Part shown: piece by piece, positions 1 through 64,000 of the stretch | Numbering within the stretch: the first letter of the stretch is position 1 | How the letters are laid out: each line of letters begins with the position of its first letter | Source: a virus | DNA length: 64,000 nt | IMG/VR virus record: IMGVR_UViG_3300025697_000014 | Coordinates: 20,952 to 84,951 of that record | Strand: one strand, 5' to 3' | Notes under the pieces: generated by a model | The model's database searches: none | What the model was told of the DNA's origin: nothing | Seen by the model: only the letters and a program-made list of their open reading frames with translations | Made by a program: the position numbers and the translations under genes

Positions 1-3000
1 GACCAACCCCATGCTTCTTGAGCTGCTTGTCCACTTGCCAGTACGTTTAGCTGACGTTGTGATTGAGCAGCAAGAATATCGCCACCTCCACCGCCAACAC
101 CACCAGAATCAACCGGCCCAGCCATTCCGGCCATTCTGAAGTCACGGAATGCAGATTGTCCATAGGCTGGTATACCCTCTTTGAAGGCAGGACCTACTGC
201 TGTGCGCCATGCAGCCTTAACCATCGCACCTTGTGGGCTGAACGGTGAGAAGAGCCGTTTGATACCGGTTGCTGCGCCAAGCCACCACTGATCACCATCG
301 GCAGCTGCTCCGTCTCCACCACCTCCGCCTCCCCCTCCTCCCATCATGCCCATCGACATCTGGAAGTCTTTGCTTCCAACAAAGCCGCTCAACCCAGCTA
401 CGCCACCTATACCAAATGCTTCCTTTGATAGACGAGTGATGTCACCCATGGCGGTCTTGTCAACCATTGTGGCGATCATCTCTTGCTCGGCTTTGGTTGT
501 ATCGCTCGTGGCACTATTGAGTGCTCTACGGCTTCCGATGAGATTCTGTGTCACCTCTGCAAGCTCTGACTCTACATCAGCCATATTACGTGGCACAGCG
601 CCCGTGGACACACCACTAGCTTTACCACGCTCTCTGTAGGTACGTGCTACTCCCTGTGCTTCCTGGATCGCCCTGTTGCTGGTGTCACCTATGCCAACCG
701 CAGCACCTGCCTCGTCTAGCCTAGCACTGGCATACGAGAAGTCTGTACCGCGTGTAGCCTGGGCTAGATTGCCGAACGCCTCTCTGAATTGAGTGGTGTC
801 CATTCCAGAGGCTTTCATATCTTTCATCAGCTGATCAGCAGCATCTCTATAGCCTCGCTCTAGACCACGAGGGCCGCTAACATCACTGGCAACTCTCTTG
901 ACAGCAGTAAGATAGCTTCCTAGACTACTAGCAGCTTGCATCTCGGCCTTGGTGCTAGGTGTACCACCAGACAGAGCTGACTGATACGCACTCTTCATTC
1001 TATCTAGGTTCTCTTGATCTCCACCAAGAATGCCTACAGATTCAAGAGCTGACTGTGATACTTGCCCTTTGACCATTCGGGTATAGCTAGTTGTCTGACC
1101 TGCTACAGTTGTTGCCTGACTAAATGGAACAGACTCACCACCCGCAAACTGTTTCATATCGCCAAGAATTGCTTGTGCTCTTCGGTTCAGTACAGCTTGT
1201 CCAGTTGCTGATGGGTTCTGCGCAGACGGATCTGCAGCAGCAGAAGCAGTTGATCCTGTACCACCACCACCACCACTGCCAGATGCCCCCTGATCTTGTA
1301 TGTACTTGAGGTACCTGTTCTGGCCCTGGTCACCTAGAGTCATTCCCATAGACTCTGAGTAGGCGTTGACATTGCGTGCGGCTTCCATATCGTTAGCTTG
1401 TACTGCTCTAGTATGAGCAGCACGTAGAGGACGCTGTCTCCAATCGCTTTCGGCACTAGTAACATTTTCGTGTGATGCTTGAACCATCCTACCAAACGCA
1501 GCCTTCTCAGAGCCTGGATCGTTAGGGTCGTATGGATAATCAGCTAGCACTGTCCTACGTACGTCTTCAAAGCGGTCACCCGATACTGCCTGCTGTAGTT
1601 GTGGTCCTATCATAGTAGCCTTCTCCTCTTGGCTCATGGCAGACACTAACCTATCCACCACACTCTCTCGTTTACTCCTTTGCGCAAAGTTCGTCGCTTG
1701 AAGCAGTCCCGGGTATTCAGTGGATTCGTCCGTGGGTAATACGCCCATCGAGCGCAGTACCTCTGTATCTGTTTCTGCGCGTAAGGATGACAGCATGCCA
1801 CCCTCAATCATTGTACCTGTTACCTTAGCAAATTCACCGGCACCAATAGCTTGTTTGCCCCTACCCCTGCTTAGTAGACTCCTGTATGTGCGTGCGGCAC
1901 TTCCCTTCTCGACCATGCCCGTACCCCATTCATCGAGGTTCTCTGCCCACTCAGGATCTTCCCCGGCGGCTTTAGCATAACCAGAAGCGACGACAGCTGT
2001 TAGCCATGGAGCAGTACTGATTACTTCACGCTGTGTCTTGCCTGCGCCAATAGCTCTAACGAGTTCTGATGTCTTTGCACCAGACTCATATAGACCGGCA
2101 ACCTCTTCAAAGTTCTTGTCGCCGGTGCCAATGAACATACCAGCAAAGACACCCCCACTCATCGAGATCTCTTCACTCTGACCAAGCTCTCTCATCAAGC
2201 CTACTTCAGACGAGAGTAGATCCCTGACAAAGCCTGGTCCTTCTCCACGAGCAAAGCCACGAGTCTTGACGTTATAGCTGCTAAGATGTCTTGCTAACTC
2301 GTCAGCTGCTTTAGGCAAAGTACGAGCGTCTACAGATAGCCCATATAGAGGACCAGCTACCTGAGTAATCATATCCTCTGATATACGCATGGCACGAGCT
2401 TGCTGCGATGTACCAGCTGCCTGAGCCTCGATACCCATTGGAATAGCACGTCTGAACGCTTGGAACAAGGGACCAATACGTCCCATACGTTCCTCAATAG
2501 CAAAGGACTCTTCTCCGAACTTAGCTAGGGATGTGGACTGTAGCATACCCGCTGCGTATTTGTATGCTTCTTCCGCACTCCTTGGAGCATTAGCGATCTT
2601 TCTCTTTGTCTTAGCAAGCTCACCAGAACGCGCAGCCATACCCGCTACCGCTCTGTTAAGCTCTGCTTGCGTCCTTGGCATTTGGGAAGCAAGGCCCGCA
2701 TCAATATCCACAGGATCATCGTCCTTATCGCCCTCGTGTGCTTCAGCGAAACGAGAGGATACACTAGCTGGCACCATACTCGACTCTGCTAATGTAACTG
2801 GTCTACCAAGTGCGCTACCAAGTTGCTTGAGTGTCTGAGGACGAAGTCTTGTCTGTGAGTGTAGAGGGCTTGCCGATGGATACCTGAGAGCAAAGACATC
2901 CGGGATCATCTCGGTCTCACCCATCAACATAGCACGAGCAGCTTCGGCAGGAGTCTTGAATTCCTCACGTAGCCTGTCGCCACCAAAGTCTTCTTTACCC

Positions 3001-5177
3001 CAGATCTCGCTAACCAAACCGGTGAGACGGCGTTCTGGAATCCACATCTGCCCTGGTGCTAGACCTGGTAGGGCCTGTATCTTACCACCAAAGCCAGGTG
3101 CTCTACCACCCATAGCAGCTTGACGTATTCCAGCACTAGATGTTTGCTTTGCAAGCTCTGTTTCGTATGATCCAACAGCTTCCATAGCCTCCGCAAGAGA
3201 CTGTGGGTCTTGTAGAAGCTCGTTCTGCGCAATCTTACCGAACATCTCTGGAATCATTCTTGAGAGGCCAGAAACCCTCTGTTCTACATCGTCGCGTCCA
3301 AACCTCCGCATTACATCACCAGGGTTGGGTACAATCAATGGCCCACTTCTGCCGTACCTGTCTGGTAGACTGAGTCTGATACCAGAGGTGCCAGTGTACT
3401 CATCGAGAATAGCCATCGTCTGAGCTTCTACACCGTAGGCATTAGCATCTTCTTTGAGGCCGAGCTGGTTAGCTTCTGTTGCTCTATCGGCAGCTTCTGC
3501 CTGGATAGCAGACCAGTCACCGAGTATTTCGTTCCCTGAGACAGTCTTATAGTACGGGGCTTGCCCGTGCATAGCTGCTGACGCACCTAGTATTGATGCT
3601 GCTGTTGCCCTTGAGTCTATGCTAGCGTGTCTTATTGCGGAAACGCGGTCCTCGTCATGCATGCTAATGTCAGACATAACTTCTGGTGATACATAGCGAG
3701 AGTCAAACTGAAAGATTCCTCTTGGTTGCTCTCCGAGGTTCTCGTATATTCCAAAGCCAGTGAACTTGACCTGCGCCCGTCGCATTCCCTCTTCTGTTAT
3801 CTCTGAGCCAGGTACAATGCTTGCAAGACCCGCATCCCTCAAGGCTTGGATATGAGGATCGGGGTTGTTCGTAGGACCAAGGTATGCCTGTTGGGTAAAG
3901 GAGTATTGTGCAATACGGCCCTGTTCGCTCAGACCTTTCCACAAGCCTCTGACCTCTTTCTGGCCAAGCTCCTTTGGAGCGTAGCCAAGAACGTCAGTGA
4001 ATTGCTTGGGAGTCCATGTAGAGGTCACAGCAGCCATAGCTAGAGCTGCTTCGTTGACCTGTGTAATGTGAGCGGGTTGGATAGACCTTCCACCAAAGGT
4101 AACGTCCCAATCCTGCATTGTGGGATCTGCGACAGCTACTGTCTTCGAGCCAAGCCCCTTCATAGAGAAGGGATCTTTAGACATGCCCTCATATTCAATG
4201 ACGAGGTTATTTCTATCAAAGCCGTAGTTCTGGATTCTAACTTGGTCCTGATTCTTGATACGGGTGGAGATTCCAGGCGCAATATTGAGCATACCGCTGG
4301 CGTCTAGATCAATGACATCACCGACGTTAAACTCAGGAGTGAACCCCTCGCGCTGCATCTCTGAAGGTACTGGAATGTTAGCGTACTTATTGGTTAAGAT
4401 ACCACCGGTTTGCATAAGGTCGATTTGTGACTGGCCCTCTGGTAACACAGAGCCGCCGATCATCATAAGCGTAGGAACGTTCTGGGTAGTCCTTATGTCT
4501 AGAGAGGCTTGCTCTAAAGGAAGATTCGCGAAGTGTCCGAATGTTTGCTCAGCGATGGCCTTCTTCTGTCTAGTTGCAGCCTTACCTAGATCTGAGCCAA
4601 AGAATATCTCGTCTCCCCTTACATCAATACCAGGAATCCTACCAAGCCGTGACGTTGGCATGATAAGAGAACCCATACGAGTTTGGGTTGATGGATCGTA
4701 TTGTTCACCGTAGTTAAACTGACTACCCTCTAGGTGGCTGATGTCAGGGGGTAGCTGTCGATACATAGCACGCATCTGGCTTGTGCCGTGTGTCCAAGCC
4801 CAAGGATCAACAGAGCCTCGTTGTACCATCTCACCAGGTGCTGTATGCTGACCCTGGACCCTTACCTGAAACGGGGTACCGAATTGTTTCTGCGCAGCAG
4901 CTTGGACTTCTCCAAGAGTAGCTTGCCCGATGGTCATTGGAGAACTACCACCACCGATCTCAGTGCTGCCAAAACGAGAAACGACCTCGCCGCCCACAGT
5001 TGTGTAGTGAGCGGTAGGGCCGTATAGATCTTCTAGATATCCACGCGCCATACCGATGTCAACGCCGTATCTGCGTGTAGTAGCAGCAGCAAAGTTTCTA
5101 GCTTCTTCGGTTTGCCACGCTTCGTCAGGTGTTAGATCTTGTAGAGGAATAGAGTTACGCGAACGACCAACAGCCAT
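1..5177 (-). CDS. Tape measure protein with N-terminal two-barrel (DPBB) RNA polymerase-like domain; 3'-truncated by window edge (>1725 aa)
   Basis: ATG at 5177 overlaps the upstream stop (TAATG). The frame is open wherever I translated it (MAVGRSRNSIPLQDL...) and the ORF track lists no stop-terminated ORF in it. It lies directly after tail tube and chaperones. Beta'-like motifs GIRQAAMGGRAPG...GQMWIP, RYP and GDKDDD; Ala/Gly-rich distal part. Confidence 0.8.
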   Translation of the reverse strand, partial: MAVGRSRNSIPLQDLTPDEAWQTEEARNFAAATTRRYGVDIGMARGYLEDLYGPTAHYTTVGGEVVSRFGSTEIGGGSSPMTIGQATLGEVQAAAQKQFGTPFQVRVQGQHTAPGEMVQRGSVDPWAWTHGTSQMRAMYRQLPPDISHLEGSQFNYGEQYDPSTQTRMGSLIMPTSRLGRIPGIDVRGDEIFFGSDLGKAATRQKKAIAEQTFGHFANLPLEQASLDIRTTQNVPTLMMIGGSVLPEGQSQIDLMQTGGILTNKYANIPVPSEMQREGFTPEFNVGDVIDLDASGMLNIAPGISTRIKNQDQVRIQNYGFDRNNLVIEYEGMSKDPFSMKGLGSKTVAVADPTMQDWDVTFGGRSIQPAHITQVNEAALAMAAVTSTWTPKQFTDVLGYAPKELGQKEVRGLWKGLSEQGRIAQYSFTQQAYLGPTNNPDPHIQALRDAGLASIVPGSEITEEGMRRAQVKFTGFGIYENLGEQPRGIFQFDSRYVSPEVMSDISMHDEDRVSAIRHASIDSRATAASILGASAAMHGQAPYYKTVSGNEILGDWSAIQAEAADRATEANQLGLKEDANAYGVEAQTMAILDEYTGTSGIRLSLPDRYGRSGPLIVPNPGDVMRRFGRDDVEQRVSGLSRMIPEMFGKIAQNELLQDPQSLAEAMEAVGSYETELAKQTSSAGIRQAAMGGRAPGFGGKIQALPGLAPGQMWIPERRLTGLVSEIWGKEDFGGDRLREEFKTPAEAARAMLMGETEMIPDVFALRYPSASPLHSQTRLRPQTLKQLGSALGRPVTLAESSMVPASVSSRFAEAHEGDKDDDPVDIDAGLASQMPRTQAELNRAVAGMAARSGELAKTKRKIANAPRSAEEAYKYAAGMLQSTSLAKFGEESFAIEERMGRIGPLFQAFRRAIPMGIEAQAAGTSQQARAMRISEDMITQVAGPLYGLSVDARTLPKAADELARHLSSYNVKTRGFARGEGPGFVRDLLSSEVGLMRELGQSEEISMSGGVFAGMFIGTGDKNFEEVAGLYESGAKTSELVRAIGAGKTQREVISTAPWLTAVVASGYAKAAGEDPEWAENLDEWGTGMVEKGSAARTYRSLLSRGRGKQAIGAGEFAKVTGTMIEGGMLSSLRAETDTEVLRSMGVLPTDESTEYPGLLQATNFAQRSKRESVVDRLVSAMSQEEKATMIGPQLQQAVSGDRFEDVRRTVLADYPYDPNDPGSEKAAFGRMVQASHENVTSAESDWRQRPLRAAHTRAVQANDMEAARNVNAYSESMGMTLGDQGQNRYLKYIQDQGASGSGGGGGTGSTASAAADPSAQNPSATGQAVLNRRAQAILGDMKQFAGGESVPFSQATTVAGQTTSYTRMVKGQVSQSALESVGILGGDQENLDRMKSAYQSALSGGTPSTKAEMQAASSLGSYLTAVKRVASDVSGPRGLERGYRDAADQLMKDMKASGMDTTQFREAFGNLAQATRGTDFSYASARLDEAGAAVGIGDTSNRAIQEAQGVARTYRERGKASGVSTGAVPRNMADVESELAEVTQNLIGSRRALNSATSDTTKAEQEMIATMVDKTAMGDITRLSKEAFGIGGVAGLSGFVGSKDFQMSMGMMGGGGGGGGGDGAAADGDQWWLGAATGIKRLFSPFSPQGAMVKAAWRTAVGPAFKEGIPAYGQSAFRDFRMAGMAGPVDSGGVGGGGGDILAAQSQRQLNVLASGQAAQEAWGW

Positions 5178-5467
5178 TATTTTCCTCCGCTAGAAAGCAA
5201 GTCCCTAATATCGGTAATGGCATTAAGAAAGAGCTTCTTCTCATCAATCTCCCGCTGACTACGCTCCATTTTCTCTCCGATAGCAGCAGCGGAAATGTCT
5301 CTCATAAACGAACGGGGCTGGTCTGTCCAGCCCCCTCCATTTGGTAGTCCATAAGAATCAACGTATCGTTTCCAGTAGAGGGAGTCGGGAACAGTCTCAA
5401 ATTGCTGTAGTCCACCCTTGCCATCTGGTAGTGGATCACCGTGCTCCCAACAACAGAAGGCGAACAC
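5177..5467 (-). CDS. Tail assembly chaperone, downstream (gpT-like) part; probably reached by frameshift
   Basis: Between chaperone and TMP. Frame is open upstream to about 5536, across the chaperone stop; GTG start has only a 3-nt SD spacing. Confidence 0.6.
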   Translation of the reverse strand: MFAFCCWEHGDPLPDGKGGLQQFETVPDSLYWKRYVDSYGLPNGGGWTDQPRSFMRDISAAAIGEKMERSQREIDEKKLFLNAITDIRDLLSSGGK

Positions 5468-5510
5468 ATTCTCCTCAATCTCTTTGAGCCTCCGTCTGTG
5501 TTCCTTATGG

Positions 5511-5981
5511 TCAAAACGTGGTTGCCCAGTGTGGGGCTACCTCTAGCGTCCTGATGTACCAGAAATCGATAACTGGTGTAGGAACAAGCGCGATCATCTT
5601 AGCGAAATCACCACGACTCATGTTACCGTTCTGGTCGAAGGCAATCTCGTCAAACAGGACCTCTTTGTGTTCCTTGTCCCATAGCAAACGTCCGTCGTCA
5701 TCTCTGCGAGGGACGGAAATTTCCAAGTCAGTTCCACCAAAGCATAGGTAGATTTCGTGCTGGATTGTACTCAAGTACCTGTCACCGTCCTCGCGAACAG
5801 TCGCCATGTGCTCCCTACGAGCACGATCTGTGCCGAATGTTGGAGGAACAATACGCACCCAGACATTGCTTAGCGCCGGGTATGGATTCTCCCAGTCCTT
5901 GATAGGCTCTCCAAGAGAGTCCTTTGGATGCTGGATGAGCTTCACTTCCTGCGGATAAAAGTCGCTGATCTTGACAGACAT
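5511..5981 (-). CDS. Tail assembly chaperone (gpG-like)
   Basis: 156 aa, GAGGA RBS, canonical position after tail tube gene. Confidence 0.6.
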   Translation of the reverse strand: MSVKISDFYPQEVKLIQHPKDSLGEPIKDWENPYPALSNVWVRIVPPTFGTDRARREHMATVREDGDRYLSTIQHEIYLCFGGTDLEISVPRRDDDGRLLWDKEHKEVLFDEIAFDQNGNMSRGDFAKMIALVPTPVIDFWYIRTLEVAPHWATTF

Positions 5982-6011
5982 GCTGTCCTCCTATTCCCCC
6001 TAAGATAGATA

Positions 6012-6050
6012 AGAGAGGGGAGGAGAAGGAGGTGACCCCTCCCCCCTCTA
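6012..6050 (-). terminator. Hairpin / probable intrinsic terminator after tail tube gene
   Basis: On minus strand AGAGGGGGGAGGGG-tcac-CTCCTTCTCCTCCCCTCTC followed by TTATCT. Confidence 0.45.
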
Positions 6051-6055
6051 ACCCT

Positions 6056-7195
6056 TTATGCTGTATATGAAACGTATTCGGGAAGATCTGTGTACGCTGT
6101 CCCGTTGATGATCTTGATCGTTGCGTACGCTTCTGCTGTAGCCTGAACCGTAGCAACACCGCTGACACGCATGGTCAGATACCCTCCAGCAACCTGTGTG
6201 ATACCACCGGGGCACTGAAGATCGCAACTAGCCAGATTGAAGACAAGCTCCTGGTACTGGGTAGTAGACGTTCCAACTAGCGTGGGGCTTCTAAGCGTCA
6301 GTTCCAATGGCGCACTTAGCACAGTCGGAGACCATGCGTACGCATTGTGACCATGTCGATAGATAGCCCGAGCCAGCTTGGGGTCTTTCCACTTGTAGAC
6401 CATATCAAACGCGATTGTCTGAGACAGTAGCACCATATCATCCATCTGATAATCGCCAACCACAAGCTCGTTCACGATGTTGCTTCCCGAGAAGGTGTTA
6501 GTGACCATCATACGCATGGAAATCGTGGGTACTGTGAAGTCCAGACCTACTCCATCTCCCATATCTATTCCAGCTACAGCTTGGAGGATAGGTTTAGCAG
6601 ATGCAGGTGCAAGGACGATGGATGAAGTGTCCTCAAAGGCTGAGTTCATATCATCCGCCCAGCTGGAAGCGTCAGACGACCAGGATGAGCCGATACTGAG
6701 TAGAGCTAGCTCTAGGCCAGCTGGAGCCGCAGCTCCGATAGAGAAGACGCCAGATGCAATCTTCGCATCCGTCATAATCTCACCCTCGTTCTGAATGCCA
6801 CCGGCAGAGTTGGGGATGTATCTGCGAGCGGTTAGCCAGGGGTGTGTATAGATGTCTGTGCGCGGTGTGAAGGTCGTGGTATAGACACCCGCTGAAGTGC
6901 TGGTGGCGGCTGTTTGGACGCCACCCATCAGCATATAAATGAGATAGCCAATGTCTCCCTCAATGCGCGGATACATTGAAACTCGACCCGCGCCGACATT
7001 GTAGATCTTGTAGGACCCGCCTGGATGATAGCCACCCCCTACCTCGATAGGGAAGTTGCCCATCGCCTGTTGGTTACCAACGTTTGCAGACAACACCCTT
7101 ATCCGCTTAAAATCGGAGTCGGTGTCAATTGATGTTCCCTTTGCAGGCTGAACGGCGAATGCGAGTCCAATTCCTGTTGAAACTGGTTCAGTCAT
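6056..7195 (-). CDS. Major tail (tube) protein
   Basis: 379 aa, Thr/Gly/Ala-rich, N-terminal GLAFAVQPAKGT pattern, position before chaperones and TMP. Confidence 0.7.
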   Translation of the reverse strand: MTEPVSTGIGLAFAVQPAKGTSIDTDSDFKRIRVLSANVGNQQAMGNFPIEVGGGYHPGGSYKIYNVGAGRVSMYPRIEGDIGYLIYMLMGGVQTAATSTSAGVYTTTFTPRTDIYTHPWLTARRYIPNSAGGIQNEGEIMTDAKIASGVFSIGAAAPAGLELALLSIGSSWSSDASSWADDMNSAFEDTSSIVLAPASAKPILQAVAGIDMGDGVGLDFTVPTISMRMMVTNTFSGSNIVNELVVGDYQMDDMVLLSQTIAFDMVYKWKDPKLARAIYRHGHNAYAWSPTVLSAPLELTLRSPTLVGTSTTQYQELVFNLASCDLQCPGGITQVAGGYLTMRVSGVATVQATAEAYATIKIINGTAYTDLPEYVSYTA

Positions 7196-7197
7196 AG

Positions 7198-8259
7198 TTA
7201 GCTCCTAAGTACTTTCTTGTATGCATTTACCCAGTGAGTATAACCCGTAGCCATGTTATGATTATTGATGATATCAAGAAGTCCTCTGCGCTGAAGTTGT
7301 TTCCGTAAACGGTCGTCCTCAACTAGCTTCTTGATTGCGTCGTAATAGCCATCCACCGAATGTTTACAGATGAGGCCATTGCGCATGTGTCTTACTACTG
7401 GATTATACACTACACTGTCTGTTGCCACAACTGCAGCGCCACCAGTTGTGTGTCCTATCACTCGCTTTGCCGCCCACGCCTCCATTGCTTTGACCGCACT
7501 CTTACAATGATTGAAGGGATCGTCGGGATCGATAGCGCAGACCACGATATCCGCTTCTGCTAGCGTAGTTGGATATTGATTGTAGGGCTTTGATCCAATC
7601 AGGTCTACATGGAAGCCCTGTTCCACATAGTCCGGGTGATAACCAGCAACCAGCATACGAACATTCTGGTTCTCCAGTGTGAGCCGCTTGATTGCTTCTG
7701 CGGCAAATCGCCAATCTCCCTGGTGTGTCTTGGTACCAACAAGCAATACATTGATCGTATCGTTGTATTCGCGCTTGTGTCTCATAGACGCGCCAGCAAA
7801 GAATCGTACCTCTACATAGTTATTGATAACGTGTATGGGCTTGTCGCAGAACTCTAGCATACGATTCTTGAGAAACTCTGTTGTAACTGTGAGAGCGTCT
7901 ACGTATGGTAGGTATGGAATACTGCTTGCACCCTCTCCGTTACTTGTGTCACGATATACGTTGGAGAGATCGTCGTCTGTCTCGTATACGATCTTTGCTC
8001 CACGAGAGTGTAGCATTTCACAGTATTTCCTTGCCATCAAGAAGTCGTCCGTTATTGGACGAGATAGGACTATGATGTCTGATGTGAGCGCGACCTCAAG
8101 AGATTCGGGTGACATATTCATGGCATTGGTCTTTGCGTCGAACCAACTAGCCCAGTGTTTAGTTTTCTGATCGATGTAGTGTAGCGGTAGTGTTATTCGA
8201 TAGATGTGGATAGCCATGGGTACTTTCATAGCGCCACTTATGATACCTGTTACTCGCAT
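7198..8259 (-). CDS. Glycosyltransferase, GT-B fold (GT4-like)
   Basis: YETDDDL, FNHCKSAVKAME and NGLI motifs. True start probably ATG 8259 (AAGGAGGTG RBS, TGATG overlap). Confidence 0.8.
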   Translation of the reverse strand: MRVTGIISGAMKVPMAIHIYRITLPLHYIDQKTKHWASWFDAKTNAMNMSPESLEVALTSDIIVLSRPITDDFLMARKYCEMLHSRGAKIVYETDDDLSNVYRDTSNGEGASSIPYLPYVDALTVTTEFLKNRMLEFCDKPIHVINNYVEVRFFAGASMRHKREYNDTINVLLVGTKTHQGDWRFAAEAIKRLTLENQNVRMLVAGYHPDYVEQGFHVDLIGSKPYNQYPTTLAEADIVVCAIDPDDPFNHCKSAVKAMEAWAAKRVIGHTTGGAAVVATDSVVYNPVVRHMRNGLICKHSVDGYYDAIKKLVEDDRLRKQLQRRGLLDIINNHNMATGYTHWVNAYKKVLRS

Positions 8260-8954
8260 CACACCTCCTTGAATGTTGCGACCTCCAGATACAACTTCGT
8301 GTCCCATATGTAGTCATCTGTTGGACCACCGCGTCTGCGGCAGTGTGTGATAACAGGATAACATCGATACGGGCGTTCACCAAAGGAATCTACTATAGCT
8401 ACACCATCACTATCTAGCATCTTCCAGGCCCAGTCTTGCGGCATAGTAGTATATGAGGTTAGCATAGACTCTAAGAACGAGAGAGCAGCGCTGCCCAATC
8501 TTTCTACCTCGTCTCCTAGTTGATTAGACTCTAGGAAGAATGTAGTCATCTTGACCACAATCCGACGATGCATCATGTGTGAGCTACCAACCTCAAACAG
8601 GAATCCTGGGTCGTCTGCTTTCTGCGCGGAATCTAGCGACGTGTATATGCTGTGTCGCCAGTCTTCTACGTTCTCAAAGTCGTTACCGGCAACCTCGATG
8701 TATACCGAGGGTACTGCACTGTTCTTAGCTAGATTGAGCGTGTCCTCCTGGACTCGCCCCAAAGCAACAAGAGTAGGCCCAAAGATTCTCTCGGTGCCGT
8801 TCTTATCAGTGTATGTCAGTAGCTCTTCTAACTCGGTGGGACAGAAGGCAACCTGTGTCTGACTACCGTCGGTGGCATACTTATCCCCAAGCCATAAGGC
8901 CCGGATATGCGCCTTGATACTAGTAGTCAGTGCGTGAACTATTGAGCTTGTCAT
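8259..8954 (-). CDS. Putative tail terminator / head-tail completion protein
   Basis: Position only; 231 aa. Confidence 0.4.
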   Translation of the reverse strand: MTSSIVHALTTSIKAHIRALWLGDKYATDGSQTQVAFCPTELEELLTYTDKNGTERIFGPTLVALGRVQEDTLNLAKNSAVPSVYIEVAGNDFENVEDWRHSIYTSLDSAQKADDPGFLFEVGSSHMMHRRIVVKMTTFFLESNQLGDEVERLGSAALSFLESMLTSYTTMPQDWAWKMLDSDGVAIVDSFGERPYRCYPVITHCRRRGGPTDDYIWDTKLYLEVATFKEV

Positions 8955-9561
8955 ATTGTGGTGTCGCCCTTGAGTTGATTATGTCCCAGAACTGCTCAAT
9001 GTATCTCTTAGAGAGCTGTAGGATAGGTTGCTGCTCTGGGTTACCAGAGTCAACCCTCGTCCTAAAGTTACCGAGAAGAGCCATCTTACTAGCAAGGTCT
9101 TCCAGAGTCCGGCCAGCTGCGTATAGTTTTAAAGCTTCGTAGGCCCAGTCGGGTACGATAATGTTATCATCGTCATCCGTGACGACATTGTAGTAGGCAA
9201 CATAGTACACCTCATACTCATCGTCTTCAGGAATGGCTGGGCTAAAGTTGATGTACCCACTGGGCCATACGTAGTAACCTTCCTCTATGGGGCGGCCCGG
9301 GATGAAGTCAACCTTGTTGAGCCAGATATCATCTTCGGTGTCATAGACACCGTATATCTTCTCCTCAACCATGTTGCTTGGGACCTCGTGTGATGTAGTT
9401 TCGCCATCCCCAGTAATGGTCGACACCGACGATATACCCGTGTGCATCGACGCGAATAGTCGAAGGGCATCATTGAAGTTATCCATGATGCTATCGCCAT
9501 CCTCGGCGGTAGGGTCATTGATCTTGCGACCAATCTGTATTTTTAGTGTAGACCAAAGCAT
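8920..9561 (-). CDS. Putative head-tail adaptor
   Basis: Position after capsid gene; MLWSTLKIQIGRKINDP...NDAL N-terminus typical of adaptors. Confidence 0.5.
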   Translation of the reverse strand: MLWSTLKIQIGRKINDPTAEDGDSIMDNFNDALRLFASMHTGISSVSTITGDGETTSHEVPSNMVEEKIYGVYDTEDDIWLNKVDFIPGRPIEEGYYVWPSGYINFSPAIPEDDEYEVYYVAYYNVVTDDDDNIIVPDWAYEALKLYAAGRTLEDLASKMALLGNFRTRVDSGNPEQQPILQLSKRYIEQFWDIINSRATPQYDKLNSSRTDY

Positions 9562-9564
9562 CAG

Positions 9565-10272
9565 TTATCTCCGTGCTTGATAGTTATGTATCTGTTCTAT
9601 GTGCTCAAGAAACTCATTGTAGCCAAGTGAAGCTTTTGCATAGTTACATTTACTACAACATGGCACAACGTTATCTTTAGTATAGCCATTACTTGGATTT
9701 AGTCTATCAAGCCCACTAACAGGGCAAGCTCCACAATAATGACACGACTGATGTATAAGAAGCGAGAACATGTCTTGCGTAAGACAAAACTGGATGTCGC
9801 GGCGCCCTGCGCTTTGAACATACTTCTTAAACACTCTTTCGTCTTCTCTGATATTCTCAGGGCGTCCATCACAACCAATTCTGCAAACCTTCATTTTGCT
9901 ACTGGTTAGATTCGCACCTCTGGTAATAACAGTATTACCACAATCGCAGATACATTCCCAGTATGAGAAATGCTCTCTCATTTCAACAAAGCGTAAAACA
10001 ACTAAGTGTCCATAGCGATTTCCGGTAATATCGTTAACTTCATGGTGTTTGCAACCACATGATTTTGTCACACCCTGTCGCAACGAGTATCCTCTTACAG
10101 CAATGTAGTTACCACAACTACACTTACATAACCACCAAGCACATGACTTACCTTCTACCGGATAAAGAGCGGTCAACTCTCCATACTGATGACCGCTCTC
10201 GTCCGTGGCGTTACAGTGTAGTTTAACTTCTTTTGGAAGATTATGTTCATGTAACACCATTGTATTACTCAT
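9565..10272 (-). CDS. Free-standing HNH homing endonuclease
   Basis: Two G.RYG.L.V...W.C.C.CGN repeats plus CHYCG...GLDR...GYTKDNVVPCCSKCN; visibly more AT-rich than flanks. Confidence 0.8.
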   Translation of the reverse strand: MSNTMVLHEHNLPKEVKLHCNATDESGHQYGELTALYPVEGKSCAWWLCKCSCGNYIAVRGYSLRQGVTKSCGCKHHEVNDITGNRYGHLVVLRFVEMREHFSYWECICDCGNTVITRGANLTSSKMKVCRIGCDGRPENIREDERVFKKYVQSAGRRDIQFCLTQDMFSLLIHQSCHYCGACPVSGLDRLNPSNGYTKDNVVPCCSKCNYAKASLGYNEFLEHIEQIHNYQARR

Positions 10273-10274
10273 TT

Positions 10275-11696
10275 CTAAAGCGAAAGCACGCTGCCACCAC
10301 GCCTGGTAGCACCGGTGTAGAAATGAACCTCGAAAGCATCGGGGTCAACCATCTGATACTTCAAGTAAGCGTCCCAGCTGAAGCTCCACACAGCCTTGCG
10401 AACGTCTGCGGGCTGTAGGATGTGGAACTGCGGAGACTGCATAACACCAGCAACCACACCAGGGTTACCAATGCCTTTCTTGAAGAAGATACCGGCGTGC
10501 ACAGGACGGCCCTTGATCAGCCACCCATACATACCTGTACCGAGCGCAGTCGTGTACTTCTCGTTCAGGATGGGTACACGGATACAAACACGGTTGTTGT
10601 CGTAGTCAACGCTGTAAACATCAACGTCGATATTGCGAGAGTCGTCCCACACAACACCGTCTTCTGTAGCCATAGCTGCATCAGCGGAAGGTCGTGTACG
10701 AACTAGAGTAGCCTTATCGCCAGCCTTGAATCCGGTCTCGGCTGTACCAGGTGTCGTAATACCGGACAACTGGATGTAGTGAGTGGCGTCGGGACTACCG
10801 ACGGCCCAGGTCGAGTCAACACGGGTTGTCTCGGGATCGGGGGCACCATCACCAACTTCGATAGCTTCGATCACAGATGCGCTAGCGAGAACCTCACCAC
10901 AGTTCCAGAGAACCATGCGCCAGTTGTGCATCCAAGCAACGTTTTCAAACTCAGCGATAACATAGTTGAGCAACGCGGGGTTCTGAACCGCCTTGTTCCA
11001 GTCGATGTAGTCGCTGGTATTTGCGAGGCTCTTCACAGCATACGTAGCCGAAGGGCTAACGATTGCGGGGAAGACACCCTCTGTTCCGATGGTGTAGTCA
11101 GATCCAAGCTGTACGGATCTGGCGATCTCGACATTGAAGGTATCAGTAGACGCTAGGTCGTGGAAACCAGTTGCGTCGTCTGCGAAGCTGCGGTACTTGG
11201 AGTTACTCAAGAACGCGTTTCGAGCCAAGATGTCGAGAGTCTCGGTCATTTGCGGACCCAGTCTGTTCTGGATGAAGCCGAACAGATCGGTTTGCTGAAT
11301 ACCCTCGTTGGCGAAGGTAAACGGATCTCGGCGGGCCTTCTCTGCCCACTGATAGATATAGGAGTCCCACTTGTGCGCCTGAATCATCGCACCGTAGGAC
11401 GTAACTTCGATCTGCTGTTCCATCGAATCGAAGTAGACGCGGGGAAGCGTAATACCACGGAGATCCTGTTCCGCGATATCGGGCATCACCGGCAACTCGG
11501 AAGTAATATTGATATACTTCGCGTGAGTTGGCAACATGTTGACCATGTGAGTAACGATGTTGAACCACATCGAGTTCTTCACATACGCAGCACCCATGTA
11601 CGGGTCCCACCATTCCCTGTTACGGGAACTTAGATCAACAAACGGCGTTTCGCTAGCGAGATACTGTTCGCCAGCCGCTGTAAATGTAACGGCCAT
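10275..11696 (-). CDS. Major capsid protein
   Basis: 473 aa directly after scaffold, strong GGAGG RBS, ETLDILARNAF helix typical of HK97-fold capsids. Confidence 0.75.
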   Translation of the reverse strand: MAVTFTAAGEQYLASETPFVDLSSRNREWWDPYMGAAYVKNSMWFNIVTHMVNMLPTHAKYINITSELPVMPDIAEQDLRGITLPRVYFDSMEQQIEVTSYGAMIQAHKWDSYIYQWAEKARRDPFTFANEGIQQTDLFGFIQNRLGPQMTETLDILARNAFLSNSKYRSFADDATGFHDLASTDTFNVEIARSVQLGSDYTIGTEGVFPAIVSPSATYAVKSLANTSDYIDWNKAVQNPALLNYVIAEFENVAWMHNWRMVLWNCGEVLASASVIEAIEVGDGAPDPETTRVDSTWAVGSPDATHYIQLSGITTPGTAETGFKAGDKATLVRTRPSADAAMATEDGVVWDDSRNIDVDVYSVDYDNNRVCIRVPILNEKYTTALGTGMYGWLIKGRPVHAGIFFKKGIGNPGVVAGVMQSPQFHILQPADVRKAVWSFSWDAYLKYQMVDPDAFEVHFYTGATRRGGSVLSL

Positions 11697-11710
11697 GATT
11701 TTCCTCCGGC

Positions 11711-12367
11711 TTAGGTTCTAGCTGAAGCTTCTAGTGCGTCTGCTTGCTGCATCAAGGCTAGGGCTTCGGTCACTTCCTTTTTGGCCATGTGCTTCTGTGC
11801 TTCGGCCCTCAAGGCGTCCGGTGTTTTGGTTGCTCCACTCTCGCCGGGTGATGTAGGAGGCTTAGCCCCCGACAACATACTGGTTGCGGCATTAGTTGCA
11901 ATCGTCTGGACTGATCCAGAGATGCTGTCTAGCGCTGCTATAAACGCATCATTATCTTCCGCAGAAGGTAGTGAATTGTTGGCTATGAGTGATGCGATCA
12001 CCGGTGACTCGCCCGCCTTTGCTGCCGCAATCTGCAAACGCGCAAATTCTTGCCTGGAAGACGATAGCTGTTCGCTAACATCCCCAAGATCCGTCAACTG
12101 CTTGTTAAGATCGGTACTAAGGGCATTTGCGGTCGTAAGATCTGTGGTAAGAGCTTGAGTTTGTGAGGTGAGATCACCTACATTTGCCTCAAGTCCAGAT
12201 ACCTGCTCTTTAAGCTCGCCAATGGTGCGGTCATTGCTGCCCTGTGTTCCTCGAAGCCGATTGATGGTAACATCACGCTCTGAGATAGTTGCCTCAAGAG
12301 CCTTGATGCGTCCGTCGTCGGTGCCAGTAGGGTTTGCTTCTCCCTGTCCAGCGTCATTTTCACTCAT
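11711..12367 (-). CDS. Capsid scaffolding protein
   Basis: Coiled-coil, acidic, between portal and capsid genes. Confidence 0.65.
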   Translation of the reverse strand: MSENDAGQGEANPTGTDDGRIKALEATISERDVTINRLRGTQGSNDRTIGELKEQVSGLEANVGDLTSQTQALTTDLTTANALSTDLNKQLTDLGDVSEQLSSSRQEFARLQIAAAKAGESPVIASLIANNSLPSAEDNDAFIAALDSISGSVQTIATNAATSMLSGAKPPTSPGESGATKTPDALRAEAQKHMAKKEVTEALALMQQADALEASART

Positions 12368-13902
12368 GTCTTTTGATCTCCTTTGTTACTGCCCATATGA
12401 TTTGAATCCCTTGATGCAAGCTCTCCAGAGGAACCAGTGCCGCCAAAGGCGGGACCAGGTTGTCCTTCAATTTCCTGCACCTGTTTCTTCCATGTCTTTA
12501 TTCTACTCAATTCTGCGGAAACGTCAATGATACCACCTAACATTGTTATTGCGGTCTCAGGTGACAGTATATCTGCTTGCACTCTGTTGATAACAGAAGT
12601 CACCTCTTCTAGAACATCACGCGGCATCATGGGGTACCAACCTACTCGTACCTTGGCATTCTTTGCCATATCAGTTGTGATACCGTACATATCTTTGTCA
12701 GCTGCTATGAATAGCATTGTCTTACATATCTTTGCTATAGCAGTTGTGAATGCGGAGCGTTCTTCTCCTATGTGTTTGACGAGGGGAATGGCGCGTAGGG
12801 CCAGTGACGCTGCGCTACGTTGTGAACCATCGTCGTCACCAAATACTACTGGTGGACAGTATGCTTCTGATCGTGCAATGTCTCGTAGGCTATAGACATA
12901 CTGGCCAGCGCTTTGTGCTGAAGAGCCTCTGTTGGGTGGATAGATTACCTTTGGTTCTCTGTTACCCTGAGCGAAGCCAAGGTCTATAACGGGCTTCACG
13001 CCACTGATACGCTTTACCTCTGCATTACGTACGTTGGTGAGCGCAGGCATGTTCGTTGCCTCTTCAGAGACGATGTCTCCTACATCTACCAAGCGGGCGT
13101 TGATTTCCTTGGACATCTCCCACTTGTTCTTCAGGAGACTCGTACCATAGAAGCCGCGCCTGGGTGGATGCGGTATATAGACATAGGGTATCCGGTGAGC
13201 AATTGGTGCACCCTCAGCCTTGCTGGCATACCAGGTTACTGTCTTGTTGTCTACACTGATCCTGTACTTGCCCTCTGTCCAATCTTCTACGTATAGCCCG
13301 ATATCGCTGTCGATCTCGACTCCTAGATCCCTAGCTTGGATCTTAGAAATCCCGTAGGCAACAATGACCTGAAGCATACGATCTAGGTTGTTGTGGCTCC
13401 AGACAGGGTTGAAATACTTGGGGTTCACTGTCTGTAGAGCAACGGGAATCTGGAAATCAACCGCACGCTCTGGTACATAGAACGCTCCTAGAGTACAACC
13501 ACCGTAGATCTGACTGTCGAGTGCGGCAACAGACAGCTTGCTGCGACTATCGTTCTCTTCCCAGATTGTGCGCAGAAACTGTGTCATCTTGTCAGCGGCG
13601 TTCATGGCAACATCGGTAGTGGCCTTAGCACCATTCTTCCATACCTCTACAGTAGGATCAACAGAAGATAGCGCTCCATCAGGCACCTCACCAAACAAGA
13701 AGGCTGTATGCATCACAGTAGGTAGCTCAAACACGTTATACCCAAGAGGGTACATCAATGTATCAGAACGTTCTGATACCGTCTCCCTCAACCAACTTCC
13801 GCTGAAATGCTCCTCATACTCTCGATAGTATGCCATCTGTCGATCCCAGTCGATGTATGGATAGCCTTCATTGCTTCCCAACACCTGATTTAATAGTATC
13901 AT
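12364..13902 (-). CDS. Portal protein
   Basis: 512 aa after TerL; IPYVYIP...FYGTSLL, SQRSAASL, W.PMMPRD and ILSPETAI motifs of SPP1-like portals. Confidence 0.8.
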   Translation of the reverse strand: MILLNQVLGSNEGYPYIDWDRQMAYYREYEEHFSGSWLRETVSERSDTLMYPLGYNVFELPTVMHTAFLFGEVPDGALSSVDPTVEVWKNGAKATTDVAMNAADKMTQFLRTIWEENDSRSKLSVAALDSQIYGGCTLGAFYVPERAVDFQIPVALQTVNPKYFNPVWSHNNLDRMLQVIVAYGISKIQARDLGVEIDSDIGLYVEDWTEGKYRISVDNKTVTWYASKAEGAPIAHRIPYVYIPHPPRRGFYGTSLLKNKWEMSKEINARLVDVGDIVSEEATNMPALTNVRNAEVKRISGVKPVIDLGFAQGNREPKVIYPPNRGSSAQSAGQYVYSLRDIARSEAYCPPVVFGDDDGSQRSAASLALRAIPLVKHIGEERSAFTTAIAKICKTMLFIAADKDMYGITTDMAKNAKVRVGWYPMMPRDVLEEVTSVINRVQADILSPETAITMLGGIIDVSAELSRIKTWKKQVQEIEGQPGPAFGGTGSSGELASRDSNHMGSNKGDQKT

Positions 13903-15521
13903 TGTATTGACCTCACTGAAGATCTCCTGTTGTTGATAATGCGTCCCCTAGACAACCTGCTGACCTCGCGTACCTCACCCTCGTCCAGATCCGTCGTCTC
14001 ACCTTCAACGAGGGGTAGAGTCTGATTCAGGATATACCCGATTATGAAGAGACAAGATGCGATGTCCTGGCGAAGCTGCTTGTCTGGCATGTGCCACATA
14101 AGTAGCTGGTTCCACACACTGTAGAGAGATTTGGGTATTTGGACAAACCCGCGCCCCATGAGAACCTTGAGACAGAGTACCATGTGCATCTTGAGTCCAC
14201 TCATATTGATTGGTGACCATAGACGGTCCTGATTCAAGACCGCAAGATCATCAAAGGCCTTCTGGGTACCCGTAGCATCAAAGCCAGCATAGTACGGGTT
14301 GTATTCCGTATAAGCAGCTTCCATTGCATTCAGGAATGGCCAGTATGAGCCATAGCCGTATACCCATTTGAATGATGCGAGAGTTGCGGGTTGCTTGGGG
14401 AAGTCGGTAACGTCAAACACCATAACTACCCCGCTATTGCGGTAGGGCGGGTTGCCCTGGCCAGGATCTCCAGCAAGGATGTAAAGATGTCCTCTCTGTG
14501 CTGGTAGTGACCATGTGACGGCCCCGGTGTTGGTAGCAGACTCCAGGAAGTATCCCGGCATACCAGCTGCGAGTGCGTCATTCATGATGGCATCTAGGCC
14601 ATCGCTCTGAGACATAACGATCAGATTCTGTGTGAACTCCTTACCCTTCGGAAGCGGGCGAACGGAGTGCATCAAACGCTGGGCCTCGTCCTTATCCCTA
14701 AACCTACGCTTGATATCACGCAAACTCTTCTCAGTCAGGTAAGGATTGTCATAGGAAGTAAGTAGTAGAGCTAGTCGTTCTGGATCAGCCTCGTAGTCAT
14801 CATACGTCTCCCACAATACAGGATTGTACGCACTGTTGGCCATAAGGACCATCTTACCCAAACGTGCTCTTCCACCGATCTGACCACGCAAACGAGTACC
14901 AAGGTTACCCATCACAGTTTCTAGGTCGATGGACTGGTCCTCTGCCTGGTCAACAACAGCCATGTCACCACTCCAGGTCATGATACCGCTAGCGTCACGG
15001 TCAATGGATTTGAACTCCATCGTAGAGCCGTTAACGAACTCTATCATAGGTTGGGGGCGCATACGAACATTCTTGATCCACTTGGTGATCCTGCGCTCGG
15101 CACCGAGATTATTGTCCCAGTCTATTGCGAATTGCAAGAACTCTCTGTATGAGAGGTCTGCCTGCCAGGACTTGGGGGCAGTACCGAGATAGCGAAAGTT
15201 TGGTAGCATACAGCATAGGTATCCCGCCACAAGAACCATGTTCAATGTTTTACCACATCCAATCGCGCCAATCATGATGATGTCAGAGTGGCCATCGAAT
15301 ACGATATCACTTGCCCATGGAAGCGGTTGAACAGGAACGAACTGCCCCTGGAGTAGAGGTGATGGAAACTTATCAGATGCAATACCAATCAGATCGGTAC
15401 GTGCATCCTTCTCTAGTCCTCCTATAGGAGCGCTCCAGAACTGCCAAAAGAGATCGATACCACCAGTCTCTCTTGACCGCGAAAGCTCCATAATCTCCAG
15501 TTCGATCTCTGATAAAAACAT
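13899..15521 (-). CDS. terL: Terminase large subunit
   Basis: Walker A GAIGCGKT, Walker B AVVDQAE, SYDNPYL; nuclease acidic residues GDPG, FDATG and QD. Confidence 0.9.
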   Translation of the reverse strand: MFLSEIELEIMELSRSRETGGIDLFWQFWSAPIGGLEKDARTDLIGIASDKFPSPLLQGQFVPVQPLPWASDIVFDGHSDIIMIGAIGCGKTLNMVLVAGYLCCMLPNFRYLGTAPKSWQADLSYREFLQFAIDWDNNLGAERRITKWIKNVRMRPQPMIEFVNGSTMEFKSIDRDASGIMTWSGDMAVVDQAEDQSIDLETVMGNLGTRLRGQIGGRARLGKMVLMANSAYNPVLWETYDDYEADPERLALLLTSYDNPYLTEKSLRDIKRRFRDKDEAQRLMHSVRPLPKGKEFTQNLIVMSQSDGLDAIMNDALAAGMPGYFLESATNTGAVTWSLPAQRGHLYILAGDPGQGNPPYRNSGVVMVFDVTDFPKQPATLASFKWVYGYGSYWPFLNAMEAAYTEYNPYYAGFDATGTQKAFDDLAVLNQDRLWSPINMSGLKMHMVLCLKVLMGRGFVQIPKSLYSVWNQLLMWHMPDKQLRQDIASCLFIIGYILNQTLPLVEGETTDLDEGEVREVSRLSRGRIINNRRSSVRSIQ

Positions 15522-16345
15522 TAGATTATCAACCTCGCTATTTTGCGATTCGGGTATAGATGGAACTCGTTAGGCCCAATGCCTTGCGGGTACATACCCC
15601 TACGTTCTGGGTAATGACCACGCGAATCTTCCGTAACGCCAGACATATAGCTTCCCGTTGCAGAATAGAACACTTTTCTGCGAGTGATGCGACCTGTCGC
15701 GCTATCCATAAGAATCCGTTCGTCTTGGGCAGCAACTCTTTTATGAGCGTGCCCTACACAGTAAAAGTCTGCCTCGTAAGCCTTTGGTAACTTCTCCAGC
15801 TCAAGTAGAATGGCTGACTTTGATCGTCCACCAGATACGCCGTGATGGAGATAGAATGTCGGTCTCCATATACACTTACCATTCGACATGAATCTGAGAC
15901 GAAGGAATCCGCCTGTGCCCAAGCGTCTTTCCTGTGGAATTCCGAGCGTATCGTTTAGCTCTCGGTAGATATCACGGGAGAAGTGCTTAGCCATACTGAA
16001 TTCGTGATTACCCTCGACTGTTGCAAGACATTTGTCTGCAATTCGTCCATAGATATCATTATACCGCAAAACCTGATATTTTGCAGGGTCACTCATCATA
16101 CTGAATGTAAACCACTTAGGAACGGCATTGTGTTCAAACCTTGGGTCTCCGTAGAGGATAAGCTCGCACATGTCGCCTGTGGTAACCCAGTAACAGTTGT
16201 CGTCTTCCGCAACGCGGTCTACGACATCAATCTGTAGTTTCTCATCGACAGCGTTGCTTCCTATGTGCTCGTCACCGTTGTGAATGATTGAAACACACTC
16301 GTCCATTCTGCGCGAAACCTCAATGGTATGTTCATATGCCCTCAT
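15521..16345 (-). CDS. Calcineurin-like metallophosphoesterase
   Basis: GDEHIG, TGD, GNHE, HHG, GHAH motifs. Confidence 0.85.
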   Translation of the reverse strand: MRAYEHTIEVSRRMDECVSIIHNGDEHIGSNAVDEKLQIDVVDRVAEDDNCYWVTTGDMCELILYGDPRFEHNAVPKWFTFSMMSDPAKYQVLRYNDIYGRIADKCLATVEGNHEFSMAKHFSRDIYRELNDTLGIPQERRLGTGGFLRLRFMSNGKCIWRPTFYLHHGVSGGRSKSAILLELEKLPKAYEADFYCVGHAHKRVAAQDERILMDSATGRITRRKVFYSATGSYMSGVTEDSRGHYPERRGMYPQGIGPNEFHLYPNRKIARLII

Positions 16346-16785
16346 TTTTTCTCCTTGTGTATCTCACACTTAGCATCGTACTGAGGAACAATACCAGCGC
16401 TTTCTAGCTGCTCCTGTAGCAGAGTAGCTATCTTACGATATTTCTCCGTAAGGATCTGGGCTGCAAGTAGCTGCTCCTGAAGAATACGAATCTCGATATT
16501 CTTAGCCTTGATCCTTCCGTCATAGAGACTGCGTTCTTTCTCCATCTCCTTTTCCTCTTTCTCAAGGTCATCTATACGCTCTCCAAGACGCAAAATTGTG
16601 TTCCACTTCGTGTCATTGACAAAGCGCTTCGTCTCTGCGTCTTGCTGGGCTATCTTGCCGTTGAGCACCCCAACTTCTGCCTTGCTCTTTCTAGTACCAA
16701 GAAGGTACGCGGCTAAACCCGTTCCTAATGCGGTTGCATATGGTCCAAGTGCGACCACGACTTCAATCAGTGTTGTGTCTGGCAT
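16342..16785 (-). CDS. Membrane-anchored coiled-coil protein (possible lysis accessory)
   Basis: N-terminal hydrophobic helix followed by coiled coil. Confidence 0.4.
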   Translation of the reverse strand: MPDTTLIEVVVALGPYATALGTGLAAYLLGTRKSKAEVGVLNGKIAQQDAETKRFVNDTKWNTILRLGERIDDLEKEEKEMEKERSLYDGRIKAKNIEIRILQEQLLAAQILTEKYRKIATLLQEQLESAGIVPQYDAKCEIHKEKK

Positions 16786-16793
16786 ATTAGCTC

Positions 16794-18344
16794 CTATTGA
16801 GCTGGTTTGTACCCAAGAGCTTCCACGAGAGAGGTTATTCCCAACTCGCTAGCAATCCATGCTTCGTCCATCTGCTGATGATTTCCTTCATCCCAAATCT
16901 CGCATGTGCCACCGTCTGGTACCTTCGGATCATTCATGAGGTTGCTCATTGTATGACCAAAGCAGTTCCAGTTAGGAGCTTTACCTTGAGCCATCCAGTA
17001 CTGGCATTTAGGATGCCACTGGTGATAGCCATCGTGTTCCCATAACGTCTGATCCTTATAGCCGTGTGTCTTCCTTTCATTAGAGACCCAGGGATCGTCC
17101 GAGCCGTAGTCTAGGTAGTACGGAAATAGTCCAATCTCTTTCATCCAGAGCTTGCGGTTAACAGCAACGCTCTGGTTGTTACCAAACGCCTTCTTCTTCT
17201 TGCCGGTTACATCACCATGTTCGTAGAAGTTGAGATTGAACCAGCGGTGTGTGAACGATTCGGGGTCGATGTTGTCCAGCAAGTGTTTGATATTGTGGAT
17301 GTCATCCTGCCAGCCAATGTTATCGATCTCCATCTGCAGGCCTGCTGTGAGTCCGTGGCTAGGTATAGTCACAAACACCTTCTTGCGTCCGTCCCGGGCG
17401 GCTTTGTAAGCTGCAGCAAGTGCGCCTGGTGGGAGCATAACTTCGGGGGTACTCCACATGATCACTCTACTGGTGGCGTGTTCTAGGACGTAGTTGATGG
17501 AAGCTGTATTACCACGCATGCCCATATCGTGTTGTAGCCTGTGGTACTCGATATTGAGACGATCCTTGAATGGTTCAAGTGTGCCTTCAACATCATCCTC
17601 AGACATATCGTCAATAACCATGAGTTTCCAGTTCTGCAGGGTCTGGTTACACAGCGTCTCTAGCGTGCGCTTCATCAGATGCGATGTGTTCCATACCATC
17701 AGGGCTAGTGTGAACTCTGAGTTGTCTGCGGGCTTTTCTGTGTGATGTCTGAGTTCTGGCTCAACGGCCTTAACGGCTTCTGGGACAGACTCAACATTGA
17801 TGAAATCGGCAATACGAGCTACCTGCTCATCTGAGTTCTCGACAAGCTCATCAAAGTCGATTGTCATTACGGGCCATTCTTGAGGAATGACTGACAGAGT
17901 GTGTTTAAGCGCGTCTTGATAGCGTTTCACAACTATCTTAGCGTTGTTCTCGCCGTTCACATCTGGTAGAACGTTTAGGGACTCTACAATACAATCGAAC
18001 GGTCTTTTGGTAACAATCACCCTGACATCTGTGGATTGAAGATATGGAAGCATTGCTGGAAGCGTGAAGCATAATCGTGGGTCTTTCATACCCCACAAAC
18101 CGTGTTTTCGCCTCTCTGCTACGAAGTCTGCACACCGCTTTTCAAGACCTGCTGTGGTAGTCAATTGTGGATCTTTCCAGTTACCACCGATGAGAGCCTC
18201 ATTAAGGTGATACAGGGTAGCTTCTTCGTAGTTGTCTGGATGTAGGCTTTCGCCAACGAAAACACCAAGCTCTTGTAGGATATGAGTAACTACACTAGTT
18301 CCAGTACGTCCAACTCCAAGTACAATAATACTACGGTCATTCAT
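16794..18344 (-). CDS. Sulfotransferase-like / GT2 glycosyltransferase fusion
   Basis: N-terminal GVGRTGTS and WGMKDPR (sulfotransferase); C-terminal LETLCNQT...VIDDMSED and YGSDD (GT-A). Confidence 0.8.
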   Translation of the reverse strand: MNDRSIIVLGVGRTGTSVVTHILQELGVFVGESLHPDNYEEATLYHLNEALIGGNWKDPQLTTTAGLEKRCADFVAERRKHGLWGMKDPRLCFTLPAMLPYLQSTDVRVIVTKRPFDCIVESLNVLPDVNGENNAKIVVKRYQDALKHTLSVIPQEWPVMTIDFDELVENSDEQVARIADFINVESVPEAVKAVEPELRHHTEKPADNSEFTLALMVWNTSHLMKRTLETLCNQTLQNWKLMVIDDMSEDDVEGTLEPFKDRLNIEYHRLQHDMGMRGNTASINYVLEHATSRVIMWSTPEVMLPPGALAAAYKAARDGRKKVFVTIPSHGLTAGLQMEIDNIGWQDDIHNIKHLLDNIDPESFTHRWFNLNFYEHGDVTGKKKKAFGNNQSVAVNRKLWMKEIGLFPYYLDYGSDDPWVSNERKTHGYKDQTLWEHDGYHQWHPKCQYWMAQGKAPNWNCFGHTMSNLMNDPKVPDGGTCEIWDEGNHQQMDEAWIASELGITSLVEALGYKPAQ

Positions 18345-19426
18345 ACAAGCTCCTCTAGACTTTCTGTAAATGTATCTATAACGGTATCAAACAACTCCGG
18401 GTTTCTGTAAAGATCGTAGAACATAGGCATGCTGATGAGTCTCTGCCATACTTCTTCAGCAACGGGTGTTTCACCATCAAACATACTATAGTGGTTCAGT
18501 GGTTTGTAGTGTACACCAGCGCTGACTCCTTTGTCTAGCATCTTGGTAACCAGCTCGTTCCTTATATGTGCTGGTACCCTGATTGGATACAAGTGCCATG
18601 TGTGTTGTCTGTGGTTGGGTGGGAGTAGAAGGTCTAGATATCCACGCAGTGCTAAGTCGTATTCCTTTGCTATACAACGACGGGCTGCGTTTAATCCACC
18701 TAGACGATGGAATTGAGCTAGGCCAATTGCTGCTTGTATATCGTTCCAGTGATACTTGAACCCGACTTCTTCTATATCATAGTCCCACCCATATCGATCC
18801 TGCGAGCGTTCCCAGGTGGACTTGTTGATCCCGCACCACCTTAACGCACGCATACGTTCTGCATAGTGGCGGTTATTGGTGAGAACTGCTCCACCGTCAC
18901 CTGTAGCTAGATTCTTGACTGGGTGGAACGAGAGACAGATCATGTCTCCATATCCAGGTGTTCCGCCGCAGGAATGTGCTGCATCCTGGATAACTGGTAT
19001 ACCTAGATCCCTACGGCCAGCTGGGTAGCCAGCGTAGTCAACTGCTATGATAGCCTTAGTGCGCGGTGTAATCTTTGCTTCTGCGCAGTCCCAGTCTATA
19101 CAGAGAGTCTTGGGATCGATGTCTGCAAGTACTGGCGTAGCCCCCACATAGATAGGAGCCAGACCCGTGCTCACAAATGTTAGCGGAGGAACGATCACCT
19201 CGTCTCCTGGTCCGACGTCTAGTACTAACATAGATAGGTGTAAAGCGGCTGTACCGCTATTCGTAGTAACGCAATAGCGATAACCGTATAACTCGGCCAT
19301 CTCTTTCTCGAATTGCTCAACAACCTTCCCAGTACCCCACCATCCAGATTTCAAGACGCTAACTACAGCGTTTATCTCGGCCTGGGTACAACTGGGTTGT
19401 AACAAAGGAATTACGTTGCTAGGCAT
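18341..19426 (-). CDS. DegT/DnrJ/EryC1/StrS family PLP-dependent sugar aminotransferase
   Basis: NSGTAALHL, GDEVIVPPLTFVST, QDAAHS, SFHPVKNLATGDGG. Confidence 0.93.
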   Translation of the reverse strand: MPSNVIPLLQPSCTQAEINAVVSVLKSGWWGTGKVVEQFEKEMAELYGYRYCVTTNSGTAALHLSMLVLDVGPGDEVIVPPLTFVSTGLAPIYVGATPVLADIDPKTLCIDWDCAEAKITPRTKAIIAVDYAGYPAGRRDLGIPVIQDAAHSCGGTPGYGDMICLSFHPVKNLATGDGGAVLTNNRHYAERMRALRWCGINKSTWERSQDRYGWDYDIEEVGFKYHWNDIQAAIGLAQFHRLGGLNAARRCIAKEYDLALRGYLDLLLPPNHRQHTWHLYPIRVPAHIRNELVTKMLDKGVSAGVHYKPLNHYSMFDGETPVAEEVWQRLISMPMFYDLYRNPELFDTVIDTFTESLEELV

Positions 19427-20006
19427 CCAAACTCCTCTTGTGTATAACGATCATGCTCTTGGAGAGATGCATGAACAATATACGGCTTTTGTCAAGACGT
19501 GGATCGCCCCACCGGCCATGTCCATAGTCATTTATCTCGTCTATTAGCGGGCGAAACATATCAACGGTTGTCGGTCCTCCATTGTTGTATTCTGTGCGAT
19601 ATCCAGCGCGTACATCTTCGATAATCCATAGTCCACCAGGTTTAAGATGCGGAAAGCCAAGATCGAAGGCTGTCTTAACATCTACCGATTGGTGGCTACC
19701 ATCATCGACAACAACATCGAACTCTCCAAGCCGCGACCATAGATTGCTATCTGTAGCATCGCCATGATGGAACTTAAAGCGTGGATCGCTTACATTGTTG
19801 ATTTTGATATCTATCCCGTCAACGAGTGAATCTGGCAAGTACTCAAGCCACATCTTAATAGACATACCCTCGTGAACACCAATCTCTAGCAGGTGTAACG
19901 GACGAGGTAGCCAGGACAAATACCACTCGTATCTATACAAGTAGTTGTTTGCCCTTGACGTCTTGTCCGTTCCACATCTCAGACCGATGTCATTCAGGCT
20001 TTCCAT
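19419..20006 (-). CDS. Class I SAM-dependent (sugar O-)methyltransferase
   Basis: GTDK, LLEIGV, FDVVVDDGSH, LKPGGLWIIED; start likely ATG 20006. Confidence 0.85.
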   Translation of the reverse strand: MESLNDIGLRCGTDKTSRANNYLYRYEWYLSWLPRPLHLLEIGVHEGMSIKMWLEYLPDSLVDGIDIKINNVSDPRFKFHHGDATDSNLWSRLGEFDVVVDDGSHQSVDVKTAFDLGFPHLKPGGLWIIEDVRAGYRTEYNNGGPTTVDMFRPLIDEINDYGHGRWGDPRLDKSRILFMHLSKSMIVIHKRSLDA

Positions 20007-20659
20007 TAGACCTCCGGCCACTCGTCAGGGAACCCAGCCTTGTGACGGGCTTCGTATGTCTCCCTATCGATCTTGTTGTGTTCCATGTCTAGAATCTTGA
20101 GACGCTGAGCATCGCGATCCTGATGATGTGTGAATGTTGCTTCTGCGCAGAATACAAGCGCATGTGCTTCATTAGCTCTGAATGTCCACTCGTTATCGCC
20201 ATATTCGACGTAGTACCAGGGGAGACCCATTCTACCATTCATAACGGTATCAACGTATTCCCGAGTACACATCCATAGGGTGGCTAGTGTTCCATAGTGC
20301 CACGGGTCGTGGAAAGCTACAAAGCCCTTGTTGGGCGTGTCTAGGCAAGCCCGTAGCCAGCCATCGTCGAATTCCATATCGTCCGACATAAGAGCAATCC
20401 ACTCGCCAGTTGAGACCTGGTAACCAGCTTCCCACTTCTCTTGTGGGTGTCCGTTACGATAGTCTTCTGGCATAAGCACTACTCGTACATCGAGTAAGTC
20501 CATCATAGCTTCTCTGCTTATGATGTCTGGTGCGTCCAGAATGACGATAATCTCTGTATTAATACCGGCGGTTGTTGCGCGTATGTTAGCGAGTGATCGC
20601 TTGAGACCACCTACTCTGTCTCTACTCGGTATGAGAATGCTGACTAGCGGATCTGCCAT
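20006..20659 (-). CDS. GT2 family glycosyltransferase
   Basis: VSILIPSRDR, MSDD, YGDNE. Confidence 0.85.
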   Translation of the reverse strand: MADPLVSILIPSRDRVGGLKRSLANIRATTAGINTEIIVILDAPDIISREAMMDLLDVRVVLMPEDYRNGHPQEKWEAGYQVSTGEWIALMSDDMEFDDGWLRACLDTPNKGFVAFHDPWHYGTLATLWMCTREYVDTVMNGRMGLPWYYVEYGDNEWTFRANEAHALVFCAEATFTHHQDRDAQRLKILDMEHNKIDRETYEARHKAGFPDEWPEV

Positions 20660-21183
20660 AGCTCTCTCCCTTCTTCCCCATTCCAGTCCTGGAAGAAAAG
20701 GTTGTCCCTTTTCTCGAAGATAGTGATATTGGATTCGTCCTTGTTTACCTCTATTGTCCTGATAGATGGCGAGAACTGCTTCAGGAATGCGACGATGTTA
20801 TCTACGTCCTGTGTGCGCCTAGTATCGTGGAAAGCTAGCTTGCCTCCAATTTTCAGTAGAGGCCATGCGTTAAATGCGAACTCGCGTCGTTTGTCATCGA
20901 CTCCATCATCAAAGATGAGATCGTAGCCACTACCCTTTCTCTCCATGTATTGTTGGTATGTAACAATCTCTATCTCACGTATGTCTAGATCTGAGAGACG
21001 CTTATTGGTGGTCTCAATCCAGTAAGGATCGGTTTCAACCGATTTCATAGGACATGTAGAATAAGCAGCCATCACCTGTGTAGACGCTCCACATCCAAAC
21101 TCTAGGATGCTGGTTGCTTCACAGGCAAGCTTACGTAATACCACAGCGTCTGCTTTACTGATATCGCCAATGTACGGGATCAT
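20644..21183 (-). CDS. Class I SAM-dependent methyltransferase
   Basis: ILEFGCGAST, YDLIFDDG, LKIGG..AFHD; start ATG 21183 with GGAGG. Confidence 0.85.
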   Translation of the reverse strand: MIPYIGDISKADAVVLRKLACEATSILEFGCGASTQVMAAYSTCPMKSVETDPYWIETTNKRLSDLDIREIEIVTYQQYMERKGSGYDLIFDDGVDDKRREFAFNAWPLLKIGGKLAFHDTRRTQDVDNIVAFLKQFSPSIRTIEVNKDESNITIFEKRDNLFFQDWNGEEGRELWQIR

Positions 21184-21845
21184 TTCTGTTGAACCTCCAT
21201 GTGCTCTGCTATCTTGGTAGTCCAGTAATTGGACTGACCAACACCAATTGATTTCATATAGTATAGCTCGTCGTCTGATAGGTCGCTTACCTTGTCGTAG
21301 TACCAAGGGACATGTATAGCATCGTAGGGTGGCGCAGAGCGTACAGCGGGGAAATCATGTAGTCGACTACGGCATAGACAGAAAGTTGTGTCAATGTCAC
21401 TGCCATAGAACTGATCGTCTACCTTACGTGACCAAGCAATGGCTTCCCACTTCTTAGCCTGGATACCGATAACTGTCGGTGGTAAGTCGCTGGTCCTTAG
21501 AGAGAAACCAGACTTACACGCAAACTCATGTCTATCTAGACCTAGCTGAAGTACATGCGGCCAATCCTTCGGGATATGGTCGATCTTCAGATCGGGGTCT
21601 GTGACAACGAAACCACCATTGAGACCAAAGTCGTCCAGGATACTCGTTAGCCAGACTACAGCACACCCGTAGTTCATATCCATACGCAGAACCTTGTGAG
21701 GTGTAGTCTCGTAGTACTCCAGCAACGGGGGATATGTACTCTTGTTATCTATGATGATAGGGGTTACCCCAGGACACTCAGCAAGATAGTCTGCCATTCT
21801 GCGCGGAAGGTGAAGACGGTTGTAGTTGATGATAAAGGCATACAT
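21180..21845 (-). CDS. GT2-like glycosyltransferase
   Basis: IINYNR, IIIDNKSTYPPL, VVTDPD, IDTTF. Confidence 0.8.
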   Translation of the reverse strand: MYAFIINYNRLHLPRRMADYLAECPGVTPIIIDNKSTYPPLLEYYETTPHKVLRMDMNYGCAVVWLTSILDDFGLNGGFVVTDPDLKIDHIPKDWPHVLQLGLDRHEFACKSGFSLRTSDLPPTVIGIQAKKWEAIAWSRKVDDQFYGSDIDTTFCLCRSRLHDFPAVRSAPPYDAIHVPWYYDKVSDLSDDELYYMKSIGVGQSNYWTTKIAEHMEVQQK

Positions 21846-21847
21846 GT

Positions 21848-22339
21848 CTATTTCCCGTTCCTGCATTCAAAGTGGAGCCACCATGGAACATCTTTATCAC
21901 CAGGTGATTTATCGAGATTGATTGACGTAAATCCATAGTTGGTAAGTAGGTCTACCAACGTGATTTTCGTGAAAAGGTTATAGTGCTGATGTGGGTAACC
22001 AGCCTGGTCTCCATACAAGTTTCGCATGAAAGTTTCACGATCAATCGTGCCAGCAACATACTTCTTGATATTAGAGTCAAGGCTAGGAGTAGTGCCGTGT
22101 AGAAGGCCGTGCGGTTTGAGAATTCGCTTCCACTCAGGGAAAACGAGGTGATACTTCCACACAGGAACATGCTCAATTACATCACCAACCCAAATCTCGT
22201 CTACATAGTCGTCCTCAAGAGGAATATCAACGAAGTCACACACTATTTCGATGTGAGGCCCTTCGTCAAAGTCCAAATGAATCCAGTCGTCCAATGGCTT
22301 CTTGGTATTCAGGCCGCAGCCCATGTCCAGCTTAATCAT
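21848..22339 (-). CDS. Class I SAM-dependent methyltransferase
   Basis: KLDMGCG, DVIEH, RILKPHG. Confidence 0.85.
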   Translation of the reverse strand: MIKLDMGCGLNTKKPLDDWIHLDFDEGPHIEIVCDFVDIPLEDDYVDEIWVGDVIEHVPVWKYHLVFPEWKRILKPHGLLHGTTPSLDSNIKKYVAGTIDRETFMRNLYGDQAGYPHQHYNLFTKITLVDLLTNYGFTSINLDKSPGDKDVPWWLHFECRNGK

Positions 22340-22368
22340 TGTACCACCTTTCCATAGTGTATCTCATA

Positions 22369-23190
22369 TCAAGCCTCAGTTGGCTCGACAATATCTGTTT
22401 CTACGTGTTTGTTGAAGCCTCCATCAAAGTATGGTGGAATCTGACCGTTCTGTAGAGCGAGCTTGTATCTGTTGTAGTTCGGCATACCCTGAGAAGCCTG
22501 CCTACTCTTCCATGCTGTATATTCAGCTAGTGGATTTGGATCAATGTGATCGATATCAACGCCATGTAAGAAGCACGATGAATATCCCAGCTTGTGTGCT
22601 CTAAGGGCAGCGATAGCATCGTCAAAGCCATAGACCGTGTCAGGTTGTAGCAAGTAGCCGAATTCAGGTAACATACTTGGATTGAAGCAGTAACAGGTAC
22701 CCATAACGTGGTTCGTTTCCTCGATTACTATCCACGGCTCTCCTGGCTTCTGATCAACCATCAAAAGGCGTGTGCGATAGAATGGTTCCGAAGAAGTAGG
22801 CCGTTCCGGTAGATCCTTGCGCTTCATGCCGAGAATACCAACAGAAGGCATGCGCTCAAGAACGAACTCTACACGCGATGTCCACCCGGGTGTGTTTATG
22901 ACACAATCGTTGTCCATCTTACAGAGAACTTCTCCCTCGTCAGCCAGTCTCCAAGCCTGATTCGTACCACCGGCAATTCCAAGGTTCTCTCCGTTAAAGA
23001 TCACGGAGAAGTTTTCATAGCGTTCCATGACGGTCTGATAAACATAGTGTGTCAGTTTACAAGACCCATTGTCCGATACCACAACGCGGTCTGTGCCTCT
23101 GATGCTCTCCATCAGCACCTCTAGCGTCTTTGCAGTTAGTTCACTCCTGCCGTTCTCTTCTGTGTCCCATACGGGCATTGCGATCAACAT
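22369..23190 (-). CDS. GT2 family glycosyltransferase
   Basis: VVSDNGS, ENLGIAGGTN, KMDND, YGFDD. Confidence 0.85.
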   Translation of the reverse strand: MLIAMPVWDTEENGRSELTAKTLEVLMESIRGTDRVVVSDNGSCKLTHYVYQTVMERYENFSVIFNGENLGIAGGTNQAWRLADEGEVLCKMDNDCVINTPGWTSRVEFVLERMPSVGILGMKRKDLPERPTSSEPFYRTRLLMVDQKPGEPWIVIEETNHVMGTCYCFNPSMLPEFGYLLQPDTVYGFDDAIAALRAHKLGYSSCFLHGVDIDHIDPNPLAEYTAWKSRQASQGMPNYNRYKLALQNGQIPPYFDGGFNKHVETDIVEPTEA

Positions 23191-23492
23191 CTTAGTACTC
23201 CCTCCCTTATTGCTAAATCAAAGTGACTCAAAACATTGTCAAGGAACAAATCGAAGTCTTCTGTAAGTACACCTCCTATACCTCTACACAACATGGCGTT
23301 TCTAAGTCGTATTATAGCGTGCTCTTTTGCATCTACTCGTTTAATACGGCCTTCTCTAAGTGCGTATAGAAGGCTGTCCAAAGTAGCTTTCTGGTCTTTC
23401 GGTAAGCAATATCTTTGCGTGAATTCAAACATATGTGTCATGTACTCCTTTATTATATGCGGTTGTTCGATATAGTCAATTTGTTCGCCCAT
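23184..23492 (-). CDS. Hypothetical protein, first gene of the minus-strand operon
   Basis: C-terminal part of the listed 236-aa ORF from MGEQIDY; the upstream part is antisense to a plus-strand gene. Confidence 0.45.
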   Translation of the reverse strand: MGEQIDYIEQPHIIKEYMTHMFEFTQRYCLPKDQKATLDSLLYALREGRIKRVDAKEHAIIRLRNAMLCRGIGGVLTEDFDLFLDNVLSHFDLAIREGVLRC

Positions 23493-23523
23493 AGCTGCTT
23501 CGCAATAAACATCAAATGGAGGT

Positions 23524-24033
23524 TTGATGAACGTATATACATGCGATTGGATGCAAACAACGGAAGTGCGTAGGTTAAAGAGGACATTCTGGCAGAGGGT
23601 GAAGCAGGGTTTGTTCCGCCCCTTCCAGATCGAGATTGTGGTGACACCTATCGAAGAAGTATACGCAATAGGAGACACCGTATTCATGCACCCATCAATG
23701 TACGAGGGATGGATAACCGACAAGAACGACGAGAACATCATACTCACTAGAGAAGCCGGTAGGGGTAGTGGAACCACAACAGCTATGGTACACAGACTCA
23801 TAGAGTCATTGGTTGTGGATAACCATATCAAGACCGCGACATTGGAGGCCCATACCAACGCATATGGTTGCCAGATACTAGAGAACCTAATCAAGTACTC
23901 GCGGCAAAGAGGTTATGAAGTGGGCCGTATTTTCAGAGACAAGGTTCAGATCGAGAAGAAGTGGGTAGTGGTAAATGGCGGGATGTTTGTGCCCAACCTG
24001 TATACAGACCATCACAAAGAGGGAATAGGATGA
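23524..24033 (+). CDS. Hypothetical protein with degenerate P-loop (GRGSGTTT)
   Basis: GGAGG RBS, coupled to next gene. Confidence 0.5.
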   Translation: MMNVYTCDWMQTTEVRRLKRTFWQRVKQGLFRPFQIEIVVTPIEEVYAIGDTVFMHPSMYEGWITDKNDENIILTREAGRGSGTTTAMVHRLIESLVVDNHIKTATLEAHTNAYGCQILENLIKYSRQRGYEVGRIFRDKVQIEKKWVVVNGGMFVPNLYTDHHKEGIG

Positions 24034-24443
24034 ACAAATACGGTGTAGATCTATCGGTAATCAGCAACCAAATGCCTACCCCATATGAAATGATCTTAGA
24101 GCATGAGTTCCTACAACTGACCTTCCTTGGCAATCACTACTCGTCATTTCCATGGCCACCAGTAAGGCAGATTCATGACCTCGTCTCTGATAAGGTAGTA
24201 AGAGTACACTTCGTAGACTACGGGCATGGATACGTAGCCATAGCATCCATCCGTGCATATAAGGACTGGAAAGCACCGGAGGGATGGAGAGCACTTGAAA
24301 CCAAGTATGGTTTTACCACCTTCGTAGCGTTCTATCATGTAGGATGCAAACACAAAGGCATGACAGATGTCAGAGGTCGTGAATTTGAACATACGTATAG
24401 CTGCGCAGAATGTGGATTCTCAGAAACACTCGATAGCTCGTAA
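24030..24443 (+). CDS. Hypothetical Zn-ribbon protein
   Basis: C-terminal CKH...CAECG..DSS. Confidence 0.5.
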   Translation: MNKYGVDLSVISNQMPTPYEMILEHEFLQLTFLGNHYSSFPWPPVRQIHDLVSDKVVRVHFVDYGHGYVAIASIRAYKDWKAPEGWRALETKYGFTTFVAFYHVGCKHKGMTDVRGREFEHTYSCAECGFSETLDSS

Positions 24444-24454
24444 GGGGAATATAT

Positions 24455-24946
24455 ATGATCTGGAATGATGTAATGTTGGCTCAGTGGGCCTCTGTTGGAG
24501 GTATTTCGCCTTTTGTACCAGAGCTGGTGAACCCAGCGTCTATAGACCTTCGCTGGAGCGGTAGATACCGTTTTCGCGAAGGAGGTAAGTGGTCAGACGT
24601 ACAACTCACCAGTGTGTTGTGGATGAAGCCAGGAGAGCTGTATTTGCTCGATACTCTTGAGTATATTACGATGCCACCAGATGCTGCCGGTGATATCAAG
24701 CTGAAATCTCGCGTTGGACGTAGAGGAATTGAACATTTGCACGCTGGCTTCGTAGAACCGACTTTTGCCGGTACACTAACGCTAGAAATGACAAATGTCC
24801 TCAAATCCCTAGTATCCCTTCAAAACGGAGATCGTCTTGTGCAATTAGTACTAATGTCGATGGCACAAGTCCCGCAGAAGCCCTACTCCGAAGTTGGACA
24901 CTTTATGGGACAAACCGAGCCTACAACAGCGGAAGAACGGGTTTAA
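24455..24946 (+). CDS. dcd: dCTP deaminase
   Basis: NPASIDLR, TLEYI, KSRVGRRG, AGFVEPTFAGTLTLEM. Confidence 0.9.
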   Translation: MIWNDVMLAQWASVGGISPFVPELVNPASIDLRWSGRYRFREGGKWSDVQLTSVLWMKPGELYLLDTLEYITMPPDAAGDIKLKSRVGRRGIEHLHAGFVEPTFAGTLTLEMTNVLKSLVSLQNGDRLVQLVLMSMAQVPQKPYSEVGHFMGQTEPTTAEERV

Positions 24947-25392
24947 TAGTGCATAAGCAAAGAAATTCAAGCCGTACTATGAAATAGCTATAGAGTAAAG
25001 GTATTCCCTTGAACGTAGAGGGGTCTCGACGATCACCTATTTCTGCGCACAATCCAAGGAGTAACACGATGAGCAAGATACACAGAGGCGACAAGGTTCA
25101 TATCAAGGGTAACGAATGGAAGACCTATACCATCAAATGCATTTGGGCAGAGAAGAACAAGCGAACTGAGGTTAAGCTAGTAGAACTTGATAGATGGTTC
25201 TCGGCTCACGATTTGGTGAAAGCGAGATGAATAAATACACTATCTATCTATCGAGCGGGGAAACGATGGTGATTGAGGCCCATAGATGGAAGTATACTGA
25301 TATGGATCTGTCGTTTTATGACGAGAATGGAAAGCGGTTAGCAGTAGTACAACCGGCTAACTACTGTGGCTTCACAATAGAGGAGATGGAAG

Positions 25393-25821
25393 ATGAAGAT
25401 CTACATAGCGGGGCCAATTAGCGGCCTGTCATTCGACGCTGTTCAAGAGTTTTTCACAACCAAGAAGAACATACTAGAGATGGCGGGTCATACCGTTCTT
25501 AGCCCAATGCTGGGTAAAGATGACCTGCGAAACGAGACAGTACTCAGGGGCTATGGATACAAGGGCGCAACAACTACTAACCACGCTATTGTTGAAAGAG
25601 ATAGGTGGATGGTCGAGCAAAGCGATATCGTCTTTGCAGATCTTAGTCATGCTAAAAGCGTGAGCATTGGCACCGTGTTTGAGCTTGCGTGGGCATCTCT
25701 GCTACGAAAGCATACTGTGGTTGTAATCGACAACTTTCACTACCATGCATTCGTCATGGAGGCTGCAGACATCATCTTCGAGACATGTGATGAAGCCCTG
25801 GAATACCTGTCTAAGCTATAA
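25393..25821 (+). CDS. Nucleoside 2-deoxyribosyltransferase-like protein
   Basis: KIYIAGPISG, RD...V..SD, SIGTVFELAWA. Confidence 0.8.
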   Translation: MKIYIAGPISGLSFDAVQEFFTTKKNILEMAGHTVLSPMLGKDDLRNETVLRGYGYKGATTTNHAIVERDRWMVEQSDIVFADLSHAKSVSIGTVFELAWASLLRKHTVVVIDNFHYHAFVMEAADIIFETCDEALEYLSKL

Positions 25822-26537
25822 GGAGGGGTAATGTCTAGGTTCTACGGATGGTTAACTGGTAATCGCGGTACTACGACGAGGTGTGGAACTAGGAATAGCG
25901 GGATTCTCACAAGACTCAGGAGCCTAACTGGGATAGAGGTGTCTACAAAGCTTGGTGAGAAGTTTGACGGCACAGATGTCATATGCTTCTGTATCACTTA
26001 TGGTGAAGAAGTACTCTTTAGAGCTACATGGGACAGAAAGCGTGGTCTTGTAATCTCTATACCGGAAAAGGTGGCCCGTAAACCAATTAGAGTGACTTCT
26101 GAGTGGAATATAGGTGATATCGTAACCATACGCGACCATTCTTTTGTAGTAGAAGGAGAATCTAGCAATATCGTCGCAAGACTTAGGAAAATTGATAAAG
26201 GGGAAAGATATGGAAAACGAACAAATGGAACAGTTGTCTGCGATACAACACAATGAGATTTGGTCGCATTGGATGGATTATCTATTCAAGCAATGTCAGG
26301 AATATCCAGACGGCAGTATGATGATTCCGGCTAGCTTAGTAGAGCACTGGGATAGACAAGTACATACCAAGTATGCCGATCTCACAGGGCAAGAGAAAGA
26401 GAGTGATCGTGAGCAAGTGCGGAAGTTTGCGCATCTTGTGGGAGATCAAAAGTGGATTGATGCTCTAGAAGCAGCGGGCGTTGATAATTGGGATGGATAT
26501 ACCTACGCAATAGATGTATATCAAGGGAGAGGGTGAT

Positions 26538-27269
26538 ATGATCATCGTCATTGGACGCGGTCATTCAGGTACGCGGGCTATAGCACATACACTATTAGCC
26601 AGTGGTGTTCATATGGGCCACCATCTCAACGGTGCGGGCGATCTCATTCCAGCAGAGGCCATGTATGACGCAGCTAAGATCTTTAGCAGGTACGTGACCT
26701 ATAAAGGTGACCTGCTGTGGAACTTTGACTCAGCAATGACTATCCGTATCTTGCCAAAAGAGTATAGGTCTGCTTTGGACTTCTATCTACAGGATATAGT
26801 GAATAGCGGTTATGCGCAGAAAGGGTGGAAGCTCCCAGAGACCATTCTATCGCTGCCGTGGATCATTCGTAGGTTCCCTGACGCGCATTACATCTACTGG
26901 GTCCGAGATCCCCGAGATTGCATCCTGGGCAATCATATGACCGATAATCTCAAAGATTTCGGTATCGATTACACAGAAGATGAGGACGTACGAGTAAATC
27001 GCGCTATTTCCTGGAAATATCAGTACAACTTGATGCTTGCAACACCAAAACCAGAGCATTACATCGAAATCAGGTTCGAGGACTTCGTACTAGAGCAGTA
27101 TGATACACTAGGTCGTCTTGAGAACTTCCTGGGGATTCCGTTGGCCACAATACCAGTTCGCGAAGAGTCCATAGGCCGCTGGAAGACACCTCATACCATG
27201 GATAAGATTGGATTCCTAAAGCCCTATATGGCACGCTTTGGATACGAGGAGGAAAACGATGGCGAATAA
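26538..27269 (+). CDS. Sulfotransferase family protein
   Basis: IGRGHSGT, GWKLPET, VRDPRD, IRFEDFV. Confidence 0.85.
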   Translation: MIIVIGRGHSGTRAIAHTLLASGVHMGHHLNGAGDLIPAEAMYDAAKIFSRYVTYKGDLLWNFDSAMTIRILPKEYRSALDFYLQDIVNSGYAQKGWKLPETILSLPWIIRRFPDAHYIYWVRDPRDCILGNHMTDNLKDFGIDYTEDEDVRVNRAISWKYQYNLMLATPKPEHYIEIRFEDFVLEQYDTLGRLENFLGIPLATIPVREESIGRWKTPHTMDKIGFLKPYMARFGYEEENDGE

Positions 27270-28001
27270 AACGATGCTTGGACAGGAGTTGATTGACATT
27301 CTAGGATTACCAGACCACATCTACCGGTTTGGGATCGTATTCCAGGCAGGGCAACCGCCAATAGTGAAGTGTGAGTATCGCCTGGATCTAGCCGATGATG
27401 AAATACTGGGATTCAAGAGAGCATTCAAGAAATACCAGCTGGTTGAGACTGATTCTGTGGAGGAAGGCGATGAGCAAACAGACAACGACGGTAAGGTTTG
27501 AAGGTACAGTGATTAGTAAAAGTATGGGCCAGGTCGTTCTTCGTAAGACAGATGGCACCATGCACGAAATCAGAACGAAATGGAAGTATGACATTACATG
27601 TAGGCCTATAGAGCCAGAGATCGCAAAGTGTGTCCATTGTGGTTGCATGATGAAAGTTGTCGAAGCAAAACACGCCAATGTCGTTGGCTATAAGACACGA
27701 TGTGGCAATTGTAGCAGTATGGGACCGTGGGCCAGTAGTCGAATGGACGCCATAGTGAGATCTAACAAGAGACCGGGATATGAGTAATGGATACCGAAAG
27801 GGAGTGGGAAATGCTAAGGGTAAAGATCATGGCGAACTACAGCCTAATAGAGGAGATCTACATTCAGCGTGAAGCTGGTGGTGATCTCGATGGCTTCTGT
27901 GACTACAGAATACGTTTCCCTGCTACAGAAGGCCTGATCAAGCACTGGAGACCAGATGGAGCTAGGGTCCTCGTCAAAAAGGCACTAGACCACTTACTGT
28001 C

Positions 28002-30861
28002 ATGACCATGCTAGGGAGAGACGAGGTGATGAAGTTGGTTAGGCAGGCCTCCGACATCATACAATGGAACTCGAATACAGGATATGAGCCGATTACCAAA
28101 GAAGCCGCCACACTCCTAGTAATCAACATCGAAGATGATCACCTTGTCCCCTGTATATTCTCCAAAACGATAGATTTGGTTCTAGTAGATAACGATGAAT
28201 GGGTTTTGACCCTGACAGGAGAAGTATGAGTATTCATGATTGGACCCCGGAAGAACCCGTCGCACCTTACTGGCGTGCTCTAACCCCTGGCTCTGAACTG
28301 TTAGATCTAATAGCCCCGACGGGATTAAATACAGACTGGGTAACAACACATACTTTCAATGGCGGGGATTACATAACAGATGATAGACACGCATCAGATG
28401 CATGGAAATTCCCTATAAACGCAGAGGAAGATATGATCATCACAAAAGACGATTGCATCAAGCATGTCAACACGCATAAGACGATCTACTACTGTCGTTA
28501 TAACCCAGGGGACACAAAAGTCATAACCCGTGATGCGGCCAGGAAGATCATCATTGAAGCCCCTGATAACTTGTTGCTGATTCAAGATATGTACGGTACA
28601 AACACAGTAGCGATTTACAGTAAGAAAGATCGTTTAGATCGAGATTACATTTGGTCGATGACACTGTACGAATCATGATCATTACACGAGACGAGGCTGT
28701 GAAAGCGCTGAATGGGGTTAATAGGGTATCCTACCTAGTGTTTGGAGTGAATCAAAAGAAAGTGACGTTGGACTTCGCTCGAACTAAGCTAGCCAATGTG
28801 AAAGACACCCATGTACTAACCAGATCAGATATAACGTCATCTCTTAGACAAGACTTAACCCACATATTCTGTAGAGAAGAAAATGGCCCGCTCACATGGG
28901 CACTAACACTATATAGGTGAATACACAATGGATATCACTAGAGAAAAAGCTGTAGAGCTTGTGAATAGGGCCGGTAGAGTACGATATTGGTTGGGCTATT
29001 CAGCTTACCAAAGCCCATCAAAGAAGTACGTTATCGACTATATCAGAGATGCAAAGAGTGATGCTGGATTATCAACCACGACCTTCCCCACCCTCAATCT
29101 CATCGTCCTAAAATGCAAAAGGTTTCTATATAGAGAGTTCATTCTAATGGACATAGAGGACCTATGAAAGTGATAACCACACAACAGGCATTTCTGGCGC
29201 TGTCTATGGCAGACAAGATCACCAACTGGATATACGGAAAGCCGAATGAGCCTATATCCAAAGATGGGGTCATGGAGCTGTTGAGGAAAGTTGCGCTCGT
29301 ACACGAGATCTGGGCCAAGCCCTATGGAAATGAGATGGAACAGCTGATTCTGAAATGTAGAGAGAAGGGAATGGGACCTATCTACGCAAATACGTACTGG
29401 GAATGGCGAATCGTGCTTGAGGGCGAGAATGTCAAGTGGGCAGCTGCATACCTGCTAATGGACTGATGTATAAGGATGAGATCACCCGGGATCAGGCGTT
29501 TAGGATCGTGAGAAGGAGTCTGTTAATCAAGAGTGAGTTAAACAACGATAAGATACTTACGCAGGAAGAAGCTGTACAGATACTTCTGGGCACTACTACC
29601 CATATCTGGATAGAGCAATATGGTAGCGAGGTACCTTTTTTGTGCACGATAGGAAACCATTGCGGAGGAAAAGAGGGAAATTGGGGACTTCGGCTTCGTG
29701 GGGTGGAGCCATTGCTAAAGGGGGTGTTTGATGTCGTTTGAGACGATAACGAAGGATCAGATGTTTCAGATGCTGTGTAAGACAGAAGTGATCCTGGATT
29801 GGACTAACCTTGTAGAGAAGGTTGAGATTACGAAGGAGCAAGCTGTCGATATTGTGAAGGATGCAGATGGTGAAATCTGTATCTACCAGTGGAGCTATCA
29901 TATGGAGGTGTTCTGTAGAACGAAGGATCGTAACGTGTGGAGGATGCTGCTATACCCAGAGAGTGGAGATTCATTTGCTGAGATTATGAGTGTTTGTGCG
30001 CAGAAGGACGCCGGGAAGATATTCATCCCTCGTCAGATATAGGAGATACCAATGAGAAATGTAGATATAACTAAACTTCGAGCTCTTGCCTTAATCCATA
30101 AGTCAGTTGATATTAACGATTGGGGACCAGTAGCTAATGGGGAAAACGTCACACACGACGAAGCGTGTGCCATCATACGAAGTACCAAGGAAGACTGGAC
30201 AATCAGAGTGGAGGAGGGCCATGACGGTATAGAGATGTATTGCTGGAGAGTGTCACTGGACTGGAAAACAGAGGCTTGGCGACTACACCTGGTACTAAAA
30301 AGAGGCCTAGAGCTCGCCAACGAAGCTCTGGATATACCGTATAAGAAAAAGATAGTATTGAAAAACACCCTGCCAACTATAGGAGATAGATATGGATAAG
30401 AGATACTGGATTCAATGCGGAGAGACGTGGATCAACCCCGATAATGTGGCTGCGATTAAGCCTTCAAGTGGTGGCTATACGGTCTACTTCAACGGGAGTA
30501 GGGATCACTATACCATACTTTCTAAGAAGGAGGCTGAGCCTCTGCTGGCGTTTATGCACTACTTCCACTTTACAGGATGAAATACCCAACGATAACTAGG
30601 GACCAAGCATTCCAGATGGTATGTGAAGCAAAGAGCATCCTCGATTGGTCGGGCTCCGGTGGGAACGGTGCCCTTAGCAAGGATGAAGCAGCTACCCTTG
30701 TACGAGACATGGGAGAGAATACCGAGATCTGTCTGAATATGTGGGGTAGTCACGCAGAGATTTTCTGTCGCGCTGTACCCGTAGATGTGTGGAGAATGTG
30801 GATGGCCCCGAGTTCTGTCAATTCGTTTAGAGGTGTTTTGGAAAACACTGTCCGAGTTTAA
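28002..30861 (+). repeat. Tandem array of nine paralogous small ORFs (IT[RK]xxA family)
   Basis: ORFs at 28002, 28226 (domain from 28433), 28675, 28928, 29164, 29466, 29731, 30052 and 30577 share doubled IT(R/K)(D/E)xA helix starts and conserved Trp. Confidence 0.75.
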
Positions 30862-31183
30862 GGAGGGTAGAAGCATCGCCGCCCACTGCAAGATTGAACA
30901 TAGGGGGGTGTCCTATGCTATGTCTTCTACTAGAGATAGCGTGGCGTGCACCCCTCTCGTCTTCCATCTTGTGTGACCCCGCGAGCTGCACACGCAAGGC
31001 TAGGCTCACGTAGGGCCGTGATGGTCCACTAAGCATAGGTGGGGCTATTACGTCGAATTGACGTGATTTAAGCCCTAATTGCGTGTTTTGGGGCTGAATT
31101 GGCCCCTTTGTAGCGTGTAAGAGGAGGGTGGGGCATAGTTACCCACTATCACGCTTAACACATACTCACTAATAGGAGGCATC

Positions 31184-31441
31184 ATGAACACGAAGCAATA
31201 CGTTGTAGTAGTCAATGGTGTTGTCGAGTCAATAGCATCCTTTGGTACATCCAACCTATACGCAAAGAATCAGCGTAAGGATGGTAACAGTGTTCTACTA
31301 CGTCTAGCTATGGTACCAGACTTCGTGGCTTTTGAAGCTGAGAACAATGCATACTGGGAGCGCTATGCGTTGCACTGTGATGACTGGATCAAGCAGGATA
31401 AGGCCCATGCCCAAGCGGTATGGGACGCTGTCACGCTCTAG
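31184..31441 (+). CDS. Hypothetical early protein (YVVVVNGVV family)
   Basis: AGGAGG RBS; similar segments in ORFs 35869-36306 and 36781-36996. Confidence 0.6.
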   Translation: MNTKQYVVVVNGVVESIASFGTSNLYAKNQRKDGNSVLLRLAMVPDFVAFEAENNAYWERYALHCDDWIKQDKAHAQAVWDAVTL

Positions 31442-31443
31442 TA

Positions 31444-32005
31444 TAGTACGCTTCCCCCATACATCACCAGGTGGTGGTGTGTGGGCTAGGTGATACTACA
31501 CCTGGCACATACGCACTACGCTATGTGTCTATATATGGAGGTATGTGATGAAGGCGTTACTAGTGTTGGTATACATGGGCATGGCAGCATTGGCGTTGGT
31601 AGTAGCAGCATACGTATTCACATGGGGTATGGCTATGCTCAATGGGCTGGCCCCCATCTTCTAGTAGTACGCTTCCCCTGTGCTACACCCTGGGTGGTGG
31701 CGCACAGGCTAGGTGGTACTACACCTCACACACCTACGCTATGTGGTGTGTGTATGTATGGAGGTAGTGATGAACAAGCATTGGATACGACTGGAAGATG
31801 GTGGATACATCAACATGGATACTGTATCTATTACACACGCACCTGACAATGGGGATATTGCGGTGTTCTATACTGATGGGAACGAGGGAGAGTTCTCTGG
31901 TCAAGATGCAGAGAACATTATCCGCTACCTTGAGCTTGTGTCATAGTAGTGAGCTGCATTCTGCGCACAACACGGGTTGTGCGTAGAGAAGGTGTCACTA
32001 CACCT
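31444..32005 (+). repeat. Three repeated structured intergenic elements (31444-31503, 31665-31726, 31947-32005)
   Basis: TAGTNN...hairpin...AGGTG-N6-CACCT...GGAGG..GATG before successive small genes. Confidence 0.7.
31548..31664 (+). CDS. 38-aa hydrophobic peptide (not in ORF track)
   Basis: GGAGG RBS; MKALLVLVYMGMAALALVVAAYVFTWGMAMLNGLAPIF. Confidence 0.6.
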   Translation: MKALLVLVYMGMAALALVVAAYVFTWGMAMLNGLAPIF

Positions 32006-32804
32006 ACCGTATCTATGTTGTATAGGAGGCTATGATGCAAGTGTTCCTGATGTTGTTGACGTATAAGTCGTTTACTCCGTATCACTGGTTGCGCCCTATG
32101 TCTGACGCTATTCCTGGCACACACTGTGTCATTGATGTGGGGGTGCTTCCCAAGCGCCGTTGCTACGAGATCAAGCGCCCGGGCAAGTTGCCGCTGGGCG
32201 TTATCGAGAACTATGGTGATGATGATCCATACGCGAATTACTGGACCGTCTTTGCTATCGAGGATGATGAGTGGCGCAGGGTTGGCATACCTCACAGTGG
32301 CCACAAGCGCACTATGGGCCTGGGTAAGATCAAGGCCGAGATGAAGAAACTCGGTTTCCTGTAGTATGTTTCGTTTGCTCATCACTGACGAGTGGTGGGC
32401 AATCTGGGCAATACTACGCCTGACGCACCTGCATTACGCGGTGCGTCTTTTTCATAGGGAGGTTCACTGTGAAGGGTATCGTAGTAGTAGTATCGAACAT
32501 CGTTGTTGTTGTTGTGTTCATTGTGCTGTATGTGGTGGCGTGTGGGGTAGTGTAGTGTTCTGCGCACAAGGAGGTATGTGATGAGGAGGATTACGCCTCA
32601 GATGCTCAGCAGGTACGCTGTAGCGTGTAGACAGGTAGTAGTAACGATAAAGGGATCATCCTTTATCACAGTCCGTAGAGTGTATTCTGGTAGTGAGGAA
32701 TATACGACGCCGTACTCAGTGACGAATATGAAGCGCCTCGTCCAGTTCGTAGAGACGCTTCCACCATGTGTTACATGGAGGCTTCAATAGTAGTAGTATT
32801 CAGA

Positions 32805-32941
32805 ATCCGGTAGGCGAACGGAGCACACGAGATTGCCTCAAGGGCGATAAATGGGGCTATGCCGTAGGGATACGGCTGAGTTAGACCTGACTAGAAGCCA
32901 CGCTGACATGGTCGCTCGTGTGTTGCAATCGCTTACCGGAT
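32805..32941 (+). ncRNA. Candidate structured RNA
   Basis: Long closing stem ATCCGGTAGGCGA..GCACACGAG / CTCGTGTGT..TCGCTTACCGGAT enclosing three hairpins. Confidence 0.45.
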
Positions 32942-33434
32942 ATTATCTATTTGGAGGTAGTGTGATGTTCACAGTGGGTTCGATGGTCTATCTGGTGTCG
33001 TTGGAAATCGTCAAATTCGCAGCAGAGTGCGCGAATTTGGAGTTGCTCACATACGCAGAGACTTGTGATCCTCAGTATGAGGGCAAGACTTCCGGGTTTG
33101 CTAACCACGGCCAGTACTGGTCTTTCGAGGACAGCGCAACAGCCGGTGGTGGTTGCCGCATTACGTGGTCCAAGAACGTCGCTTGGGTGTCCAGGCACTC
33201 AGGGTACGGCTGGGCTGATTGCACACAAGAGGTGTGCGATCTCTTGGAGGAGTTGGGCGCTAAGCACGCAAAGCAGGTGAGCTTCCGCAATCCGCGTGTG
33301 TACGGTACCGTCAGGGGATTCTAATTCTAGCATAGTGTGTTTCCACTAGCCGTAATGTGAGCGGCTAGTGTAGACGACATTACGTTGTCTGATGTTGCGT
33401 TAAGGGGTGCGCTTTCATCCCTGTGGAGAGACGA

Positions 33435-33677
33435 ATGAGTGAGCGCATAGTGATGGTATGGTTGGAGTTGTTCGTGTCCACCCCCACAGTTCCGCTGAAG
33501 CAGGTATACGCGAGGTTCACAAGCTCACCCAAGGAGGCTATTGCATTTGTGCGGCAGGCTCGTTCTTTGGGCTTCAAGTGCCGCTATGAGCATGACTTCA
33601 GGGGCGCTAAGATGTCGTCGTATACCCAGATTCGCAAGATGTATGCTATCTTGAAGAACTTCGGATATAGTGCGTAG
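33435..33677 (+). CDS. Hypothetical protein, paralog of 40624-40866
   Basis: Shared RFT.SP..A..FV.Q.R.LGF..RYEH.F.G.KMS. Confidence 0.65.
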   Translation: MSERIVMVWLELFVSTPTVPLKQVYARFTSSPKEAIAFVRQARSLGFKCRYEHDFRGAKMSSYTQIRKMYAILKNFGYSA

Positions 33678-33949
33678 CGTTTAGGGGGAAGCGCGGGCTT
33701 CCCTCTAAGCAGTGGGCACAATACCGTGCTTACTACAAGGAGGTTATCGTGACCAAGAAGAATCGTGGATTCGCTGATCGGACGAAGAAGTACTTTGCTC
33801 ATCAGGGTGGAAGTGGCGGGATGACAGTTGACGAGCTGACAGCTCATTGTGCGAAGTATGGATCGAAGAATCTGAGTGCTTGGCAGATCAAGGTTATGGA
33901 GCAGCGTGGCGTTCTCAAGAAGTAGTCTTTCTGCGCACAAGGAGGTTGT

Positions 33950-34537
33950 ATGAGAAGATCAAGAATGTCTCCCGAGCAGTGCAGATGTATAGTGGGGCAA
34001 GTGCTTAGCGGGGCTAGCTTTAGCGATTTGGCTAAAGAGTATGATGCTAGCGTCCAGTCCATTTGCAATATCATCAGAGGTAGAACCTATAGCGCCATTA
34101 CAGGTCGAACCTGCAAGATGACTCCGGAGGAACGCTTTTGGCGTAAGGTTAATAAGACTGATGATTGCTGGTTATGGACAGGTGCTCCAGACACTAATGG
34201 ATATGGACGCATAAAGATAGATGGCAAGTTTATAGGCGTGCATCGGTTTTCCTTCACGCTTGCGTATGGGCCAATACCAGACGGGTTATACATTTGCCAC
34301 CACTGTGATGTCCCACTCTGTGTCAATCCAGAACACCTGTTTACAGGAACAGCAAGAGACAATGCGGTAGATATGGCACACAAGGAACGTGCCTTCGGCA
34401 CAAAGCTAAGTGCTGATGATGTAAGACATATTAGAGCAAGTAGCTTGTCTAGAAAAAATCTAGCTAAGAAGTTTGGTGTATGCAGACAGTGTATTGACCA
34501 AGTTCTTCTTGGTATTACGTGGAGCTGGCTTGACTAG
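33950..34537 (+). CDS. HNH homing endonuclease with HTH domains
   Basis: ERFWRKV...CWLWTG...GYG...HR...CHHCDVPLCVNPEHL..GT..DN. Confidence 0.9.
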   Translation: MRRSRMSPEQCRCIVGQVLSGASFSDLAKEYDASVQSICNIIRGRTYSAITGRTCKMTPEERFWRKVNKTDDCWLWTGAPDTNGYGRIKIDGKFIGVHRFSFTLAYGPIPDGLYICHHCDVPLCVNPEHLFTGTARDNAVDMAHKERAFGTKLSADDVRHIRASSLSRKNLAKKFGVCRQCIDQVLLGITWSWLD

Positions 34538-34543
34538 GAGGAT

Positions 34544-35206
34544 ATGATGGATAAATGGCAATGTTGCGCCGTCTCGAAGGATGGTATAACCAAACACTTT
34601 GGCACACAACATGAGTGCCAGGTATATGTTCGATACCATCCTCTCTGTGAAGTGCGGGAGCGGCTTCACGGCTACAAGAAATACCGTGTGGAAGCGGTGT
34701 TCGTTGGTGATACCGTATACATCTTCGAGGGTGGTTGGGTGGATGCCTTGCCGTTCGTTGTAGACCACGACTATGATGACCTGAGAACGTATCATGACCA
34801 GAAAGCCATGTATCGCTGGATACGTGGTCACGAGATTGAGAATGTCGTTCGTGTTAAGCGACGACACAAGGAGAATAGTATCGTGTCCAAGAAACGCATT
34901 AGGACCTATTGCATATACTCAGGCTTCTCCGGCGACAGCATCACCAACAAGTTCAGGAATAGTAGTGGCAGGTGGTCTATATTTGTACGAGCTGTTAGTA
35001 TCAGGCAAGCATACTACTTCGTAGGCAAAGAGGTGATGCTTGACGACCAACTCGGTGTATTCTTTATGAATTACCCGGGCGGTCCTTCAATGGCAGGGTT
35101 GTTCCAATTCAACAATCGAATGCGAGCTGCGGTGAACAAGGGCTGGACGAAGTTCAACCGCAAGGGTCGCAAGCCCATTGAATTCAAAGATTCATGGCTT
35201 GACTAG
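34544..35206 (+). CDS. Hypothetical protein; C-terminal half paralogous to 35213-35524
   Basis: RTY..Y...W...VRAVSI.QAY..VG..VM shared. Confidence 0.6.
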   Translation: MMDKWQCCAVSKDGITKHFGTQHECQVYVRYHPLCEVRERLHGYKKYRVEAVFVGDTVYIFEGGWVDALPFVVDHDYDDLRTYHDQKAMYRWIRGHEIENVVRVKRRHKENSIVSKKRIRTYCIYSGFSGDSITNKFRNSSGRWSIFVRAVSIRQAYYFVGKEVMLDDQLGVFFMNYPGGPSMAGLFQFNNRMRAAVNKGWTKFNRKGRKPIEFKDSWLD

Positions 35207-35212
35207 GAGGAT

Positions 35213-35524
35213 ATGATGACTAAGCGAAGACGACGTACATATGAGCTGTATTGCAGCAGTCCGGGTAGTATCGTCAAGTATTACGGAAGATCAAAGCCCT
35301 GGGTCATAAAGGTTAGGGCTGTGTCCATCAAGCAAGCATACTGGCTAGTTGGCAACCAGGTTATGTTTGATGGCTACAAGGGTATCTTCTCACTAGATAA
35401 CTGCGATGGGCCAAATCGGTCGTTCCCATTTGCGGATAGGATGCGTGCAGCGTTGCCCAGATCCTGGCGCAACTATGACTATCGAGGCACCGAAGAGATC
35501 ATAGTTGACGATCGCTGGTACTAG
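35213..35524 (+). CDS. Hypothetical protein (paralog of upstream gene C-terminus)
   Basis: AGGAGG RBS; shared motif. Confidence 0.6.
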   Translation: MMTKRRRRTYELYCSSPGSIVKYYGRSKPWVIKVRAVSIKQAYWLVGNQVMFDGYKGIFSLDNCDGPNRSFPFADRMRAALPRSWRNYDYRGTEEIIVDDRWY

Positions 35525-35530
35525 GAGGAT

Positions 35531-35749
35531 GTGATGGAAGCTGTACCATTGCGCGTCATCAAGCAGCAGATCGCAGATCACTGGAAGCCGCGTGAGTACT
35601 GGCTCCCCAATGTGATTCCCATCGTCAGACGCAATGAGCCATGTCCGTGCGGCAGTGGTAGGAAGTACAAACAGTGCCACGGTAAGCGTGGTATTGAGCG
35701 TGAGATGATTTGGCTAGTAGAGGAGGGTCTAGACGACGACGAGGATTGA
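35531..35749 (+). CDS. SEC-C motif protein
   Basis: [18 protein letters not shown]. Confidence 0.85.
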
Positions 35750-37080
35750 GAATACGGGGTGTCTTCGAGGCTTGTAGTATCGTTGAGAATGTAGTAGCTA
35801 TTGTGGACAATGAGTCGAATAGCTACTACGTAATATTTGACTGATATTTTCAGTTACGGGAGGGAACAGTGGACGCTATACAAGAGTACATTGGAGATAT
35901 GGCAACATCGGTGAAGAACACAATCATCGGTCTTGTGGATAACAACAAGAAGGCCGTAGCTGTGAGTAACTTGATGATGTTGACTGGTGAGGACATTACC
36001 TTCACGACACATGTTGTGGAGGCTATTGCCCACGATGCTAAGTGCGGAGAGACGATGGGTTATGGTCGTAAGGTAGAGAAGTACACCGTGTTGTTGAATG
36101 GCGTCGTGGCCATGATTGGTGACTTCGATACAGCTAGTACGTATGCCCGTGGACTCAGTGGGAATCGGGTTGTGCGCAAGACACAGCCTGATGATTTCGT
36201 CAGGTCGTTTGACCGCAAGGTCGTTGTCCACAAGCTCGTTGGCGATAACAACAAGCTGCACATTGTGGAAGAGAACTGGAATCAGACTACTCTATTTGGA
36301 GGTTAACATGTGGTTACCAGCAACACTGGTGAGTTTGAACGATACAGGATTTGAGATCGACAGTGCCGAAGATGACTGGGTTGATGAGCAATACGCTCAG
36401 CTCATGGACGGAGCCGATCTCTATGATGCGGTGATGGAGCGCACAGCTGCGCAGGCTATCGCGTCGGTGCCAAAGCTGGAAGGTACCCCAGCTAGGGTAT
36501 GGAAGGTCTTCACAGACTTGGTTGAGGGGCCACGCTTTGAGCTATATAAGGACTACGACCCCATCTCAGCAAACGAGTGGGCTAAGATATATAGGCACGT
36601 TGAGCAACCGTTCGCTATCGAGATACTCTTCTCATATGAGAACATGGGCATGAAGTACACCTTGTGTAACGTGGATCAGTACGGTGAGTTCAGCCCGGTA
36701 ATATCAATATCTGGTGGAGCTGACATGGAAGCTGACATGTTCTACGATGGGGATATCAACCCCCTACTATGGAGGCACGAATGTTTGTTCTAGTGGTAGA
36801 TGGAGTTGTAGATGGCAGCGGTGCGTTCATGGACATGGTCAGAGCAGCTGAGACCGTCAAGATTGGTGACCTGATCGAGGTTCGACGTGCCCGCGAGGGC
36901 GACAGTGTGGGCGATGTTGAGTTCGATACAGAAGACGCCAATGAGGAAGGTTTCGATGTTCTGCCAGACCCTCCTCCTTCAGGTTGGATTTGGTAATAGC
37001 TGCGCAGAAGACTGCGCAATACCTGTTAATATTTGTTAAGTGTACAGGAAAATCCACACAATGTTGAAAAGGAAACATAT

Positions 37081-37473
37081 ATGCTCAATACTGTCAAACA
37101 AAACATATGGTACAATCAGAGAGCACACGACGACATGGACAGAAAGGCTGCCGATCTACAAAGACGCCTACGCAAAGCCATCACTACATACAACAAGGCC
37201 ACACAAGCTGTTTATGGTCACAACAGAAGGGTAGCTGGAGGGGTTAGGATCACAAAAGAGGTGATCATAGATGTGATCAATGCAGCTAATGGTTTCTGCT
37301 GCTGGTGTAACCAGCCGATCAAGAAAGGGCACATCGATCACATCCAACCAGTATCTCGTGGTGGTGGAAATCAGCCAAGCAACCTGGTGTATATATGCTC
37401 TACTTGTAATCTGAGTAAGCACGACAAAACTGTGTTAGAGTTCATGATATGGAGGAAACGGAGGCAAATATGA
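37081..37473 (+). CDS. HNH endonuclease
   Basis: CCWC...HIDHIQPVSRGG.N..SNLV..CSTCNLSK. Confidence 0.88.
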   Translation: MLNTVKQNIWYNQRAHDDMDRKAADLQRRLRKAITTYNKATQAVYGHNRRVAGGVRITKEVIIDVINAANGFCCWCNQPIKKGHIDHIQPVSRGGGNQPSNLVYICSTCNLSKHDKTVLEFMIWRKRRQI

Positions 37474-38200
37474 CATTCCTTGGATGCTATTCGGTATATC
37501 ACCTCATATACTGGAAGATGGCAGCACGAGATCTGGATACGAGGGTTCGTGTTGAGTTGAAGGCGTACGGTATTGGTGGAGAGCCAATGCCGACGTTTGT
37601 GTCGGTGTATGCTGAGGACGAGGATGACATAGTGTTGCTCAGGAAGTTGTACTGGGGACATGTCATCCCCCACCTCAGTGAGATCATGGTGTTGGCGGGT
37701 CAGCAGATCCGCCGATGGAATCGCCTAAAGGAGTCGAAATGAGTGTCACAGTGACGAATGAGAAGGGTCGGATCGTGTTCATGGGCGACGAGGATACTGC
37801 GCAGAACTATGTCAGTCTGACAGCTGATCCCAGTCTCTACAAAACATTGCCCGCAAACGAGGGAGCCGAGCGCTCCTTCAACTCATCCACGGATGAGGCA
37901 GTAGTCCGAGCGTTACTTGCGCAGTCCAAGATCCACGGTAGTATCACAGTGGATCAGGTGTTGGAAGCAACCGGACGCGAGGGAGAGAGAAACCGTTGGA
38001 CTGCGTACTACAACGCGGTCAAGGAAGGTTCCTCGAATCGGAAGTGGGATAGCGTTTGGTGGAAGGAAATCAACGTACGTAAGGCGCAGGTATTACGTGC
38101 TATAGCTGCTTCGCAGTAAGATTTATGGCCCCTGTGTGAGATACAGAGGCCATAGTCGGGGCTTGCATTGCCCGCATCTGGGGGAGAGGTAGTCGGTAAC

Positions 38201-38554
38201 CTACCTCTCTCCGTCTACTGAAATACGAGTGGTGATAAAGTCGGGGAGCTTCAAACCCAACTTGGCCAGGTTGTCGATGAGATCACCTAGAAGGGTTGTC
38301 TCAATAGCAATCCAGGTAATGGGCAACAGCGGTGTGAGAGCACACCAATCGCCTATAACCTTGACGACTGCATACCCTAGAACATAGGGCAGCAGCTTGC
38401 GCCACAAGAACTCAGCCACCCGTCGGAAGTCGAAGTCCTTCTGTTTGAGGCCAGCAGCAATAGCCATAACCAGATTGACAACGATATGACCGATGATAAA
38501 CCGAACATCGGTTGCAGCAAAGAACTTCGCAAGAACACTCAGAATGTTTTCCAT
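38201..38554 (-). CDS. Putative holin
   Basis: Three hydrophobic segments; ENL/DNL-AKLGLKLP C-terminal pattern of phage holins; GGAGG RBS. Confidence 0.6.
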   Translation of the reverse strand: MENILSVLAKFFAATDVRFIIGHIVVNLVMAIAAGLKQKDFDFRRVAEFLWRKLLPYVLGYAVVKVIGDWCALTPLLPITWIAIETTLLGDLIDNLAKLGLKLPDFITTRISVDGER

Positions 38555-38570
38555 ATACACCTCCACTAGT

Positions 38571-38580
38571 ATTATACACA
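38571..38580 (-). promoter_or_regulatory. Extended -10 type promoter (TGTGTATAAT) for holin
   Basis: Plus strand attatacaca just upstream of the holin RBS. Confidence 0.45.
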
Positions 38581-38912
38581 AGGAGTAGTAATGAGCAAGC
38601 CGTTGAGTTCGTTTAGGGACAATGAGTTGCAGCGGGCAGTAGCGCGTCGTATCAATTCGGCAACGGGTGGTTTAGGCTACTTGTCAGCTATGGACTACCA
38701 GGCCGGGAAGGCCACACGGGTCAAGGCTGCGAAAGCTAAGACTGCGCAGAAAGCCGTTGAGGCTGAAGATGCTAACAATTTCGTTGACGACTATGTTGAG
38801 GGAATGGTGACAGCAATGGCTGAGATTGTGGTGGCCGAGATGGAAGCAATCGGCTTGGTGGTCAACGCTGAGTAGTTGTAGCATATCTCTTGAATGTGAA
38901 AGGGAGATTACG

Positions 38913-40601
38913 ATGGATAGCTTTGCGAGAACGGCGATGGTAGAGGCAGCTGCGGCAATTGCCATGAATACATATGCTGGTGATCCGTGGCAGCTGGATC
39001 GGGTTGATGACATCACAGCAGCGGCTGTTGATGCATGCAATACGTATCGTCCCTTGGATGGTATGGATGACATCTTCTACCAGGCTAACCACGTACTGGG
39101 CACAGCGGCAGCTGCTATGCGACAGGCCGCGAAGGATGACTCGGAGAACGACTTCGTACGTTGCTTCTCGGACCTGGTACCGGATGGTATTGGTGACCCG
39201 GCGAGATGGCTAGAGGACAAGGTCGGCTCACGTATGATGTTCTCGCCAGCAAACAGCAACGTCTACGATGAGAACTACGAGTGGGACGTGGAACAGACTG
39301 CGTTCTACATTGACGGGAAGTACTGGTCTGTTGACCATCTAGCTCGGGCATTGGCTGAGGGTGTATCTACACCTGAGTTGGCAGCTGAGTTCGAGATGGA
39401 CGACTTCGATGATATCGCGGTTAACACCGAGGTGTTGCGAGATCGTCTGACTGTCTGGGCTAGGGGCAGGGATTCGTTTGAGTCCTTGATTCAGGAGAAG
39501 GTGGAGGTTGAGGACGCACCTCTGATTAGGACTAGGTTTGGGAGGATGACGAAGGATGGTCCCGTTTACACAGGTGAGCGGATGACCAGTGGCAAGACGT
39601 TCGAGGGATCTGTCCTCGGCCACGATGAAGCATATGTCGCTCCTCATGACTATGCTACAGAGGACTTCTGCTTGGCTGCTGATCTCAGGAAGGGTGCGTT
39701 CAAGGATACAGGAGCACCAGGCTTCGATAAGGCCGATCCTGAGATGGTAGCTAACCGTAACATGCCTCTGATCAAGCGGTTGGCGAAGCATATCAAGATG
39801 CTCACGAACGCTTACGATGACCGTCTCCCCGTGGAAGCTGTACTAGATGGAGAGATTATCGACGGCCTACTAATGGCCATCCATCAAGAGGTATCGTCTC
39901 TCAATATCACTGAGTCGTCCTACAACGCGGTGTGTACTGAGTTCGCACGCCGAGTATCTGGTATCGTTAAGCACAAGGGTGTGCTGGCAACGATCAAGGA
40001 TAGACTTGGTGTCTCCTGGGACGACTGGGGGAAGGACGAGGAACGTGATCCTGTCAGCAGCAAGAAGCTGCGCGACCTCATCATCGAGGAGACAGAAGCG
40101 GGTAGGATCTTCGCTAGCAGGGGTGCAATCGTCCTCGCCAAGATCGGCGGGATGCACCCAGGCCATGCAGCGAAGCTGGGCGATGCCCTGGCAGACCGCT
40201 CCAAGAAACTGAAGCGGATACTGGATCAGGGCAAGTTCTCCACGGAAGCAGAGATCCTGATCGTGGATGGAGTAATGCCGCTATTCAACGAGGGCATTCC
40301 CAAGATCCGCATTGGTATCGTTGGCCCCGTCAGAGCAGGTGATGTGTACCTGAAGCTGATGGAAGAGCATATCCATAGATACGTTATCGTCGGATGCGAT
40401 AACAACGCCAAGAACGTAGCGGCTGTCTTGGGTGCTGAGTACTACGCGATCCCTGTTAGCGACGACCCGAGAGGGAAGAAGTGGGCAGGCGGTCAGGTGT
40501 GTGCGTCGAGTTCACATGCGATGGTAGTTATGCCTGAGAAGTTTCGTAGCGTAAAGCTACAACAGCTCAAGGCAATGGACGTTGTCGGTTGGTTTGTGTA
40601 G
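38913..40601 (+). CDS. Large acidic hypothetical protein; C-terminus weakly SLOG/YspA-like
   Basis: GGAG RBS; RIGIVG...GKKWAG C-terminal pattern. Confidence 0.5.
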   Translation: MDSFARTAMVEAAAAIAMNTYAGDPWQLDRVDDITAAAVDACNTYRPLDGMDDIFYQANHVLGTAAAAMRQAAKDDSENDFVRCFSDLVPDGIGDPARWLEDKVGSRMMFSPANSNVYDENYEWDVEQTAFYIDGKYWSVDHLARALAEGVSTPELAAEFEMDDFDDIAVNTEVLRDRLTVWARGRDSFESLIQEKVEVEDAPLIRTRFGRMTKDGPVYTGERMTSGKTFEGSVLGHDEAYVAPHDYATEDFCLAADLRKGAFKDTGAPGFDKADPEMVANRNMPLIKRLAKHIKMLTNAYDDRLPVEAVLDGEIIDGLLMAIHQEVSSLNITESSYNAVCTEFARRVSGIVKHKGVLATIKDRLGVSWDDWGKDEERDPVSSKKLRDLIIEETEAGRIFASRGAIVLAKIGGMHPGHAAKLGDALADRSKKLKRILDQGKFSTEAEILIVDGVMPLFNEGIPKIRIGIVGPVRAGDVYLKLMEEHIHRYVIVGCDNNAKNVAAVLGAEYYAIPVSDDPRGKKWAGGQVCASSSHAMVVMPEKFRSVKLQQLKAMDVVGWFV

Positions 40602-40623
40602 ACGTAGTTTGAGGAGGTTCAGG

Positions 40624-40866
40624 ATGAGCAGCAAGGTAGTTCAGATTTGGGTGTCAGTGCCCGTGAAGTCCGGCGAAGAGACGAAGTACATCTACATCCG
40701 GTTCACCCGGTCGCCCGAGTACGCGAGGACTTTTGTTACACAGTGCCGCAAGCTCGGTTTCCGTGCCCGGTACGAACACCAGTTCAAGGGTGTGAAGATG
40801 TCCACTCCCGCTCAGGTCAGGATGGGATACGCCATTCTGCGCAGTGCTGGGTATGTGGGGTCGTAG
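40624..40866 (+). CDS. Hypothetical protein, paralog of 33435-33677
   Basis: GGAGG RBS; shared motif. Confidence 0.65.
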   Translation: MSSKVVQIWVSVPVKSGEETKYIYIRFTRSPEYARTFVTQCRKLGFRARYEHQFKGVKMSTPAQVRMGYAILRSAGYVGS

Positions 40867-40916
40867 TCAACAAAGGGGCGGGGGAAACCTCGCCCCACTT
40901 TCCATGGGGGATAGAT

Positions 40917-41597
40917 ATGATAGAGACAATTGAGTCGAAAGAACTGCGTAAACTGGATGCTGTCCTCGGTGGGAAAGCTGGGGTGTATTACAAAGTAAAA
41001 GGCAGTACTAATCTCCTCATCAGCAATGAAGTAGCAGAAGCTATTGACTTCGATAGTCTATGGCCAAAAGTATCTCGTTGTAGTTTCGGTATGAAGAACG
41101 GATGGGTTGTGTGGGCACAAGACAATGATGTGTTGCCGTTTGAGGTTTTGTCTGTAGTACAGCAACATCAGCGGTACTGGTTCAACGTCCACGATATCAT
41201 GGAAGGTGGTATGTATAGCTTCTATGTGCGAGGTATGGACCTTGACCTGTCCCGTGTTGTGAGGGAACAGCAAGCTATGTGTATTGGTGTCACACTCATC
41301 ACATCAAAGATGTTCAGTTCAGAAGGTGTGTTCATCATCGAGGACGACCTGCTGAGACAGTTCGCATACGAAGCAATGCCCTTTGGTGGAGAACTAAGTC
41401 CTGGCTGGGGTACCAGTCGATTGTATACTTATGCGCAGAAGCTGCCCATCGAAGGTGGCAGGGGCTGCTTTGTCTATGACGCAGGCCAGATCAGGGAAGG
41501 CAGGAAGGTGGTGAAGTCAGCCATGCAGGGCGTCATCTGCAATCTCATTGACGAAATCCTCGTGTACTCCGATATAATCGCGGCATGCTATGCCTAA
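40917..41597 (+). CDS. Hypothetical protein
   Basis: Start MIETIESK after a hairpin; coupled to 41590. Confidence 0.5.
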   Translation: MIETIESKELRKLDAVLGGKAGVYYKVKGSTNLLISNEVAEAIDFDSLWPKVSRCSFGMKNGWVVWAQDNDVLPFEVLSVVQQHQRYWFNVHDIMEGGMYSFYVRGMDLDLSRVVREQQAMCIGVTLITSKMFSSEGVFIIEDDLLRQFAYEAMPFGGELSPGWGTSRLYTYAQKLPIEGGRGCFVYDAGQIREGRKVVKSAMQGVICNLIDEILVYSDIIAACYA

Positions 41598-43020
41598 AGC
41601 GAAACCTATACCAACGGTGAAACACCGTCAGGAGGGTGATCGCCATGTCATTATCGCTGGATTTAATGATGATGCGATCTATCATCTTGACGAGGTGGTG
41701 AAAATCCGGGGCAAGGATCGTCCAGACATCTACAGGTACTGGACATCCAAGCCCTGGCGGTGGTCATGTCTCTACTATGACCTCGTATCAAAGCAACAGA
41801 AGAATGGGCATATCAGCCAGGTCTGGCTACGGTATTGCACATGGCGTTTTGGTGACGCGGGAGTCGTAGTTGAGATGGTGGGCGCAGAGAACACACGCCT
41901 ATTCATCTGGGAACAGCACGAGGAAGCTATACGTCTAGCAAGCGACCTCGCTATCGACGTATGCATTCCCAAGATCGACAAGCGTACATCGCGTCTTCTC
42001 GCCAGGTACCGAGTGAAGACAGTAGGCCTGCTAGACTGGCCATAGCATAGAAGAACAACTAGGAGAGTATCATGATAATCGAAATGACTCAGCAGGTTGA
42101 TGTTTGGTACAAAGTGATAGATGCAGGACCACGCTCAATTGGAACCATGCGAGAAAATGACACCATCTGCATCGTGCGATTCCCGTCATGGAAAAGCGCT
42201 ATCGCGTTTGCAGAAGAGCTTGTTGAGAAAGAGGGTCGGCCAGGAATGACACGCAAGAATCTGATGGGGATAACAAGCACACGCCTTCTGTGCGGCGGAC
42301 TCCAAGAAAGATACGACATTCCATGGCTAGACGATCCCATTAGGCAAGAAGGCGGTCGTAAAGAACAGATCGAATGCAAATAGAATAGGAGAGTGCTGAT
42401 GAAACGCACTAAACAATGGTGGAATCAGCTATCACCTGAAGAGAGAGTAGAGCTGTGTGCACTAGAGAAGGCTAGCAACCAGCTAGGATTCAGGGGTGGC
42501 GGGCTTCCAGACGACTGCTCATCGTGTACATTCTGTGGTAGCCCACATCTAGGAGTTGGCCTATGCATACATTGTGGAAACACGCTATCTAGGCTGATCA
42601 GGAAAGCTAACAACGGCAACGAGATCCTTGTTCTGCGCAGTAGAGTGGTGCTGCTTGAAGCAGAACTCAGGAAGCTAGAGTGGAGCATGGAGTGGTATGG
42701 ACACGACATCAACTACTGTCCAGAATGCGGTGAGTATGAAAGCAAAGGACACAGGGCAAGCTGTTCGCTAGGAGCAGCATTAGCAGGAGGATAACGATGG
42801 CACTTACACCAAGTGAGCTTGGAGACCAGATGATAGCTTTTGGCAAGACTGCGTTACTACAGAATCAGGTGGAGCGCCTTACCGCCCGTAACACCGAGAT
42901 GGAAGCAGGACTCAACCACATTATCAAGTGGTGCAAGCAGTCGCATAGCCTATTCAGTGTCAATCAGCTCGCGAAGGCTATCGGGCGTATGTGTAAAGAT
43001 GTATTACAGGAGAACGAGAC

Positions 43021-43461
43021 ATGAGCCTAGACGTATATCTAACAGTCAAAGACATACTGAACACTGAATCCGCTATCTACCTACGTGTTGGTGGACGCAA
43101 CAAGCGTGTGACACGCGCTAATTGGGACGAGCTAAACCCAGGGCGAGAACCTACTGTTGTAGCTCAGGAGAACGCAAATGTGTTCTGGGCTAACATCACG
43201 CACAACCTGAATACCATGGCTGGTGAGGCTGGGATTTACAAGGAGCTATGGCGACCCGATGAGATCGGTATTACGACAGCAGGCCAGCTTGCTGATCCAC
43301 TCACGAGTGGTCTACAGAGACTCAAGGATGACCCGGCAAAGTTCATACCATTCGAGCCAGAGAACAGATGGGGTACATACGGAACACTCGTTGGCTTTGT
43401 GGAGGAGTATCTGGAAGCCTGCATCAAGTATCCAGACGCCACCGTTGAGGTATCGCGATGA
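43021..43461 (+). CDS. Conserved phage hypothetical protein
   Basis: MSLDVYL...NITHNL..MA..AG...PENRWGTY...ACIKYPDA. Confidence 0.6.
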   Translation: MSLDVYLTVKDILNTESAIYLRVGGRNKRVTRANWDELNPGREPTVVAQENANVFWANITHNLNTMAGEAGIYKELWRPDEIGITTAGQLADPLTSGLQRLKDDPAKFIPFEPENRWGTYGTLVGFVEEYLEACIKYPDATVEVSR

Positions 43462-43914
43462 ATAGAGCTTCTGAGACGAAGGGGTGGCGCTACTCGATGG
43501 AGCCGGGGGATGGTACTCACTATGAATTCTCCCTCGTCTCTTGCGACCCACGCACAGCTCGCGGGGTAGGTGTAGATACATCAAAGTTCATCACTCTGGT
43601 CCTACATAATCCGGGAGCTGGAGCCTACGAGGTCCGAAGGTCAGAGCTTCAAGAGCCAGCCATGCACTACATCCGCTATCTACGTAAGCACTTTACACCT
43701 GCGAATTACACACTTGCTGCTATCGTGCTAGCATGCAGTATCCTGGTAGACGATGCTGGTGAGTTGGATAGAGCGGCTGCTGAGATGCTCAAAGCTAACG
43801 CGCTTTTACATGAGGAGGATTGATGGACGAGCCTAAGTGGAACAACTTTGACTACTGGAGCTTGGCTATCGGCGTGGTAATTCTGGTGCTTGCTAGGGTG
43901 CTGGGATAAAGGAA

Positions 43915-43954
43915 GGGGCAAGATAAAGAGCCGTAAAAGGCCCCTATCTTGCCC
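43915..43954. terminator. Hairpin between convergent genes
   Basis: GGGCAAGATA ... TATCTTGCCC inverted repeat. Confidence 0.45.
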
Positions 43955-44021
43955 TGATACCTGTTTTACCCCAAAAGCTCTAGAACAATCGCTAAGGATG
44001 CTTAGACAAGCTCTGGCTACA

Positions 44022-45206
44022 CTAGTCAGCCTCTAGCCAACCACGCATGGTGACATTGGCAACACCTGCTATAGTTGATTCACCTGCAGCACTCAACTCT
44101 GTGTGCTCAAGGAACTTCAGTGGAATAATAAACGTAAGAGACACTGACTCATTGGCAGCTATCGCCTCAGCTTCTGGATAGTACATATCACTCACTAGAT
44201 AATCCTGTGTCGGATCTCTGTTTGAATGTATGTGGAGCCGTGCATATTGTCGATTAGCATTCGAGCAACCAAAGCCGAAGACTACTTGTGTGACGTACAG
44301 TGTGTAGCCATCAGGTACAGTGTAGAATGACGAACGGTCTACAGTATAACCCAGTGTGATGTAGCCATAGGTGATAGTACCAGGTGTATTGCGTAAGCTC
44401 AAGTTGCCAACTGGGAGACCGCCAGATCCAGCTGCAATTACCCGTATGGAATTGATACGGAATATGTCATCGCGCACTGTATTTACCGGCGTTGTACCAT
44501 TTAACACCACAATCTCGCCACCTTTGACATAGTCTTCATCAAGAAACTGAATCCATACAGCCATCGCGCCAGTGTGCGCCGATGCGTCGACAACAGCGTA
44601 ATAGCGGCTTGCACCAGAGCCACCCTTCTGGAAGCCCCTAGCTACTGTAAGCTGATGCTCGGAAACATTTGTGATGATACCATACTCTGGTCCAGGGTGC
44701 ACAGCGTGCGGGTCTAGAATGAGGTGATCTCCCACCGCTACCGCAGTACCAGTTGTGAAGTTTACACTTGCATCCCTGAGTGTCGTCAGAGAGCCATCTG
44801 TGTCAGACTGTACGGTATTCCCTGTTGCATCACCCTTGATGACGGTCCCGATGTCTTGCGCGTTGTCGCTTGAGTACATCTCCATCTGCTGCTCTGCTGT
44901 GGGGTAGACGTAGAGGCCCGCCGCGCTCCATATATCACTCTCTGTCGCGTTCATTGTTGGCGTATATCCAAAGCTATTCCACGCCTTGTGACCAGTAACG
45001 AGGCCTTCTGCAATGTCGTAGGTATAGGGCATTGCACTGACGCGGGGTTTCCCATCAACTAGCTTGAGGCCAAAGGAGTCTCCGTCTTCATCAAGCATCC
45101 CGACATATCCAGCGGTTACCGGAGCATATGTGCCATCACCCATATCCTTATAGAGAATGTTTACCTGATCCGATCCTAGTCCTACCTTCTTAGTAATGTC
45201 TGCCAT
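44022..45206 (-). CDS. Probable virion structural/decoration protein
   Basis: 394 aa, Gly/Thr/Val-rich (FGYT...SDIW, LNGTTPV.T...RIN); on late strand with its own RBS. Confidence 0.45.
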   Translation of the reverse strand: MADITKKVGLGSDQVNILYKDMGDGTYAPVTAGYVGMLDEDGDSFGLKLVDGKPRVSAMPYTYDIAEGLVTGHKAWNSFGYTPTMNATESDIWSAAGLYVYPTAEQQMEMYSSDNAQDIGTVIKGDATGNTVQSDTDGSLTTLRDASVNFTTGTAVAVGDHLILDPHAVHPGPEYGIITNVSEHQLTVARGFQKGGSGASRYYAVVDASAHTGAMAVWIQFLDEDYVKGGEIVVLNGTTPVNTVRDDIFRINSIRVIAAGSGGLPVGNLSLRNTPGTITYGYITLGYTVDRSSFYTVPDGYTLYVTQVVFGFGCSNANRQYARLHIHSNRDPTQDYLVSDMYYPEAEAIAANESVSLTFIIPLKFLEHTELSAAGESTIAGVANVTMRGWLEAD

Positions 45207-45275
45207 AGTTATCTCCTCTAATAGTTACGTATAACCATATGATAGCACCATCTATAGCTTCTGGCAAGTTGGGTG

Positions 45276-45284
45276 TGGTATAAT
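45276..45284 (+). promoter_or_regulatory. Extended -10 promoter TGGTATAAT
   Basis: Upstream of RBS and ATG 45310. Confidence 0.55.
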
Positions 45285-45309
45285 ATTACCTGAAGGGAGA
45301 AACTAGCAT

Positions 45310-45702
45310 ATGAATGTTTTACTGGCGTTTTCAGTACTACTGGCGGGTTGGGCAAGTCAATATGGCCCGGGTGTGATGGACTCTGTGATCCGTGTACGAC
45401 AAGCGGGCAGGACAGTTATGACGCTGCCTATGGAGTTGCCTGATACTGATGGCTATGTAGCGATGGTGGAGTGTGATCGTATCGGGGATATCGTTTACTT
45501 ACGGCCTTTGGGAGACGAGGTGTTTGAGTCGTTCTTAGTGGTGGATTGCTCAGGACATGATGAGACTACTGACTGGATGGAGCGCAACAACATTCTAGTG
45601 GAGGTGGATTACGAGACAGCCCTACGATGGGATACAATTGGCCACGGTCAACAGATCGAGATGAAGCAAGCCGATGAGTACATAACGTTCTGCGCACAAT
45701 AG
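45310..45702 (+). CDS. RlpA-like double-psi beta-barrel protein (possible cell-wall lytic function)
   Basis: GWASQY.PGVM, VAM..C..IG, FLVVDC, VEVD; hydrophobic N-terminus. Confidence 0.45.
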   Translation: MNVLLAFSVLLAGWASQYGPGVMDSVIRVRQAGRTVMTLPMELPDTDGYVAMVECDRIGDIVYLRPLGDEVFESFLVVDCSGHDETTDWMERNNILVEVDYETALRWDTIGHGQQIEMKQADEYITFCAQ

Positions 45703-46082
45703 GGAGGTAACATGCGAGTAATACTGGAAGCTACAAAAGATATGACCCTGGAAATAGATGTAACACACAGTCTACGTGATGAGTTCGGAGATCCTGTGTT
45801 TGCTGCTCAGCTAGGAATGGCTTCAGGAGTAGCGGCTTTCCTAGAGAGTCTATTAGGCCTCGTCGAGCCAGACCCCACCCTTGAGATCACAGACGATGAC
45901 ACCACAGAAACAATCGCTGAAAAGGTCTGCAAAAGCCTTGAGACTATGTTGTATGATGCAGCAGCGCATTTGCTCAGCGAGCAGGAGAATAATACCGAGG
46001 ACTGGACAGATATGTTCAAGAGGCTTGGAAAGGATAGTCATGTTTGAGCTAATCCTGTTTGTGTTGCTGGGTATCGTCGGGA

Positions 46083-46505
46083 TCATCGGACTTTTGCGTG
46101 GAGAAAAACCGAAGCCGCTGACCCAGAATCAGACAAAGGTTGCTGAAGCTGACGACCTTCTATCTGCCTTTGGCTTGGAACACCTGCTGTATTCCCCAAG
46201 ACCCTATCCTGGAATAGATGAGGACCGTCGAGACGCTCAAGACGCCCTTTACGAATGGGGACTAGACGATACTCTGGTTCGGGACCCAAAGGTGTATCCT
46301 CAGTCCCACAGTCGATAAGATAGCGGTCATCGCGCTTTGAGACTATCTGGTGTGTACGGAAACGCACGCCCTTGGGGTTGTTCTGGCCCTCAATGTAGTA
46401 CCTGGGTATCGGTTCTCCCCGAGGTATAAACTCGGCCACAAAGCCAGAGTGTGGGTGGCCATCCCTATCATTCCACGTAACATAGTCTCCAATATTCATA
46501 CTCAT
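46083..46505 (-). CDS. Hypothetical protein (SH3-like N-terminus)
   Basis: MNIGDYVTW; its 3' part overlaps a plus-strand ORF. Confidence 0.35.
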   Translation of the reverse strand: MSMNIGDYVTWNDRDGHPHSGFVAEFIPRGEPIPRYYIEGQNNPKGVRFRTHQIVSKRDDRYLIDCGTEDTPLGPEPEYRLVPIRKGRLERLDGPHLFQDRVLGNTAGVPSQRQIEGRQLQQPLSDSGSAASVFLHAKVR

Positions 46506-46524
46506 ATTATAGTAGGAGGTTGAT

Positions 46525-46962
46525 GTGAAAGCAATTGTCTACTGTGGCCCGCCTGGTGCTGGCAAGAGCTACGAGATCAAAGCAGCCAACTTCCCTGAAG
46601 ATACACCTATCCTCGACATGGCTAAGTACTACAAGGAGGTAGAGAAGCAGTACCCAACCCTCGATTCGTATGGTGCATACACTGAACGTATGGATCGTTT
46701 GGTGAATGAGTTGTTTACGCTTTCCCGTGATGACGAGGTAGGAACGGTGGTCATCGAGGGAATCTTTGCCCCGGCATCTCATAGTAGAGAGTGGTTGATA
46801 CAGGCCTGCTTCGATTACAATATCGATGTGAACTTCGTGGCTGTGGACTTCAACCTGGAAGATCCTGTTCGCAGGATTACTGCAGACTATGAGAGAGATC
46901 ATGATCGCAAGCGATACCTGGGCCGTCTAGCGTTGTTCTCTAAGTACGCTGATCGCTTTTGA
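46525..46962 (+). CDS. P-loop kinase (AAA_33 / polynucleotide kinase-like)
   Basis: YCGPPGAGKS, VVIEG; AGGAGG RBS. Confidence 0.75.
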   Translation: MKAIVYCGPPGAGKSYEIKAANFPEDTPILDMAKYYKEVEKQYPTLDSYGAYTERMDRLVNELFTLSRDDEVGTVVIEGIFAPASHSREWLIQACFDYNIDVNFVAVDFNLEDPVRRITADYERDHDRKRYLGRLALFSKYADRF

Positions 46963-47965
46963 GCAGGGTTGTGGATAGAGCTGCTTCGCAGTAAGGCTTG
47001 AGATTTGTATCAAGTACAAGATTGGCCAGCTCGGTTCAAGGGGATCATTCTGCGCATAAAGAATAACCTTACGCTAATGAAAAACGTCGTTGATGATGGG
47101 GTCTGATCCCCGCCCCATCACCAATACTCACTGTACATAATTCTTGAGCTGTGATGCGCTAAGTCGGAATAAGGAGGAATAACATGCTAGTACCTGTTAC
47201 AAAGACAAAGTCTTACAAACTCGCGAGCGTATTGGACATGAGTATTGGCAAAAGCTATGTTGGTAACAACCAGCAAGCAATAATCAATACGTTACGTGAA
47301 GAGCTTACCATCCTGTGCAAGAAAGATCTCAAGGCACCAGACCTAGCTATAGCAGACTTCAAGTTTAACGGTGGCAATGTCATCGTCACACTTGGATGGA
47401 TAGAGATAACATGATCATCAATGTCGTGTTAGAGATCGACACAGGTGACAGCATTGGAGGAGGACACGAAACAGATCTTGGAAACGTCCTTCGCTATTTC
47501 AATATACGCAAACAGCACCCCGTAGGCATTAACGGAACGCGTCTTCAGATCACTAGCTTTAGCGTTCAGCAAGTTACCGAGAACGAAATCGAGGAATAGC
47601 ATGGCATACTGGACTAAGCAGTTAGCGGAGGTGAGCAAGTGAACCCAGGATATCTGTTTGACTTTGTCGTAGATATAGTGATAGGTTGTGTTGCCATATG
47701 TGGCGCGATGGGTGCGGGAATAGGAGTCATGCTTATCTGGCTAGCGATCACAACCCCAACCAAGCCCTCGTCAAGATAGGACAGCGAAGATAGCGGTGCT
47801 GGAAGGAGCAGAGGGCAGTCTATAAGCCCGAGGATAACCCCTAGAAAGCTAGTAGGCAATCAACCGAAAGCGAGTATGTGGGGCAAACTTCCTAAACGGA
47901 GTGGCGGGAGGGACCGATAATCCCAATGAGTCCACACCGAACAGTATCCATTATCAATGAATCCG

Positions 47966-47974
47966 TGGTATAAT
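47966..47974 (+). promoter_or_regulatory. Extended -10 promoter TGGTATAAT upstream of tRNA-Arg
   Basis: About 26 nt before the tRNA 5' end. Confidence 0.55.
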
Positions 47975-48000
47975 TTACACGAGAAGTGAGAGTAGGACTT

Positions 48001-48074
48001 GCGTCTATAGCTCAATCGGATAGAGCCCCTGCCTTCTAAGCAGGTGGTTGCTGGTTCAAGTCCAGCTAGGCGCT
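48001..48074 (+). tRNA. tRNA-Arg(TCT)
   Basis: Acceptor GCGTCTA/TAGGCGC, D arm GCTC/GAGC, anticodon arm CCTGC-CTTCTAA-GCAGG, T arm GCTGG-TTCAAGT-CCAGC; CCA not encoded. Confidence 0.93.
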
Positions 48075-48808
48075 CTGAGTCTGAAACCGGGCATTCCCGG
48101 GTAGTAGGACTCATCCGGGGTTGTGGGATGAAAACGAGCGAGAAGGCCTCCAAACAAATAACAGGCCTCAAACACTCGTCAATTCCCACAATCCCATCAG
48201 CTGACCCGGCACGTCCGGGCGCAGTAACACCGCCGTCCTCAAGGACGTAGGTAGTCAAGGGGAGGAGCTACGATGGTCGTAGACTATCGTCCCAACCCGC
48301 CCAGAGATTGGTGCGGTGATGCTCTAGTAAATGATCGGGCCAAATCTGCGGTAAGAAGCACCTTGCATGAGCGGCAGATGAACCGGGGGAGCTTGCCCGA
48401 TCAGATCCAAACCCTAATACCATAAGGAGATATACATGACGATTGAAGAAGCACTGGTGGAGTATGAGTCACGGCTGGTAATTGCTACGATACTATCGGA
48501 ACGCAAGGAAGGCGGGAAGGAAGGGCTGACCGCTGAAGATATTAGCAATAAGCGTAAGGCTCTCATCTCAGCTATTGACGAGGAGCAATGTGGGTGGGCT
48601 GAGTGGGTTGAGGAGTTGTCAGGAGGATCGTAATGGACTCTTTGCTGATATTAGCCATTGGTCTGGGCGCAACTAGTATTTCTCTACTGGTATATGCAGT
48701 GGCATACGGTATAGGATTTTGCCGGGGCGCTGAGAACGCAACTGACTTCTACAAGAAACTTCATCGGTAACATATGTAAATAATGGCACACAATTTCGAT
48801 ACTTTGCT

Positions 48809-49120
48809 ATGAGAACCAGGTCCACTAGGGCGCGTCACAAATTTCATCTGGATCTTGAGTATCTCAAAGAACTCTGGGAAAGCCAGGGTGGTATCTGTCC
48901 GCTTACTGGATGGGAAATAGAACTACCAATAAACACGACGGGGTTCAGGATAAAGCGCGATCCACACAACGCCTCTCTCGACAGGATTGACAACGATAAG
49001 GACTATGTAAAGGGTAACGTTCGATATATCGCATTGATCGCGAATCTTGCGAGGAACAGCTGGGACGACAAAGCGGTAATAGAGTTCGCAAGAAGTGTAG
49101 TTCAACAACACAAAACTTGA
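48809..49120 (+). CDS. HNH-like endonuclease between tRNA genes
   Basis: LWESQGGICPLTG...SLDRIDN...YVKGNVR...ANLAR. Confidence 0.7.
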   Translation: MRTRSTRARHKFHLDLEYLKELWESQGGICPLTGWEIELPINTTGFRIKRDPHNASLDRIDNDKDYVKGNVRYIALIANLARNSWDDKAVIEFARSVVQQHKT

Positions 49121-49164
49121 CAGGTTGGAGTCCTGGCCGCCAGTCCTGTATCATAGTAGTACAT

Positions 49165-49238
49165 GCTCCGCGTGGTCTAATGGCTAAGACAATTGCTTTG
49201 TACGCAGTGGATTCCTGGTTCGAGTCCAGGCCGGAGCT
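49165..49238 (+). tRNA. tRNA-Thr(TGT)
   Basis: Acceptor GCTCCG(C)G/CCGGAGC, D arm GTCT/AGAC, anticodon arm ATTGC-TTTGTAC-GCAGT, T arm CCTGG-TTCGAGT-CCAGG. Confidence 0.82.
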
Positions 49239-49326
49239 TTGGGTGGTCTGATAAACCACCACTTGTTAGATTCACGGAGTTGGGAGATCTCCGTCATCAA
49301 AACTCCCATAACCTTTCTGCGCACAA

Positions 49327-49449
49327 GGGGGTGAACTGAATCGATTCGGTGCCAAGATTACCGGGGAGACAGAAAAAGCCCTTCGCAAAGACTGTCCATG
49401 ATCCAGTAGTGCAACATTGAAGACGCGGGTTCATTGCCCGCCACCTCCA
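49327..49449 (+). ncRNA. Minimal tmRNA-like RNA (tRNA-like domain only)
   Basis: 5' GGGGGTGAACTGAATCGA; 3' GACGCGGGTTCATTGCCCGCCACCTCCA; G3.U70 pair and A73. Confidence 0.75.
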
Positions 49450-49697
49450 CATCATTATACCAAAGGAGATACCATGAGTGAACACGAAATTCTAACATAC
49501 TCGACCTATCAAGTACGTGCACGCCGAGAGTCTCGTCTGATCCCCGGCGTGAAGGTTAACGTTGATATTGGTATACGATGTCCGCGCTGTGACAAGATAG
49601 GAGACAACATCGAACATCTAGAAACAAGGACCTGTGCCTGCGGTCTTATCATGGAACGCCGTGGCAATGCTCTATATATCAGCGAAGAGGAATAACT

Positions 49698-49859
49698 ATG
49701 CCCGAAGTGAAAGTATCCTGTGAAGTCTACTCTCGCGTCGTCGGATTTCTACGTCCAGTCAGTGCGTACAACGAAGGAAAACAGCAGGAGTTCTATGATC
49801 GAGTAAACTTTCAGCTTCCCACAAAGGAGAAGCTGCTAGATGTTGTAGTCCAGGAGTAA
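49698..49859 (+). CDS. Stand-alone NrdD C-terminal glycyl-radical peptide (53 aa, not in ORF track)
   Basis: MPEVKVSCEVYSRVVGFLRPVSAYNEGKQQEFYDR...; GAGG RBS. Confidence 0.85.
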   Translation: MPEVKVSCEVYSRVVGFLRPVSAYNEGKQQEFYDRVNFQLPTKEKLLDVVVQE

Positions 49860-50150
49860 TATGATAGAAACACAATGGTCCCTTAACTACTACCGCGAGG
49901 TAAAACATCTCTACAATCGCTTAATGGACATGACTGGGCACTCGACACAAGATATGTATATCACAACTGGTAACATCAATGTTCCACTGACTAAGGAGGG
50001 CAACATGTCCTGGCGCTATACAGAAGAGGAACGGAAGAAAGCAGACATAGTCATGGCCTGCGTAGTTGTCGTCTTTAGCCTCATCGATATGGCAGTGGTG
50101 GGCGGGGCAGTATATCTTTTCCTGAAGATGCTCATGAATCTAGGAGTGAT

Positions 50151-50678
50151 ATGATTAACAGAGAAGGACTACATGGACACCCGTTGTACTTTGAACTCCT
50201 GGAGCAGCTTGAAGAGGAGTGTGATGCAATTCCAATGGAGAAGCATACATACGAGCGGCTTACTCTCCAGTTTGAGAGTTCGTGTTGGTGGGCAATCGAG
50301 GAACGTGAACCTGTCTGGTTCTATGTTGCTCTTGAGGGGTTGGGGTTCTTGATAGAGATATCTGGTGATAACGATGTACACCAGATCCTACAAGATATGG
50401 CGCAGCTACACAGCGACAAGAATGCAGGGTATGCTGGCCACCAGAACGAGAACCCACTAGCTAACTTCTATGCCTCAGAAGAGTACATAGGTATCAGCGC
50501 ATATCACGGATGCCTCGTCCGTCTGTGTGATAAGTATGAGAGGATCAAACATCTTCGAGAGAACCCTGCCAATGACAAGGTGAACGAGTCAATCATTGAT
50601 ACTACTAGGGATCTCATTGCGTATGCATTGATTGCTGCTATTCTGCTAGAGGAGTCTGGAGAGGGAGACGAGGAATGA
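50151..50678 (+). CDS. DUF1599-like (nucleotide-modification-associated) domain protein
   Basis: KNAGYAG..NPLANF...RLCDKYERI...NESIIDT..DLIAYALI. Confidence 0.65.
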   Translation: MINREGLHGHPLYFELLEQLEEECDAIPMEKHTYERLTLQFESSCWWAIEEREPVWFYVALEGLGFLIEISGDNDVHQILQDMAQLHSDKNAGYAGHQNENPLANFYASEEYIGISAYHGCLVRLCDKYERIKHLRENPANDKVNESIIDTTRDLIAYALIAAILLEESGEGDEE

Positions 50679-51106
50679 AGCGATGGATTGTTGTGTTGCT
50701 ACTACTGGTTGTATTGGTGATGGCCGCTCCGGTGTGTGCTGGTACCTGTACGTTCACAAACGAGCTCAAGACAGAGGCTAGTGACTCTGACACAGAGGTT
50801 ACTAGCCCAGATGGACTGGTAGTATGTGGGGTTCAGGTCAAGGCGGGACAGGGACTCTATACATTCTACGAAAATGGTGAGGATGGGTGCTTTAAGGTGG
50901 AAGGCCTGGGCACATCGAGTGTTACTGTATCAGAGCTTGGGAACCCCGGGTGTCATGATATCTCTCACATCAACTGGGGAAGCTCCGTAACGTCTGTCAC
51001 TATCTCAGAGATCGACGCCAGAACTAACGTACAACTACTTGCTAGTATGGCTGTCATTGTCGTCATACTGATTGCAGGTATATCTTGGGTTGAAAGGAAG
51101 AAGTAA
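50675..51106 (+). CDS. Secreted, C-terminally membrane-anchored protein
   Basis: Signal peptide MKRWIVVLLLLVVLVMAAPVCA; C-terminal TM helix plus RKK. Confidence 0.7.
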   Translation: MKRWIVVLLLLVVLVMAAPVCAGTCTFTNELKTEASDSDTEVTSPDGLVVCGVQVKAGQGLYTFYENGEDGCFKVEGLGTSSVTVSELGNPGCHDISHINWGSSVTSVTISEIDARTNVQLLASMAVIVVILIAGISWVERKK

Positions 51107-54100
51107 TGGCGTACGGAATTGCCTTGAAGATGCGAGCGATCCAGCCTCATTCTGCAGTCGTGTTATTTGACGAAGGCTTCATGACCAATCGTGAGACTGG
51201 CCAGGTCTATATACACAACCGAGCCTATCGGCGTGTAGACAACGCGCTTGGTTCTAGGTCCTCTAAGCACAAGATGCAGAAACGGTTCGCGCACGGGTAT
51301 TGGCAAGCCCGCAAGGATCGTCGTACGGCAGCTAAGATCTCACGCAGGAATACCTACTAGCTTTTCTGCGCACAAGGAGGGCAGATATGGAACTCTCAGA
51401 CAAACAACTTAACATACTCGCGAGTGGCTTAATCGTCATCTATTACGTCGTCCTTGTTGTAGCAGTAATCGCGTGTATTTTAGTGGTTGTGGATACAGTT
51501 CATACATACACATCATGTTTGGAGACTTGTTGTGGGTAAAAGGACCAAGTCATGCCACAAGAAGAATAGAGTACTGTGGACCGCCCAAGAGGAGCATGAT
51601 CTAGAGACAAACTATCCACAGCATGGATCTGATCTGCGATGGTGGCTTGACTCAACTGATAGATCTTGCGCTGCAGTAAGAAGCAAAGCATCACGGATGC
51701 ACATCAAGTACGATCCTTACAGATAACAGAACTACTGCCGGTGGCATGATTGTGGTGCTAGGCGTCGAAGTCAACACCGGTATTACCTGCAATTTCGCAG
51801 GCCGCTACATAGTCTAAGGGCTATGTAGTATTAGCCGTCGGATCTACATTGAAAGAAGGTGCCAGCGGAGAACTATCCACCAAGTTTGACACAACGGATA
51901 TGACATGTCCACAATCGCTGCGCACAAATCATCTAGCCCCAGTCCCCCCACGAGGTGCGCCGTGGATGGGGCGTAGCAATAGGAGATACTATGGCGAAGA
52001 TCTATGTGTTAGAAGAGACTCTGTTTGGTCCACAATACACAGACCGCAATCTTGTCAGCGCGTGGCATACCACAAAACAAGCACACTCTGAGCTTATACG
52101 TATGCGCGAGCTTAGGAACAGCCAGAAGAACTATGCGTTTGAGTATATCATCCTTACTGTTGATCTTCACGATAAATAGGAGACGATGGAATGATTACGC
52201 TCAGCACTTATCCAGCGGCTGAAGAGCGACAGTGGCGAACACAAGGGTGGGAGTGGGGCTTTGAAGGCCCTCCATTCATCAAAGCAGAGTTCAAGGATGG
52301 CGAGAAGAAGACTATCACACTCGATATCTACCCCGACTTTGATGAGGATCTGTTCGATGATCCACAAGATCTACCTACTGCCTGGTGGAAACTGATGGAA
52401 GAAGCATGCGATGATTGCGAAGAGGCCCTCGGAGATCCCAAAGACGGTGAGAAGTGGCACTTCAAGGACATAGACACTCCCTGTCGATGGCGACCAGAGT
52501 CTGAGTGGGAAGCTTTGTACGAGCATGCCAGGAACAACAAGCTACACTGGTACTCGGATGATGAAGATGGTGGAATTATGGGTCTTGATGCACACATCGA
52601 TCACCAACGATAAGGAAGACACCAATGAAGAAGGTGTGCTCTGTGTGTCACGTACCAAAGAGGTTATCGGAGTTTAACAAGCGCAGGTCGTCAAGCAATG
52701 GACGTAGATCAGAGTGTAGAGTTTGTCAGCACGCAGCATCGTTGGAGTTCCGCGCAGAACATGGCGATCAGATAGCTACTCGCAAGAAAGCAAGGCATGT
52801 ACGTATACCATCAGATAGCATGGCTACCTGCAGGAAGTGTCCGAAGGATGGGGTGATTGGCACCCAGTTGTATCACCCGGGACTGGCTAAGTTCGCATTC
52901 AGGGATCTCAGACGAGATGTAGCACTGGGCCACATACCGAATGGATCACGATGGGAGTGCAACTCGCAGTTGTGGGAAGTACGCAGATCAAGACTACGCA
53001 AGATAGGTCGTATACTACGACGATAGGGAGGACAGAATGACTTACTGGCAAGCGTTGGTAGTAGCAATTGGGCTAGTGGTATACACGGTGTCCACATACG
53101 GGGCTATGTCTTTCATAGACATGATTGCAAAGTGGGCCGGTAAGAAATGGTCACCACTAAAGCATGTTGTATGGGTAGTCCTGGGTATACCACTACTCGC
53201 GGCATTGATATGGTCAACTGGAGTGCCTTATGGATAAGGAGACGAAGGCTCTACGAGTTATCTACTTGCGGCGTATGAAGAACCAACGCGCCGCTAAGAT
53301 GATTGGATACATCGTCGCTGCTATAGCCGTTATCCTAGGAACATACGTATATGTATATAGGTATCGTAACCCCGACTTGTGTATCGACAGTCCCCCAACA
53401 CAGTAGTATTGTGATACAGATAGGGATTGTTCTGCGCATAACAGTGGTTTTTTTGTACCGATGTGGTATCATTGCTGTACAAGATTCTGTCGTATAGGCG
53501 GGGTGTTGGCGAATGTGCAGGGTTTTGCTTAGAGCTGCTGCGCAGTAATACTTGGGAGTTGGAAGCAGGGCAAGAAAGTACCATTTTGGGTCAGTCAAAG
53601 CTCGTAGATAAGCTACGAGATAGACATTATGAAGGGCACTTAGGAGGTGCAAGATGAGTCGTAAGACGTTTGATGAGCTGTTTGTGCAGGCGAAGGTTGA
53701 TGAAGCCCGTAAGGGAATCGCGAAGGATTCTGTGAAGTTGCAGTTGGAATCCGCCGTGCTTCAGATTCGTACTCAGAAGCTGAATGCAGAGCGTGTGATG
53801 GACTCTCTGTTCGTCAGTGTGAAGGACCAGAGCGTGCTCAGGATCGAGGACGTTCTGAATCAGATGGCCAACATCCGCGATTTGGAAGAAGCTGCAGCCG
53901 ATCTCGCAGCCATCACCAATGACCTCTTCCCCACAGTCGAAGGCTAGTCGTAGACGCAAGCTGCTGCAGGGGGTGGATTTCTCACCCCCTACGCAGTCCC
54001 TCTCGATAGCAGGAACTACCCCAGAAAACCACGGCCAGGTGACAGGACCTTCGTCTAATCTCTTCGACTCGAAACTCGTTACACCAGACCTGAAGCTAGG

Positions 54101-54514
54101 TCTTGGAAAGTACGAGTATAAGGTAGAGCTGATCCCCGAGTACTCCATCACGATGGGGACAGTATGCGGCCTAACTGGGGTGTCTTGCAGCTACGTAGTT
54201 ACTATCTTCAAGTCTATGGACGAGGCTAGACTGGCGGCACGAGAGGTTGCTTTTGAGCTAGCGAATACAGTACCCGGCGATCTCATCGCAAAGAGTAACG
54301 ATAAGGTGAAGGCCGAGTGGCTAGTGCGTCTGTTGCAGACAGAACCTGCAATGTGTGAGACAGAGGACTTGTTGAACTGTATTCCAGCACACAAGCTTCT
54401 GTCATCTACCCATCAACCACATATGAACATCGTTTGGATGACGAAAGATCTTACACGAGCACTGGGCTGGTCGTCAATAGGTAAACCAATTCTATACGTT
54501 CAGTAGGAGGAAAC

Positions 54515-54745
54515 ATGTTGCGTATCGCAGGACAAGGAACCACGAAGACCGTTAGTGTCAACCCGGGCACCACACTTGAGGATGCCCTCAGTATGGTTGG
54601 CCTGGAATATCTACCCACCATCTCGTACCGAACATCAGAGGGAACGCTGAATCGAACATCAACTGTTCCCACCAGCGGCGTAGTTGTGTTCGCAAAGGCG
54701 GAGGCAAATGGGTCTGTGTCTGTTTTGCCTAAATCAGGGCAGTAG
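54515..54745 (+). CDS. Ubiquitin-like (beta-grasp) protein
   Basis: 76 aa, TVSVNPGTTLEDAL helix, VVVFAKAEANG then a 10-aa extension; AGGAGG RBS; first gene of E2-JAB-E1 operon. Confidence 0.7.
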   Translation: MLRIAGQGTTKTVSVNPGTTLEDALSMVGLEYLPTISYRTSEGTLNRTSTVPTSGVVVFAKAEANGSVSVLPKSGQ

Positions 54746-55595
54746 GATTGGCGCTAACTCGCTGAACCTATTTCTATGCGACGAGCACTATTTCTATGGT
54801 GCTCGTCTTCTTTTGAACGAGTTCAATGTACGGAACTGGTTTGAAAGCGAAGAGTTTAGGTTTAACGTACCAGGTGACATCATCTACAAGGATGATCTGT
54901 ATGAGTTCCCAGATATACAGGTATCAGTCGGACGTAGGGATGGCTGGACATACGTACATATGGATGGTACTGATGAGAGTGAACATCCGCATCTGGACTC
55001 GGCTGGAGAGATGTGCCTTGGAGGCAATGGTGATCTTCTACAGAAGTACGCTGAGCAAATGAACTGGGAATCGTTCTATGCAATAGCGCTCATTTCTGGA
55101 GGATTGTATACGCAAGACGACGCCTTCAGACCATTAGTCACTTGTGAAGCTTGTGATGCTGGAGATCAAGAGATGATTGTGTGCCCCAACTGCGGGGCCA
55201 ATGTATGTGTGTACTGTTATCATTCGGAATTAGAGGTTTGTGCCCTATGTGCAAACAAGTGCTCAAACTGTGGAGGTGTTTATGGTGAAGCTGACAAGGG
55301 GATGGCGTGCGATCTTTGCGGGACGGAACTCTGTCCCAAATGTGCCTACACCGAGTACGACGAAGAAACGGATGAAGCCATTGGTAGGGTATGCTCATAC
55401 CATGCAACCTACGACAACCGGGGCGTTGTTAGATCTACCGGCAAATTTGTTCGCGGCCCTGACGAAGTGGCAGGCCGCGCACCTGGCGGAGATCTCGGGG
55501 TACGGACTAGTGACGGAGGGGAGAGTCAGGAAACTGTGGCTGACAGCGAGGGGGACGCCCGGAGGAGTGGAGACGAGCGCAGCATCCCATTCTAA
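54708..55595 (+). CDS. Prokaryotic E2 (UBC-like) enzyme with C-terminal Cys-rich Zn fingers
   Basis: HPHLDSAGEMCLGG active-site pattern; multiple CxxC. Confidence 0.75.
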   Translation: MGLCLFCLNQGSRIGANSLNLFLCDEHYFYGARLLLNEFNVRNWFESEEFRFNVPGDIIYKDDLYEFPDIQVSVGRRDGWTYVHMDGTDESEHPHLDSAGEMCLGGNGDLLQKYAEQMNWESFYAIALISGGLYTQDDAFRPLVTCEACDAGDQEMIVCPNCGANVCVYCYHSELEVCALCANKCSNCGGVYGEADKGMACDLCGTELCPKCAYTEYDEETDEAIGRVCSYHATYDNRGVVRSTGKFVRGPDEVAGRAPGGDLGVRTSDGGESQETVADSEGDARRSGDERSIPF

Positions 55596-56085
55596 GGTGC
55601 TGCTACAAGCTATTGAGGCAGGGTATGATTACCTGAACCTCCAATGGCACACACACTACAACCTCACACCATACTTCTCGTCCACTGACAACCGTGCACA
55701 AGAAGAGCTATGCGAGGAAGCTGAAACACAGCAAGAGATGTACTACCTATGTTTGGACGGGATGTCAGCGGTAGCAAGACTGTTTGATATTCCAGGTAAG
55801 ACATACGTGGATGGGTCTGTATCAATCGACGGGGTAATTCTACCCGGTAAAGAGGAAATATCGTTTGGAGGTGGAGGATATGGACCTGTCTCGACAGGCT
55901 TTACTCATCCCAGCGCACGCAATAGGGGAACTAACGTTCTTGATAATAGGGCTAGGGTCAATCGGGTCGAATGTCGCGAATGTCTTGAGCAGAATGGGTG
56001 CAAGTACGCAGACCTGGTACGACAGGGATATTACTTCTCTGGAAAATGTGGCTCCGGCTTTTTCTGGCATCAACTCAATTGGTGA
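55372..56085 (+). CDS. JAB/MPN+ (JAMM) metallopeptidase
   Basis: EISGYG...QWHTHYNLTPYFSSTD (E...HxH-x7-S-x2-D); start 55372 or 55402. Confidence 0.85.
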   Translation: MKPLVGYAHTMQPTTTGALLDLPANLFAALTKWQAAHLAEISGYGLVTEGRVRKLWLTARGTPGGVETSAASHSKVLLQAIEAGYDYLNLQWHTHYNLTPYFSSTDNRAQEELCEEAETQQEMYYLCLDGMSAVARLFDIPGKTYVDGSVSIDGVILPGKEEISFGGGGYGPVSTGFTHPSARNRGTNVLDNRARVNRVECRECLEQNGCKYADLVRQGYYFSGKCGSGFFWHQLNW

Positions 56086-56575
56086 TACGAAAGTAGACAC
56101 CGCGTATGCCAGGATACAGCAAGACCTCGGAGAAGAGGAGGTCAAGAATATCAGAGCATATCCATACTTCTATAAGAACCAACGCGAACACGCCGACATC
56201 GTCATTGTCGGCGTGGACAGTATGGAGGTACGCCGGGAGATCTGGGCTAACAATAGGATCGAAGGCTGGAAGCTCTGGATCGACGGTAGAATGGGTGAGG
56301 ACCAAGCTGGCTTGTATATCGTTCGAGAGAATGACGACTATGAATGGTATGAGGAGAGTCTAGCTCGGCCAGGTGCGGAGCTAATGTGTGGAGAGAAAGC
56401 TACAGCTCCCATCTGCGCAGGTCTGATACCCGGTATGGTAGGCTCTGTCATCATGCGGTATGTGAACGGACTAACCGTACCGCAAAGTATCTTCGTGAAG
56501 ATGCTACTGGACTTTGGGATGTTCTTCTCAGTAGGAGAGGGGGAAGTATGCTCTGCAACAGACGATACTACGTAA
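55880..56575 (+). CDS. ThiF/MoeB-family E1 activating enzyme
   Basis: SRQ, IIGLGSIGS, YDRD...EN, KVD, VGVDSMEVR, DGRM, candidate catalytic Cys in ELMCGEKAT; GGAGG RBS. Confidence 0.9.
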   Translation: MDLSRQALLIPAHAIGELTFLIIGLGSIGSNVANVLSRMGASTQTWYDRDITSLENVAPAFSGINSIGDTKVDTAYARIQQDLGEEEVKNIRAYPYFYKNQREHADIVIVGVDSMEVRREIWANNRIEGWKLWIDGRMGEDQAGLYIVRENDDYEWYEESLARPGAELMCGEKATAPICAGLIPGMVGSVIMRYVNGLTVPQSIFVKMLLDFGMFFSVGEGEVCSATDDTT

Positions 56576-57228
56576 GTGTAGACGATCTGGAGATTGAGAT
56601 CCCCGTCGAGTTCCACGGAGAGCTTGACGACGATCTATGGAGCTGGAATGGCGAGGAGTTCTCATATGCTGTTCCAGATCTGGAGTCCGGGTGTGATCCT
56701 GATTCCACCGAGGAAGATGTTATAGCTTGGGGACTCGGTGACGTATGGTGTGTGATTAAAGTACGGACAGATGTCAATGGAGTAGCAAATACATCTAGTG
56801 CTACATGGCCGTACTTTGGACGTGAAGCGGCAAGTAAAGAGGTGAATGCATGAAGGTAGTCGGAGGAGTTAACTGGTACGAGTGTCCTCAGTGTTCAAAG
56901 AAAGACGAGCGCCGATTTGTGCGCGTGGCCTTTGACATCAGAGACCTGGGATTCATCAGAGTGTGGGGTCTCAAGAAGAAACTGTCGTGCCCTAGTGGGC
57001 ACACCCACATGGTAGATATCACAGGATAGCTATGAACCTTATAGCCTTCGTCATATAGCTAATAGGAGCGGCGTTCATTGTTAGTGAGATCACAGTAGAG
57101 AAAGGTCTAGTACTGGTGCTGTGGTCGCTGTTGTTTGTCATAGGGACAGTTGCGGATAAGAAAAAGTGGTGGTGAGAGCTAGGCTATCGCCTAGTAGTAG
57201 ATAAGTTACTTAGTTCAGGGAGGAAAGA

Positions 57229-57642
57229 ATGTCGTACCAGAAGATCGTTTTATTCGGGAATCTTGGCAGGGACCCAGAAATGCGCTATCTTGACGATGGA
57301 ACAGCTGTTACATCGTTCAGTATGGCGACGAACCGTCGATGGAAGAACACAGATGGATCGAAGGGTGAAGAGGTTGTGTGGTGGCGCGTGACTTGTTGGC
57401 GTGGGCTAGCAGAGGTCGTGGCGCAATACCTCACCAAAGGCCGTCAGGTGTTGGTTGAGTGCCGCATGAGTCCTGAGAAGGGTACTGGTAGTCCCAGGAC
57501 CTGGCAGGACAGTGAAGGAAACTGGCGTGCCTCGTATGAGGTTGTTGCCAGCAGTGTTATCTTCGGCGGCAGTGCTGGAGATACACCCAGCGAGAGTGGT
57601 CCTACGGCTGGGCCAACAGAAGAAGACGAGGTTCCCTTCTAG
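57229..57642 (+). CDS. ssb: Single-stranded DNA-binding protein
   Basis: GNLGRDPEMRY, FSMATNRRW, YLTKGRQV, acidic EDEVPF tail. Confidence 0.95.
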   Translation: MSYQKIVLFGNLGRDPEMRYLDDGTAVTSFSMATNRRWKNTDGSKGEEVVWWRVTCWRGLAEVVAQYLTKGRQVLVECRMSPEKGTGSPRTWQDSEGNWRASYEVVASSVIFGGSAGDTPSESGPTAGPTEEDEVPF

Positions 57643-58097
57643 GGATCTTTGATCTCAACGACAGAGGGCGAATCGATCACACCCTCTGTCGGTCTTCCCA
57701 TTTGTGGGATGAAGATATGAAGTTGAGGACCACCGGATGCCTGGATGGGGGTACTACGTGCTCCCATCTTGGCTATCTCTAATACGAAAGCTGCAGCAGC
57801 AGTAGAGTTCCCCTTAGCCTCTCCTCTGGCTACCATTGCTTGATGAGTCACAATGGATTGAAGCTCATCTAGGGCTGTGATCTGCGCTGCGTCAGAACGT
57901 ACATCGTGGATGTCTGCAAGGTAGGTAGTAAGCTTACCTTCGCGGAGCCAACGTGTGGTAGCTTGGTAATTGAGACCAAGCTCTTCACAAGCCTTGCGCG
58001 TACTAACACCTGGGTGTTCTGCGCGGAAGGTGAAAAGCTTTATCAGATGACCTGCGATGATTTCATCATCGAGCTGGGCAAGTTCGTTTGAAGTCAT
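57639..58097 (-). CDS. HTH protein, candidate terminase small subunit
   Basis: STRKACEELGLNYQATTRW HTH, helical middle, GNSTAAAAFVLE; start ATG 58097 just after TGGTATAAT (58104-58112). Confidence 0.5.
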   Translation of the reverse strand: MTSNELAQLDDEIIAGHLIKLFTFRAEHPGVSTRKACEELGLNYQATTRWLREGKLTTYLADIHDVRSDAAQITALDELQSIVTHQAMVARGEAKGNSTAAAAFVLEIAKMGARSTPIQASGGPQLHIFIPQMGRPTEGVIDSPSVVEIKDP

Positions 58098-58177
58098 GTA
58101 CTTATTATACCATACACCTGTCACTTTACCAGGCTTGGTACTCTTGCAATCAATGACAAACGATGTATACTGTACAT

Positions 58178-58402
58178 ATGAATACACACAACGAAGTACA
58201 CACATACATGAGGATGTACCAACAAGCACACGGTCAACCACCTACGCTGAGAGAGATCAAGGACTCCTGCCAACACCTGAACTGGAGAAGCAGCGCAAGG
58301 TATGCAATCAACGCACTCATATCACAGGGACGTGTCACTATTGTAGCGCCAATGAACTATGGAAGGAGATATAGCGCAAATGACCAACGAGGCAACAGTT
58401 AG
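58178..58402 (+). CDS. LexA-type winged-HTH DNA-binding domain, no peptidase domain
   Basis: HGQPPTLREI...SSARYAINAL..QG; TTGCAA-16-TATACT promoter directly upstream. Confidence 0.75.
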   Translation: MNTHNEVHTYMRMYQQAHGQPPTLREIKDSCQHLNWRSSARYAINALISQGRVTIVAPMNYGRRYSANDQRGNS

Positions 58403-58931
58403 GCACGAATTGCGCAATATGCTGCGCTATCACTACGGGCTATGGCCTGATCACTGGCCCGATATTCCAGGGACCAAACGCCCTGGCCGACCAGATCTCA
58501 TCGTCATGAACCCACGAGGACCAGGATTCTACATTGAAGTTAAGACGTTGTATTATAAACGCAACAAGTCATTCGGCTTCGATAGGATTGAACAGTCACA
58601 GCGTAATTGGTTGAGTACTTGGGAAGAGCAAAGACACGGTGGTAGCTGGCTTGCTATTGGAGTCATTGGAGCACCAGATAAACGTAGTACATTCGTGATC
58701 CCGTGGACATACTGGCAAGCACTAGAGGATCTCGTCAAAGAACACCAGCACAGTTTACCATACGTAGCAGGTAAGGGATTCTCTAAGCCTATGCAAGAAG
58801 ACCGTCTAGACTTCAGATTGATCAATGACTTTAAGCTAGACCGCGTACCCCCGTCAGAAAGAAAACACCTAGACTCAGGATGGAGATTCAAGGAGGAGGA
58901 ACCGTGGCTGAGGAATTATCAATCGCGATAG
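58380..58931 (+). CDS. PD-(D/E)xK nuclease (Holliday junction resolvase / VRR-NUC-like)
   Basis: GRPDLIV...FYIEVK...SQRNWL. Confidence 0.7.
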   Translation: MTNEATVRHELRNMLRYHYGLWPDHWPDIPGTKRPGRPDLIVMNPRGPGFYIEVKTLYYKRNKSFGFDRIEQSQRNWLSTWEEQRHGGSWLAIGVIGAPDKRSTFVIPWTYWQALEDLVKEHQHSLPYVAGKGFSKPMQEDRLDFRLINDFKLDRVPPSERKHLDSGWRFKEEEPWLRNYQSR

Positions 58932-59665
58932 GAAACAACTACCCAATATTCCAGACATCCGACATGTCAAAACTTGTCGAGATAGCACTGAAGGATCTAC
59001 CCTCCGATATCGAGGAAGAGTCACAAGCAGTAGCCTGGGTGGTCAAGCGTATACTTGAGCTTGGACAGCAGGGAAGACACAGACAGCGTACTATCCAGAT
59101 GGCACTGGTGTCCTGGATTGCCAATGGAGACATGGGCAGGATATATCAGGCACACCCAGAACATTACCCAGATCTACGTAGCTTTCTCAAATCGGTTGGT
59201 ACAAGAGAGAAAGGTAATCAGCTGTCACCGTCAACCATCACAGAGATGGTCACGGTGGCAGATATTTTCGTTCCCTTCTGTCAGGACAACGATATTGAGT
59301 TCCAGCACTTCATTGCTACGGATCTGTGGACTAAGGCGCGTGAGGCAATGACAGCTATCAAGGCTGCTATTGTTAAGGACGATGCTGTTAGTGTTGTTGC
59401 GATCTTGCAGGATGTAGTCGAGCTTCCTTCACGAGATGCTGTGAGAGAGAAGTACCGCTCTAGGAGTAACGAGAAGTTTGGCAGGTCTGACCTTATCCTT
59501 GGGAACGGTGTATCTGTTGTGGTCACTATCGTGCCAACCAGCAGGATCAGCGATATCAAGCGTGCTCTAGGTAGATACACAGAGTGGGATGCGTTCGCCA
59601 GTGGTACCATCAACCGTATCATCGTCAATACAGGAGGAACCAATGGAGACGTACACCAAACTTGA
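58904..59665 (+). CDS. Hypothetical protein in replication module
   Basis: GGAGG RBS, GTG start. Confidence 0.5.
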   Translation: MAEELSIAIGNNYPIFQTSDMSKLVEIALKDLPSDIEEESQAVAWVVKRILELGQQGRHRQRTIQMALVSWIANGDMGRIYQAHPEHYPDLRSFLKSVGTREKGNQLSPSTITEMVTVADIFVPFCQDNDIEFQHFIATDLWTKAREAMTAIKAAIVKDDAVSVVAILQDVVELPSRDAVREKYRSRSNEKFGRSDLILGNGVSVVVTIVPTSRISDIKRALGRYTEWDAFASGTINRIIVNTGGTNGDVHQT

Positions 59666-60158
59666 TATCAAAGAGATTGCCTACGAGCTAGGCGAGCACT
59701 TCAACAAGCATGACTTGGATGGATACACTGGTAGGTGTGTCATCTGTAACACCCGTGTTGGCCAGCAAGTCAATGAGTGCCCAGGCTGTGGTACGCCGGT
59801 AGTGTGGCTGAACTCTTCTGTATGGACCTCTCTATTCGGTAGTGGGAAGATGCGTGTACGTGAACTAGATGCGGTACCTGCTAATTGTACTAGTGGCAAG
59901 CAGCTTCTTAGTAGATGTAGAGCACTAGGGTTTGCTAATCTTAAAGAGAGAGACGATTGGACGAAGTTTGATAGAAGGTTTGGTCAGGCCGAAGCTGAAC
60001 GAGTGATAGAGTATGTGTTCAAGGCAGACAAGACCTACGGGCGTGGTGCTATGGCGCACGCTATGGCTATCGCACGCAAGAAGCTACGCGAGAATCCCCT
60101 GTCTACTACTATCAAGAGAGAGGACACTGTCACGAGCATGAAGGCGTGGCAGGAATGA
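59643..60158 (+). CDS. Zn-ribbon protein upstream of helicase (possible initiator/loader)
   Basis: CVIC...CPGC; position. Confidence 0.45.
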   Translation: METYTKLDIKEIAYELGEHFNKHDLDGYTGRCVICNTRVGQQVNECPGCGTPVVWLNSSVWTSLFGSGKMRVRELDAVPANCTSGKQLLSRCRALGFANLKERDDWTKFDRRFGQAEAERVIEYVFKADKTYGRGAMAHAMAIARKKLRENPLSTTIKREDTVTSMKAWQE

Positions 60159-61408
60159 GCCTAGTAGAAGACTATCTAGCCGTACTGTGTAGGATGCCAG
60201 GTGAGACTAACGAAGAAGCACTCATTAGGTTCCATACATACTATCAAAGAGCACCAGCTGGTGATGCAGAAGCGGGCTTTGAGTTTCTAGAACAGCAAGC
60301 GTTCCGTGGTATCTCTGTTACACCTAGAGTCCTGCTTGCTGCAACTGGTATAGAGGTATCACAAGAAGGGCTGACGCCAGAGTCGACTCAGTTCTTCTTC
60401 GAGAAGTTCGTGAAAGAGGATGAGCGCAAACGGGTACTCCTGGCTGGTCAACAGCTTCTCAAGATAGCTGATGGTCAACCAGGCAGTATTGATGACGTTA
60501 TGGCAGCGGTTAACGTGAGCGATGTCAACAAGCAGACTGCGCTTACAATGAGCGATCAGACCGCCATCGGTCTCAAGCTCTACAGAGAGCGTGTAACCGC
60601 ATTAGCTGAAGGGAAACCCAGGGTTGCGTTCCCTTGGCCCAAGCTGAATGAGTGGGTCCCGTTTATTTACGATGACGACATGATTCTGCTTACTGGTAAG
60701 TCCAAGACAGGCAAGTCATCAGCGGCTCACCAGATAGCGATGTATAATGCTAGTCGTATACCAGTACTATACTTCCATAACGAGGACAACCAGCTCAAGT
60801 TGTTCCTGCGCAGAACAGCACAGTCTCAGCTAGGACTAGACCCTGAACTCAGGGGTCCTGCCCTGGCAAGTACACTAAGTTACCGAGACCTCCTCTCACA
60901 CAACGTAAAATCTGATGCTTTCATGAGTCAGATTGAACGTAATAGCCAAGACTTACTGAACCACATGCATGACAACATTACGTATGTGTACTGCTCTGGA
61001 TGGACAGCAGAACAGATCATCCATGAATGGAGACGTATCAAGTCAGTGCAACCACTAGGCCTCGTCATCATCGACTACCTCAATAAGATCGAGTCATATG
61101 CAAAGATAGGTAAGATCGGCACAATGGCCGGTGCAATGGAGTACAACGTCGAGCTATTCAAGCGCGAGGCTGGGCGCAAGGGACAGATGACAACGTGCGT
61201 GCTCGTACAGCAGGAGAACGAGAGTGGTACAACACGAGATACCAGGTCCAGCTATATCAAGAGCCAGGTACATGTCTCGTTCACACGGGACACCAACGAG
61301 AACGGAATGAGATTACAGGGTAGCATCGCTATCCTGCGTGCTAATGATGGAATGACAGGGAGAATCGAGGCTCGTTTCATGCCTGAGTATATGATATGGA
61401 TAGCCTAG
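60155..61408 (+). CDS. DnaB-like replicative helicase
   Basis: Walker A GKSKTGKS, YFHNED, VIIDYL, VQQEN, RANDG.TG. Confidence 0.85.
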   Translation: MSLVEDYLAVLCRMPGETNEEALIRFHTYYQRAPAGDAEAGFEFLEQQAFRGISVTPRVLLAATGIEVSQEGLTPESTQFFFEKFVKEDERKRVLLAGQQLLKIADGQPGSIDDVMAAVNVSDVNKQTALTMSDQTAIGLKLYRERVTALAEGKPRVAFPWPKLNEWVPFIYDDDMILLTGKSKTGKSSAAHQIAMYNASRIPVLYFHNEDNQLKLFLRRTAQSQLGLDPELRGPALASTLSYRDLLSHNVKSDAFMSQIERNSQDLLNHMHDNITYVYCSGWTAEQIIHEWRRIKSVQPLGLVIIDYLNKIESYAKIGKIGTMAGAMEYNVELFKREAGRKGQMTTCVLVQQENESGTTRDTRSSYIKSQVHVSFTRDTNENGMRLQGSIAILRANDGMTGRIEARFMPEYMIWIA

Positions 61409-61640
61409 CTAAGGAGATTAACATGTGGGGAATTACTTCTGCCATGGCGTGTTCTGCTATGGTGTTGACCGGCCGACTGATCATGTATTGGAATGGACAC
61501 GAGCAAAGAAAACTATCGAGAGAGCGAATGGCAACAGTTTACGGACAGGGCTTGACCCCTGAAGCCCTCCGTATTAAGGCTGAGATTATAAAGGCAGAAG
61601 AAGAGAAGGATGCGCTAGCTGGCATGCTAAGAGAGAGACG

Positions 61641-61955
61641 ATGAAGAAAAATGGCTGGCCTAAGATTGCAGGACTACACACAGTGCTGCTGGGTCTGCAC
61701 GGGGCTGACCTGTTGACGACTTCTATGGTGTCACCTGGACAAGAGGCCAATCCGCTTATGAGAAACCTGTGGATTAACGGAGGCTTCAGTATGATGATTT
61801 TAGCTAAAGCAGCCTCATGGATGCTTATGCTTGCTTACTATCTAGCCATACTAAAATGGTTACCCGGATTCGAGAAATCAATATGGGTAAGTCAGTTCAT
61901 TGGATTGGTTGCGATGGTTGCATTAGTTGGATGGAATATTCATATGGTGTTTTAG
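61641..61955 (+). CDS. DUF5658-like membrane protein
   Basis: DLLTT...GQEANPLMR with three TM segments. Confidence 0.6.
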   Translation: MKKNGWPKIAGLHTVLLGLHGADLLTTSMVSPGQEANPLMRNLWINGGFSMMILAKAASWMLMLAYYLAILKWLPGFEKSIWVSQFIGLVAMVALVGWNIHMVF

Positions 61956-61977
61956 AATTGCTAGGAGACCGGTAGAT

Positions 61978-62658
61978 ATGGATAGCGTAAACATACTGTA
62001 TGATAGAGTAATCATTTGGGGCGGCACTGGTATTTGCAAACAAGCTAAACCTGTCATCGAGCACTATGGCTCGAAGGTGATAGCTATCTTCGATGACACA
62101 GACATAGAGCCACCCTTTGATGATGTACCACTATACAAGGGGTGGGAAGGCTTTGCGAAATGGCGACAAAAGCTCTATAGAGAACATGATCTATACAACA
62201 ACATAGGCTTCCTGGTTGCCGTTGGAGCACCACATGGAGAAGCCCGCCTACGTATTCATAATCAACTCAAGCACGAGGGACTGTTACCCATCACACTGTG
62301 TCACCCTTCGTCCGTCGTCTTCCCAGATGTAACTATAGGAGAAGGGTGTCATATCATGGCACATGCCGTACTTGGTCCTGCTGCTGTCTTGGGTAAGCAG
62401 GTTCTCGTCCATACCAGCGCTAACATCACACACGACTGCGTGCTGGAAGATTGTGCCACCGTTGCTCCTAATGGCACATTGTGTGGAGACGTACATCTTA
62501 AACCCAGGGCATGGGTATGTGCTGGTGCCACAGTGCTACCAGGGCTTACCATTGGCTCCGGTGCCGTTGTCGGCGCAGGTGCTACCGTTACTCGTGATGT
62601 ACTGGCAGGCGAGGTCGTAGTAGGAATCCCAGCTAAACCCCTACACCGCAAAGTGTGA
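61978..62658 (+). CDS. NeuD/PglD-family sugar acetyltransferase
   Basis: N-terminal IIWGGTG, hexapeptide repeats, ITHDC, VVGIPAKP. Confidence 0.9.
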   Translation: MDSVNILYDRVIIWGGTGICKQAKPVIEHYGSKVIAIFDDTDIEPPFDDVPLYKGWEGFAKWRQKLYREHDLYNNIGFLVAVGAPHGEARLRIHNQLKHEGLLPITLCHPSSVVFPDVTIGEGCHIMAHAVLGPAAVLGKQVLVHTSANITHDCVLEDCATVAPNGTLCGDVHLKPRAWVCAGATVLPGLTIGSGAVVGAGATVTRDVLAGEVVVGIPAKPLHRKV

Positions 62659-63572
62659 TGTATCTAGATCTCTCTAGGTATAGACTAACCTCACGAAAGC
62701 GTGGGGGTCAGTACTCGGGGCAATGCTGGTATACTGGCGAAGGGCGCGATAGATTCACTATTGAGCCTAATCCACCAGAGGGTGGGCCTCCACGCTGGTT
62801 CTGTAGAGCATGCTCCTTTTCATGCGGCCACGGATTCTCGGGTGGCGCTACAAGATACGGTACATTCCACGATAAGCAGGCACCAGAAAGGCCCAAGATG
62901 AAAGCAAGGAAGAACGTCGTCACCCTGCAAATGGTAGAGACCTACGAACGATTCCTAGATGACAATGGCCTGGAGTACCTGAAATCACGCGGTATCAGCG
63001 AGACAACAGCTCGTCATTTCAGACTAGGAATGGTAGGTGGAGTATACATAACCATACCGTGTGTATACACATGGAAGGATAAGGTTAGATGTCAGGCAAT
63101 CAAGAAACGCTGGATCGAGAAACATAGACCAGCAGATCAACCAGCATACCTCGCACTCCCGGGCAGTAAGACCAAGGCCATCTTCAACTTCAACATCCTC
63201 CAACAAGATCGAGAGTGGGGTATCATAGCCAACTCTCTATTCGATGTAATGCTGTTGCATGAACTAGGTCTGCCTGTGGTTGGACCGTTTGCAGGTGAAG
63301 CCTCTTGGGATGATGAATGGTTCAAGTATATCCACTGGGAAACAGTGGTTAATCTTGGCGATTGGGACGATGAGATTGAGCCCATTCAAGATGGTGGCGA
63401 ACCTTATAGACCTGGAACGTTGTTCATGCTTGCCCGCGCAGTAAAGCTGCGAGGCAATATTATTCAGAATGTTATTAATGTCTACCCTCCGAATGGGGCT
63501 ACGGATGTGAGCAGGGCCTGGGAGAAGGGTGAAGATATCAAAGCGTGGATCAATAGCTTAATAGGAGGTTAG
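62658..63572 (+). CDS. DNA primase (Zn finger + TOPRIM)
   Basis: C...DRF...WFCRAC, YLKSRGIS, FRLG, FD..LL, LGDWD, DVS. Confidence 0.75.
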   Translation: MYLDLSRYRLTSRKRGGQYSGQCWYTGEGRDRFTIEPNPPEGGPPRWFCRACSFSCGHGFSGGATRYGTFHDKQAPERPKMKARKNVVTLQMVETYERFLDDNGLEYLKSRGISETTARHFRLGMVGGVYITIPCVYTWKDKVRCQAIKKRWIEKHRPADQPAYLALPGSKTKAIFNFNILQQDREWGIIANSLFDVMLLHELGLPVVGPFAGEASWDDEWFKYIHWETVVNLGDWDDEIEPIQDGGEPYRPGTLFMLARAVKLRGNIIQNVINVYPPNGATDVSRAWEKGEDIKAWINSLIGG

Positions 63573-63573
63573 C

Positions 63574-64000
63574 ATGGCTTCGAGAGATGAAAAGAATTAC
63601 TGGATGAGATTCTTTGCAAACAAACAGATAGCTAAGATGGAACTGATGCGTGAGTCTTTCTCGACAGAGCGAGGGCAAATTAAGAAGGATGTCCTAGCCA
63701 AGAGCGGGAAAGCACAGATACTTGCAGAACTCACACGTATTGGTGTGCAAATCAAAGACCTCCAAGACGAAGCTATCAGGCTTGCCAGAGGAGAGGGTGT
63801 CTATGCACGAGGGATGTCTAATCCAACCCGCTATATAGAGAAAATTAGCAGGAGCGTAGACAGGCTGACTGAAAAAGCTCTCGCAAGCTTTGATCAAGCA
63901 CACGGTATCCAAAACAAACATGAGATCAACTCGAAACTGCGCAGAAGGATGTTGGCAGCAACCACAGACGTTAAACTATCACAGCTGGTAGAGGTTCTAT
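63574..64000 (+). CDS. Hypothetical helical protein, truncated by window edge
   Basis: AGGAGG RBS, MASRDEKNYW..., open to end. Confidence 0.55.
   Translation, partial: MASRDEKNYWMRFFANKQIAKMELMRESFSTERGQIKKDVLAKSGKAQILAELTRIGVQIKDLQDEAIRLARGEGVYARGMSNPTRYIEKISRSVDRLTEKALASFDQAHGIQNKHEINSKLRRRMLAATTDVKLSQLVEVL

Follow-up and report, generated by a model that had tools for sequence, protein, structure and literature searches.

The giant minus-strand gene at the start of this viral sequence raises two linked questions: whether its N-terminal region is an RNA polymerase and whether this polymerase travels in the virion at the head of a tape measure protein. The window, i.e., the whole stretch of DNA analyzed here (64,000 nt; positions 20,952 to 84,951 of IMG/VR record IMGVR_UViG_3300025697_000014), comes from the ~85 kb genome of an uncultured phage. 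An initial annotation of the window had proposed both. Judging from conserved motifs and structure models, we found that the first ~1,140-1,145 residues of the protein very probably form a compact single-chain two-barrel (cellular beta + beta') RNA polymerase. The nature of the carrier is a separate matter, for which the neighboring genes were analyzed.

The giant gene and its relatives

In the ORF listing of the window, the gene appears as a minus-strand frame of 1725 aa at 3..5177 (-) that is still open where the window begins. The full record (84,951 bp) shows it running on beyond the window start to genome position 18476 (window position -2475), and the entire frame (genome 18476..26128 (-)) encodes 2550 aa with zero internal stops. 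Because this frame is uninterrupted, no in-frame stop lies between the N-terminal region and the rest of the protein, as the initial annotation had supposed for the ORF starting at 5177. The protein is organized as follows:

1..5177 (-): giant gene, 2550 aa, a single open frame with its ATG at 5177; aa 1-1725 lie inside the window
1743..5177 (-): predicted RNA polymerase module, aa 1 to ~1145 (~30% identity in 12 relatives; AF2 model; fold searches)
1203..1292 (-): Gly/Ser/Ala-rich low-complexity linker, aa ~1296-1325, which opens a variable middle region (sequence)
1..890 in the window (-): conserved C-terminal module of ~1000 aa, aa ~1430-2546, mostly beyond the window (BLASTP)
genome 20771-20875: glycine-zipper hydrophobic segment, aa 1752-1786 (hydropathy scan)

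The giant protein belongs to the late/virion gene module: the portal, the adaptor and other genes are found upstream, and large fibre-like and amidase proteins are encoded downstream. We identified 12 metagenomic relatives of aa 1-1150 (~30% identity). The architecture is kept across these proteins of 1893-3920 aa, where the polymerase region is always N-terminal. The middle region varies in length, extending from residue 1148 to 1486 in the giant protein vs about 1222 to 2342 in the relative P0004. The C-terminal module, which contains poly-Gly tracts, the glycine-zipper hydrophobic segment and W-x-x-E/Q-D repeats, shares 27-40% identity with the C-termini of P0004-P0011 and P0015 (BLASTP). 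A search for stand-alone, shorter relatives of this C-terminal part returned fragments only, and no polymerase-free tape measure of the family was found. Separately, the record carries a 127-bp 'direct terminal repeat' that looks like an assembly overlap, because its context is identical at 73 and 84897.

Word-indexed searches contributed further relatives P0003, P0005 and P0015 only. Scanning metagenome contigs for related loci yielded four loci; the same scans of viral contigs and of genome contigs gave no match and therefore no clue to the host. Neither the N-terminal 1150 aa nor the distant relative P0015 matched any of 50,697 phage records (tblastn), and no relatives of the terminase large subunit (TerL) or the major capsid protein were found in the same set. 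The protein Atlas, queried via a stored homologue, returned a lead only (0.76).

The predicted polymerase halves

No known family was recognized in the 2550-aa protein with Pfam (0 families) or PHROGs (0 families), and a phmmer search of the PDB gave a chance match only (E 0.53). With hhalign, the family profile found nothing in E. coli RpoC and RpoB and reached a probability of 0.2 against aa 1-1533 of P23-45 gp96. Against the PDB, the same profile gave only a marginal match to an XPF helix-hairpin-helix (E 0.03), a segment that is present in relatives and not clearly in the giant protein itself. The rest of the genome offered no conspicuous candidate for a T7-like polymerase or a second DxDxD enzyme; a search for PF00940 gave no match, but the control genomes were equally silent. 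The module consists of a beta-like half followed by a beta'-like half in one chain, and the second half contains the motifs on which the initial annotation was built:

1758..3569 (-): beta'/Rpb1-like half, aa 537-1140 (fold searches)
2667..3098 (-): predicted beta'-type double-psi beta-barrel (DPBB), aa 694-837 (superposition on isolated DPBBs)
2877..2885 (-): R765-Y-P767, putative counterpart of beta' N-R425-A-P; R and P invariant in 11/11 relatives
2715..2732 (-): G816-D817-K-D819-D-D821, predicted metal-binding DxDxD loop (conservation)
2418..2528 (-): candidate bridge helix of 37 residues, aa 884-920 (DSSP of the model; position after the barrel)

The motifs that had been read by hand are all where they had been placed: LAKQTSS...MWIP at aa 675-714, DVFALRYP with R765 at aa 760-767, and AHEGDKDDDPV at aa 813-823 with D817/D819/D821 (G816-D821 at nt 2732-2715). 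Both an R-x-P motif and a switch-2-like basic stretch are present, the latter (I/R-R-Q...G697-G-x-I across the family, IRQ...GGKIQ in the phage) preceding the barrel with beta'-like spacing. The order and rough spacing of beta' motifs claimed at first were also recovered: four landmarks are spaced almost identically in E. coli beta' (RFRQN337-GRSV351-HQCGLP364-R425) and in the phage (IRQ684-GGKI697-QMWIP709-R765), but the gap from the arginine to the aspartates is longer (52 residues vs 35 in E. coli beta'). E895 and R910 of the candidate bridge helix are invariant, and the structural alignment to beta' extends to aa 1140.

Conservation was counted over 10-12 relatives depending on the column. 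Among the 1150 alignment columns, 63 are invariant, including K345, G697, R765, P767, G816, D817, D819 and D821. G816 and D817 are kept in 12/12 relatives and D819 and D821 in 11/11, so that R765 and the Asp triad, whose conservation the initial annotation had proposed to check, are invariant in 11-12 homologs. Position 818 varies (K/Y/W/L/F/M/E), as does position 820 (D/E/K/I/V/A/Y), and relatives read GD[W/Y/F]DxD. Because K818 and D820 are not conserved, the catalytic pattern is an ordinary DxDxD: the 'non-canonical DKDDD' of the initial annotation had the right aspartates, but the motif is canonical and only its spacers are unusual. The loop does depart from the cellular one in that the Asn-Ala of NADFDGD is replaced. 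On its own, the D.D.D pattern is common: the phage genome has 6 matches when ORFs of 150 aa or more are scanned.

The beta-like half presents its own series of landmarks:

3693..5105 (-): beta/Rpb2-like half, aa ~25-495 (fold searches)
4419..4442 (-): P246-x-G248-Q249-x-x-x-D253, just ahead of the flap-like insert
4170..4400 (-): flap-like sandwich-barrel insert, aa 260-336
4143..4160 (-): K340-x-x-G343-x-K345, directly after the flap-like insert

G248 and Q249 are invariant, and P246 and D253 are kept in 10/11 relatives. This motif is a candidate counterpart of the beta 'GQN...ED' barrel entry, an equivalence drawn from motif order only; in E. coli beta, GQN is found at 797, ahead of the flap. 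The stretch MKGLGSKTV lies at aa 339-347 with K340 and K345 as first placed, and K345 is invariant (10/10; K340 and G343 are each kept in 9/10). K340/K345 are a candidate for the two-lysine motif of the beta-type barrel. The E. coli pair (GDK1065...GNK1073) also directly follows the flap, and the two lysines of the phage are three residues closer to each other.

AlphaFold (AF2) models were built from 13 sequences only, and yielded a pLDDT of 78.6 and a pTM of 0.73 for aa 1-1150 (72.6 and 0.67, respectively, for aa 1-560). When the model of aa 1-1150 was searched against the PDB with Foldseek, the best 50 matches were all beta' or beta/Rpb2. The model of aa 1-560 gave 128 matches at E<=1e-3, the best 50 of which were all second-largest subunits (best E 2e-6). 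Among the matches listed, aa ~25-495 corresponded to beta/Rpb2-type subunits only, flap-like insert included, and matches to aa 537-1140 were limited to the largest subunit (beta'/Rpb1) and to two-barrel polymerases (QDE-1, RDR2 and P23-45 gp96). Residues 694-837 superposed on isolated DPBBs with an rmsd of 2.3-2.6 over 82-88 residues, inside the beta' alignment. The predicted fold is of the two-barrel type and not right-handed (T7-like). The modeled halves match beta and then beta', as the initial annotation anticipated; the pairing of the two barrels and the geometry of a lysine facing the Asp loop are candidate features. All three observations that the initial annotation regarded as fatal to it (a lack of paired barrels, an unconserved Asp triad, an in-frame stop ahead of the tape measure part) were looked for, and none came out against the polymerase reading.

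These results bear on two other interpretations of the module. The polymerase-like fold could be an artefact of modeling or the inactive relic of a structural virion part, its motifs being due to chance or to structure. This is very improbable: two independent models match two different subunits, in the right order and at the top of unbiased lists, and the best viral look-alike carries its own DxDxD. Moreover, the residues that are invariant at 30% identity are the catalytic ones, which is unexpected for a relic. Alternatively, the two-barrel fold could be real and serve another use, such as RNA-dependent synthesis (QDE-1/RDR), priming, or the pulling of DNA without needed transcripts. We also regard this as improbable, if a little less so. 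The N-terminal half matches only DNA-dependent second-largest subunits with a flap-like insert, and not RNA-dependent RNA polymerases (RdRPs). In some relatives, a helix-hairpin-helix pair of the DNA-binding type (PF14520) is found right behind the polymerase module, with E values of 1e-4 to 1e-3 that are below the Pfam cut-off. In addition, DNA is the template of the known phage enzymes P23-45 gp96 and phi14:2 gp66 (PMC10770324). Our computed results comprise one uninterrupted ORF, motif conservation and a fold prediction; catalytic activity on a DNA template is what we infer.

Tape measure or ejection protein

The tape measure label of the initial annotation was evaluated using the genes directly upstream of the giant gene:

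5511..5981 (-): 156-aa ORF, candidate tail-assembly chaperone (G-like), with a homologous ORF in the same place in the loci L004, L005 and L007
5177..5516 (-): +1-frame extension of ~111 aa, entered at TTT-TGA-C (5516-5510)
6056..7195 (-): 379-aa ORF in the major tail protein position, a position conserved in L004

The TTT-TGA-C site is a candidate for programmed +1 frameshifting, which would generate a G-T-like fusion of ~266 aa. In three loci, zero-frame conservation ends at the Phe and +1-frame conservation begins at Phe-Asp; the frame switch lies at TTT TGA C in the phage and at TTT CGA C in L004 and L007. The +1 ORF of L004 has no ATG/GTG/TTG early enough for a 90-aa ORF, and in the phage, the extension ends with a stop that overlaps the start codon (ATG) of the giant gene. 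A frameshift-linked ORF pair ahead of the tape measure gene is reportedly a hallmark of long-tailed phages (Xu et al. 2004), although the shift is here +1 and not the usual -1. The giant protein is plausibly a tape measure: gene order, the frameshift pair and the character of the sequence all agree with the label, but no tail family match accompanies it.

The same neighborhood also contains the evidence for a different carrier. Searches of the tail-module neighbors against Pfam, NCBIfam, PHROGs (relaxed thresholds too) and the PDB found no tube, sheath, chaperone or tape-measure family, and the 379-aa ORF had no match in Pfam, PHROGs, NCBIfam or PDB sequences. The only family-level match among the neck and tail genes is that of the adaptor to the podophage SU10 family (PF24175, E 5e-8), and the 156-aa ORF weakly resembles the head closure protein Hc1 in PHROGs (E 0.006 over 40 aa). 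Because of the SU10-type adaptor, the Hc1-like ORF and the lack of a tail family, a short-tailed virion has to be considered. In that case, the polymerase reading would hold, but the module would ride on a 'cargo' protein, internal to or ejected from a virion with a short tail or some other morphology. Delivery would resemble that of the crAss-like gp66 or N4 gp50 polymerases, and a membrane-active C-terminal part would act in the manner of the T7 gp15/gp16-type ejection proteins. Since TerL and the capsid protein lack relatives among the phage records, the morphology cannot be borrowed from kin. We nevertheless consider this carrier unlikely, though well within consideration. The conserved frameshift-linked pair lies directly upstream of the giant gene, relatives differ in length mainly in their middle region, as a ruler would, and a look-alike in the BFVD is annotated 'minor tail protein' on a Siphoviridae contig. 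Adaptor folds are, moreover, common to podo- and siphophages.

Overall, we find it fairly probable that the protein combines a polymerase with a virion-borne, tape-measure-like carrier, and that it is injected and transcribes the first phage genes. The polymerase would comprise a beta-like half with the flap-like insert and the Lys pair, and a beta'-like half with R765-x-P and G-D817-x-D819-x-D821; the variable low-complexity linker would follow, and then the C-terminal ~1000 aa with the glycine-zipper membrane segment and Trp-rich repeats. We picture the giant protein as a virion component, probably housed in a long tail. When infection begins, it would exit together with the DNA or before it; its C-terminal part would go into the envelope, and transcription of the earliest phage genes would fall to the polymerase head, with no need for the host enzyme. 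We infer the virion location, the tape measure role and the timing from the context described above. In the plus-strand early block, sigma-70-like promoters were not in excess (25 found vs 28.3 expected), a weakly informative result. The short conserved element TTCTGCGCACAA, which abuts ribosome-binding sites, may be the promoter of the family; instances followed by GG lie, for example, at window positions 32558, 33929, 45688 and 51364.

Comparison with known systems

The phage module resembles cellular and large-virus RNA polymerases (bacterial beta/beta', Rpb2/Rpb1, vaccinia Rpo132/Rpo147) in the order and fold of its halves, in the flap-like insert before the Lys motif, and in the succession of a switch-2-like R-x-x...GG-x-I, R-x-P and DxDxD. 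It differs by being a single chain of ~1,140 aa vs two of ~1,340 and ~1,400, by its lack of profile similarity, by the replaced Asn-Ala before the first Asp and by its closer Lys pair. It is also fused to a virion protein and has no known alpha, omega or sigma partner. QDE-1 and RDR2 are not among the best 50 matches of the N-terminal half, and these RdRPs are cellular and act on RNA. The gp66 of phi14:2 was not among the matches listed, an absence that we do not count as evidence.

The best viral match of predicted structure is ORF65L of MaMV-DC (1677 aa, uncharacterized; E 1.4e-10 over 977 columns), which carries NEGDADGD at aa 1352. In contrast to the phage protein, its polymerase-like part lies in the C-terminal half, and MaMV-DC is a contractile-tailed, 169-kb phage. 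The second viral match is an N-terminal chunk of the minor tail protein of 'Siphoviridae sp. ctnpt50' (E 5.5e-8 over 1046 columns). Neither protein presents sequence similarity to the phage polymerase (tblastn), and no functional study of either was found in the literature searched. The idea is within bench reach through look-alikes from phages in culture (Microcystis MaMV-DC, Acinetobacter ME3).

The closest parallel in architecture is gp96 of the Thermus phage P23-45 (also P74-26, G20c and TSP4), a two-barrel RNA polymerase of the virion that forms the N-terminal end of the tape measure protein (Chaban et al. 2024, PMC10770324; PDB 8h2m/8h2n). The fusion was described by its discoverers as a "previously unsuspected association" (PMC10770324) and, in the literature searched, a tape-measure-fused virion polymerase is described only in P23-45 and its close Thermus relatives (PMC10770324). 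In both cases, a giant protein begins with a two-barrel polymerase (predicted in our phage) that is one chain of ~1,100-1,200 residues and has a DxDxD; the gene lies behind the head genes and small ORF(s) and ahead of the tail-tip genes. Genome size (84.9 vs 84.2 kb) and gene order suggested that the phage could be kin to P23-45, but this was ruled out by tblastn of all ORFs, as the two genomes share a dCTP deaminase only. The polymerases themselves have no sequence relation (the hhalign probability given above), the giant proteins measure 2550 vs 5002 aa, the flap-like insert is found in the phage, and no gp64-like second polymerase was recognized there. The P23-45-like architecture that the initial annotation extended to another lineage was recovered as a predicted N-terminal polymerase on a giant protein, but not as a sequence relative of gp96.

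It is possible, if on balance slightly doubtful, that these proteins represent a new family of RNA polymerases, minimal beta-beta' fusions (~1,140 aa) that share no sequence relation with the Thermus enzymes, were independently recruited as the head of a tape measure and are threaded through a long tail. According to the models, the N-terminal half of this family would resemble the cellular enzyme more than the Thermus phage enzymes. If true, the polymerase-tape-measure fusion would be recurrent in uncultured phages and not a peculiarity of Thermus phages, here in a lineage with no relatives of its terminase and capsid proteins in ~50,000 sequenced phages. The module would also be among the smallest cellular-type RNA polymerase cores available for structural and synthetic work; a compact one-chain beta + beta' core that keeps the flap-like insert raises the question of the minimal two-barrel machine, and with a short promoter of its own, it could serve as an orthogonal polymerase. 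A second, sequence-unrelated family would suggest that placing a cellular-type polymerase on the internal ruler of the tail arose repeatedly or very anciently. As judged from sequence comparison, the polymerase family of this phage is separate from that of P23-45 and would follow the same principle.

Predicted polymerase module of the giant protein

The initial annotation had proposed that a two-barrel RNA polymerase opens the minus-strand ORF starting at window position 5177. The window covers positions 20952-84951 of an IMG/VR virus record 84,951 bp long. The ORF extends beyond its left edge and, in the whole record, is a single frame of 2550 codons without internal stop (genome 18476..26128, minus strand). 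The four peptides that had been read by hand are exact (aa 339-347 with K340/K345, 675-714, 760-767 with R765, and 813-823 with D817/819/821), and the presumed metal-site loop G816-D821 lies at nt 2732-2715 (minus strand). The switch-2-like basic stretch, first barrel strand, Q-x-x-x-P turn and R-x-P of the giant protein (684-697-709-765) closely follow the order and spacing of the E. coli beta' landmarks (337-351-364-425). However, the gap from the Arg to the first Asp is 52 residues rather than 35, and the Asn-Ala of NADFDGD is lost. The D.D.D motif by itself is no proof, since it occurs six times in the genome's ORFs of at least 150 aa. Sequence searches yielded no match in Pfam or PHROGs, no polymerase match in the PDB with either the single sequence or the family profile, and nothing when the profile was aligned by hhalign to RpoB, RpoC and gp96, the virion RNAP of P23-45.

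An exhaustive HMMER search over 1.84 billion representative proteins identified 12 relatives, one of them 72% identical and the remainder 24-35% identical, mostly across the full aa 1-1150. Besides a few fragments, the module match is always N-terminal, in proteins of 1893-3920 aa. Only 63 of the 1150 alignment columns show no variation among the relatives; they comprise, among others, G248, Q249, K345, G697, P767 and G816, as well as the residues whose conservation was in question (R765, D817, D819 and D821). K340 is retained in nine of ten relatives. The loop appears as GDKDDD, GDYDDD, GDWDDD, GDWDED, GDLDKD, GDFDID, GDMDID, GDWDVD, GDYDAD and GDEDYD, so that positions 818 and 820 are free to vary. 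Judged from this alignment, the catalytic pattern is therefore an ordinary DxDxD; DKDDD, initially described as non-canonical, is a peculiarity of this phage and no new type of site.

The predicted structure pointed to a polymerase. AlphaFold2, given the 13-sequence alignment, modeled aa 1-1150 confidently, with a mean pLDDT of 78.6 and a pTM of 0.73 (local pLDDT was 84-94 over aa 690-810; in the Asp loop it was 73). When this model was compared with the PDB by Foldseek, the best 50 matches were without exception RNAP beta' or beta/Rpb2 chains; E-values were modest, 3e-4 at best. The segment aa 694-837 superposed on isolated double-psi barrels (CDC48-N, VAT-N and designed DPBBs) with an rmsd of 2.3-2.6 over 82-88 residues. 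Modeled separately, aa 1-560 (pLDDT 72.6; pTM 0.67) again showed these secondary-structure elements and gave 128 PDB matches at E<=1e-3; the best 50 were exclusively second-largest subunits, headed by vaccinia Rpo132 (2e-6). In the N-terminal half, the likeness to cellular Rpb2/beta is clearer than that to gp96.

After the module come a Gly/Ser/Ala linker (aa ~1296-1325), poly-Gly tracts, a single glycine-zipper segment of strong hydrophobicity (aa 1752-1786), W-x-x-E/Q-D repeats and, lastly, a C-terminus that is charged and probably coiled. BLASTP indicated that every full-length relative has both the N-terminal module and the C-terminal ~1000 aa (aa ~1430-2546 of the giant protein; 27-40% identity), while lengths between the two differ by more than 1000 residues. 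Some of the relatives carry, directly after the module, a helix-hairpin-helix pair (HHH_5, XPF-like; P0004 aa 1243-1296, P0005 aa 1245-1298) that scores below cut-off (PF14520, E 1e-4 to 1e-3) and is not evident in the giant protein; such a pair would fit DNA handling. A more distant protein (P0015) has Trp-rich C-terminal repeats in common with the giant protein, and in a sub-threshold N-terminal alignment its own GDFDKD falls under the Asp loop.

Gene neighbourhood and probable tape-measure identity

The giant gene sits in the late, minus-strand block, whose gene order is kept in four related metagenome loci (L004-L007).

Genes around the giant gene (window coordinates unless marked)
Upstream: 540-aa ORF in terminase position, no family match
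Upstream: portal (PF05133)
Upstream: coiled-coil ORF in scaffold position
Upstream: 473-aa ORF in capsid position, without assignment
9565-10272, minus: HNH endonuclease, between capsid and adaptor genes
Upstream: SU10-type adaptor (PF24175)
7198-8307, minus: GT1-family glycosyltransferase (phrog_7162), upstream block, between 231-aa and 379-aa ORFs
Upstream: further ORFs of 231, 379, 156 and 96 aa
5177-5981, minus: candidate +1 frameshift ORF pair where conservation switches frame (L004 9103-9950; L007 ~9100-10000)
Downstream: ORFs of 147, 1224, 1298 (fibre/CBM-like), 174 and 1146 aa (amidase)

The 156-aa ORF ends in ...ACG TTT TGA C. Compared with the L004 and L007 homologues, the protein is conserved in the zero frame up to that Phe; from Phe-Asp on, conservation continues in the +1 frame for ~110 residues, to a stop overlapping the ATG of the giant gene. 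The L004/L007 site reads TTT CGA C, and in L004 the +1 ORF has no ATG, GTG or TTG start early enough for a 90-aa ORF. TTT-TGA-C is thus a candidate programmed +1 frameshift joining the 156/174-aa ORF to the ~110-aa ORF; such a +1 shift, at a stop prone to slippage or at a rare codon, would differ from the usual -1. Long-tailed phages characteristically have two ORFs linked by a frameshift just ahead of their tape measure gene, and this putative pair is the best positive, and new, evidence for the tape-measure reading. Against it, tube, sheath, chaperone and tape-measure families were not detected at any threshold tried. We consider that the giant protein is probably a tape measure, which the initial annotation had stated outright; a role in ejection or as cargo in a different kind of virion is less likely.

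The HNH gene is missing at the same place in L004 and is therefore probably a mobile insertion. The glycosyltransferase of the neck/tail block is conserved in L004, a relative of ~30% identity (6563-7636, plus strand), suggesting that some virion protein is glycosylated. The 127-bp "direct terminal repeat" of the record (genome 1-127 and 84825-84951, the right copy at window 63874-64000; identical context at genome 73 and 84897, offset 84,824) appears to be an overlap, of a size typical of the k-mer overlaps that assemblers leave in circular contigs.

Possible mechanism and a candidate promoter

Beyond the ORF, its motifs and its predicted fold, the mechanism is drawn by analogy. The giant protein would be taken into the assembling virion, its polymerase head joined to a body that serves as a ruler or acts on membranes. 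Upon infection, it would leave with the DNA, the glycine-zipper region would insert in the envelope, and the polymerase head would transcribe the first phage genes.

Repeated element and nearby tRNA features (window)
25041, 31959, 32558, 33929, 45688, 49315, 51364 (all plus) and others: copies of 12-mer TTCTGCGCACAA
48001-48075, plus: tRNA-Arg (TCT)
49165-49238, plus: tRNA-Thr (TGT)
49327-49449: tRNA-like element near both tRNA genes, not called by ARAGORN

Nine of the ten genomic copies of the 12-mer share the orientation of the genes around them. Six have a Shine-Dalgarno/ribosome-binding site no more than a dozen bases downstream, three of them directly next to it, and one copy adjoins the tRNA-like element. 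The role of the repeat may be that of a promoter for the phage polymerase, of an operator or of an RNA element. Because its core TTCTGCGCA occurs on both strands and also within genes (34 occurrences in 85 kb; fewer than one expected by estimate), it may instead be a protein-binding site. A promoter scan revealed no enrichment of sigma-70-like promoters in the early block.

Comparison with other phages

Three matches stood out in BFVD: a protein of Microcystis phage MaMV-DC (KF356199), a "minor tail protein" of an uncultured Siphoviridae contig (N-terminal chunk; E 5.5e-8) and proteins of Acinetobacter phage ME3. The best predicted-structure match was the uncharacterised MaMV-DC ORF65L (1677 aa; 225-5258, minus strand), whose second half matches the polymerase module (E 1.4e-10; 977 columns) and which has the motif NEGDADGD at aa 1352. 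MaMV-DC has another giant ORF, ORF82L (3560 aa; 17653-28335, minus strand), in which NLGDFDGD starts at aa 2537. The annotation of both is hypothetical, and two-barrel polymerases may have gone unrecognised in this cultured myophage.

In P23-45, the N-terminal 1200-1540 residues of the 5002-aa tape measure constitute an active virion RNAP, a fusion that its authors termed a "previously unsuspected association" (PMC10770324). Our results support the initial reading of a polymerase head here, with two corrections: a canonical DxDxD and a tape-measure identity that is only probable. A second polymerase, similar to gp64 of P23-45, was not recognised in the genome. The two phages have sequence similarity only in dCTP deaminase, and a search of 50,697 phage records turned up no relatives of this phage's terminase or capsid protein; it and P23-45 therefore represent different families that would follow the same principle.

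Follow-up and report, generated by a model that had tools for sequence, protein, structure and literature searches.

A 123-nt tmRNA-derived RNA gene with an extended, covarying helix 2 and no tag reading frame in a phage genome

Introduction

Trans-translation is the main bacterial pathway for ribosome rescue and protein tagging, and it is a drug target. To our knowledge, what has been published on phage RNAs of the kind described here amounts to one 'TLD only' tmRNA and one inhibition experiment. The RNA belongs to Mycobacterium phage DS6A, which was entered as a '(TLD only)' tmRNA in 'Ends of the line for tmRNA-SmpB' (PMC4131195), and a molecule similar to it is reported to inhibit tmRNA strongly in E. 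coli (Mao 2009, as cited in PMC4131195 and PMC11915505). The SmpB decoy that the original prediction had proposed for the locus studied here, without citing DS6A, has its published precedent in that entry (PMC4131195). A 2025 database paper gives 79 phage tmRNAs, classes nine sequences as 'standard, no CDS', and again mentions the DS6A finding (PMC11915505). The same paper describes tmRNAs that lack the mRNA-like domain (MLD) from mitochondria, into which SmpB is imported; these RNAs are presumed to assist where mRNAs are incomplete.

The RNA described here is encoded at 49327-49449 of the window, the 64,000-nt stretch of DNA that was analysed, which corresponds to bases 20952-84951 of an 84,951-bp virus record with direct terminal repeats and a 100% complete rating (IMG/VR). 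The original prediction had read it as a mini-tmRNA, and every element named in that reading (acceptor stem, D-loop, helix 2a, GAC linker, T arm, continuation of helix 2 and a 19-nt loop) was found at the place assigned to it. Its core also stood. The RNA, whose ends align to the Rfam tmRNA model RF00023 and which has a relative (L271), is a tmRNA-derived tRNA-like domain of alanine identity without a tag ORF or pseudoknots.

The DS6A RNA was located at 28478-28560 of JN698994 (80-83 nt; tmRNA Website tmID 11587). Like the window RNA, it is phage-encoded, has contiguous 5' and 3' tmRNA termini, a G3.U70-type acceptor, a stemless D-loop and a T arm, and carries no tag CDS; it also lies below the Rfam cut-off, at 34.7 bits compared with 28-36.5 bits for the window RNA. 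In DS6A, however, a short hairpin sits directly on helix 2a, the T-loop is the canonical TTCGATT and the apical loop module is missing, whereas the window RNA is 123 nt long and has a helix 2b, a conserved internal loop, a 5-bp stem with a conserved 19-nt loop, and a T-loop without A58. The window RNA shares with the DS6A type the complete, contiguous tRNA-like domain lacking a tag CDS, and departs from its ~80-nt, 'little more than TLD' format. The kind of RNA is already known from DS6A; what differs here is the extended helix 2, the conserved apical loop and a lineage without A58 and the D-loop GG.

Standard one-piece tmRNAs (RF00023) have the acceptor stem, the UCGA...GAC junction, helix 2a and the T stem in common with the window RNA, which lacks their resume/stop frame and PK1-PK4 and measures 123 nt against 340-389 nt. 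The MLD-less mitochondrial tmRNAs of jakobids and oomycetes and the ~65-bp plastid tmRNAs likewise combine a tRNA-like domain with the absence of a tag frame; going by their descriptions in PMC11915505, by which we set them apart, they are usually permuted or much shorter. In the literature, no account of a wider phage mini-tmRNA family was found, and some of the CPR or other minis described below may already have relatives among the nine 'standard, no CDS' sequences of PMC11915505.

Results

Sequence identical to the phage genome was present in salt-lake metagenome runs, and contigs from four salt-lake DNA runs had zero base differences within the mini-tmRNA where they covered it. All genes in the region around the mini-tmRNA, which itself has tmRNA-like termini, lie on the + strand. 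The gene for tRNA-Thr(TGT) (49165-49238, +) ends 88 nt upstream and that for tRNA-Arg(TCT) lies at 48001-48075 (+), both recognized by ARAGORN and Rfam, and the next protein gene (49475-49695, +) starts 25 nt past the mini-tmRNA, with its ATG at 49475 behind AAAGGAG. Promoter-like or terminator-like sites were not found on the + strand near the mini-tmRNA gene. Its 3' end does not encode CCA (CAT follows 49449), and the same is true of the two tRNAs, so that CCA is encoded in none of the three tRNA-type genes of the phage. Searches of the phage genome found neither smpB nor an integrase; any SmpB partner would therefore have to come from the host.

Neither the locus nor the surrounding 20 kb matched any phage in a DNA search of INPHARED, and no relatives were reached through a DUF1599-like neighbour protein. 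The 540-aa protein at 13899-15521, a probable terminase by position, matched three short contigs only, which do not contain the RNA region. The window ORFs had zero matches in the loci L002-L019. Adjacency to tRNA genes is not general, a tRNA being present in the available flanks of only 2 of 15 other viral mini loci.

Model positions 1-374 of RF00023 aligned to 49327-49452, where 38 nt stand in place of 278 interior model positions. The match scored 28 bits (E 1.2e-9) when 401 nt were searched; in the 84,951-bp genome, where it was the sole match, it reached 36.5 bits (E 1.5e-14). Both scores are lower than the gathering score of 47 bits, which explains why the mini-tmRNA is absent from a scan at the gathering threshold. 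Two matching ends around a large internal deletion are what the original prediction had anticipated from such a search. ARAGORN called no tmRNA at the locus, only the two tRNAs. Among the features of standard tmRNAs, the acceptor with G3.U70 and A73, the stemless D-loop with UCGA and the GAC linker are present, and the TTC-R-A T-loop, a 47-bit score, the resume codon, tag frame and stop, and PK1-PK4 are absent; the interior is only 77 nt long. A single-sequence fold recovered the proposed helices with an unremarkable z of -1.73, and the case for more than chance is therefore a comparative one.

The closest relative was reached through run X13, a salt-lake run with fragments of a third, diverged mini-tmRNA copy, from which a pattern was derived that led to L271 (9966-10088 of a 35-kb IMG/VR contig). 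The two RNAs are identical at 98 of 123 bases and differ at 25. BLASTN of 10 kb of the window against the 12-kb L271 locus found similarity confined to 49324-49450 (79.5% over 127 nt), reaching no more than 3 nt beyond either predicted end of the RNA; the flanks are unrelated, and weak protein similarity between the loci was seen for one unrelated ORF only. Stems account for 18 of the differences taken together, and the remainder includes 1 of 11 D-loop positions and 4 of 7 T-loop positions, with none in the acceptor (0/14) or GAC (0/3). The 18 stem differences hit 12 pairs, comprising five double compensatory changes, five one-sided changes that keep the pair, one mismatch repair and one double change that breaks a pair. 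The acceptor stem is identical at 14 of 14 positions, and the search pattern that found L271 had omitted it. In viral scans, a 5' lineage pattern returned nothing but L271, while an exact apical-loop pattern returned L271 and four chance matches without a tRNA-like domain. An RF00023 search of the L271 record gave zero match. As this was the one close relative found, conclusions specific to the lineage rest on two sequences.

A wider clade of seven comprises the window RNA, L271, the metagenome contigs L075 and L037, and the Anaerolineae MAGs L153, L172 and L215. In this clade, 97.0% of pair cells were paired, compared with 48.7-54.7% when the partners were slid, and changes on both sides occurred in 14 of 29 pairs, a count that none of 500 shuffles attained. 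RNAalifold predicted the same five helices independently. The mini-tmRNA is, on this comparative evidence, a structured RNA gene under purifying selection and not a one-off deletion. The possibility that close relatives carry a full tmRNA, raised beforehand as a reason to abandon the reading, does not apply, since L271 has the short form with covariation in helix 2. Every helix that had been drawn for the RNA has support from covariation.

From the 5' end, all on the + strand, the RNA begins with the acceptor strand GGGGGTG (49327-49333; G3 of G3.U70 at 49329), invariant in the seven-member clade; across the wider mini family, acceptor positions 5-7 covary. The stemless D-loop analogue AACTGAATCGA (49334-49344) is followed by the helix 2a strand TTCGGTG (49345-49351), which pairs with CATTGAA (49415-49421) and shows double changes in 4 of 7 pairs in the clade. 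The internal loop CCAAG (49352-49356), conserved in 5 of 7 clade members, and its counterpart GCAA (49411-49414) do not differ in L271 (0/5 and 0/4). Helix 2b is formed by ATTACCGG (49357-49364) and CCAGTAGT (49403-49410), with two double compensatory changes relative to L271 and double changes in four of its five lower pairs in the clade. The apical stem, GACAG (49368-49372) with CTGTC (49392-49396), also has two double compensatory changes relative to L271, and all of its clade cells (100%) are paired; it closes the 19-nt loop AAAAAGCCCTTCGCAAAGA (49373-49391), where L271 differs at one position of 19.

Between helix 2b and the apical stem lies an internal loop made of the junction GGA (49365-49367), without difference in L271 (0/3), and, on the 3' side, CATGAT (49397-49402), with one difference in six. 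Its clade-invariant bases are G40, A41, A72, G74 and A75. The GA of the junction could form tandem G.A pairs with the opposite GA (49400-49401) in a kink-turn-like arrangement; an alternative from RNAalifold, pairing 40-73, is as compatible as the tandem G.A. On the 3' side of helix 2a, the GAC linker (49422-49424) is invariant in every alignment; it was a set part of the pattern that retrieved most of the aligned sequences, and L271 has GAC though found by another pattern. The T arm (49425-49441) combines the stem GCGGG/CCCGC, which shows one double change relative to L271 and double changes in 3 of 5 pairs in the clade, with the non-canonical loop TTCATTG. The RNA ends with CACCTCC and A73 (49442-49449; U70 at 49446, A73 at 49449).

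The T arm had been listed among the tmRNA hallmarks of the locus, and this holds for its covarying stem but not for its loop. TTCATTG has a U where A58 is expected and departs from the tRNA/tmRNA consensus, whereas TTC[G/A]A occurs in 71 of 71 pattern-derived minis, although those two positions were free in the pattern. The L271 loop is CTCGCTA and has only loop positions 2, 3 and 6 in common with the window. In the D-loop, the window has TG where other aligned minis have GG, with TCGA kept. The lineage has thus kept the acceptor, the T stem, the UCGA/GAC junction, helix 2 and the apical loop, but not the canonical elbow. Canonical D-loop and T-loop features are described as required for SmpB binding (PMC3968760, citing Barends 2002). 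The loss of A58 and of the D-loop GG weakens a simple SmpB-decoy reading, and an elbow so degenerate speaks against entry into the ribosome by the canonical route. As far as can be judged from its bases, the window lineage is a natural separation-of-function variant, in which alanine identity was kept while the elbow degenerated.

A frame in the window RNA is open from GCA (49385) to a TGA, its sole in-frame stop, in the 3' strand of helix 2a. L271 has CACCGGA in place of CATTGAA, and its frame is stop-free and runs off the RNA; the in-frame stop is missing in L037, L172 and L215 too, while the L075 and L153 frames do reach a TGA. As the stop is not kept, and as the substitutions between window and L271 obey base-pair and not codon logic, a conserved reading frame is absent, and a short tag ORF was rejected.

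A class pattern of tmRNA-like termini 60-90 nt apart matched 18 viral, at least 120 metagenome and at least 120 genome loci. Most of the metagenome and genome matches listed were false: the 3' portion of an ordinary tmRNA had been joined to a 5' match arising by chance. From these, 118 full-length tmRNAs were rebuilt. They measured 340-389 nt, in agreement with the size of about 350 nt that the original prediction had given for normal tmRNAs, and 109 had ARAGORN tags. Among the matches listed, 78 of 216 unique sequences passed a filter of 7/7 acceptor pairing and 138 failed; seven residual false sequences were then dropped (L057, L061, L194, L224 and L240, with L161 and L114 removed by eye). 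The 71 minis remaining among the matches listed were 107-137 nt long, 12 of them viral, 44 metagenomic and 15 from genomes. ARAGORN called a tmRNA in none of 15 viral mini loci, and in four other viral records the mini was the sole tmRNA-like match (54-67 bits).

De novo motif discovery in 65 non-redundant mini interiors returned AAAAGGCCCTTGCAAA, with a log-likelihood of 153.7 compared with 49-60 for five shuffled sets. Its matrix scored 13.0 bits in the window and 13.9 bits in L271, and in clear cases the motif lay within the apical-hairpin loop. It is common to many 105-137-nt minis from phages, metagenomes and a few bacteria. A covariance model, R1, was built for minis with helix 2a, helix 2b and an apical hairpin bearing AAAA-N-GCCC-..-GCAAA, all of which the window RNA has. 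It scored the clade at 118-136 bits and the wider set at 35-73 bits; the window is a seed member and its score is not independent. Other minis (for example L075, L037, L007 and L027, and L153, L172 and L215 from Anaerolineae) have the same architecture and apical-loop motif as the window RNA, but canonical GG D-loops and TTC[G/A]A T-loops, and several exceed the Rfam cut-off, at 54-67 bits.

Applied to 101 non-redundant full-length tmRNAs, the motif matrix had its best match starting at -35 to +9 of the resume codon in 71. The best scores there were no higher than in shuffles (mean 5.85 compared with 5.49), so that only the position was non-random. In full tmRNAs an A-rich segment lies between PK1 and the resume codon, and the apical loop of the minis is similar to it, a likeness in sequence that falls short of proven homology. 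The description of the RNA as devoid of an mRNA-like domain was thus borne out as to the tag frame, and is qualified by this resemblance of the loop. An upstream partner for the loop core was not enriched (9/42 compared with 7/42 in the control); a PK1-like pseudoknot between loop core and upstream sequence was rejected on these counts, and no pseudoknot is proposed.

In bacteria, minis scoring 59-65 bits occurred in three Anaerolineae genomes, each of which also had a full-length tmRNA (127-144 bits). With strict filters, a limit of E <= 1e-8 and 23 candidates scored per genome, R1 matched none of 150 other Anaerolineae genomes sampled; the single match in the 151-genome survey was the query genome itself, which marks the bacterial mini as sporadic. 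In two small, incomplete CPR genomes the sole RF00023 match above the cut-off was a mini of 136-137 nt, and SmpB was not found in those two incomplete genomes.

Discussion

The reading that we favour, tentatively and at somewhat under an even chance, is that the mini-tmRNA is an alanine-chargeable competitor of the host tmRNA without the ability to tag. It would share a transcript with the nearby tRNAs and the + strand genes on either side, from which host tRNA-processing enzymes would release it by cutting at 49327 and 49449. The host would also provide the enzyme that adds CCA and the AlaRS that attaches alanine. The alanyl mini-tmRNA might then compete with host tmRNA for AlaRS, EF-Tu, SmpB and the empty A site of stalled ribosomes, and host trans-translation would be damped or diverted during infection. 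With neither a reading frame nor a stop codon, the RNA cannot add a degradation tag. This proposal is consistent with the alignment of both termini to RF00023, with structural selection in L271 and the clade, with a setting close behind a same-strand tRNA gene in a phage without smpB, and with the unchanged acceptor of L271, which supports alanine identity. It has to accommodate scores under the Rfam cut-off, a model that misses L271 altogether, tRNA adjacency that few other viral loci share, and an elbow with TG in the D-loop and a variable T-loop without A58. An RNA that did no more than soak up SmpB would have no use for G3.U70 or for the conserved apical loop, and the conservation of both argues for more than passive titration of SmpB.

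That the RNA serves tag-free rescue is unlikely, in our estimate. Together with host SmpB and EF-Tu, the alanyl-RNA would accept the nascent chain on a stalled ribosome, and a release factor or alternative rescue factor would resolve the complex. It is equally doubtful, as a detail of this scheme, that the ribosomes would be freed with phage proteins left unmarked for degradation while the apical loop docks in or near the empty mRNA channel. The strict conservation of G3.U70, A73 and the entire acceptor, superfluous in a passive sponge, would find an explanation here, as would the conserved apical loop, whose motif has its best match close to the resume codon, in a stretch of 45 nt, in most full-length tmRNAs (71/101). 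MLD-less mitochondrial tmRNAs with imported SmpB (PMC11915505) and the two CPR genomes with a mini as sole above-cut-off match point in the same direction. Against rescue stand the missing stop codon, with no known release route, and the degenerate elbow of the lineage, at odds with canonical A-site entry; moreover, the CPR genomes are incomplete and yielded no SmpB, and the matrix scores in full-length tmRNAs did not exceed those of shuffles.

A broader proposal, to which we give a similarly low probability, is that the 105-137-nt minis are a mobile class of tmRNA paralogues in their own right, which occurs in phages and, sporadically, in the chromosomes of bacteria, and which may provide some CPR bacteria with their sole tmRNA. 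Its defining module would be helix 2 with a possibly kinked hairpin displaying a frame-less, pre-resume-like loop, and this loop, placed at the vacant mRNA channel of stalled ribosomes, would bring about tag-free rescue or parking and not simple SmpB titration. In the window lineage the elbow would have become dispensable, which would imply an action that no longer needs canonical SmpB/TLD recognition.

Slightly less probable is an SmpB-independent role, in which an alanine minihelix with a presented loop draws off, as a decoy or sink, a host factor that acts on tRNA-like or tmRNA-like RNAs, whether to attack or to use them (an anti-phage RNase, AlaRS or a tRNA-dependent transferase), or in which the loop guides binding of an RNA or protein. 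The decoy for nucleases suggested in the original prediction falls under this heading. Such a role would account for elbow features that were lost or vary while the acceptor, T stem, junctions and apical loop were kept, and a setting of RNA damage and repair is hinted at by L052, a family member with an RNA ligase gene directly upstream. That link is a single case, however, and the retained UCGA/GAC junction is typical of an SmpB-bound domain, just as the T-loops of the family overall are canonical.

We also consider it very improbable that the locus is a functionless, decaying remnant of a captured tmRNA gene or an attachment site: the sub-threshold Rfam score and degenerate T-loop and D-loop would fit decay, but compensatory changes and a near-invariant loop in two otherwise unrelated phage contigs do not, and, unlike an att site, the locus has both halves of the domain, in a phage in which no integrase was found. 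Least credible of all is a minimal coding tmRNA that resumes at GCA (49385) and adds a non-degron tag of 11 sense codons (AKTVHDPVVQH) before the helix 2a TGA, because the frame, though open in the window and ended by TGA in L075 and L153, crosses three helices whose differences from L271 follow pairing logic, and loses its stop in L271, the closest relative, and in three further clade members.

The minis show that minimal derivatives of tmRNA exist in nature, that selection clearly acts on their structure, and that they have a loop in common which is conserved. They could serve as probes of which parts of tmRNA are used for charging, SmpB binding and entry into stalled ribosomes, of what the pre-resume-codon segment does alone, and of why phages tamper with rescue and tagging. 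Linkage of the minis to an HNH endonuclease was considered and dropped, as it is domain-level only in L271 and the gene is 12 kb distant in the window phage. In two Anaerolineae genomes, an orthologous HNH endonuclease (81% identical) follows the mini among ordinary chromosomal genes.

Relatives and surroundings of the window RNA

In the salt-lake metagenome DNA run X13, a third and diverged copy of the window-lineage RNA was present as fragments, which aligned to window positions 49322-49353 and 49411-49450. In the loose-end consensus of these fragments, the 3' part of the loop and a CATGAT-like junction were kept, while the stems were changed. A profile search of the L271 record (G156) with the Rfam tmRNA model RF00023 returned zero candidates, although the closest relative of the window RNA is present in that record; therefore, members with a degenerate T-loop are invisible to standard tmRNA annotation.

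Upstream of the window RNA, an 88-nt spacer (window 49239-49326) extends from the tRNA-Thr gene to the mini-tmRNA and contains two hairpins, at about 49241-49262 and at 49279-49308, which may be processing or termination signals. The second hairpin gave a chance match to a miRNA family.

Mini-tmRNAs at other loci

In each of two incomplete CPR/Patescibacteria genomes, of 0.6 Mb (L266, G004:C18:7163-7299, 68 bits) and 0.4 Mb (L267, G005:C35:12715-12850, 53 bits), a mini-tmRNA of 136-137 nt was the sole RF00023 match above the cut-off of 47 bits. No SmpB was found in these two incomplete genomes, and the tag-less RNA may be the only tmRNA of these bacteria. Two Anaerolineae MAGs carried a normal tmRNA of 423-424 nt elsewhere in addition to the mini-tmRNA, which was directly followed by a gene for a 174-aa HNH endonuclease (L153:3664-4188, minus strand; L172:2755-3279, plus strand). 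The two endonucleases are orthologous (81% identical), and each pair is surrounded by chromosomal genes (UvrA, histidine kinase); the mini-tmRNA and endonuclease may constitute a small mobile cassette.

Linkage of a mini-tmRNA to RNA repair was seen in one case only, locus L052, where the mini-tmRNA (L052:2726-2843) is immediately preceded by a plus-strand gene (L052:1208-2551) for a 447-aa RNA ligase-type protein with PF09414 and a PHA02142 OB fold.

Rejected and shorter candidates

The metagenomic candidate L114:761-881 was rejected and left out of the mini-tmRNA counts; with a duplicated tmRNA 3' fragment at its start and a second one at its end, its sequence looks like an integration-site duplication. 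Three minis of about 80 nt (L003:5806-5886, L017:4141-4220 and L032:690-768) belong to the size class of the Mycobacterium phage DS6A RNA. Each is preceded by a GC-rich hairpin, and the longer pattern picked up these loci because the 5' arm of that hairpin itself resembles a tmRNA 5' end.

Follow-up and report, generated by a model that had tools for sequence, protein, structure and literature searches.

A four-gene cassette in a salt-lake bacteriophage resembles a ubiquitin-like protein-conjugation cascade

The window analyzed here is the whole stretch of 64,000 nucleotides that corresponds to positions 20,952 to 84,951 of the virus record IMGVR_UViG_3300025697_000014. This record is a complete phage genome of 84,951 bp with direct terminal repeats, and its source is a salt-lake bacteriophage of ~85 kb. 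Within positions 54515-56575 of the window, four overlapping genes on the + strand occupy ~2.1 kb and encode, in this order, a ubiquitin-like protein (Ubl), an E2 with zinc modules (E2-Zn), a JAB peptidase and an E1. An initial annotation had recognized these genes, and all four open reading frames are indeed present at these positions. The Ubl, E2, JAB and E1 motifs that it quoted are all found, and they are invariant among homologues. The features of the cassette, in window coordinates, are as follows.

54515..54745, + strand: Ubl gene, 76 aa; ATG at 54515 after the ribosome-binding site AGGAGG, TAG ending at 54745
54515-54712, + strand: Ubl beta-grasp domain, residues 1-66, ending in invariant A-E-A-N-G66
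54713-54742, + strand: 10-residue Ubl tail SVSVLPKSGQ, present in this phage only among the homologues compared
54708..55595, + strand: E2-Zn gene, 295 aa; ATG at 54708 with GGAGG upstream
54717-54788, + strand: N-terminal zinc knuckle of E2, CxxC...CxxH
54780..54807, + strand: hairpin with a perfect 12-bp stem and a U-rich tail (terminator-like hit)
54984-54992, + strand: HPH93-95 of E2, in the UBC-like core
55014-55016, + strand: candidate catalytic Cys103 of E2
55143-55403, + strand: two tandem binuclear cross-brace zinc modules of E2, C146-H232
~55416-55592, + strand: disordered, non-conserved E2 tail, lying over the JAB gene
55282..56085, + strand: JAB/JAMM metallopeptidase gene; most likely start ATG 55282 with GGAGGT at -4 (Shine-Dalgarno scan and strain variants)
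~55423-55880, + strand: conserved domain of JAB
55489-55491, + strand: catalytic Glu of JAB
55648-55689, + strand: H-T-H-x7-S-x2-D of JAB
55880..56575, + strand: minimal E1, a ThiF-type adenylating enzyme of 231 aa; ATG at 55880 with GGAGGTGGAGG upstream
55949-55966, + strand: GxGxxG of E1
56216-56218, + strand: Asp113 of E1
56387-56389, + strand: invariant crossover-loop Cys170 of E1

The cassette had been placed just before the replication module, and genes for SSB, a resolvase-like nuclease, DnaB helicase and primase do follow directly downstream. It had also been stated that thiamine, molybdopterin and cysteine synthesis genes are absent nearby; no Pfam match to them was obtained with 10 ORFs between 52191 and 62658, a set that does not include every ORF. 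In the same partial Pfam scan, none of the neighboring ORFs scanned belongs to the rhodanese, cysteine desulfurase, TtuA/ThiI-type or other sulfur-insertion families, or to the CD-NTase family. No integrase family was detected among the ORFs scanned, which again are only part of the total. A promoter scan of the region gave only background-level signals. A blastn search of the region against 50,697 phage records produced no matches, and neither did tblastn searches of these records with E2 or with a 540-aa ORF at 13899-15521. This ORF adjoins the portal gene and is a TerL candidate by position only. The phage also encodes, at 50151-50678, a protein with a nucleotide-modification domain.

The 76-aa product of the first gene was previously suggested to be a beta-grasp protein, and its AF2 model (pLDDT 83.5), Foldseek, VIA and an Atlas model all bear this out. 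Foldseek retrieves SUMO2, BilA, TtuB and ubiquitin, each with a probability of 1.00. According to VIA, the Ubl matches TtuB with a Z score of 8.2 (rmsd 2.2, 61 residues) and ubiquitin with a Z score of 7.2, and SUMO and BubA are also structural matches in the Z range of 7-8. The Atlas model has a TM score of 0.6-0.7 to ThiS/MoaD and SUMO. The Pfam ThiS and ubiquitin models do not match the Ubl, for which the sole Pfam hit is TUG-UBL1 (E 0.17), and no match was found in PHROGs, NCBIfam or PADLOC.

In each of the homologues compared (10/10), the last residues are A-x-A-E-(S/A)-N-G, with Gly66 invariant and terminal. These homologues require no trimming because they already end at Gly66. The additional tail of the phage protein is disordered in the AF2 model and would block activation unless removed. 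Because all 10 homologues stop at Gly66 and only this phage adds a tail, trimming by JAB at this residue is strongly implied, and the earlier prediction of cleavage after Gly66 thus has strong backing.

The start of E2-Zn at ATG 54708 is supported by the homologue alignment, which disfavors an alternative start at TTG 54684. Within its family alignment (A1, 11 members), P55, HPH93-95, C103, G105, Y134 and 14 Cys residues are invariant. The AF2 model of the protein has a pLDDT of 71. For residues 10-139, the Foldseek and VIA matches are almost wholly E2, UEV and RWD domains, with middling Z scores of 5.3-7.1 and alignments of about 100-110 residues for most E2 entries (75-111 overall). A CBASS E2 and Cap2 are within these fold matches (Z 5.9-6.2). 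At the sequence level, solved E2s are matched only weakly (E 0.03-1). A profile of the E2 core hits no solved proteins other than E2s, of which two entries are UBE2W and one is a different ubiquitin-conjugating enzyme. In this alignment, "hPHVySNGhICL" of UBE2W pairs with "hPHvdssGemCl" of the phage protein, such that HPH-x7-Cys103 falls on the HPH...Cys91 site of UBE2W. The initial description of this protein as an E2 with HPH-x7-CLG and a Cys-rich domain therefore agrees with a UBC-superfamily fold whose invariant HPH...Cys aligns on the UBE2W catalytic site.

The family to which E2-Zn belongs has no name and is rare, being represented by 11 clusters in 1.8 billion proteins. Neither the E2 protein nor any of the 11 family members is hit by the Pfam UQ_con or Prok-E2 models at E<=1. 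E2 is likewise unmatched by the Bil and Bub models and by PHROGs, NCBIfam and PADLOC. The E2-Zn protein has no clear relative among the predicted viral structures of BFVD, and a word-based homologue search with E2 returned only the query itself. In the Atlas, feature matches of E2 to the UQ_con and E2-CBASS clusters reach 0.78-0.80 and serve merely as leads.

The zinc region of E2-Zn contains eight CxxC/H pairs with the spacing CxxC-x9-12-CxxCGxxxCxxC-x7-16-CxxC/H, which is FYVE/HIT-like and not that of a canonical RING. Profile matches of the zinc modules include zf-HIT (2.9e-4), HOIP RING1 (8e-4), other RINGs (0.05-1.4) and FYVE. Fold matches of the region are FYVE, Rabphilin and RIM fingers with Z scores of 5.4-6.0 (the domain was not folded alone).

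For the third gene, starts at ATG 55372 or 55402 are ruled out by one natural strain variant in which both are lost. The assignment of its product as a JAMM peptidase with HTH-x7-S-x2-D is upheld by the invariance of the E, HxH, S and D residues in an alignment of three lineages, and by a match to the PADLOC JAB model (5e-5). The Pfam Prok-JAB match (0.005, 17.1 bits) is below the gathering cut-off of 25. The JAB protein has a K/R-rich N-terminal extension overprinted on the E2 zinc fingers and a C-tail of 68 codons overprinted on the 5' end of the E1 gene; neither is conserved in sequence.

The product of the fourth gene had been called a ThiF E1 with a candidate catalytic Cys, which is consistent with a Pfam ThiF match of 1.3e-12 (47.8 bits versus a cut-off of 28.1). 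Residues G24, G26, G29, K71, D113 and Cys170 are invariant in its alignment (A4). Cys179 was rejected as the catalytic residue because, unlike Cys170, it is not conserved. Further features are an N-terminal LSRQ (Arg present), a DxD and Lys71. The ATP-site Arg of the (S)NLxRQ motif is absent; the corresponding motif is E-N-(V/L)-x-P, and each of the three lineages has the Pro. In NCBIfam comparisons the E1 is similar to ThiF/MoeB, and in PADLOC its best 25 matches are all CBASS E1-E2 models (5e-11). Among PDB entries it matches Cap2 (7tsq) at 0.004.

Overlaps of 200-300 nt between the genes are seen in every lineage. No insertions or deletions occur across 54400-56700 in four independent salt-lake runs, and this absence of indels from independent assemblies excludes assembly errors as the source of the frame changes and overlaps. 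Up to ~55420, the differences between strains are synonymous for E2, and from 55426 they are synonymous for JAB, which indicates that both frames are under purifying selection. The phage recurs with an intact cassette in at least 14 salt-lake runs. The hairpin at 54780-54807 begins 35 nt past the Ubl stop codon, within the E2 ORF, with a smaller hairpin on each side (54741-54826). Its RNA fold z-score is -5.45, and 0 of 200 shuffled sequences fold as well. It is absent from the equivalent place in two of the related loci described below (L008 and L006). This element may attenuate read-through after Ubl, which has not been shown.

The same four genes are present in the same order in L008, a 68-kb phage-like contig, and in the related loci L004-L007. 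Protein identities to these loci are 34% for Ubl, 25-29% for E2, 27-36% for JAB and 39-48% for E1, and the genes that flank the cassette differ from those in the present phage. At least three related but divergent lineages have kept the cassette as a unit. A second E2-Zn family, sister to the first (hhalign 99.7%, E 2e-25), is present on a 160-kb IMG/VR viral contig, where a small ThiS-like ORF is located upstream of E2-Zn, and JAB and E1 are located downstream. Proteins of this sister family also occur on contigs of 946 kb and 515 kb. Scans for related loci were empty for E1 and P0002 (viral), P0002 (metagenome), P0004 and P0019 (genomes) and P0030 (viral).

The carrier of the cassette is a phage, and this fact, like the folds, motifs, gene order and conservation, is directly supported. 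With a probability of roughly 0.75, we propose that the cassette is a working, phage-owned Ubl protein-conjugation cascade, whose chemical steps and targets are all inferred. JAB presumably trims the 76-aa Ubl precursor after Gly66, which would then be adenylated by the minimal and probably homodimeric ThiF-type E1. The E1 may carry Ubl as a thioester on invariant Cys170 before its predicted transfer to Cys103 of E2, part of an HPH-x7-Cys site arranged as in canonical E2s of the UBE2W type. More speculatively, the zinc knuckle of E2 and its pair of FYVE/HIT/RING-like modules might select or hold a partner, in which case a separate E3 would be unnecessary. Ubl would finally be attached to target proteins, and JAB might also reverse or edit the conjugates.

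The location of the cassette among early/middle and replication genes, together with the inheritance of all four genes in related phages, suggests that it acts in the infected cell at takeover. We think, by inference, that its targets at this stage are host proteins, including those of defense, or the phage's own replication-stage proteins, and that it is not a bacterial-style defense. A more specific and only tentative idea is that a lineage of environmental phages has a self-sufficient machinery akin to ubiquitination, in which the E2 selects substrates through its own zinc modules as an E2-E3 hybrid, and that the phage uses it offensively, tagging host defense or replication factors, for example, during takeover.

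The cassette might instead serve in competition between phages, as a Bil-like defense that tags structural proteins of co- or superinfecting phages and spoils their assembly. Phages are often carriers of defense genes. The E1 and JAB proteins are nearest to defense-system models in PADLOC, and the component set and gene order equal those of BilA-B-C-D, a system that conjugates its own Ubl to a phage tail fiber (10.1101/2023.09.04.556158; 10.1101/2023.09.26.559546). However, none of Ubl, E2 and JAB hits the PADLOC Bil models, a set that includes BilD, at E<=1, and the E1 is a single domain of 231 aa, unlike two-domain BilD. The cassette is also co-oriented with the phage early/replication block in which it is embedded, without an integrase in the partial ORF scan, and it is a stable core unit of several related phages and not a variable island. 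We therefore regard such competition as unlikely.

Still less credible is a role in sulfur transfer, in which Ubl would be adenylated and thiocarboxylated in the style of ThiS, MoaD or TtuB for a thio-modified nucleotide, tRNA or cofactor, and JAB would only mature the carrier. Sets of JAB, ThiS and ThiF are known in sulfur pathways (PMC1779556), the sulfur carrier TtuB is the best structural match of Ubl, the E1 has its ThiF/MoeB resemblance, and the phage has the nucleotide-modification domain protein noted above. Yet every cassette includes an E2 with invariant HPH...Cys, which is useless to sulfur pathways, no sulfur-insertion family was found among the neighboring ORFs scanned, and the Ubl C terminus is N-G, unlike the usual G-G. 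Finally, the tail that is restricted to this phage, and the lack of sequence conservation in the E2 tail, JAB extension and JAB tail, could reflect a decaying or inert remnant with drifting frames, in which loss of the stop codon after Gly66 means that Ubl can no longer be activated. Bil Ubls with overhangs of 2-9 residues are nevertheless processed by the Bil JAB (10.1101/2023.09.04.556158; 10.1101/2023.09.26.559546). The intact catalytic residues, the purifying selection in both overlapping frames and the recurrence of the intact cassette also speak against decay, for which we see very little room.

To date, comparable sets of Ubl, E2, protease and E1 have been investigated solely as defenses of bacteria against phages, whereas the present set is owned by a virus. 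Bacterial Ubl conjugation is currently seen as an anti-phage weapon, as in Bil, Bub and CBASS Cap2, and protein tagging is used by eukaryotic viruses. A phage-owned cascade that several lineages inherit as a unit would mean that bacterial viruses also use protein tagging. If the cassette is used offensively, it would be the first virus-side prokaryotic Ubl conjugation system with a canonical HPN-type E2. The fusion of E2 to RING/FYVE-like zinc modules could provide a compact model for combining E2 and E3 functions. Because the system is small (four proteins) and comparison defines the Ubl terminus, direct reconstitution is possible.

Such a cassette is not described in any paper that we found on phage-encoded Ubl/E1/E2 systems or on crAss/ThiF/ubiquitin. 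The human enzyme UBE2W shares the HPH active-site motif and an aligned catalytic Cys with the phage E2, but identity is only ~10-15% over the fold (E 0.4-1), and there is no evidence of common specificity. In crAss-like phages, crAss001 gp77 and gp76 are an adjacent JAB and ThiF E1 in the replication module, and their JAB motif is similar (HSHNNMATFFSGTD). In this comparison, tblastn with E1 detects 25-30% identity in 46 phage records, and a search of a small local database with profile A4 recovers gp76 at 3.6e-26. However, the N terminus of gp76 is extended by 160 aa of unknown fold, and relatives of E2-Zn or Ubl are undetectable by sequence in crAss-like phages.

Caldiarchaeum subterraneum has a eukaryote-like cascade of Ub, E1, E2, a small RING protein and an Rpn11-like JAB (PMC5654768, PMC3082918). 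Both systems combine in one operon a small Ubl, a JAB, a zinc-finger partner and an E2 with a classical His-Pro-x before Cys. The phage differs, without direct sequence comparison, in that its E2 itself contains the zinc modules, with spacing of the FYVE/HIT type, and is not matched by Pfam UQ_con, and in that its E1 is minimal. In type II CBASS, the E2-E1 fusion Cap2 is the best HMM and PDB relative of the phage E1, and the JAB protein Cap3 is among the best HMM relatives of the phage JAB (5e-5), whereas the phage E2 and E1 are separate genes accompanied by a dedicated beta-grasp Ubl.

Bil systems (BilABCD, types I and II) correspond to operon classes 6d/6c of Iyer et al. 2006. Like the cassette, they encode Ubl, E2, JAB and E1 separately, in the order BilA-B-C-D (10.1101/2023.09.26.559546), and a Ubl with a conserved C-terminal Gly and possibly a short overhang that is cut off by JAB. 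Unlike the Bil E1, which consists of IAD+AAD+CYS, the phage enzyme has one ThiF domain, and the phage Ubl is a single 66-aa domain. The phage E2 is fused to zinc modules and retains the classical HPN-type motif (HPH) that the Bil E2 lacks (PMC1779556). In its active-site motif it is closer than the Bil E2 to eukaryotic E2s. Bil is a bacterial defense locus, whereas the cassette is encoded by a phage and, if used offensively, would be the mirror image of that defense.

The initial annotation placed four overlapping genes of a ubiquitin-like conjugation operon in a phage, just before its replication module, and both gene layout and setting hold. The window (bases 20952-84951) belongs to a viral record of 84,951 bp that has direct terminal repeats and is judged complete. 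The minus strand carries the structural genes, that for the portal among them, as far as about 24 kb; the remainder is a plus-strand early/middle block ending with SSB, a resolvase-like nuclease, a DnaB-type helicase and primase. Four plus-strand ORFs fill 54515-56575, and the SSB gene follows about 650 bases later (E1 stop 56575, SSB start 57229).

Genes of the cassette, with starts refined by ribosome-binding sites, homologue alignment and strain variants
54515-54745, plus strand, Ubl (ubiquitin-like tag)
54708-55595, plus strand, E2-Zn (E2-type enzyme with zinc modules)
55282-56085, plus strand, JAB (JAMM protease)
55880-56575, plus strand, E1 (ThiF-type activating enzyme)

Elsewhere in the block are a hexapeptide-repeat (PglD-like) acyltransferase gene between the helicase and primase genes (61927-62658) and, upstream of the cassette, a gene for a DUF1599 "nucleotide modification associated" domain protein (50151-50678). 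These may hint that the phage modifies DNA or sugars.

The 76-aa Ubl is not recognized by curated sequence models. Its AlphaFold model (pLDDT 83.5, built on 11 sequences) has the order strand-strand-helix-strand-strand-strand, with residues 64-76 disordered, and Foldseek matches it to SUMO2/3, the bacterial BilA Ubl, the sulfur carrier TtuB and ubiquitin, all with probability 1.00. VIA-align gives Z 8.2 for TtuB (rmsd 2.2 over 61/64 residues), 7.2 for ubiquitin, 7.1 for SUMO2 and BubA, and 6.9-7.0 for SAMP1. Independently, the ESM Atlas model built for this sequence matches MoaD/ThiS, RnfH-Ub and SUMO clusters over residues 1-65. Thus, the protein is beta-grasp-like, as had been proposed.

Ten Ubl homologues, some nearly identical, were collected: eight cluster representatives from a profile search and the Ubl ORFs of L008 and L006, two other metagenome loci. 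The sequence A-x-A-E-(S/A)-N-G forms the exact C-terminus of all ten, and only the window Ubl continues past Gly66, by the ten residues SVSVLPKSGQ. In the relatives the stop codon directly follows this Gly and the E2 start lies 4-9 bases further on; in the window phage, the E2 start codon is placed on the Asn65-Gly66 codons. Because every homologue terminates there, Gly66 is, as judged from sequence, the reactive end of the family, and the window phage is predicted to require a trimming step. The cut site suggested earlier for JAB is therefore supported, with cleavage itself inferred.

Three hairpins (54741-54826) lie immediately past the Ubl stop codon, within the E2 ORF, and could set the Ubl-to-enzyme ratio. 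The middle one (54780-54807) has a perfect 12-bp stem, a U-rich tail and an RNA fold z-score of -5.45; no counterpart was found at the same position in L008 or L006. The group resembles other multi-hairpin inter-gene elements of this genome.

Only ten relatives of E2-Zn (28-34% identity), all metagenomic and unnamed, emerged when 1.84 billion cluster representatives were searched exhaustively with HMMER. Invariant in their alignment are P55, H93-P-H95, C103, G105, Y134 and fourteen cysteines. In the model (pLDDT 71), residues about 10-139 form a beta-meander followed by two helices, and nearly every entry in the Foldseek and VIA lists for this core is an E2, UEV or RWD domain (Z 5.3-7.1), among them Rad6, Ubc9, UBE2L3, UFC1, Tsg101, the Ltn1 RWD, a CBASS E2 and Cap2. 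A core-only profile matched just three solved proteins, all E2s. The UBE2W segment hPHVySNGhICL aligns on hPHvdssGemCl of this profile, the alignment ending at chain residues 92-93; it spans the position of Cys91, the UBE2W catalytic cysteine, on which Cys103 falls. Taken singly, these lines are weak (E 0.03-1, with Z values in the middle range), but they agree and the motif is invariant, which upholds the assignment of an E2 with HPH-x7-Cys.

Most members of the E2-Zn family have an N-terminal CxxC...CxxH knuckle. C-terminal to the core, the family alignment reveals eight CxxC/H pairs in two tandem binuclear modules, CxxC-x9-CxxCGxxxCxxC-x7-CxxC and, after x3, CxxC-x12-CxxCGxxxCxxC-x16-CxxH. 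The family profile matches the zf-HIT finger of Vps71 (2.9e-4), HOIP RING1 (8e-4) and, at 0.01-0.1, FYVE fingers and several RINGs and B-boxes. In structural comparison, the second module fits RIM, Rabphilin and FYVE fingers (Z 5.4-6.0). The modules are members of the cross-brace treble-clef group, which includes RING. Because their ligands are spaced as in FYVE and HIT fingers, an E3-like function remains hypothetical.

JAB scores 0.005 with Pfam Prok-JAB, below the Pfam cut-off, and 5e-5 with CBASS JAB models. Its JAMM-site Glu, H-T-H, Ser and Asp are invariant across three lineages (the window phage, L008 and the L004-L007 group), consistent with the JAMM peptidase first suspected. E1 has a clear ThiF domain (1.3e-12), and its closest relatives are Cap2-type E1 domains (PADLOC 5e-11; PDB 7tsq 0.004). 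LSRQ, GxGxxG, DxD, Lys71 and Asp113 are retained, and all three lineages have Pro where the usual NLxRQ motif has Arg. The sole invariant cysteine is Cys170, in (L/M)xCG(E/Q)KATA, whereas Cys179 is not conserved; the expected candidate catalytic cysteine is thus present.

A metagenome scan using one E2 homologue produced five loci, L008 (on a 68-kb contig whose content is phage-like) and the group L004-L007, both with Ubl, E2-Zn, JAB and E1 in the same order. Identity to the window proteins is 34% for Ubl, 25-29% for E2, 27-36% for JAB and 39-48% for E1. Flanking genes differ. A 130-aa protein (window 45310-45702) is about 50% identical to proteins encoded at L008 8023-8505, one to two genes upstream of the cassette, and L006 2751-3149, directly upstream. 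This shows that the three contigs belong to related phages whose gene order has been rearranged.

A broader search revealed a sister family to E2-Zn (about 340-440 aa; hhalign 99.7%, E 2.3e-25), without a Pfam name, that shares the THPHVSDxxLCxGD core, the ETYNPxSPY motif and the Cys-rich end. On a 160-kb viral contig (IMGVR_UViG_3300017989_000057, 7382-11650), a 439-aa member with a very long Cys-rich end is preceded by a 76-residue ThiS-like ORF ending ...APTKVEGE and followed by JAB and E1 (profile 3.8e-31), which again overlap. Two other members, P0032 and P0035, are on contigs of 946,425 bp and 515,704 bp that may be cellular. A weak structural neighbor in the Atlas (TM 0.45) is an unnamed cluster of 2,546 members, mostly Planctomycetota.

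All three lineages have E2, JAB and E1 each in a frame +1 to that of the preceding gene, with overlaps of hundreds of bases.

Overlapping genes
window 54708-55595, 55282-56085, 55880-56575
L008 9974-11772
L006 3425-4779
L007 1-1542

If the starts with the best Shine-Dalgarno support are used, E2 and JAB overlap by 314 nt in the window, 197 in L008 and 190 in L006. At least 14 runs labelled "salt lake metagenome" (2017-2019) contain the cassette DNA (54400-56700). Strain-level substitutions occur, and four independent salt-lake assemblies have no indels. One strain variant differs at 23 bases. Up to about 55420 its changes leave the E2 protein unaltered or conservatively substituted, and from 55426 on they leave the JAB protein unaltered, marking the point at which constraint passes from one frame to the other. 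The JAB frame remains open beyond the E1 start for 68 codons in the window, 90 in L008 and 95 in L007; in this genome, shifted frames stay open for at least 68 codons in 2.8% of trials and at least 90 in 1.2%. In the overprinted stretches of JAB, its extension and tail, conservation does not exceed what the other frame imposes, and we cannot explain the long open JAB frame within the E1 gene.

A working conjugation cascade would account for the set of parts, for the residues that stay invariant and for the inheritance of all four genes together. JAB would trim or deconjugate Ubl, E1 would adenylate it, and a thioester would form on Cys103 of E2 before transfer. Because 10 of 11 Ubls require no trimming, the conserved job of JAB is probably deconjugation or editing. 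A sulfur-carrier pathway is unlikely, because such pathways have no role for an E2 and the neighboring ORFs scanned gave no sulfur-enzyme family match.

The role of the cascade remains open. We favor action on host proteins or the phage's own during takeover, because several related phages have the cassette as a core part of their early/replication block. The main alternative is Bil-like action against competing phages.

Our literature searches found no paper describing a complete phage-encoded Ubl conjugation cascade. A tblastn search with E1 found 46 phage records, nearly all crAss-like Bacteroides phages. Phages of this kind carry adjacent JAB and ThiF/E1 genes, as at the following two loci.

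Adjacent JAB and ThiF/E1 pairs
crAss001 (NC_049977.1) 3268-5666
PQ006092.1 3640-5696

In crAss001, JAB gp77 directly precedes ThiF protein gp76, whose N-terminal extension of 160 aa has an unknown fold. In the searchable literature, the two genes carry only the labels "metalloprotease" and "thiamine biosynthesis protein". The crAss-like phages share JAB then E1 in the replication module, but Ubl or E2-Zn relatives are not detectable in them by sequence. The C-terminal overhang of the window Ubl parallels the 2-9 additional residues on some Bil Ubls, which are removed by the Bil JAB (10.1101/2023.09.26.559546, 10.1101/2023.09.04.556158). The window E2 retains the classical His that Bil-class E2s lack (Iyer et al., PMC1779556). 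What sets this cassette apart is the fusion of a canonical-type HPH E2 to zinc modules, together with a minimal E1, a Ubl terminus that is sharply defined, and conserved overprinting.
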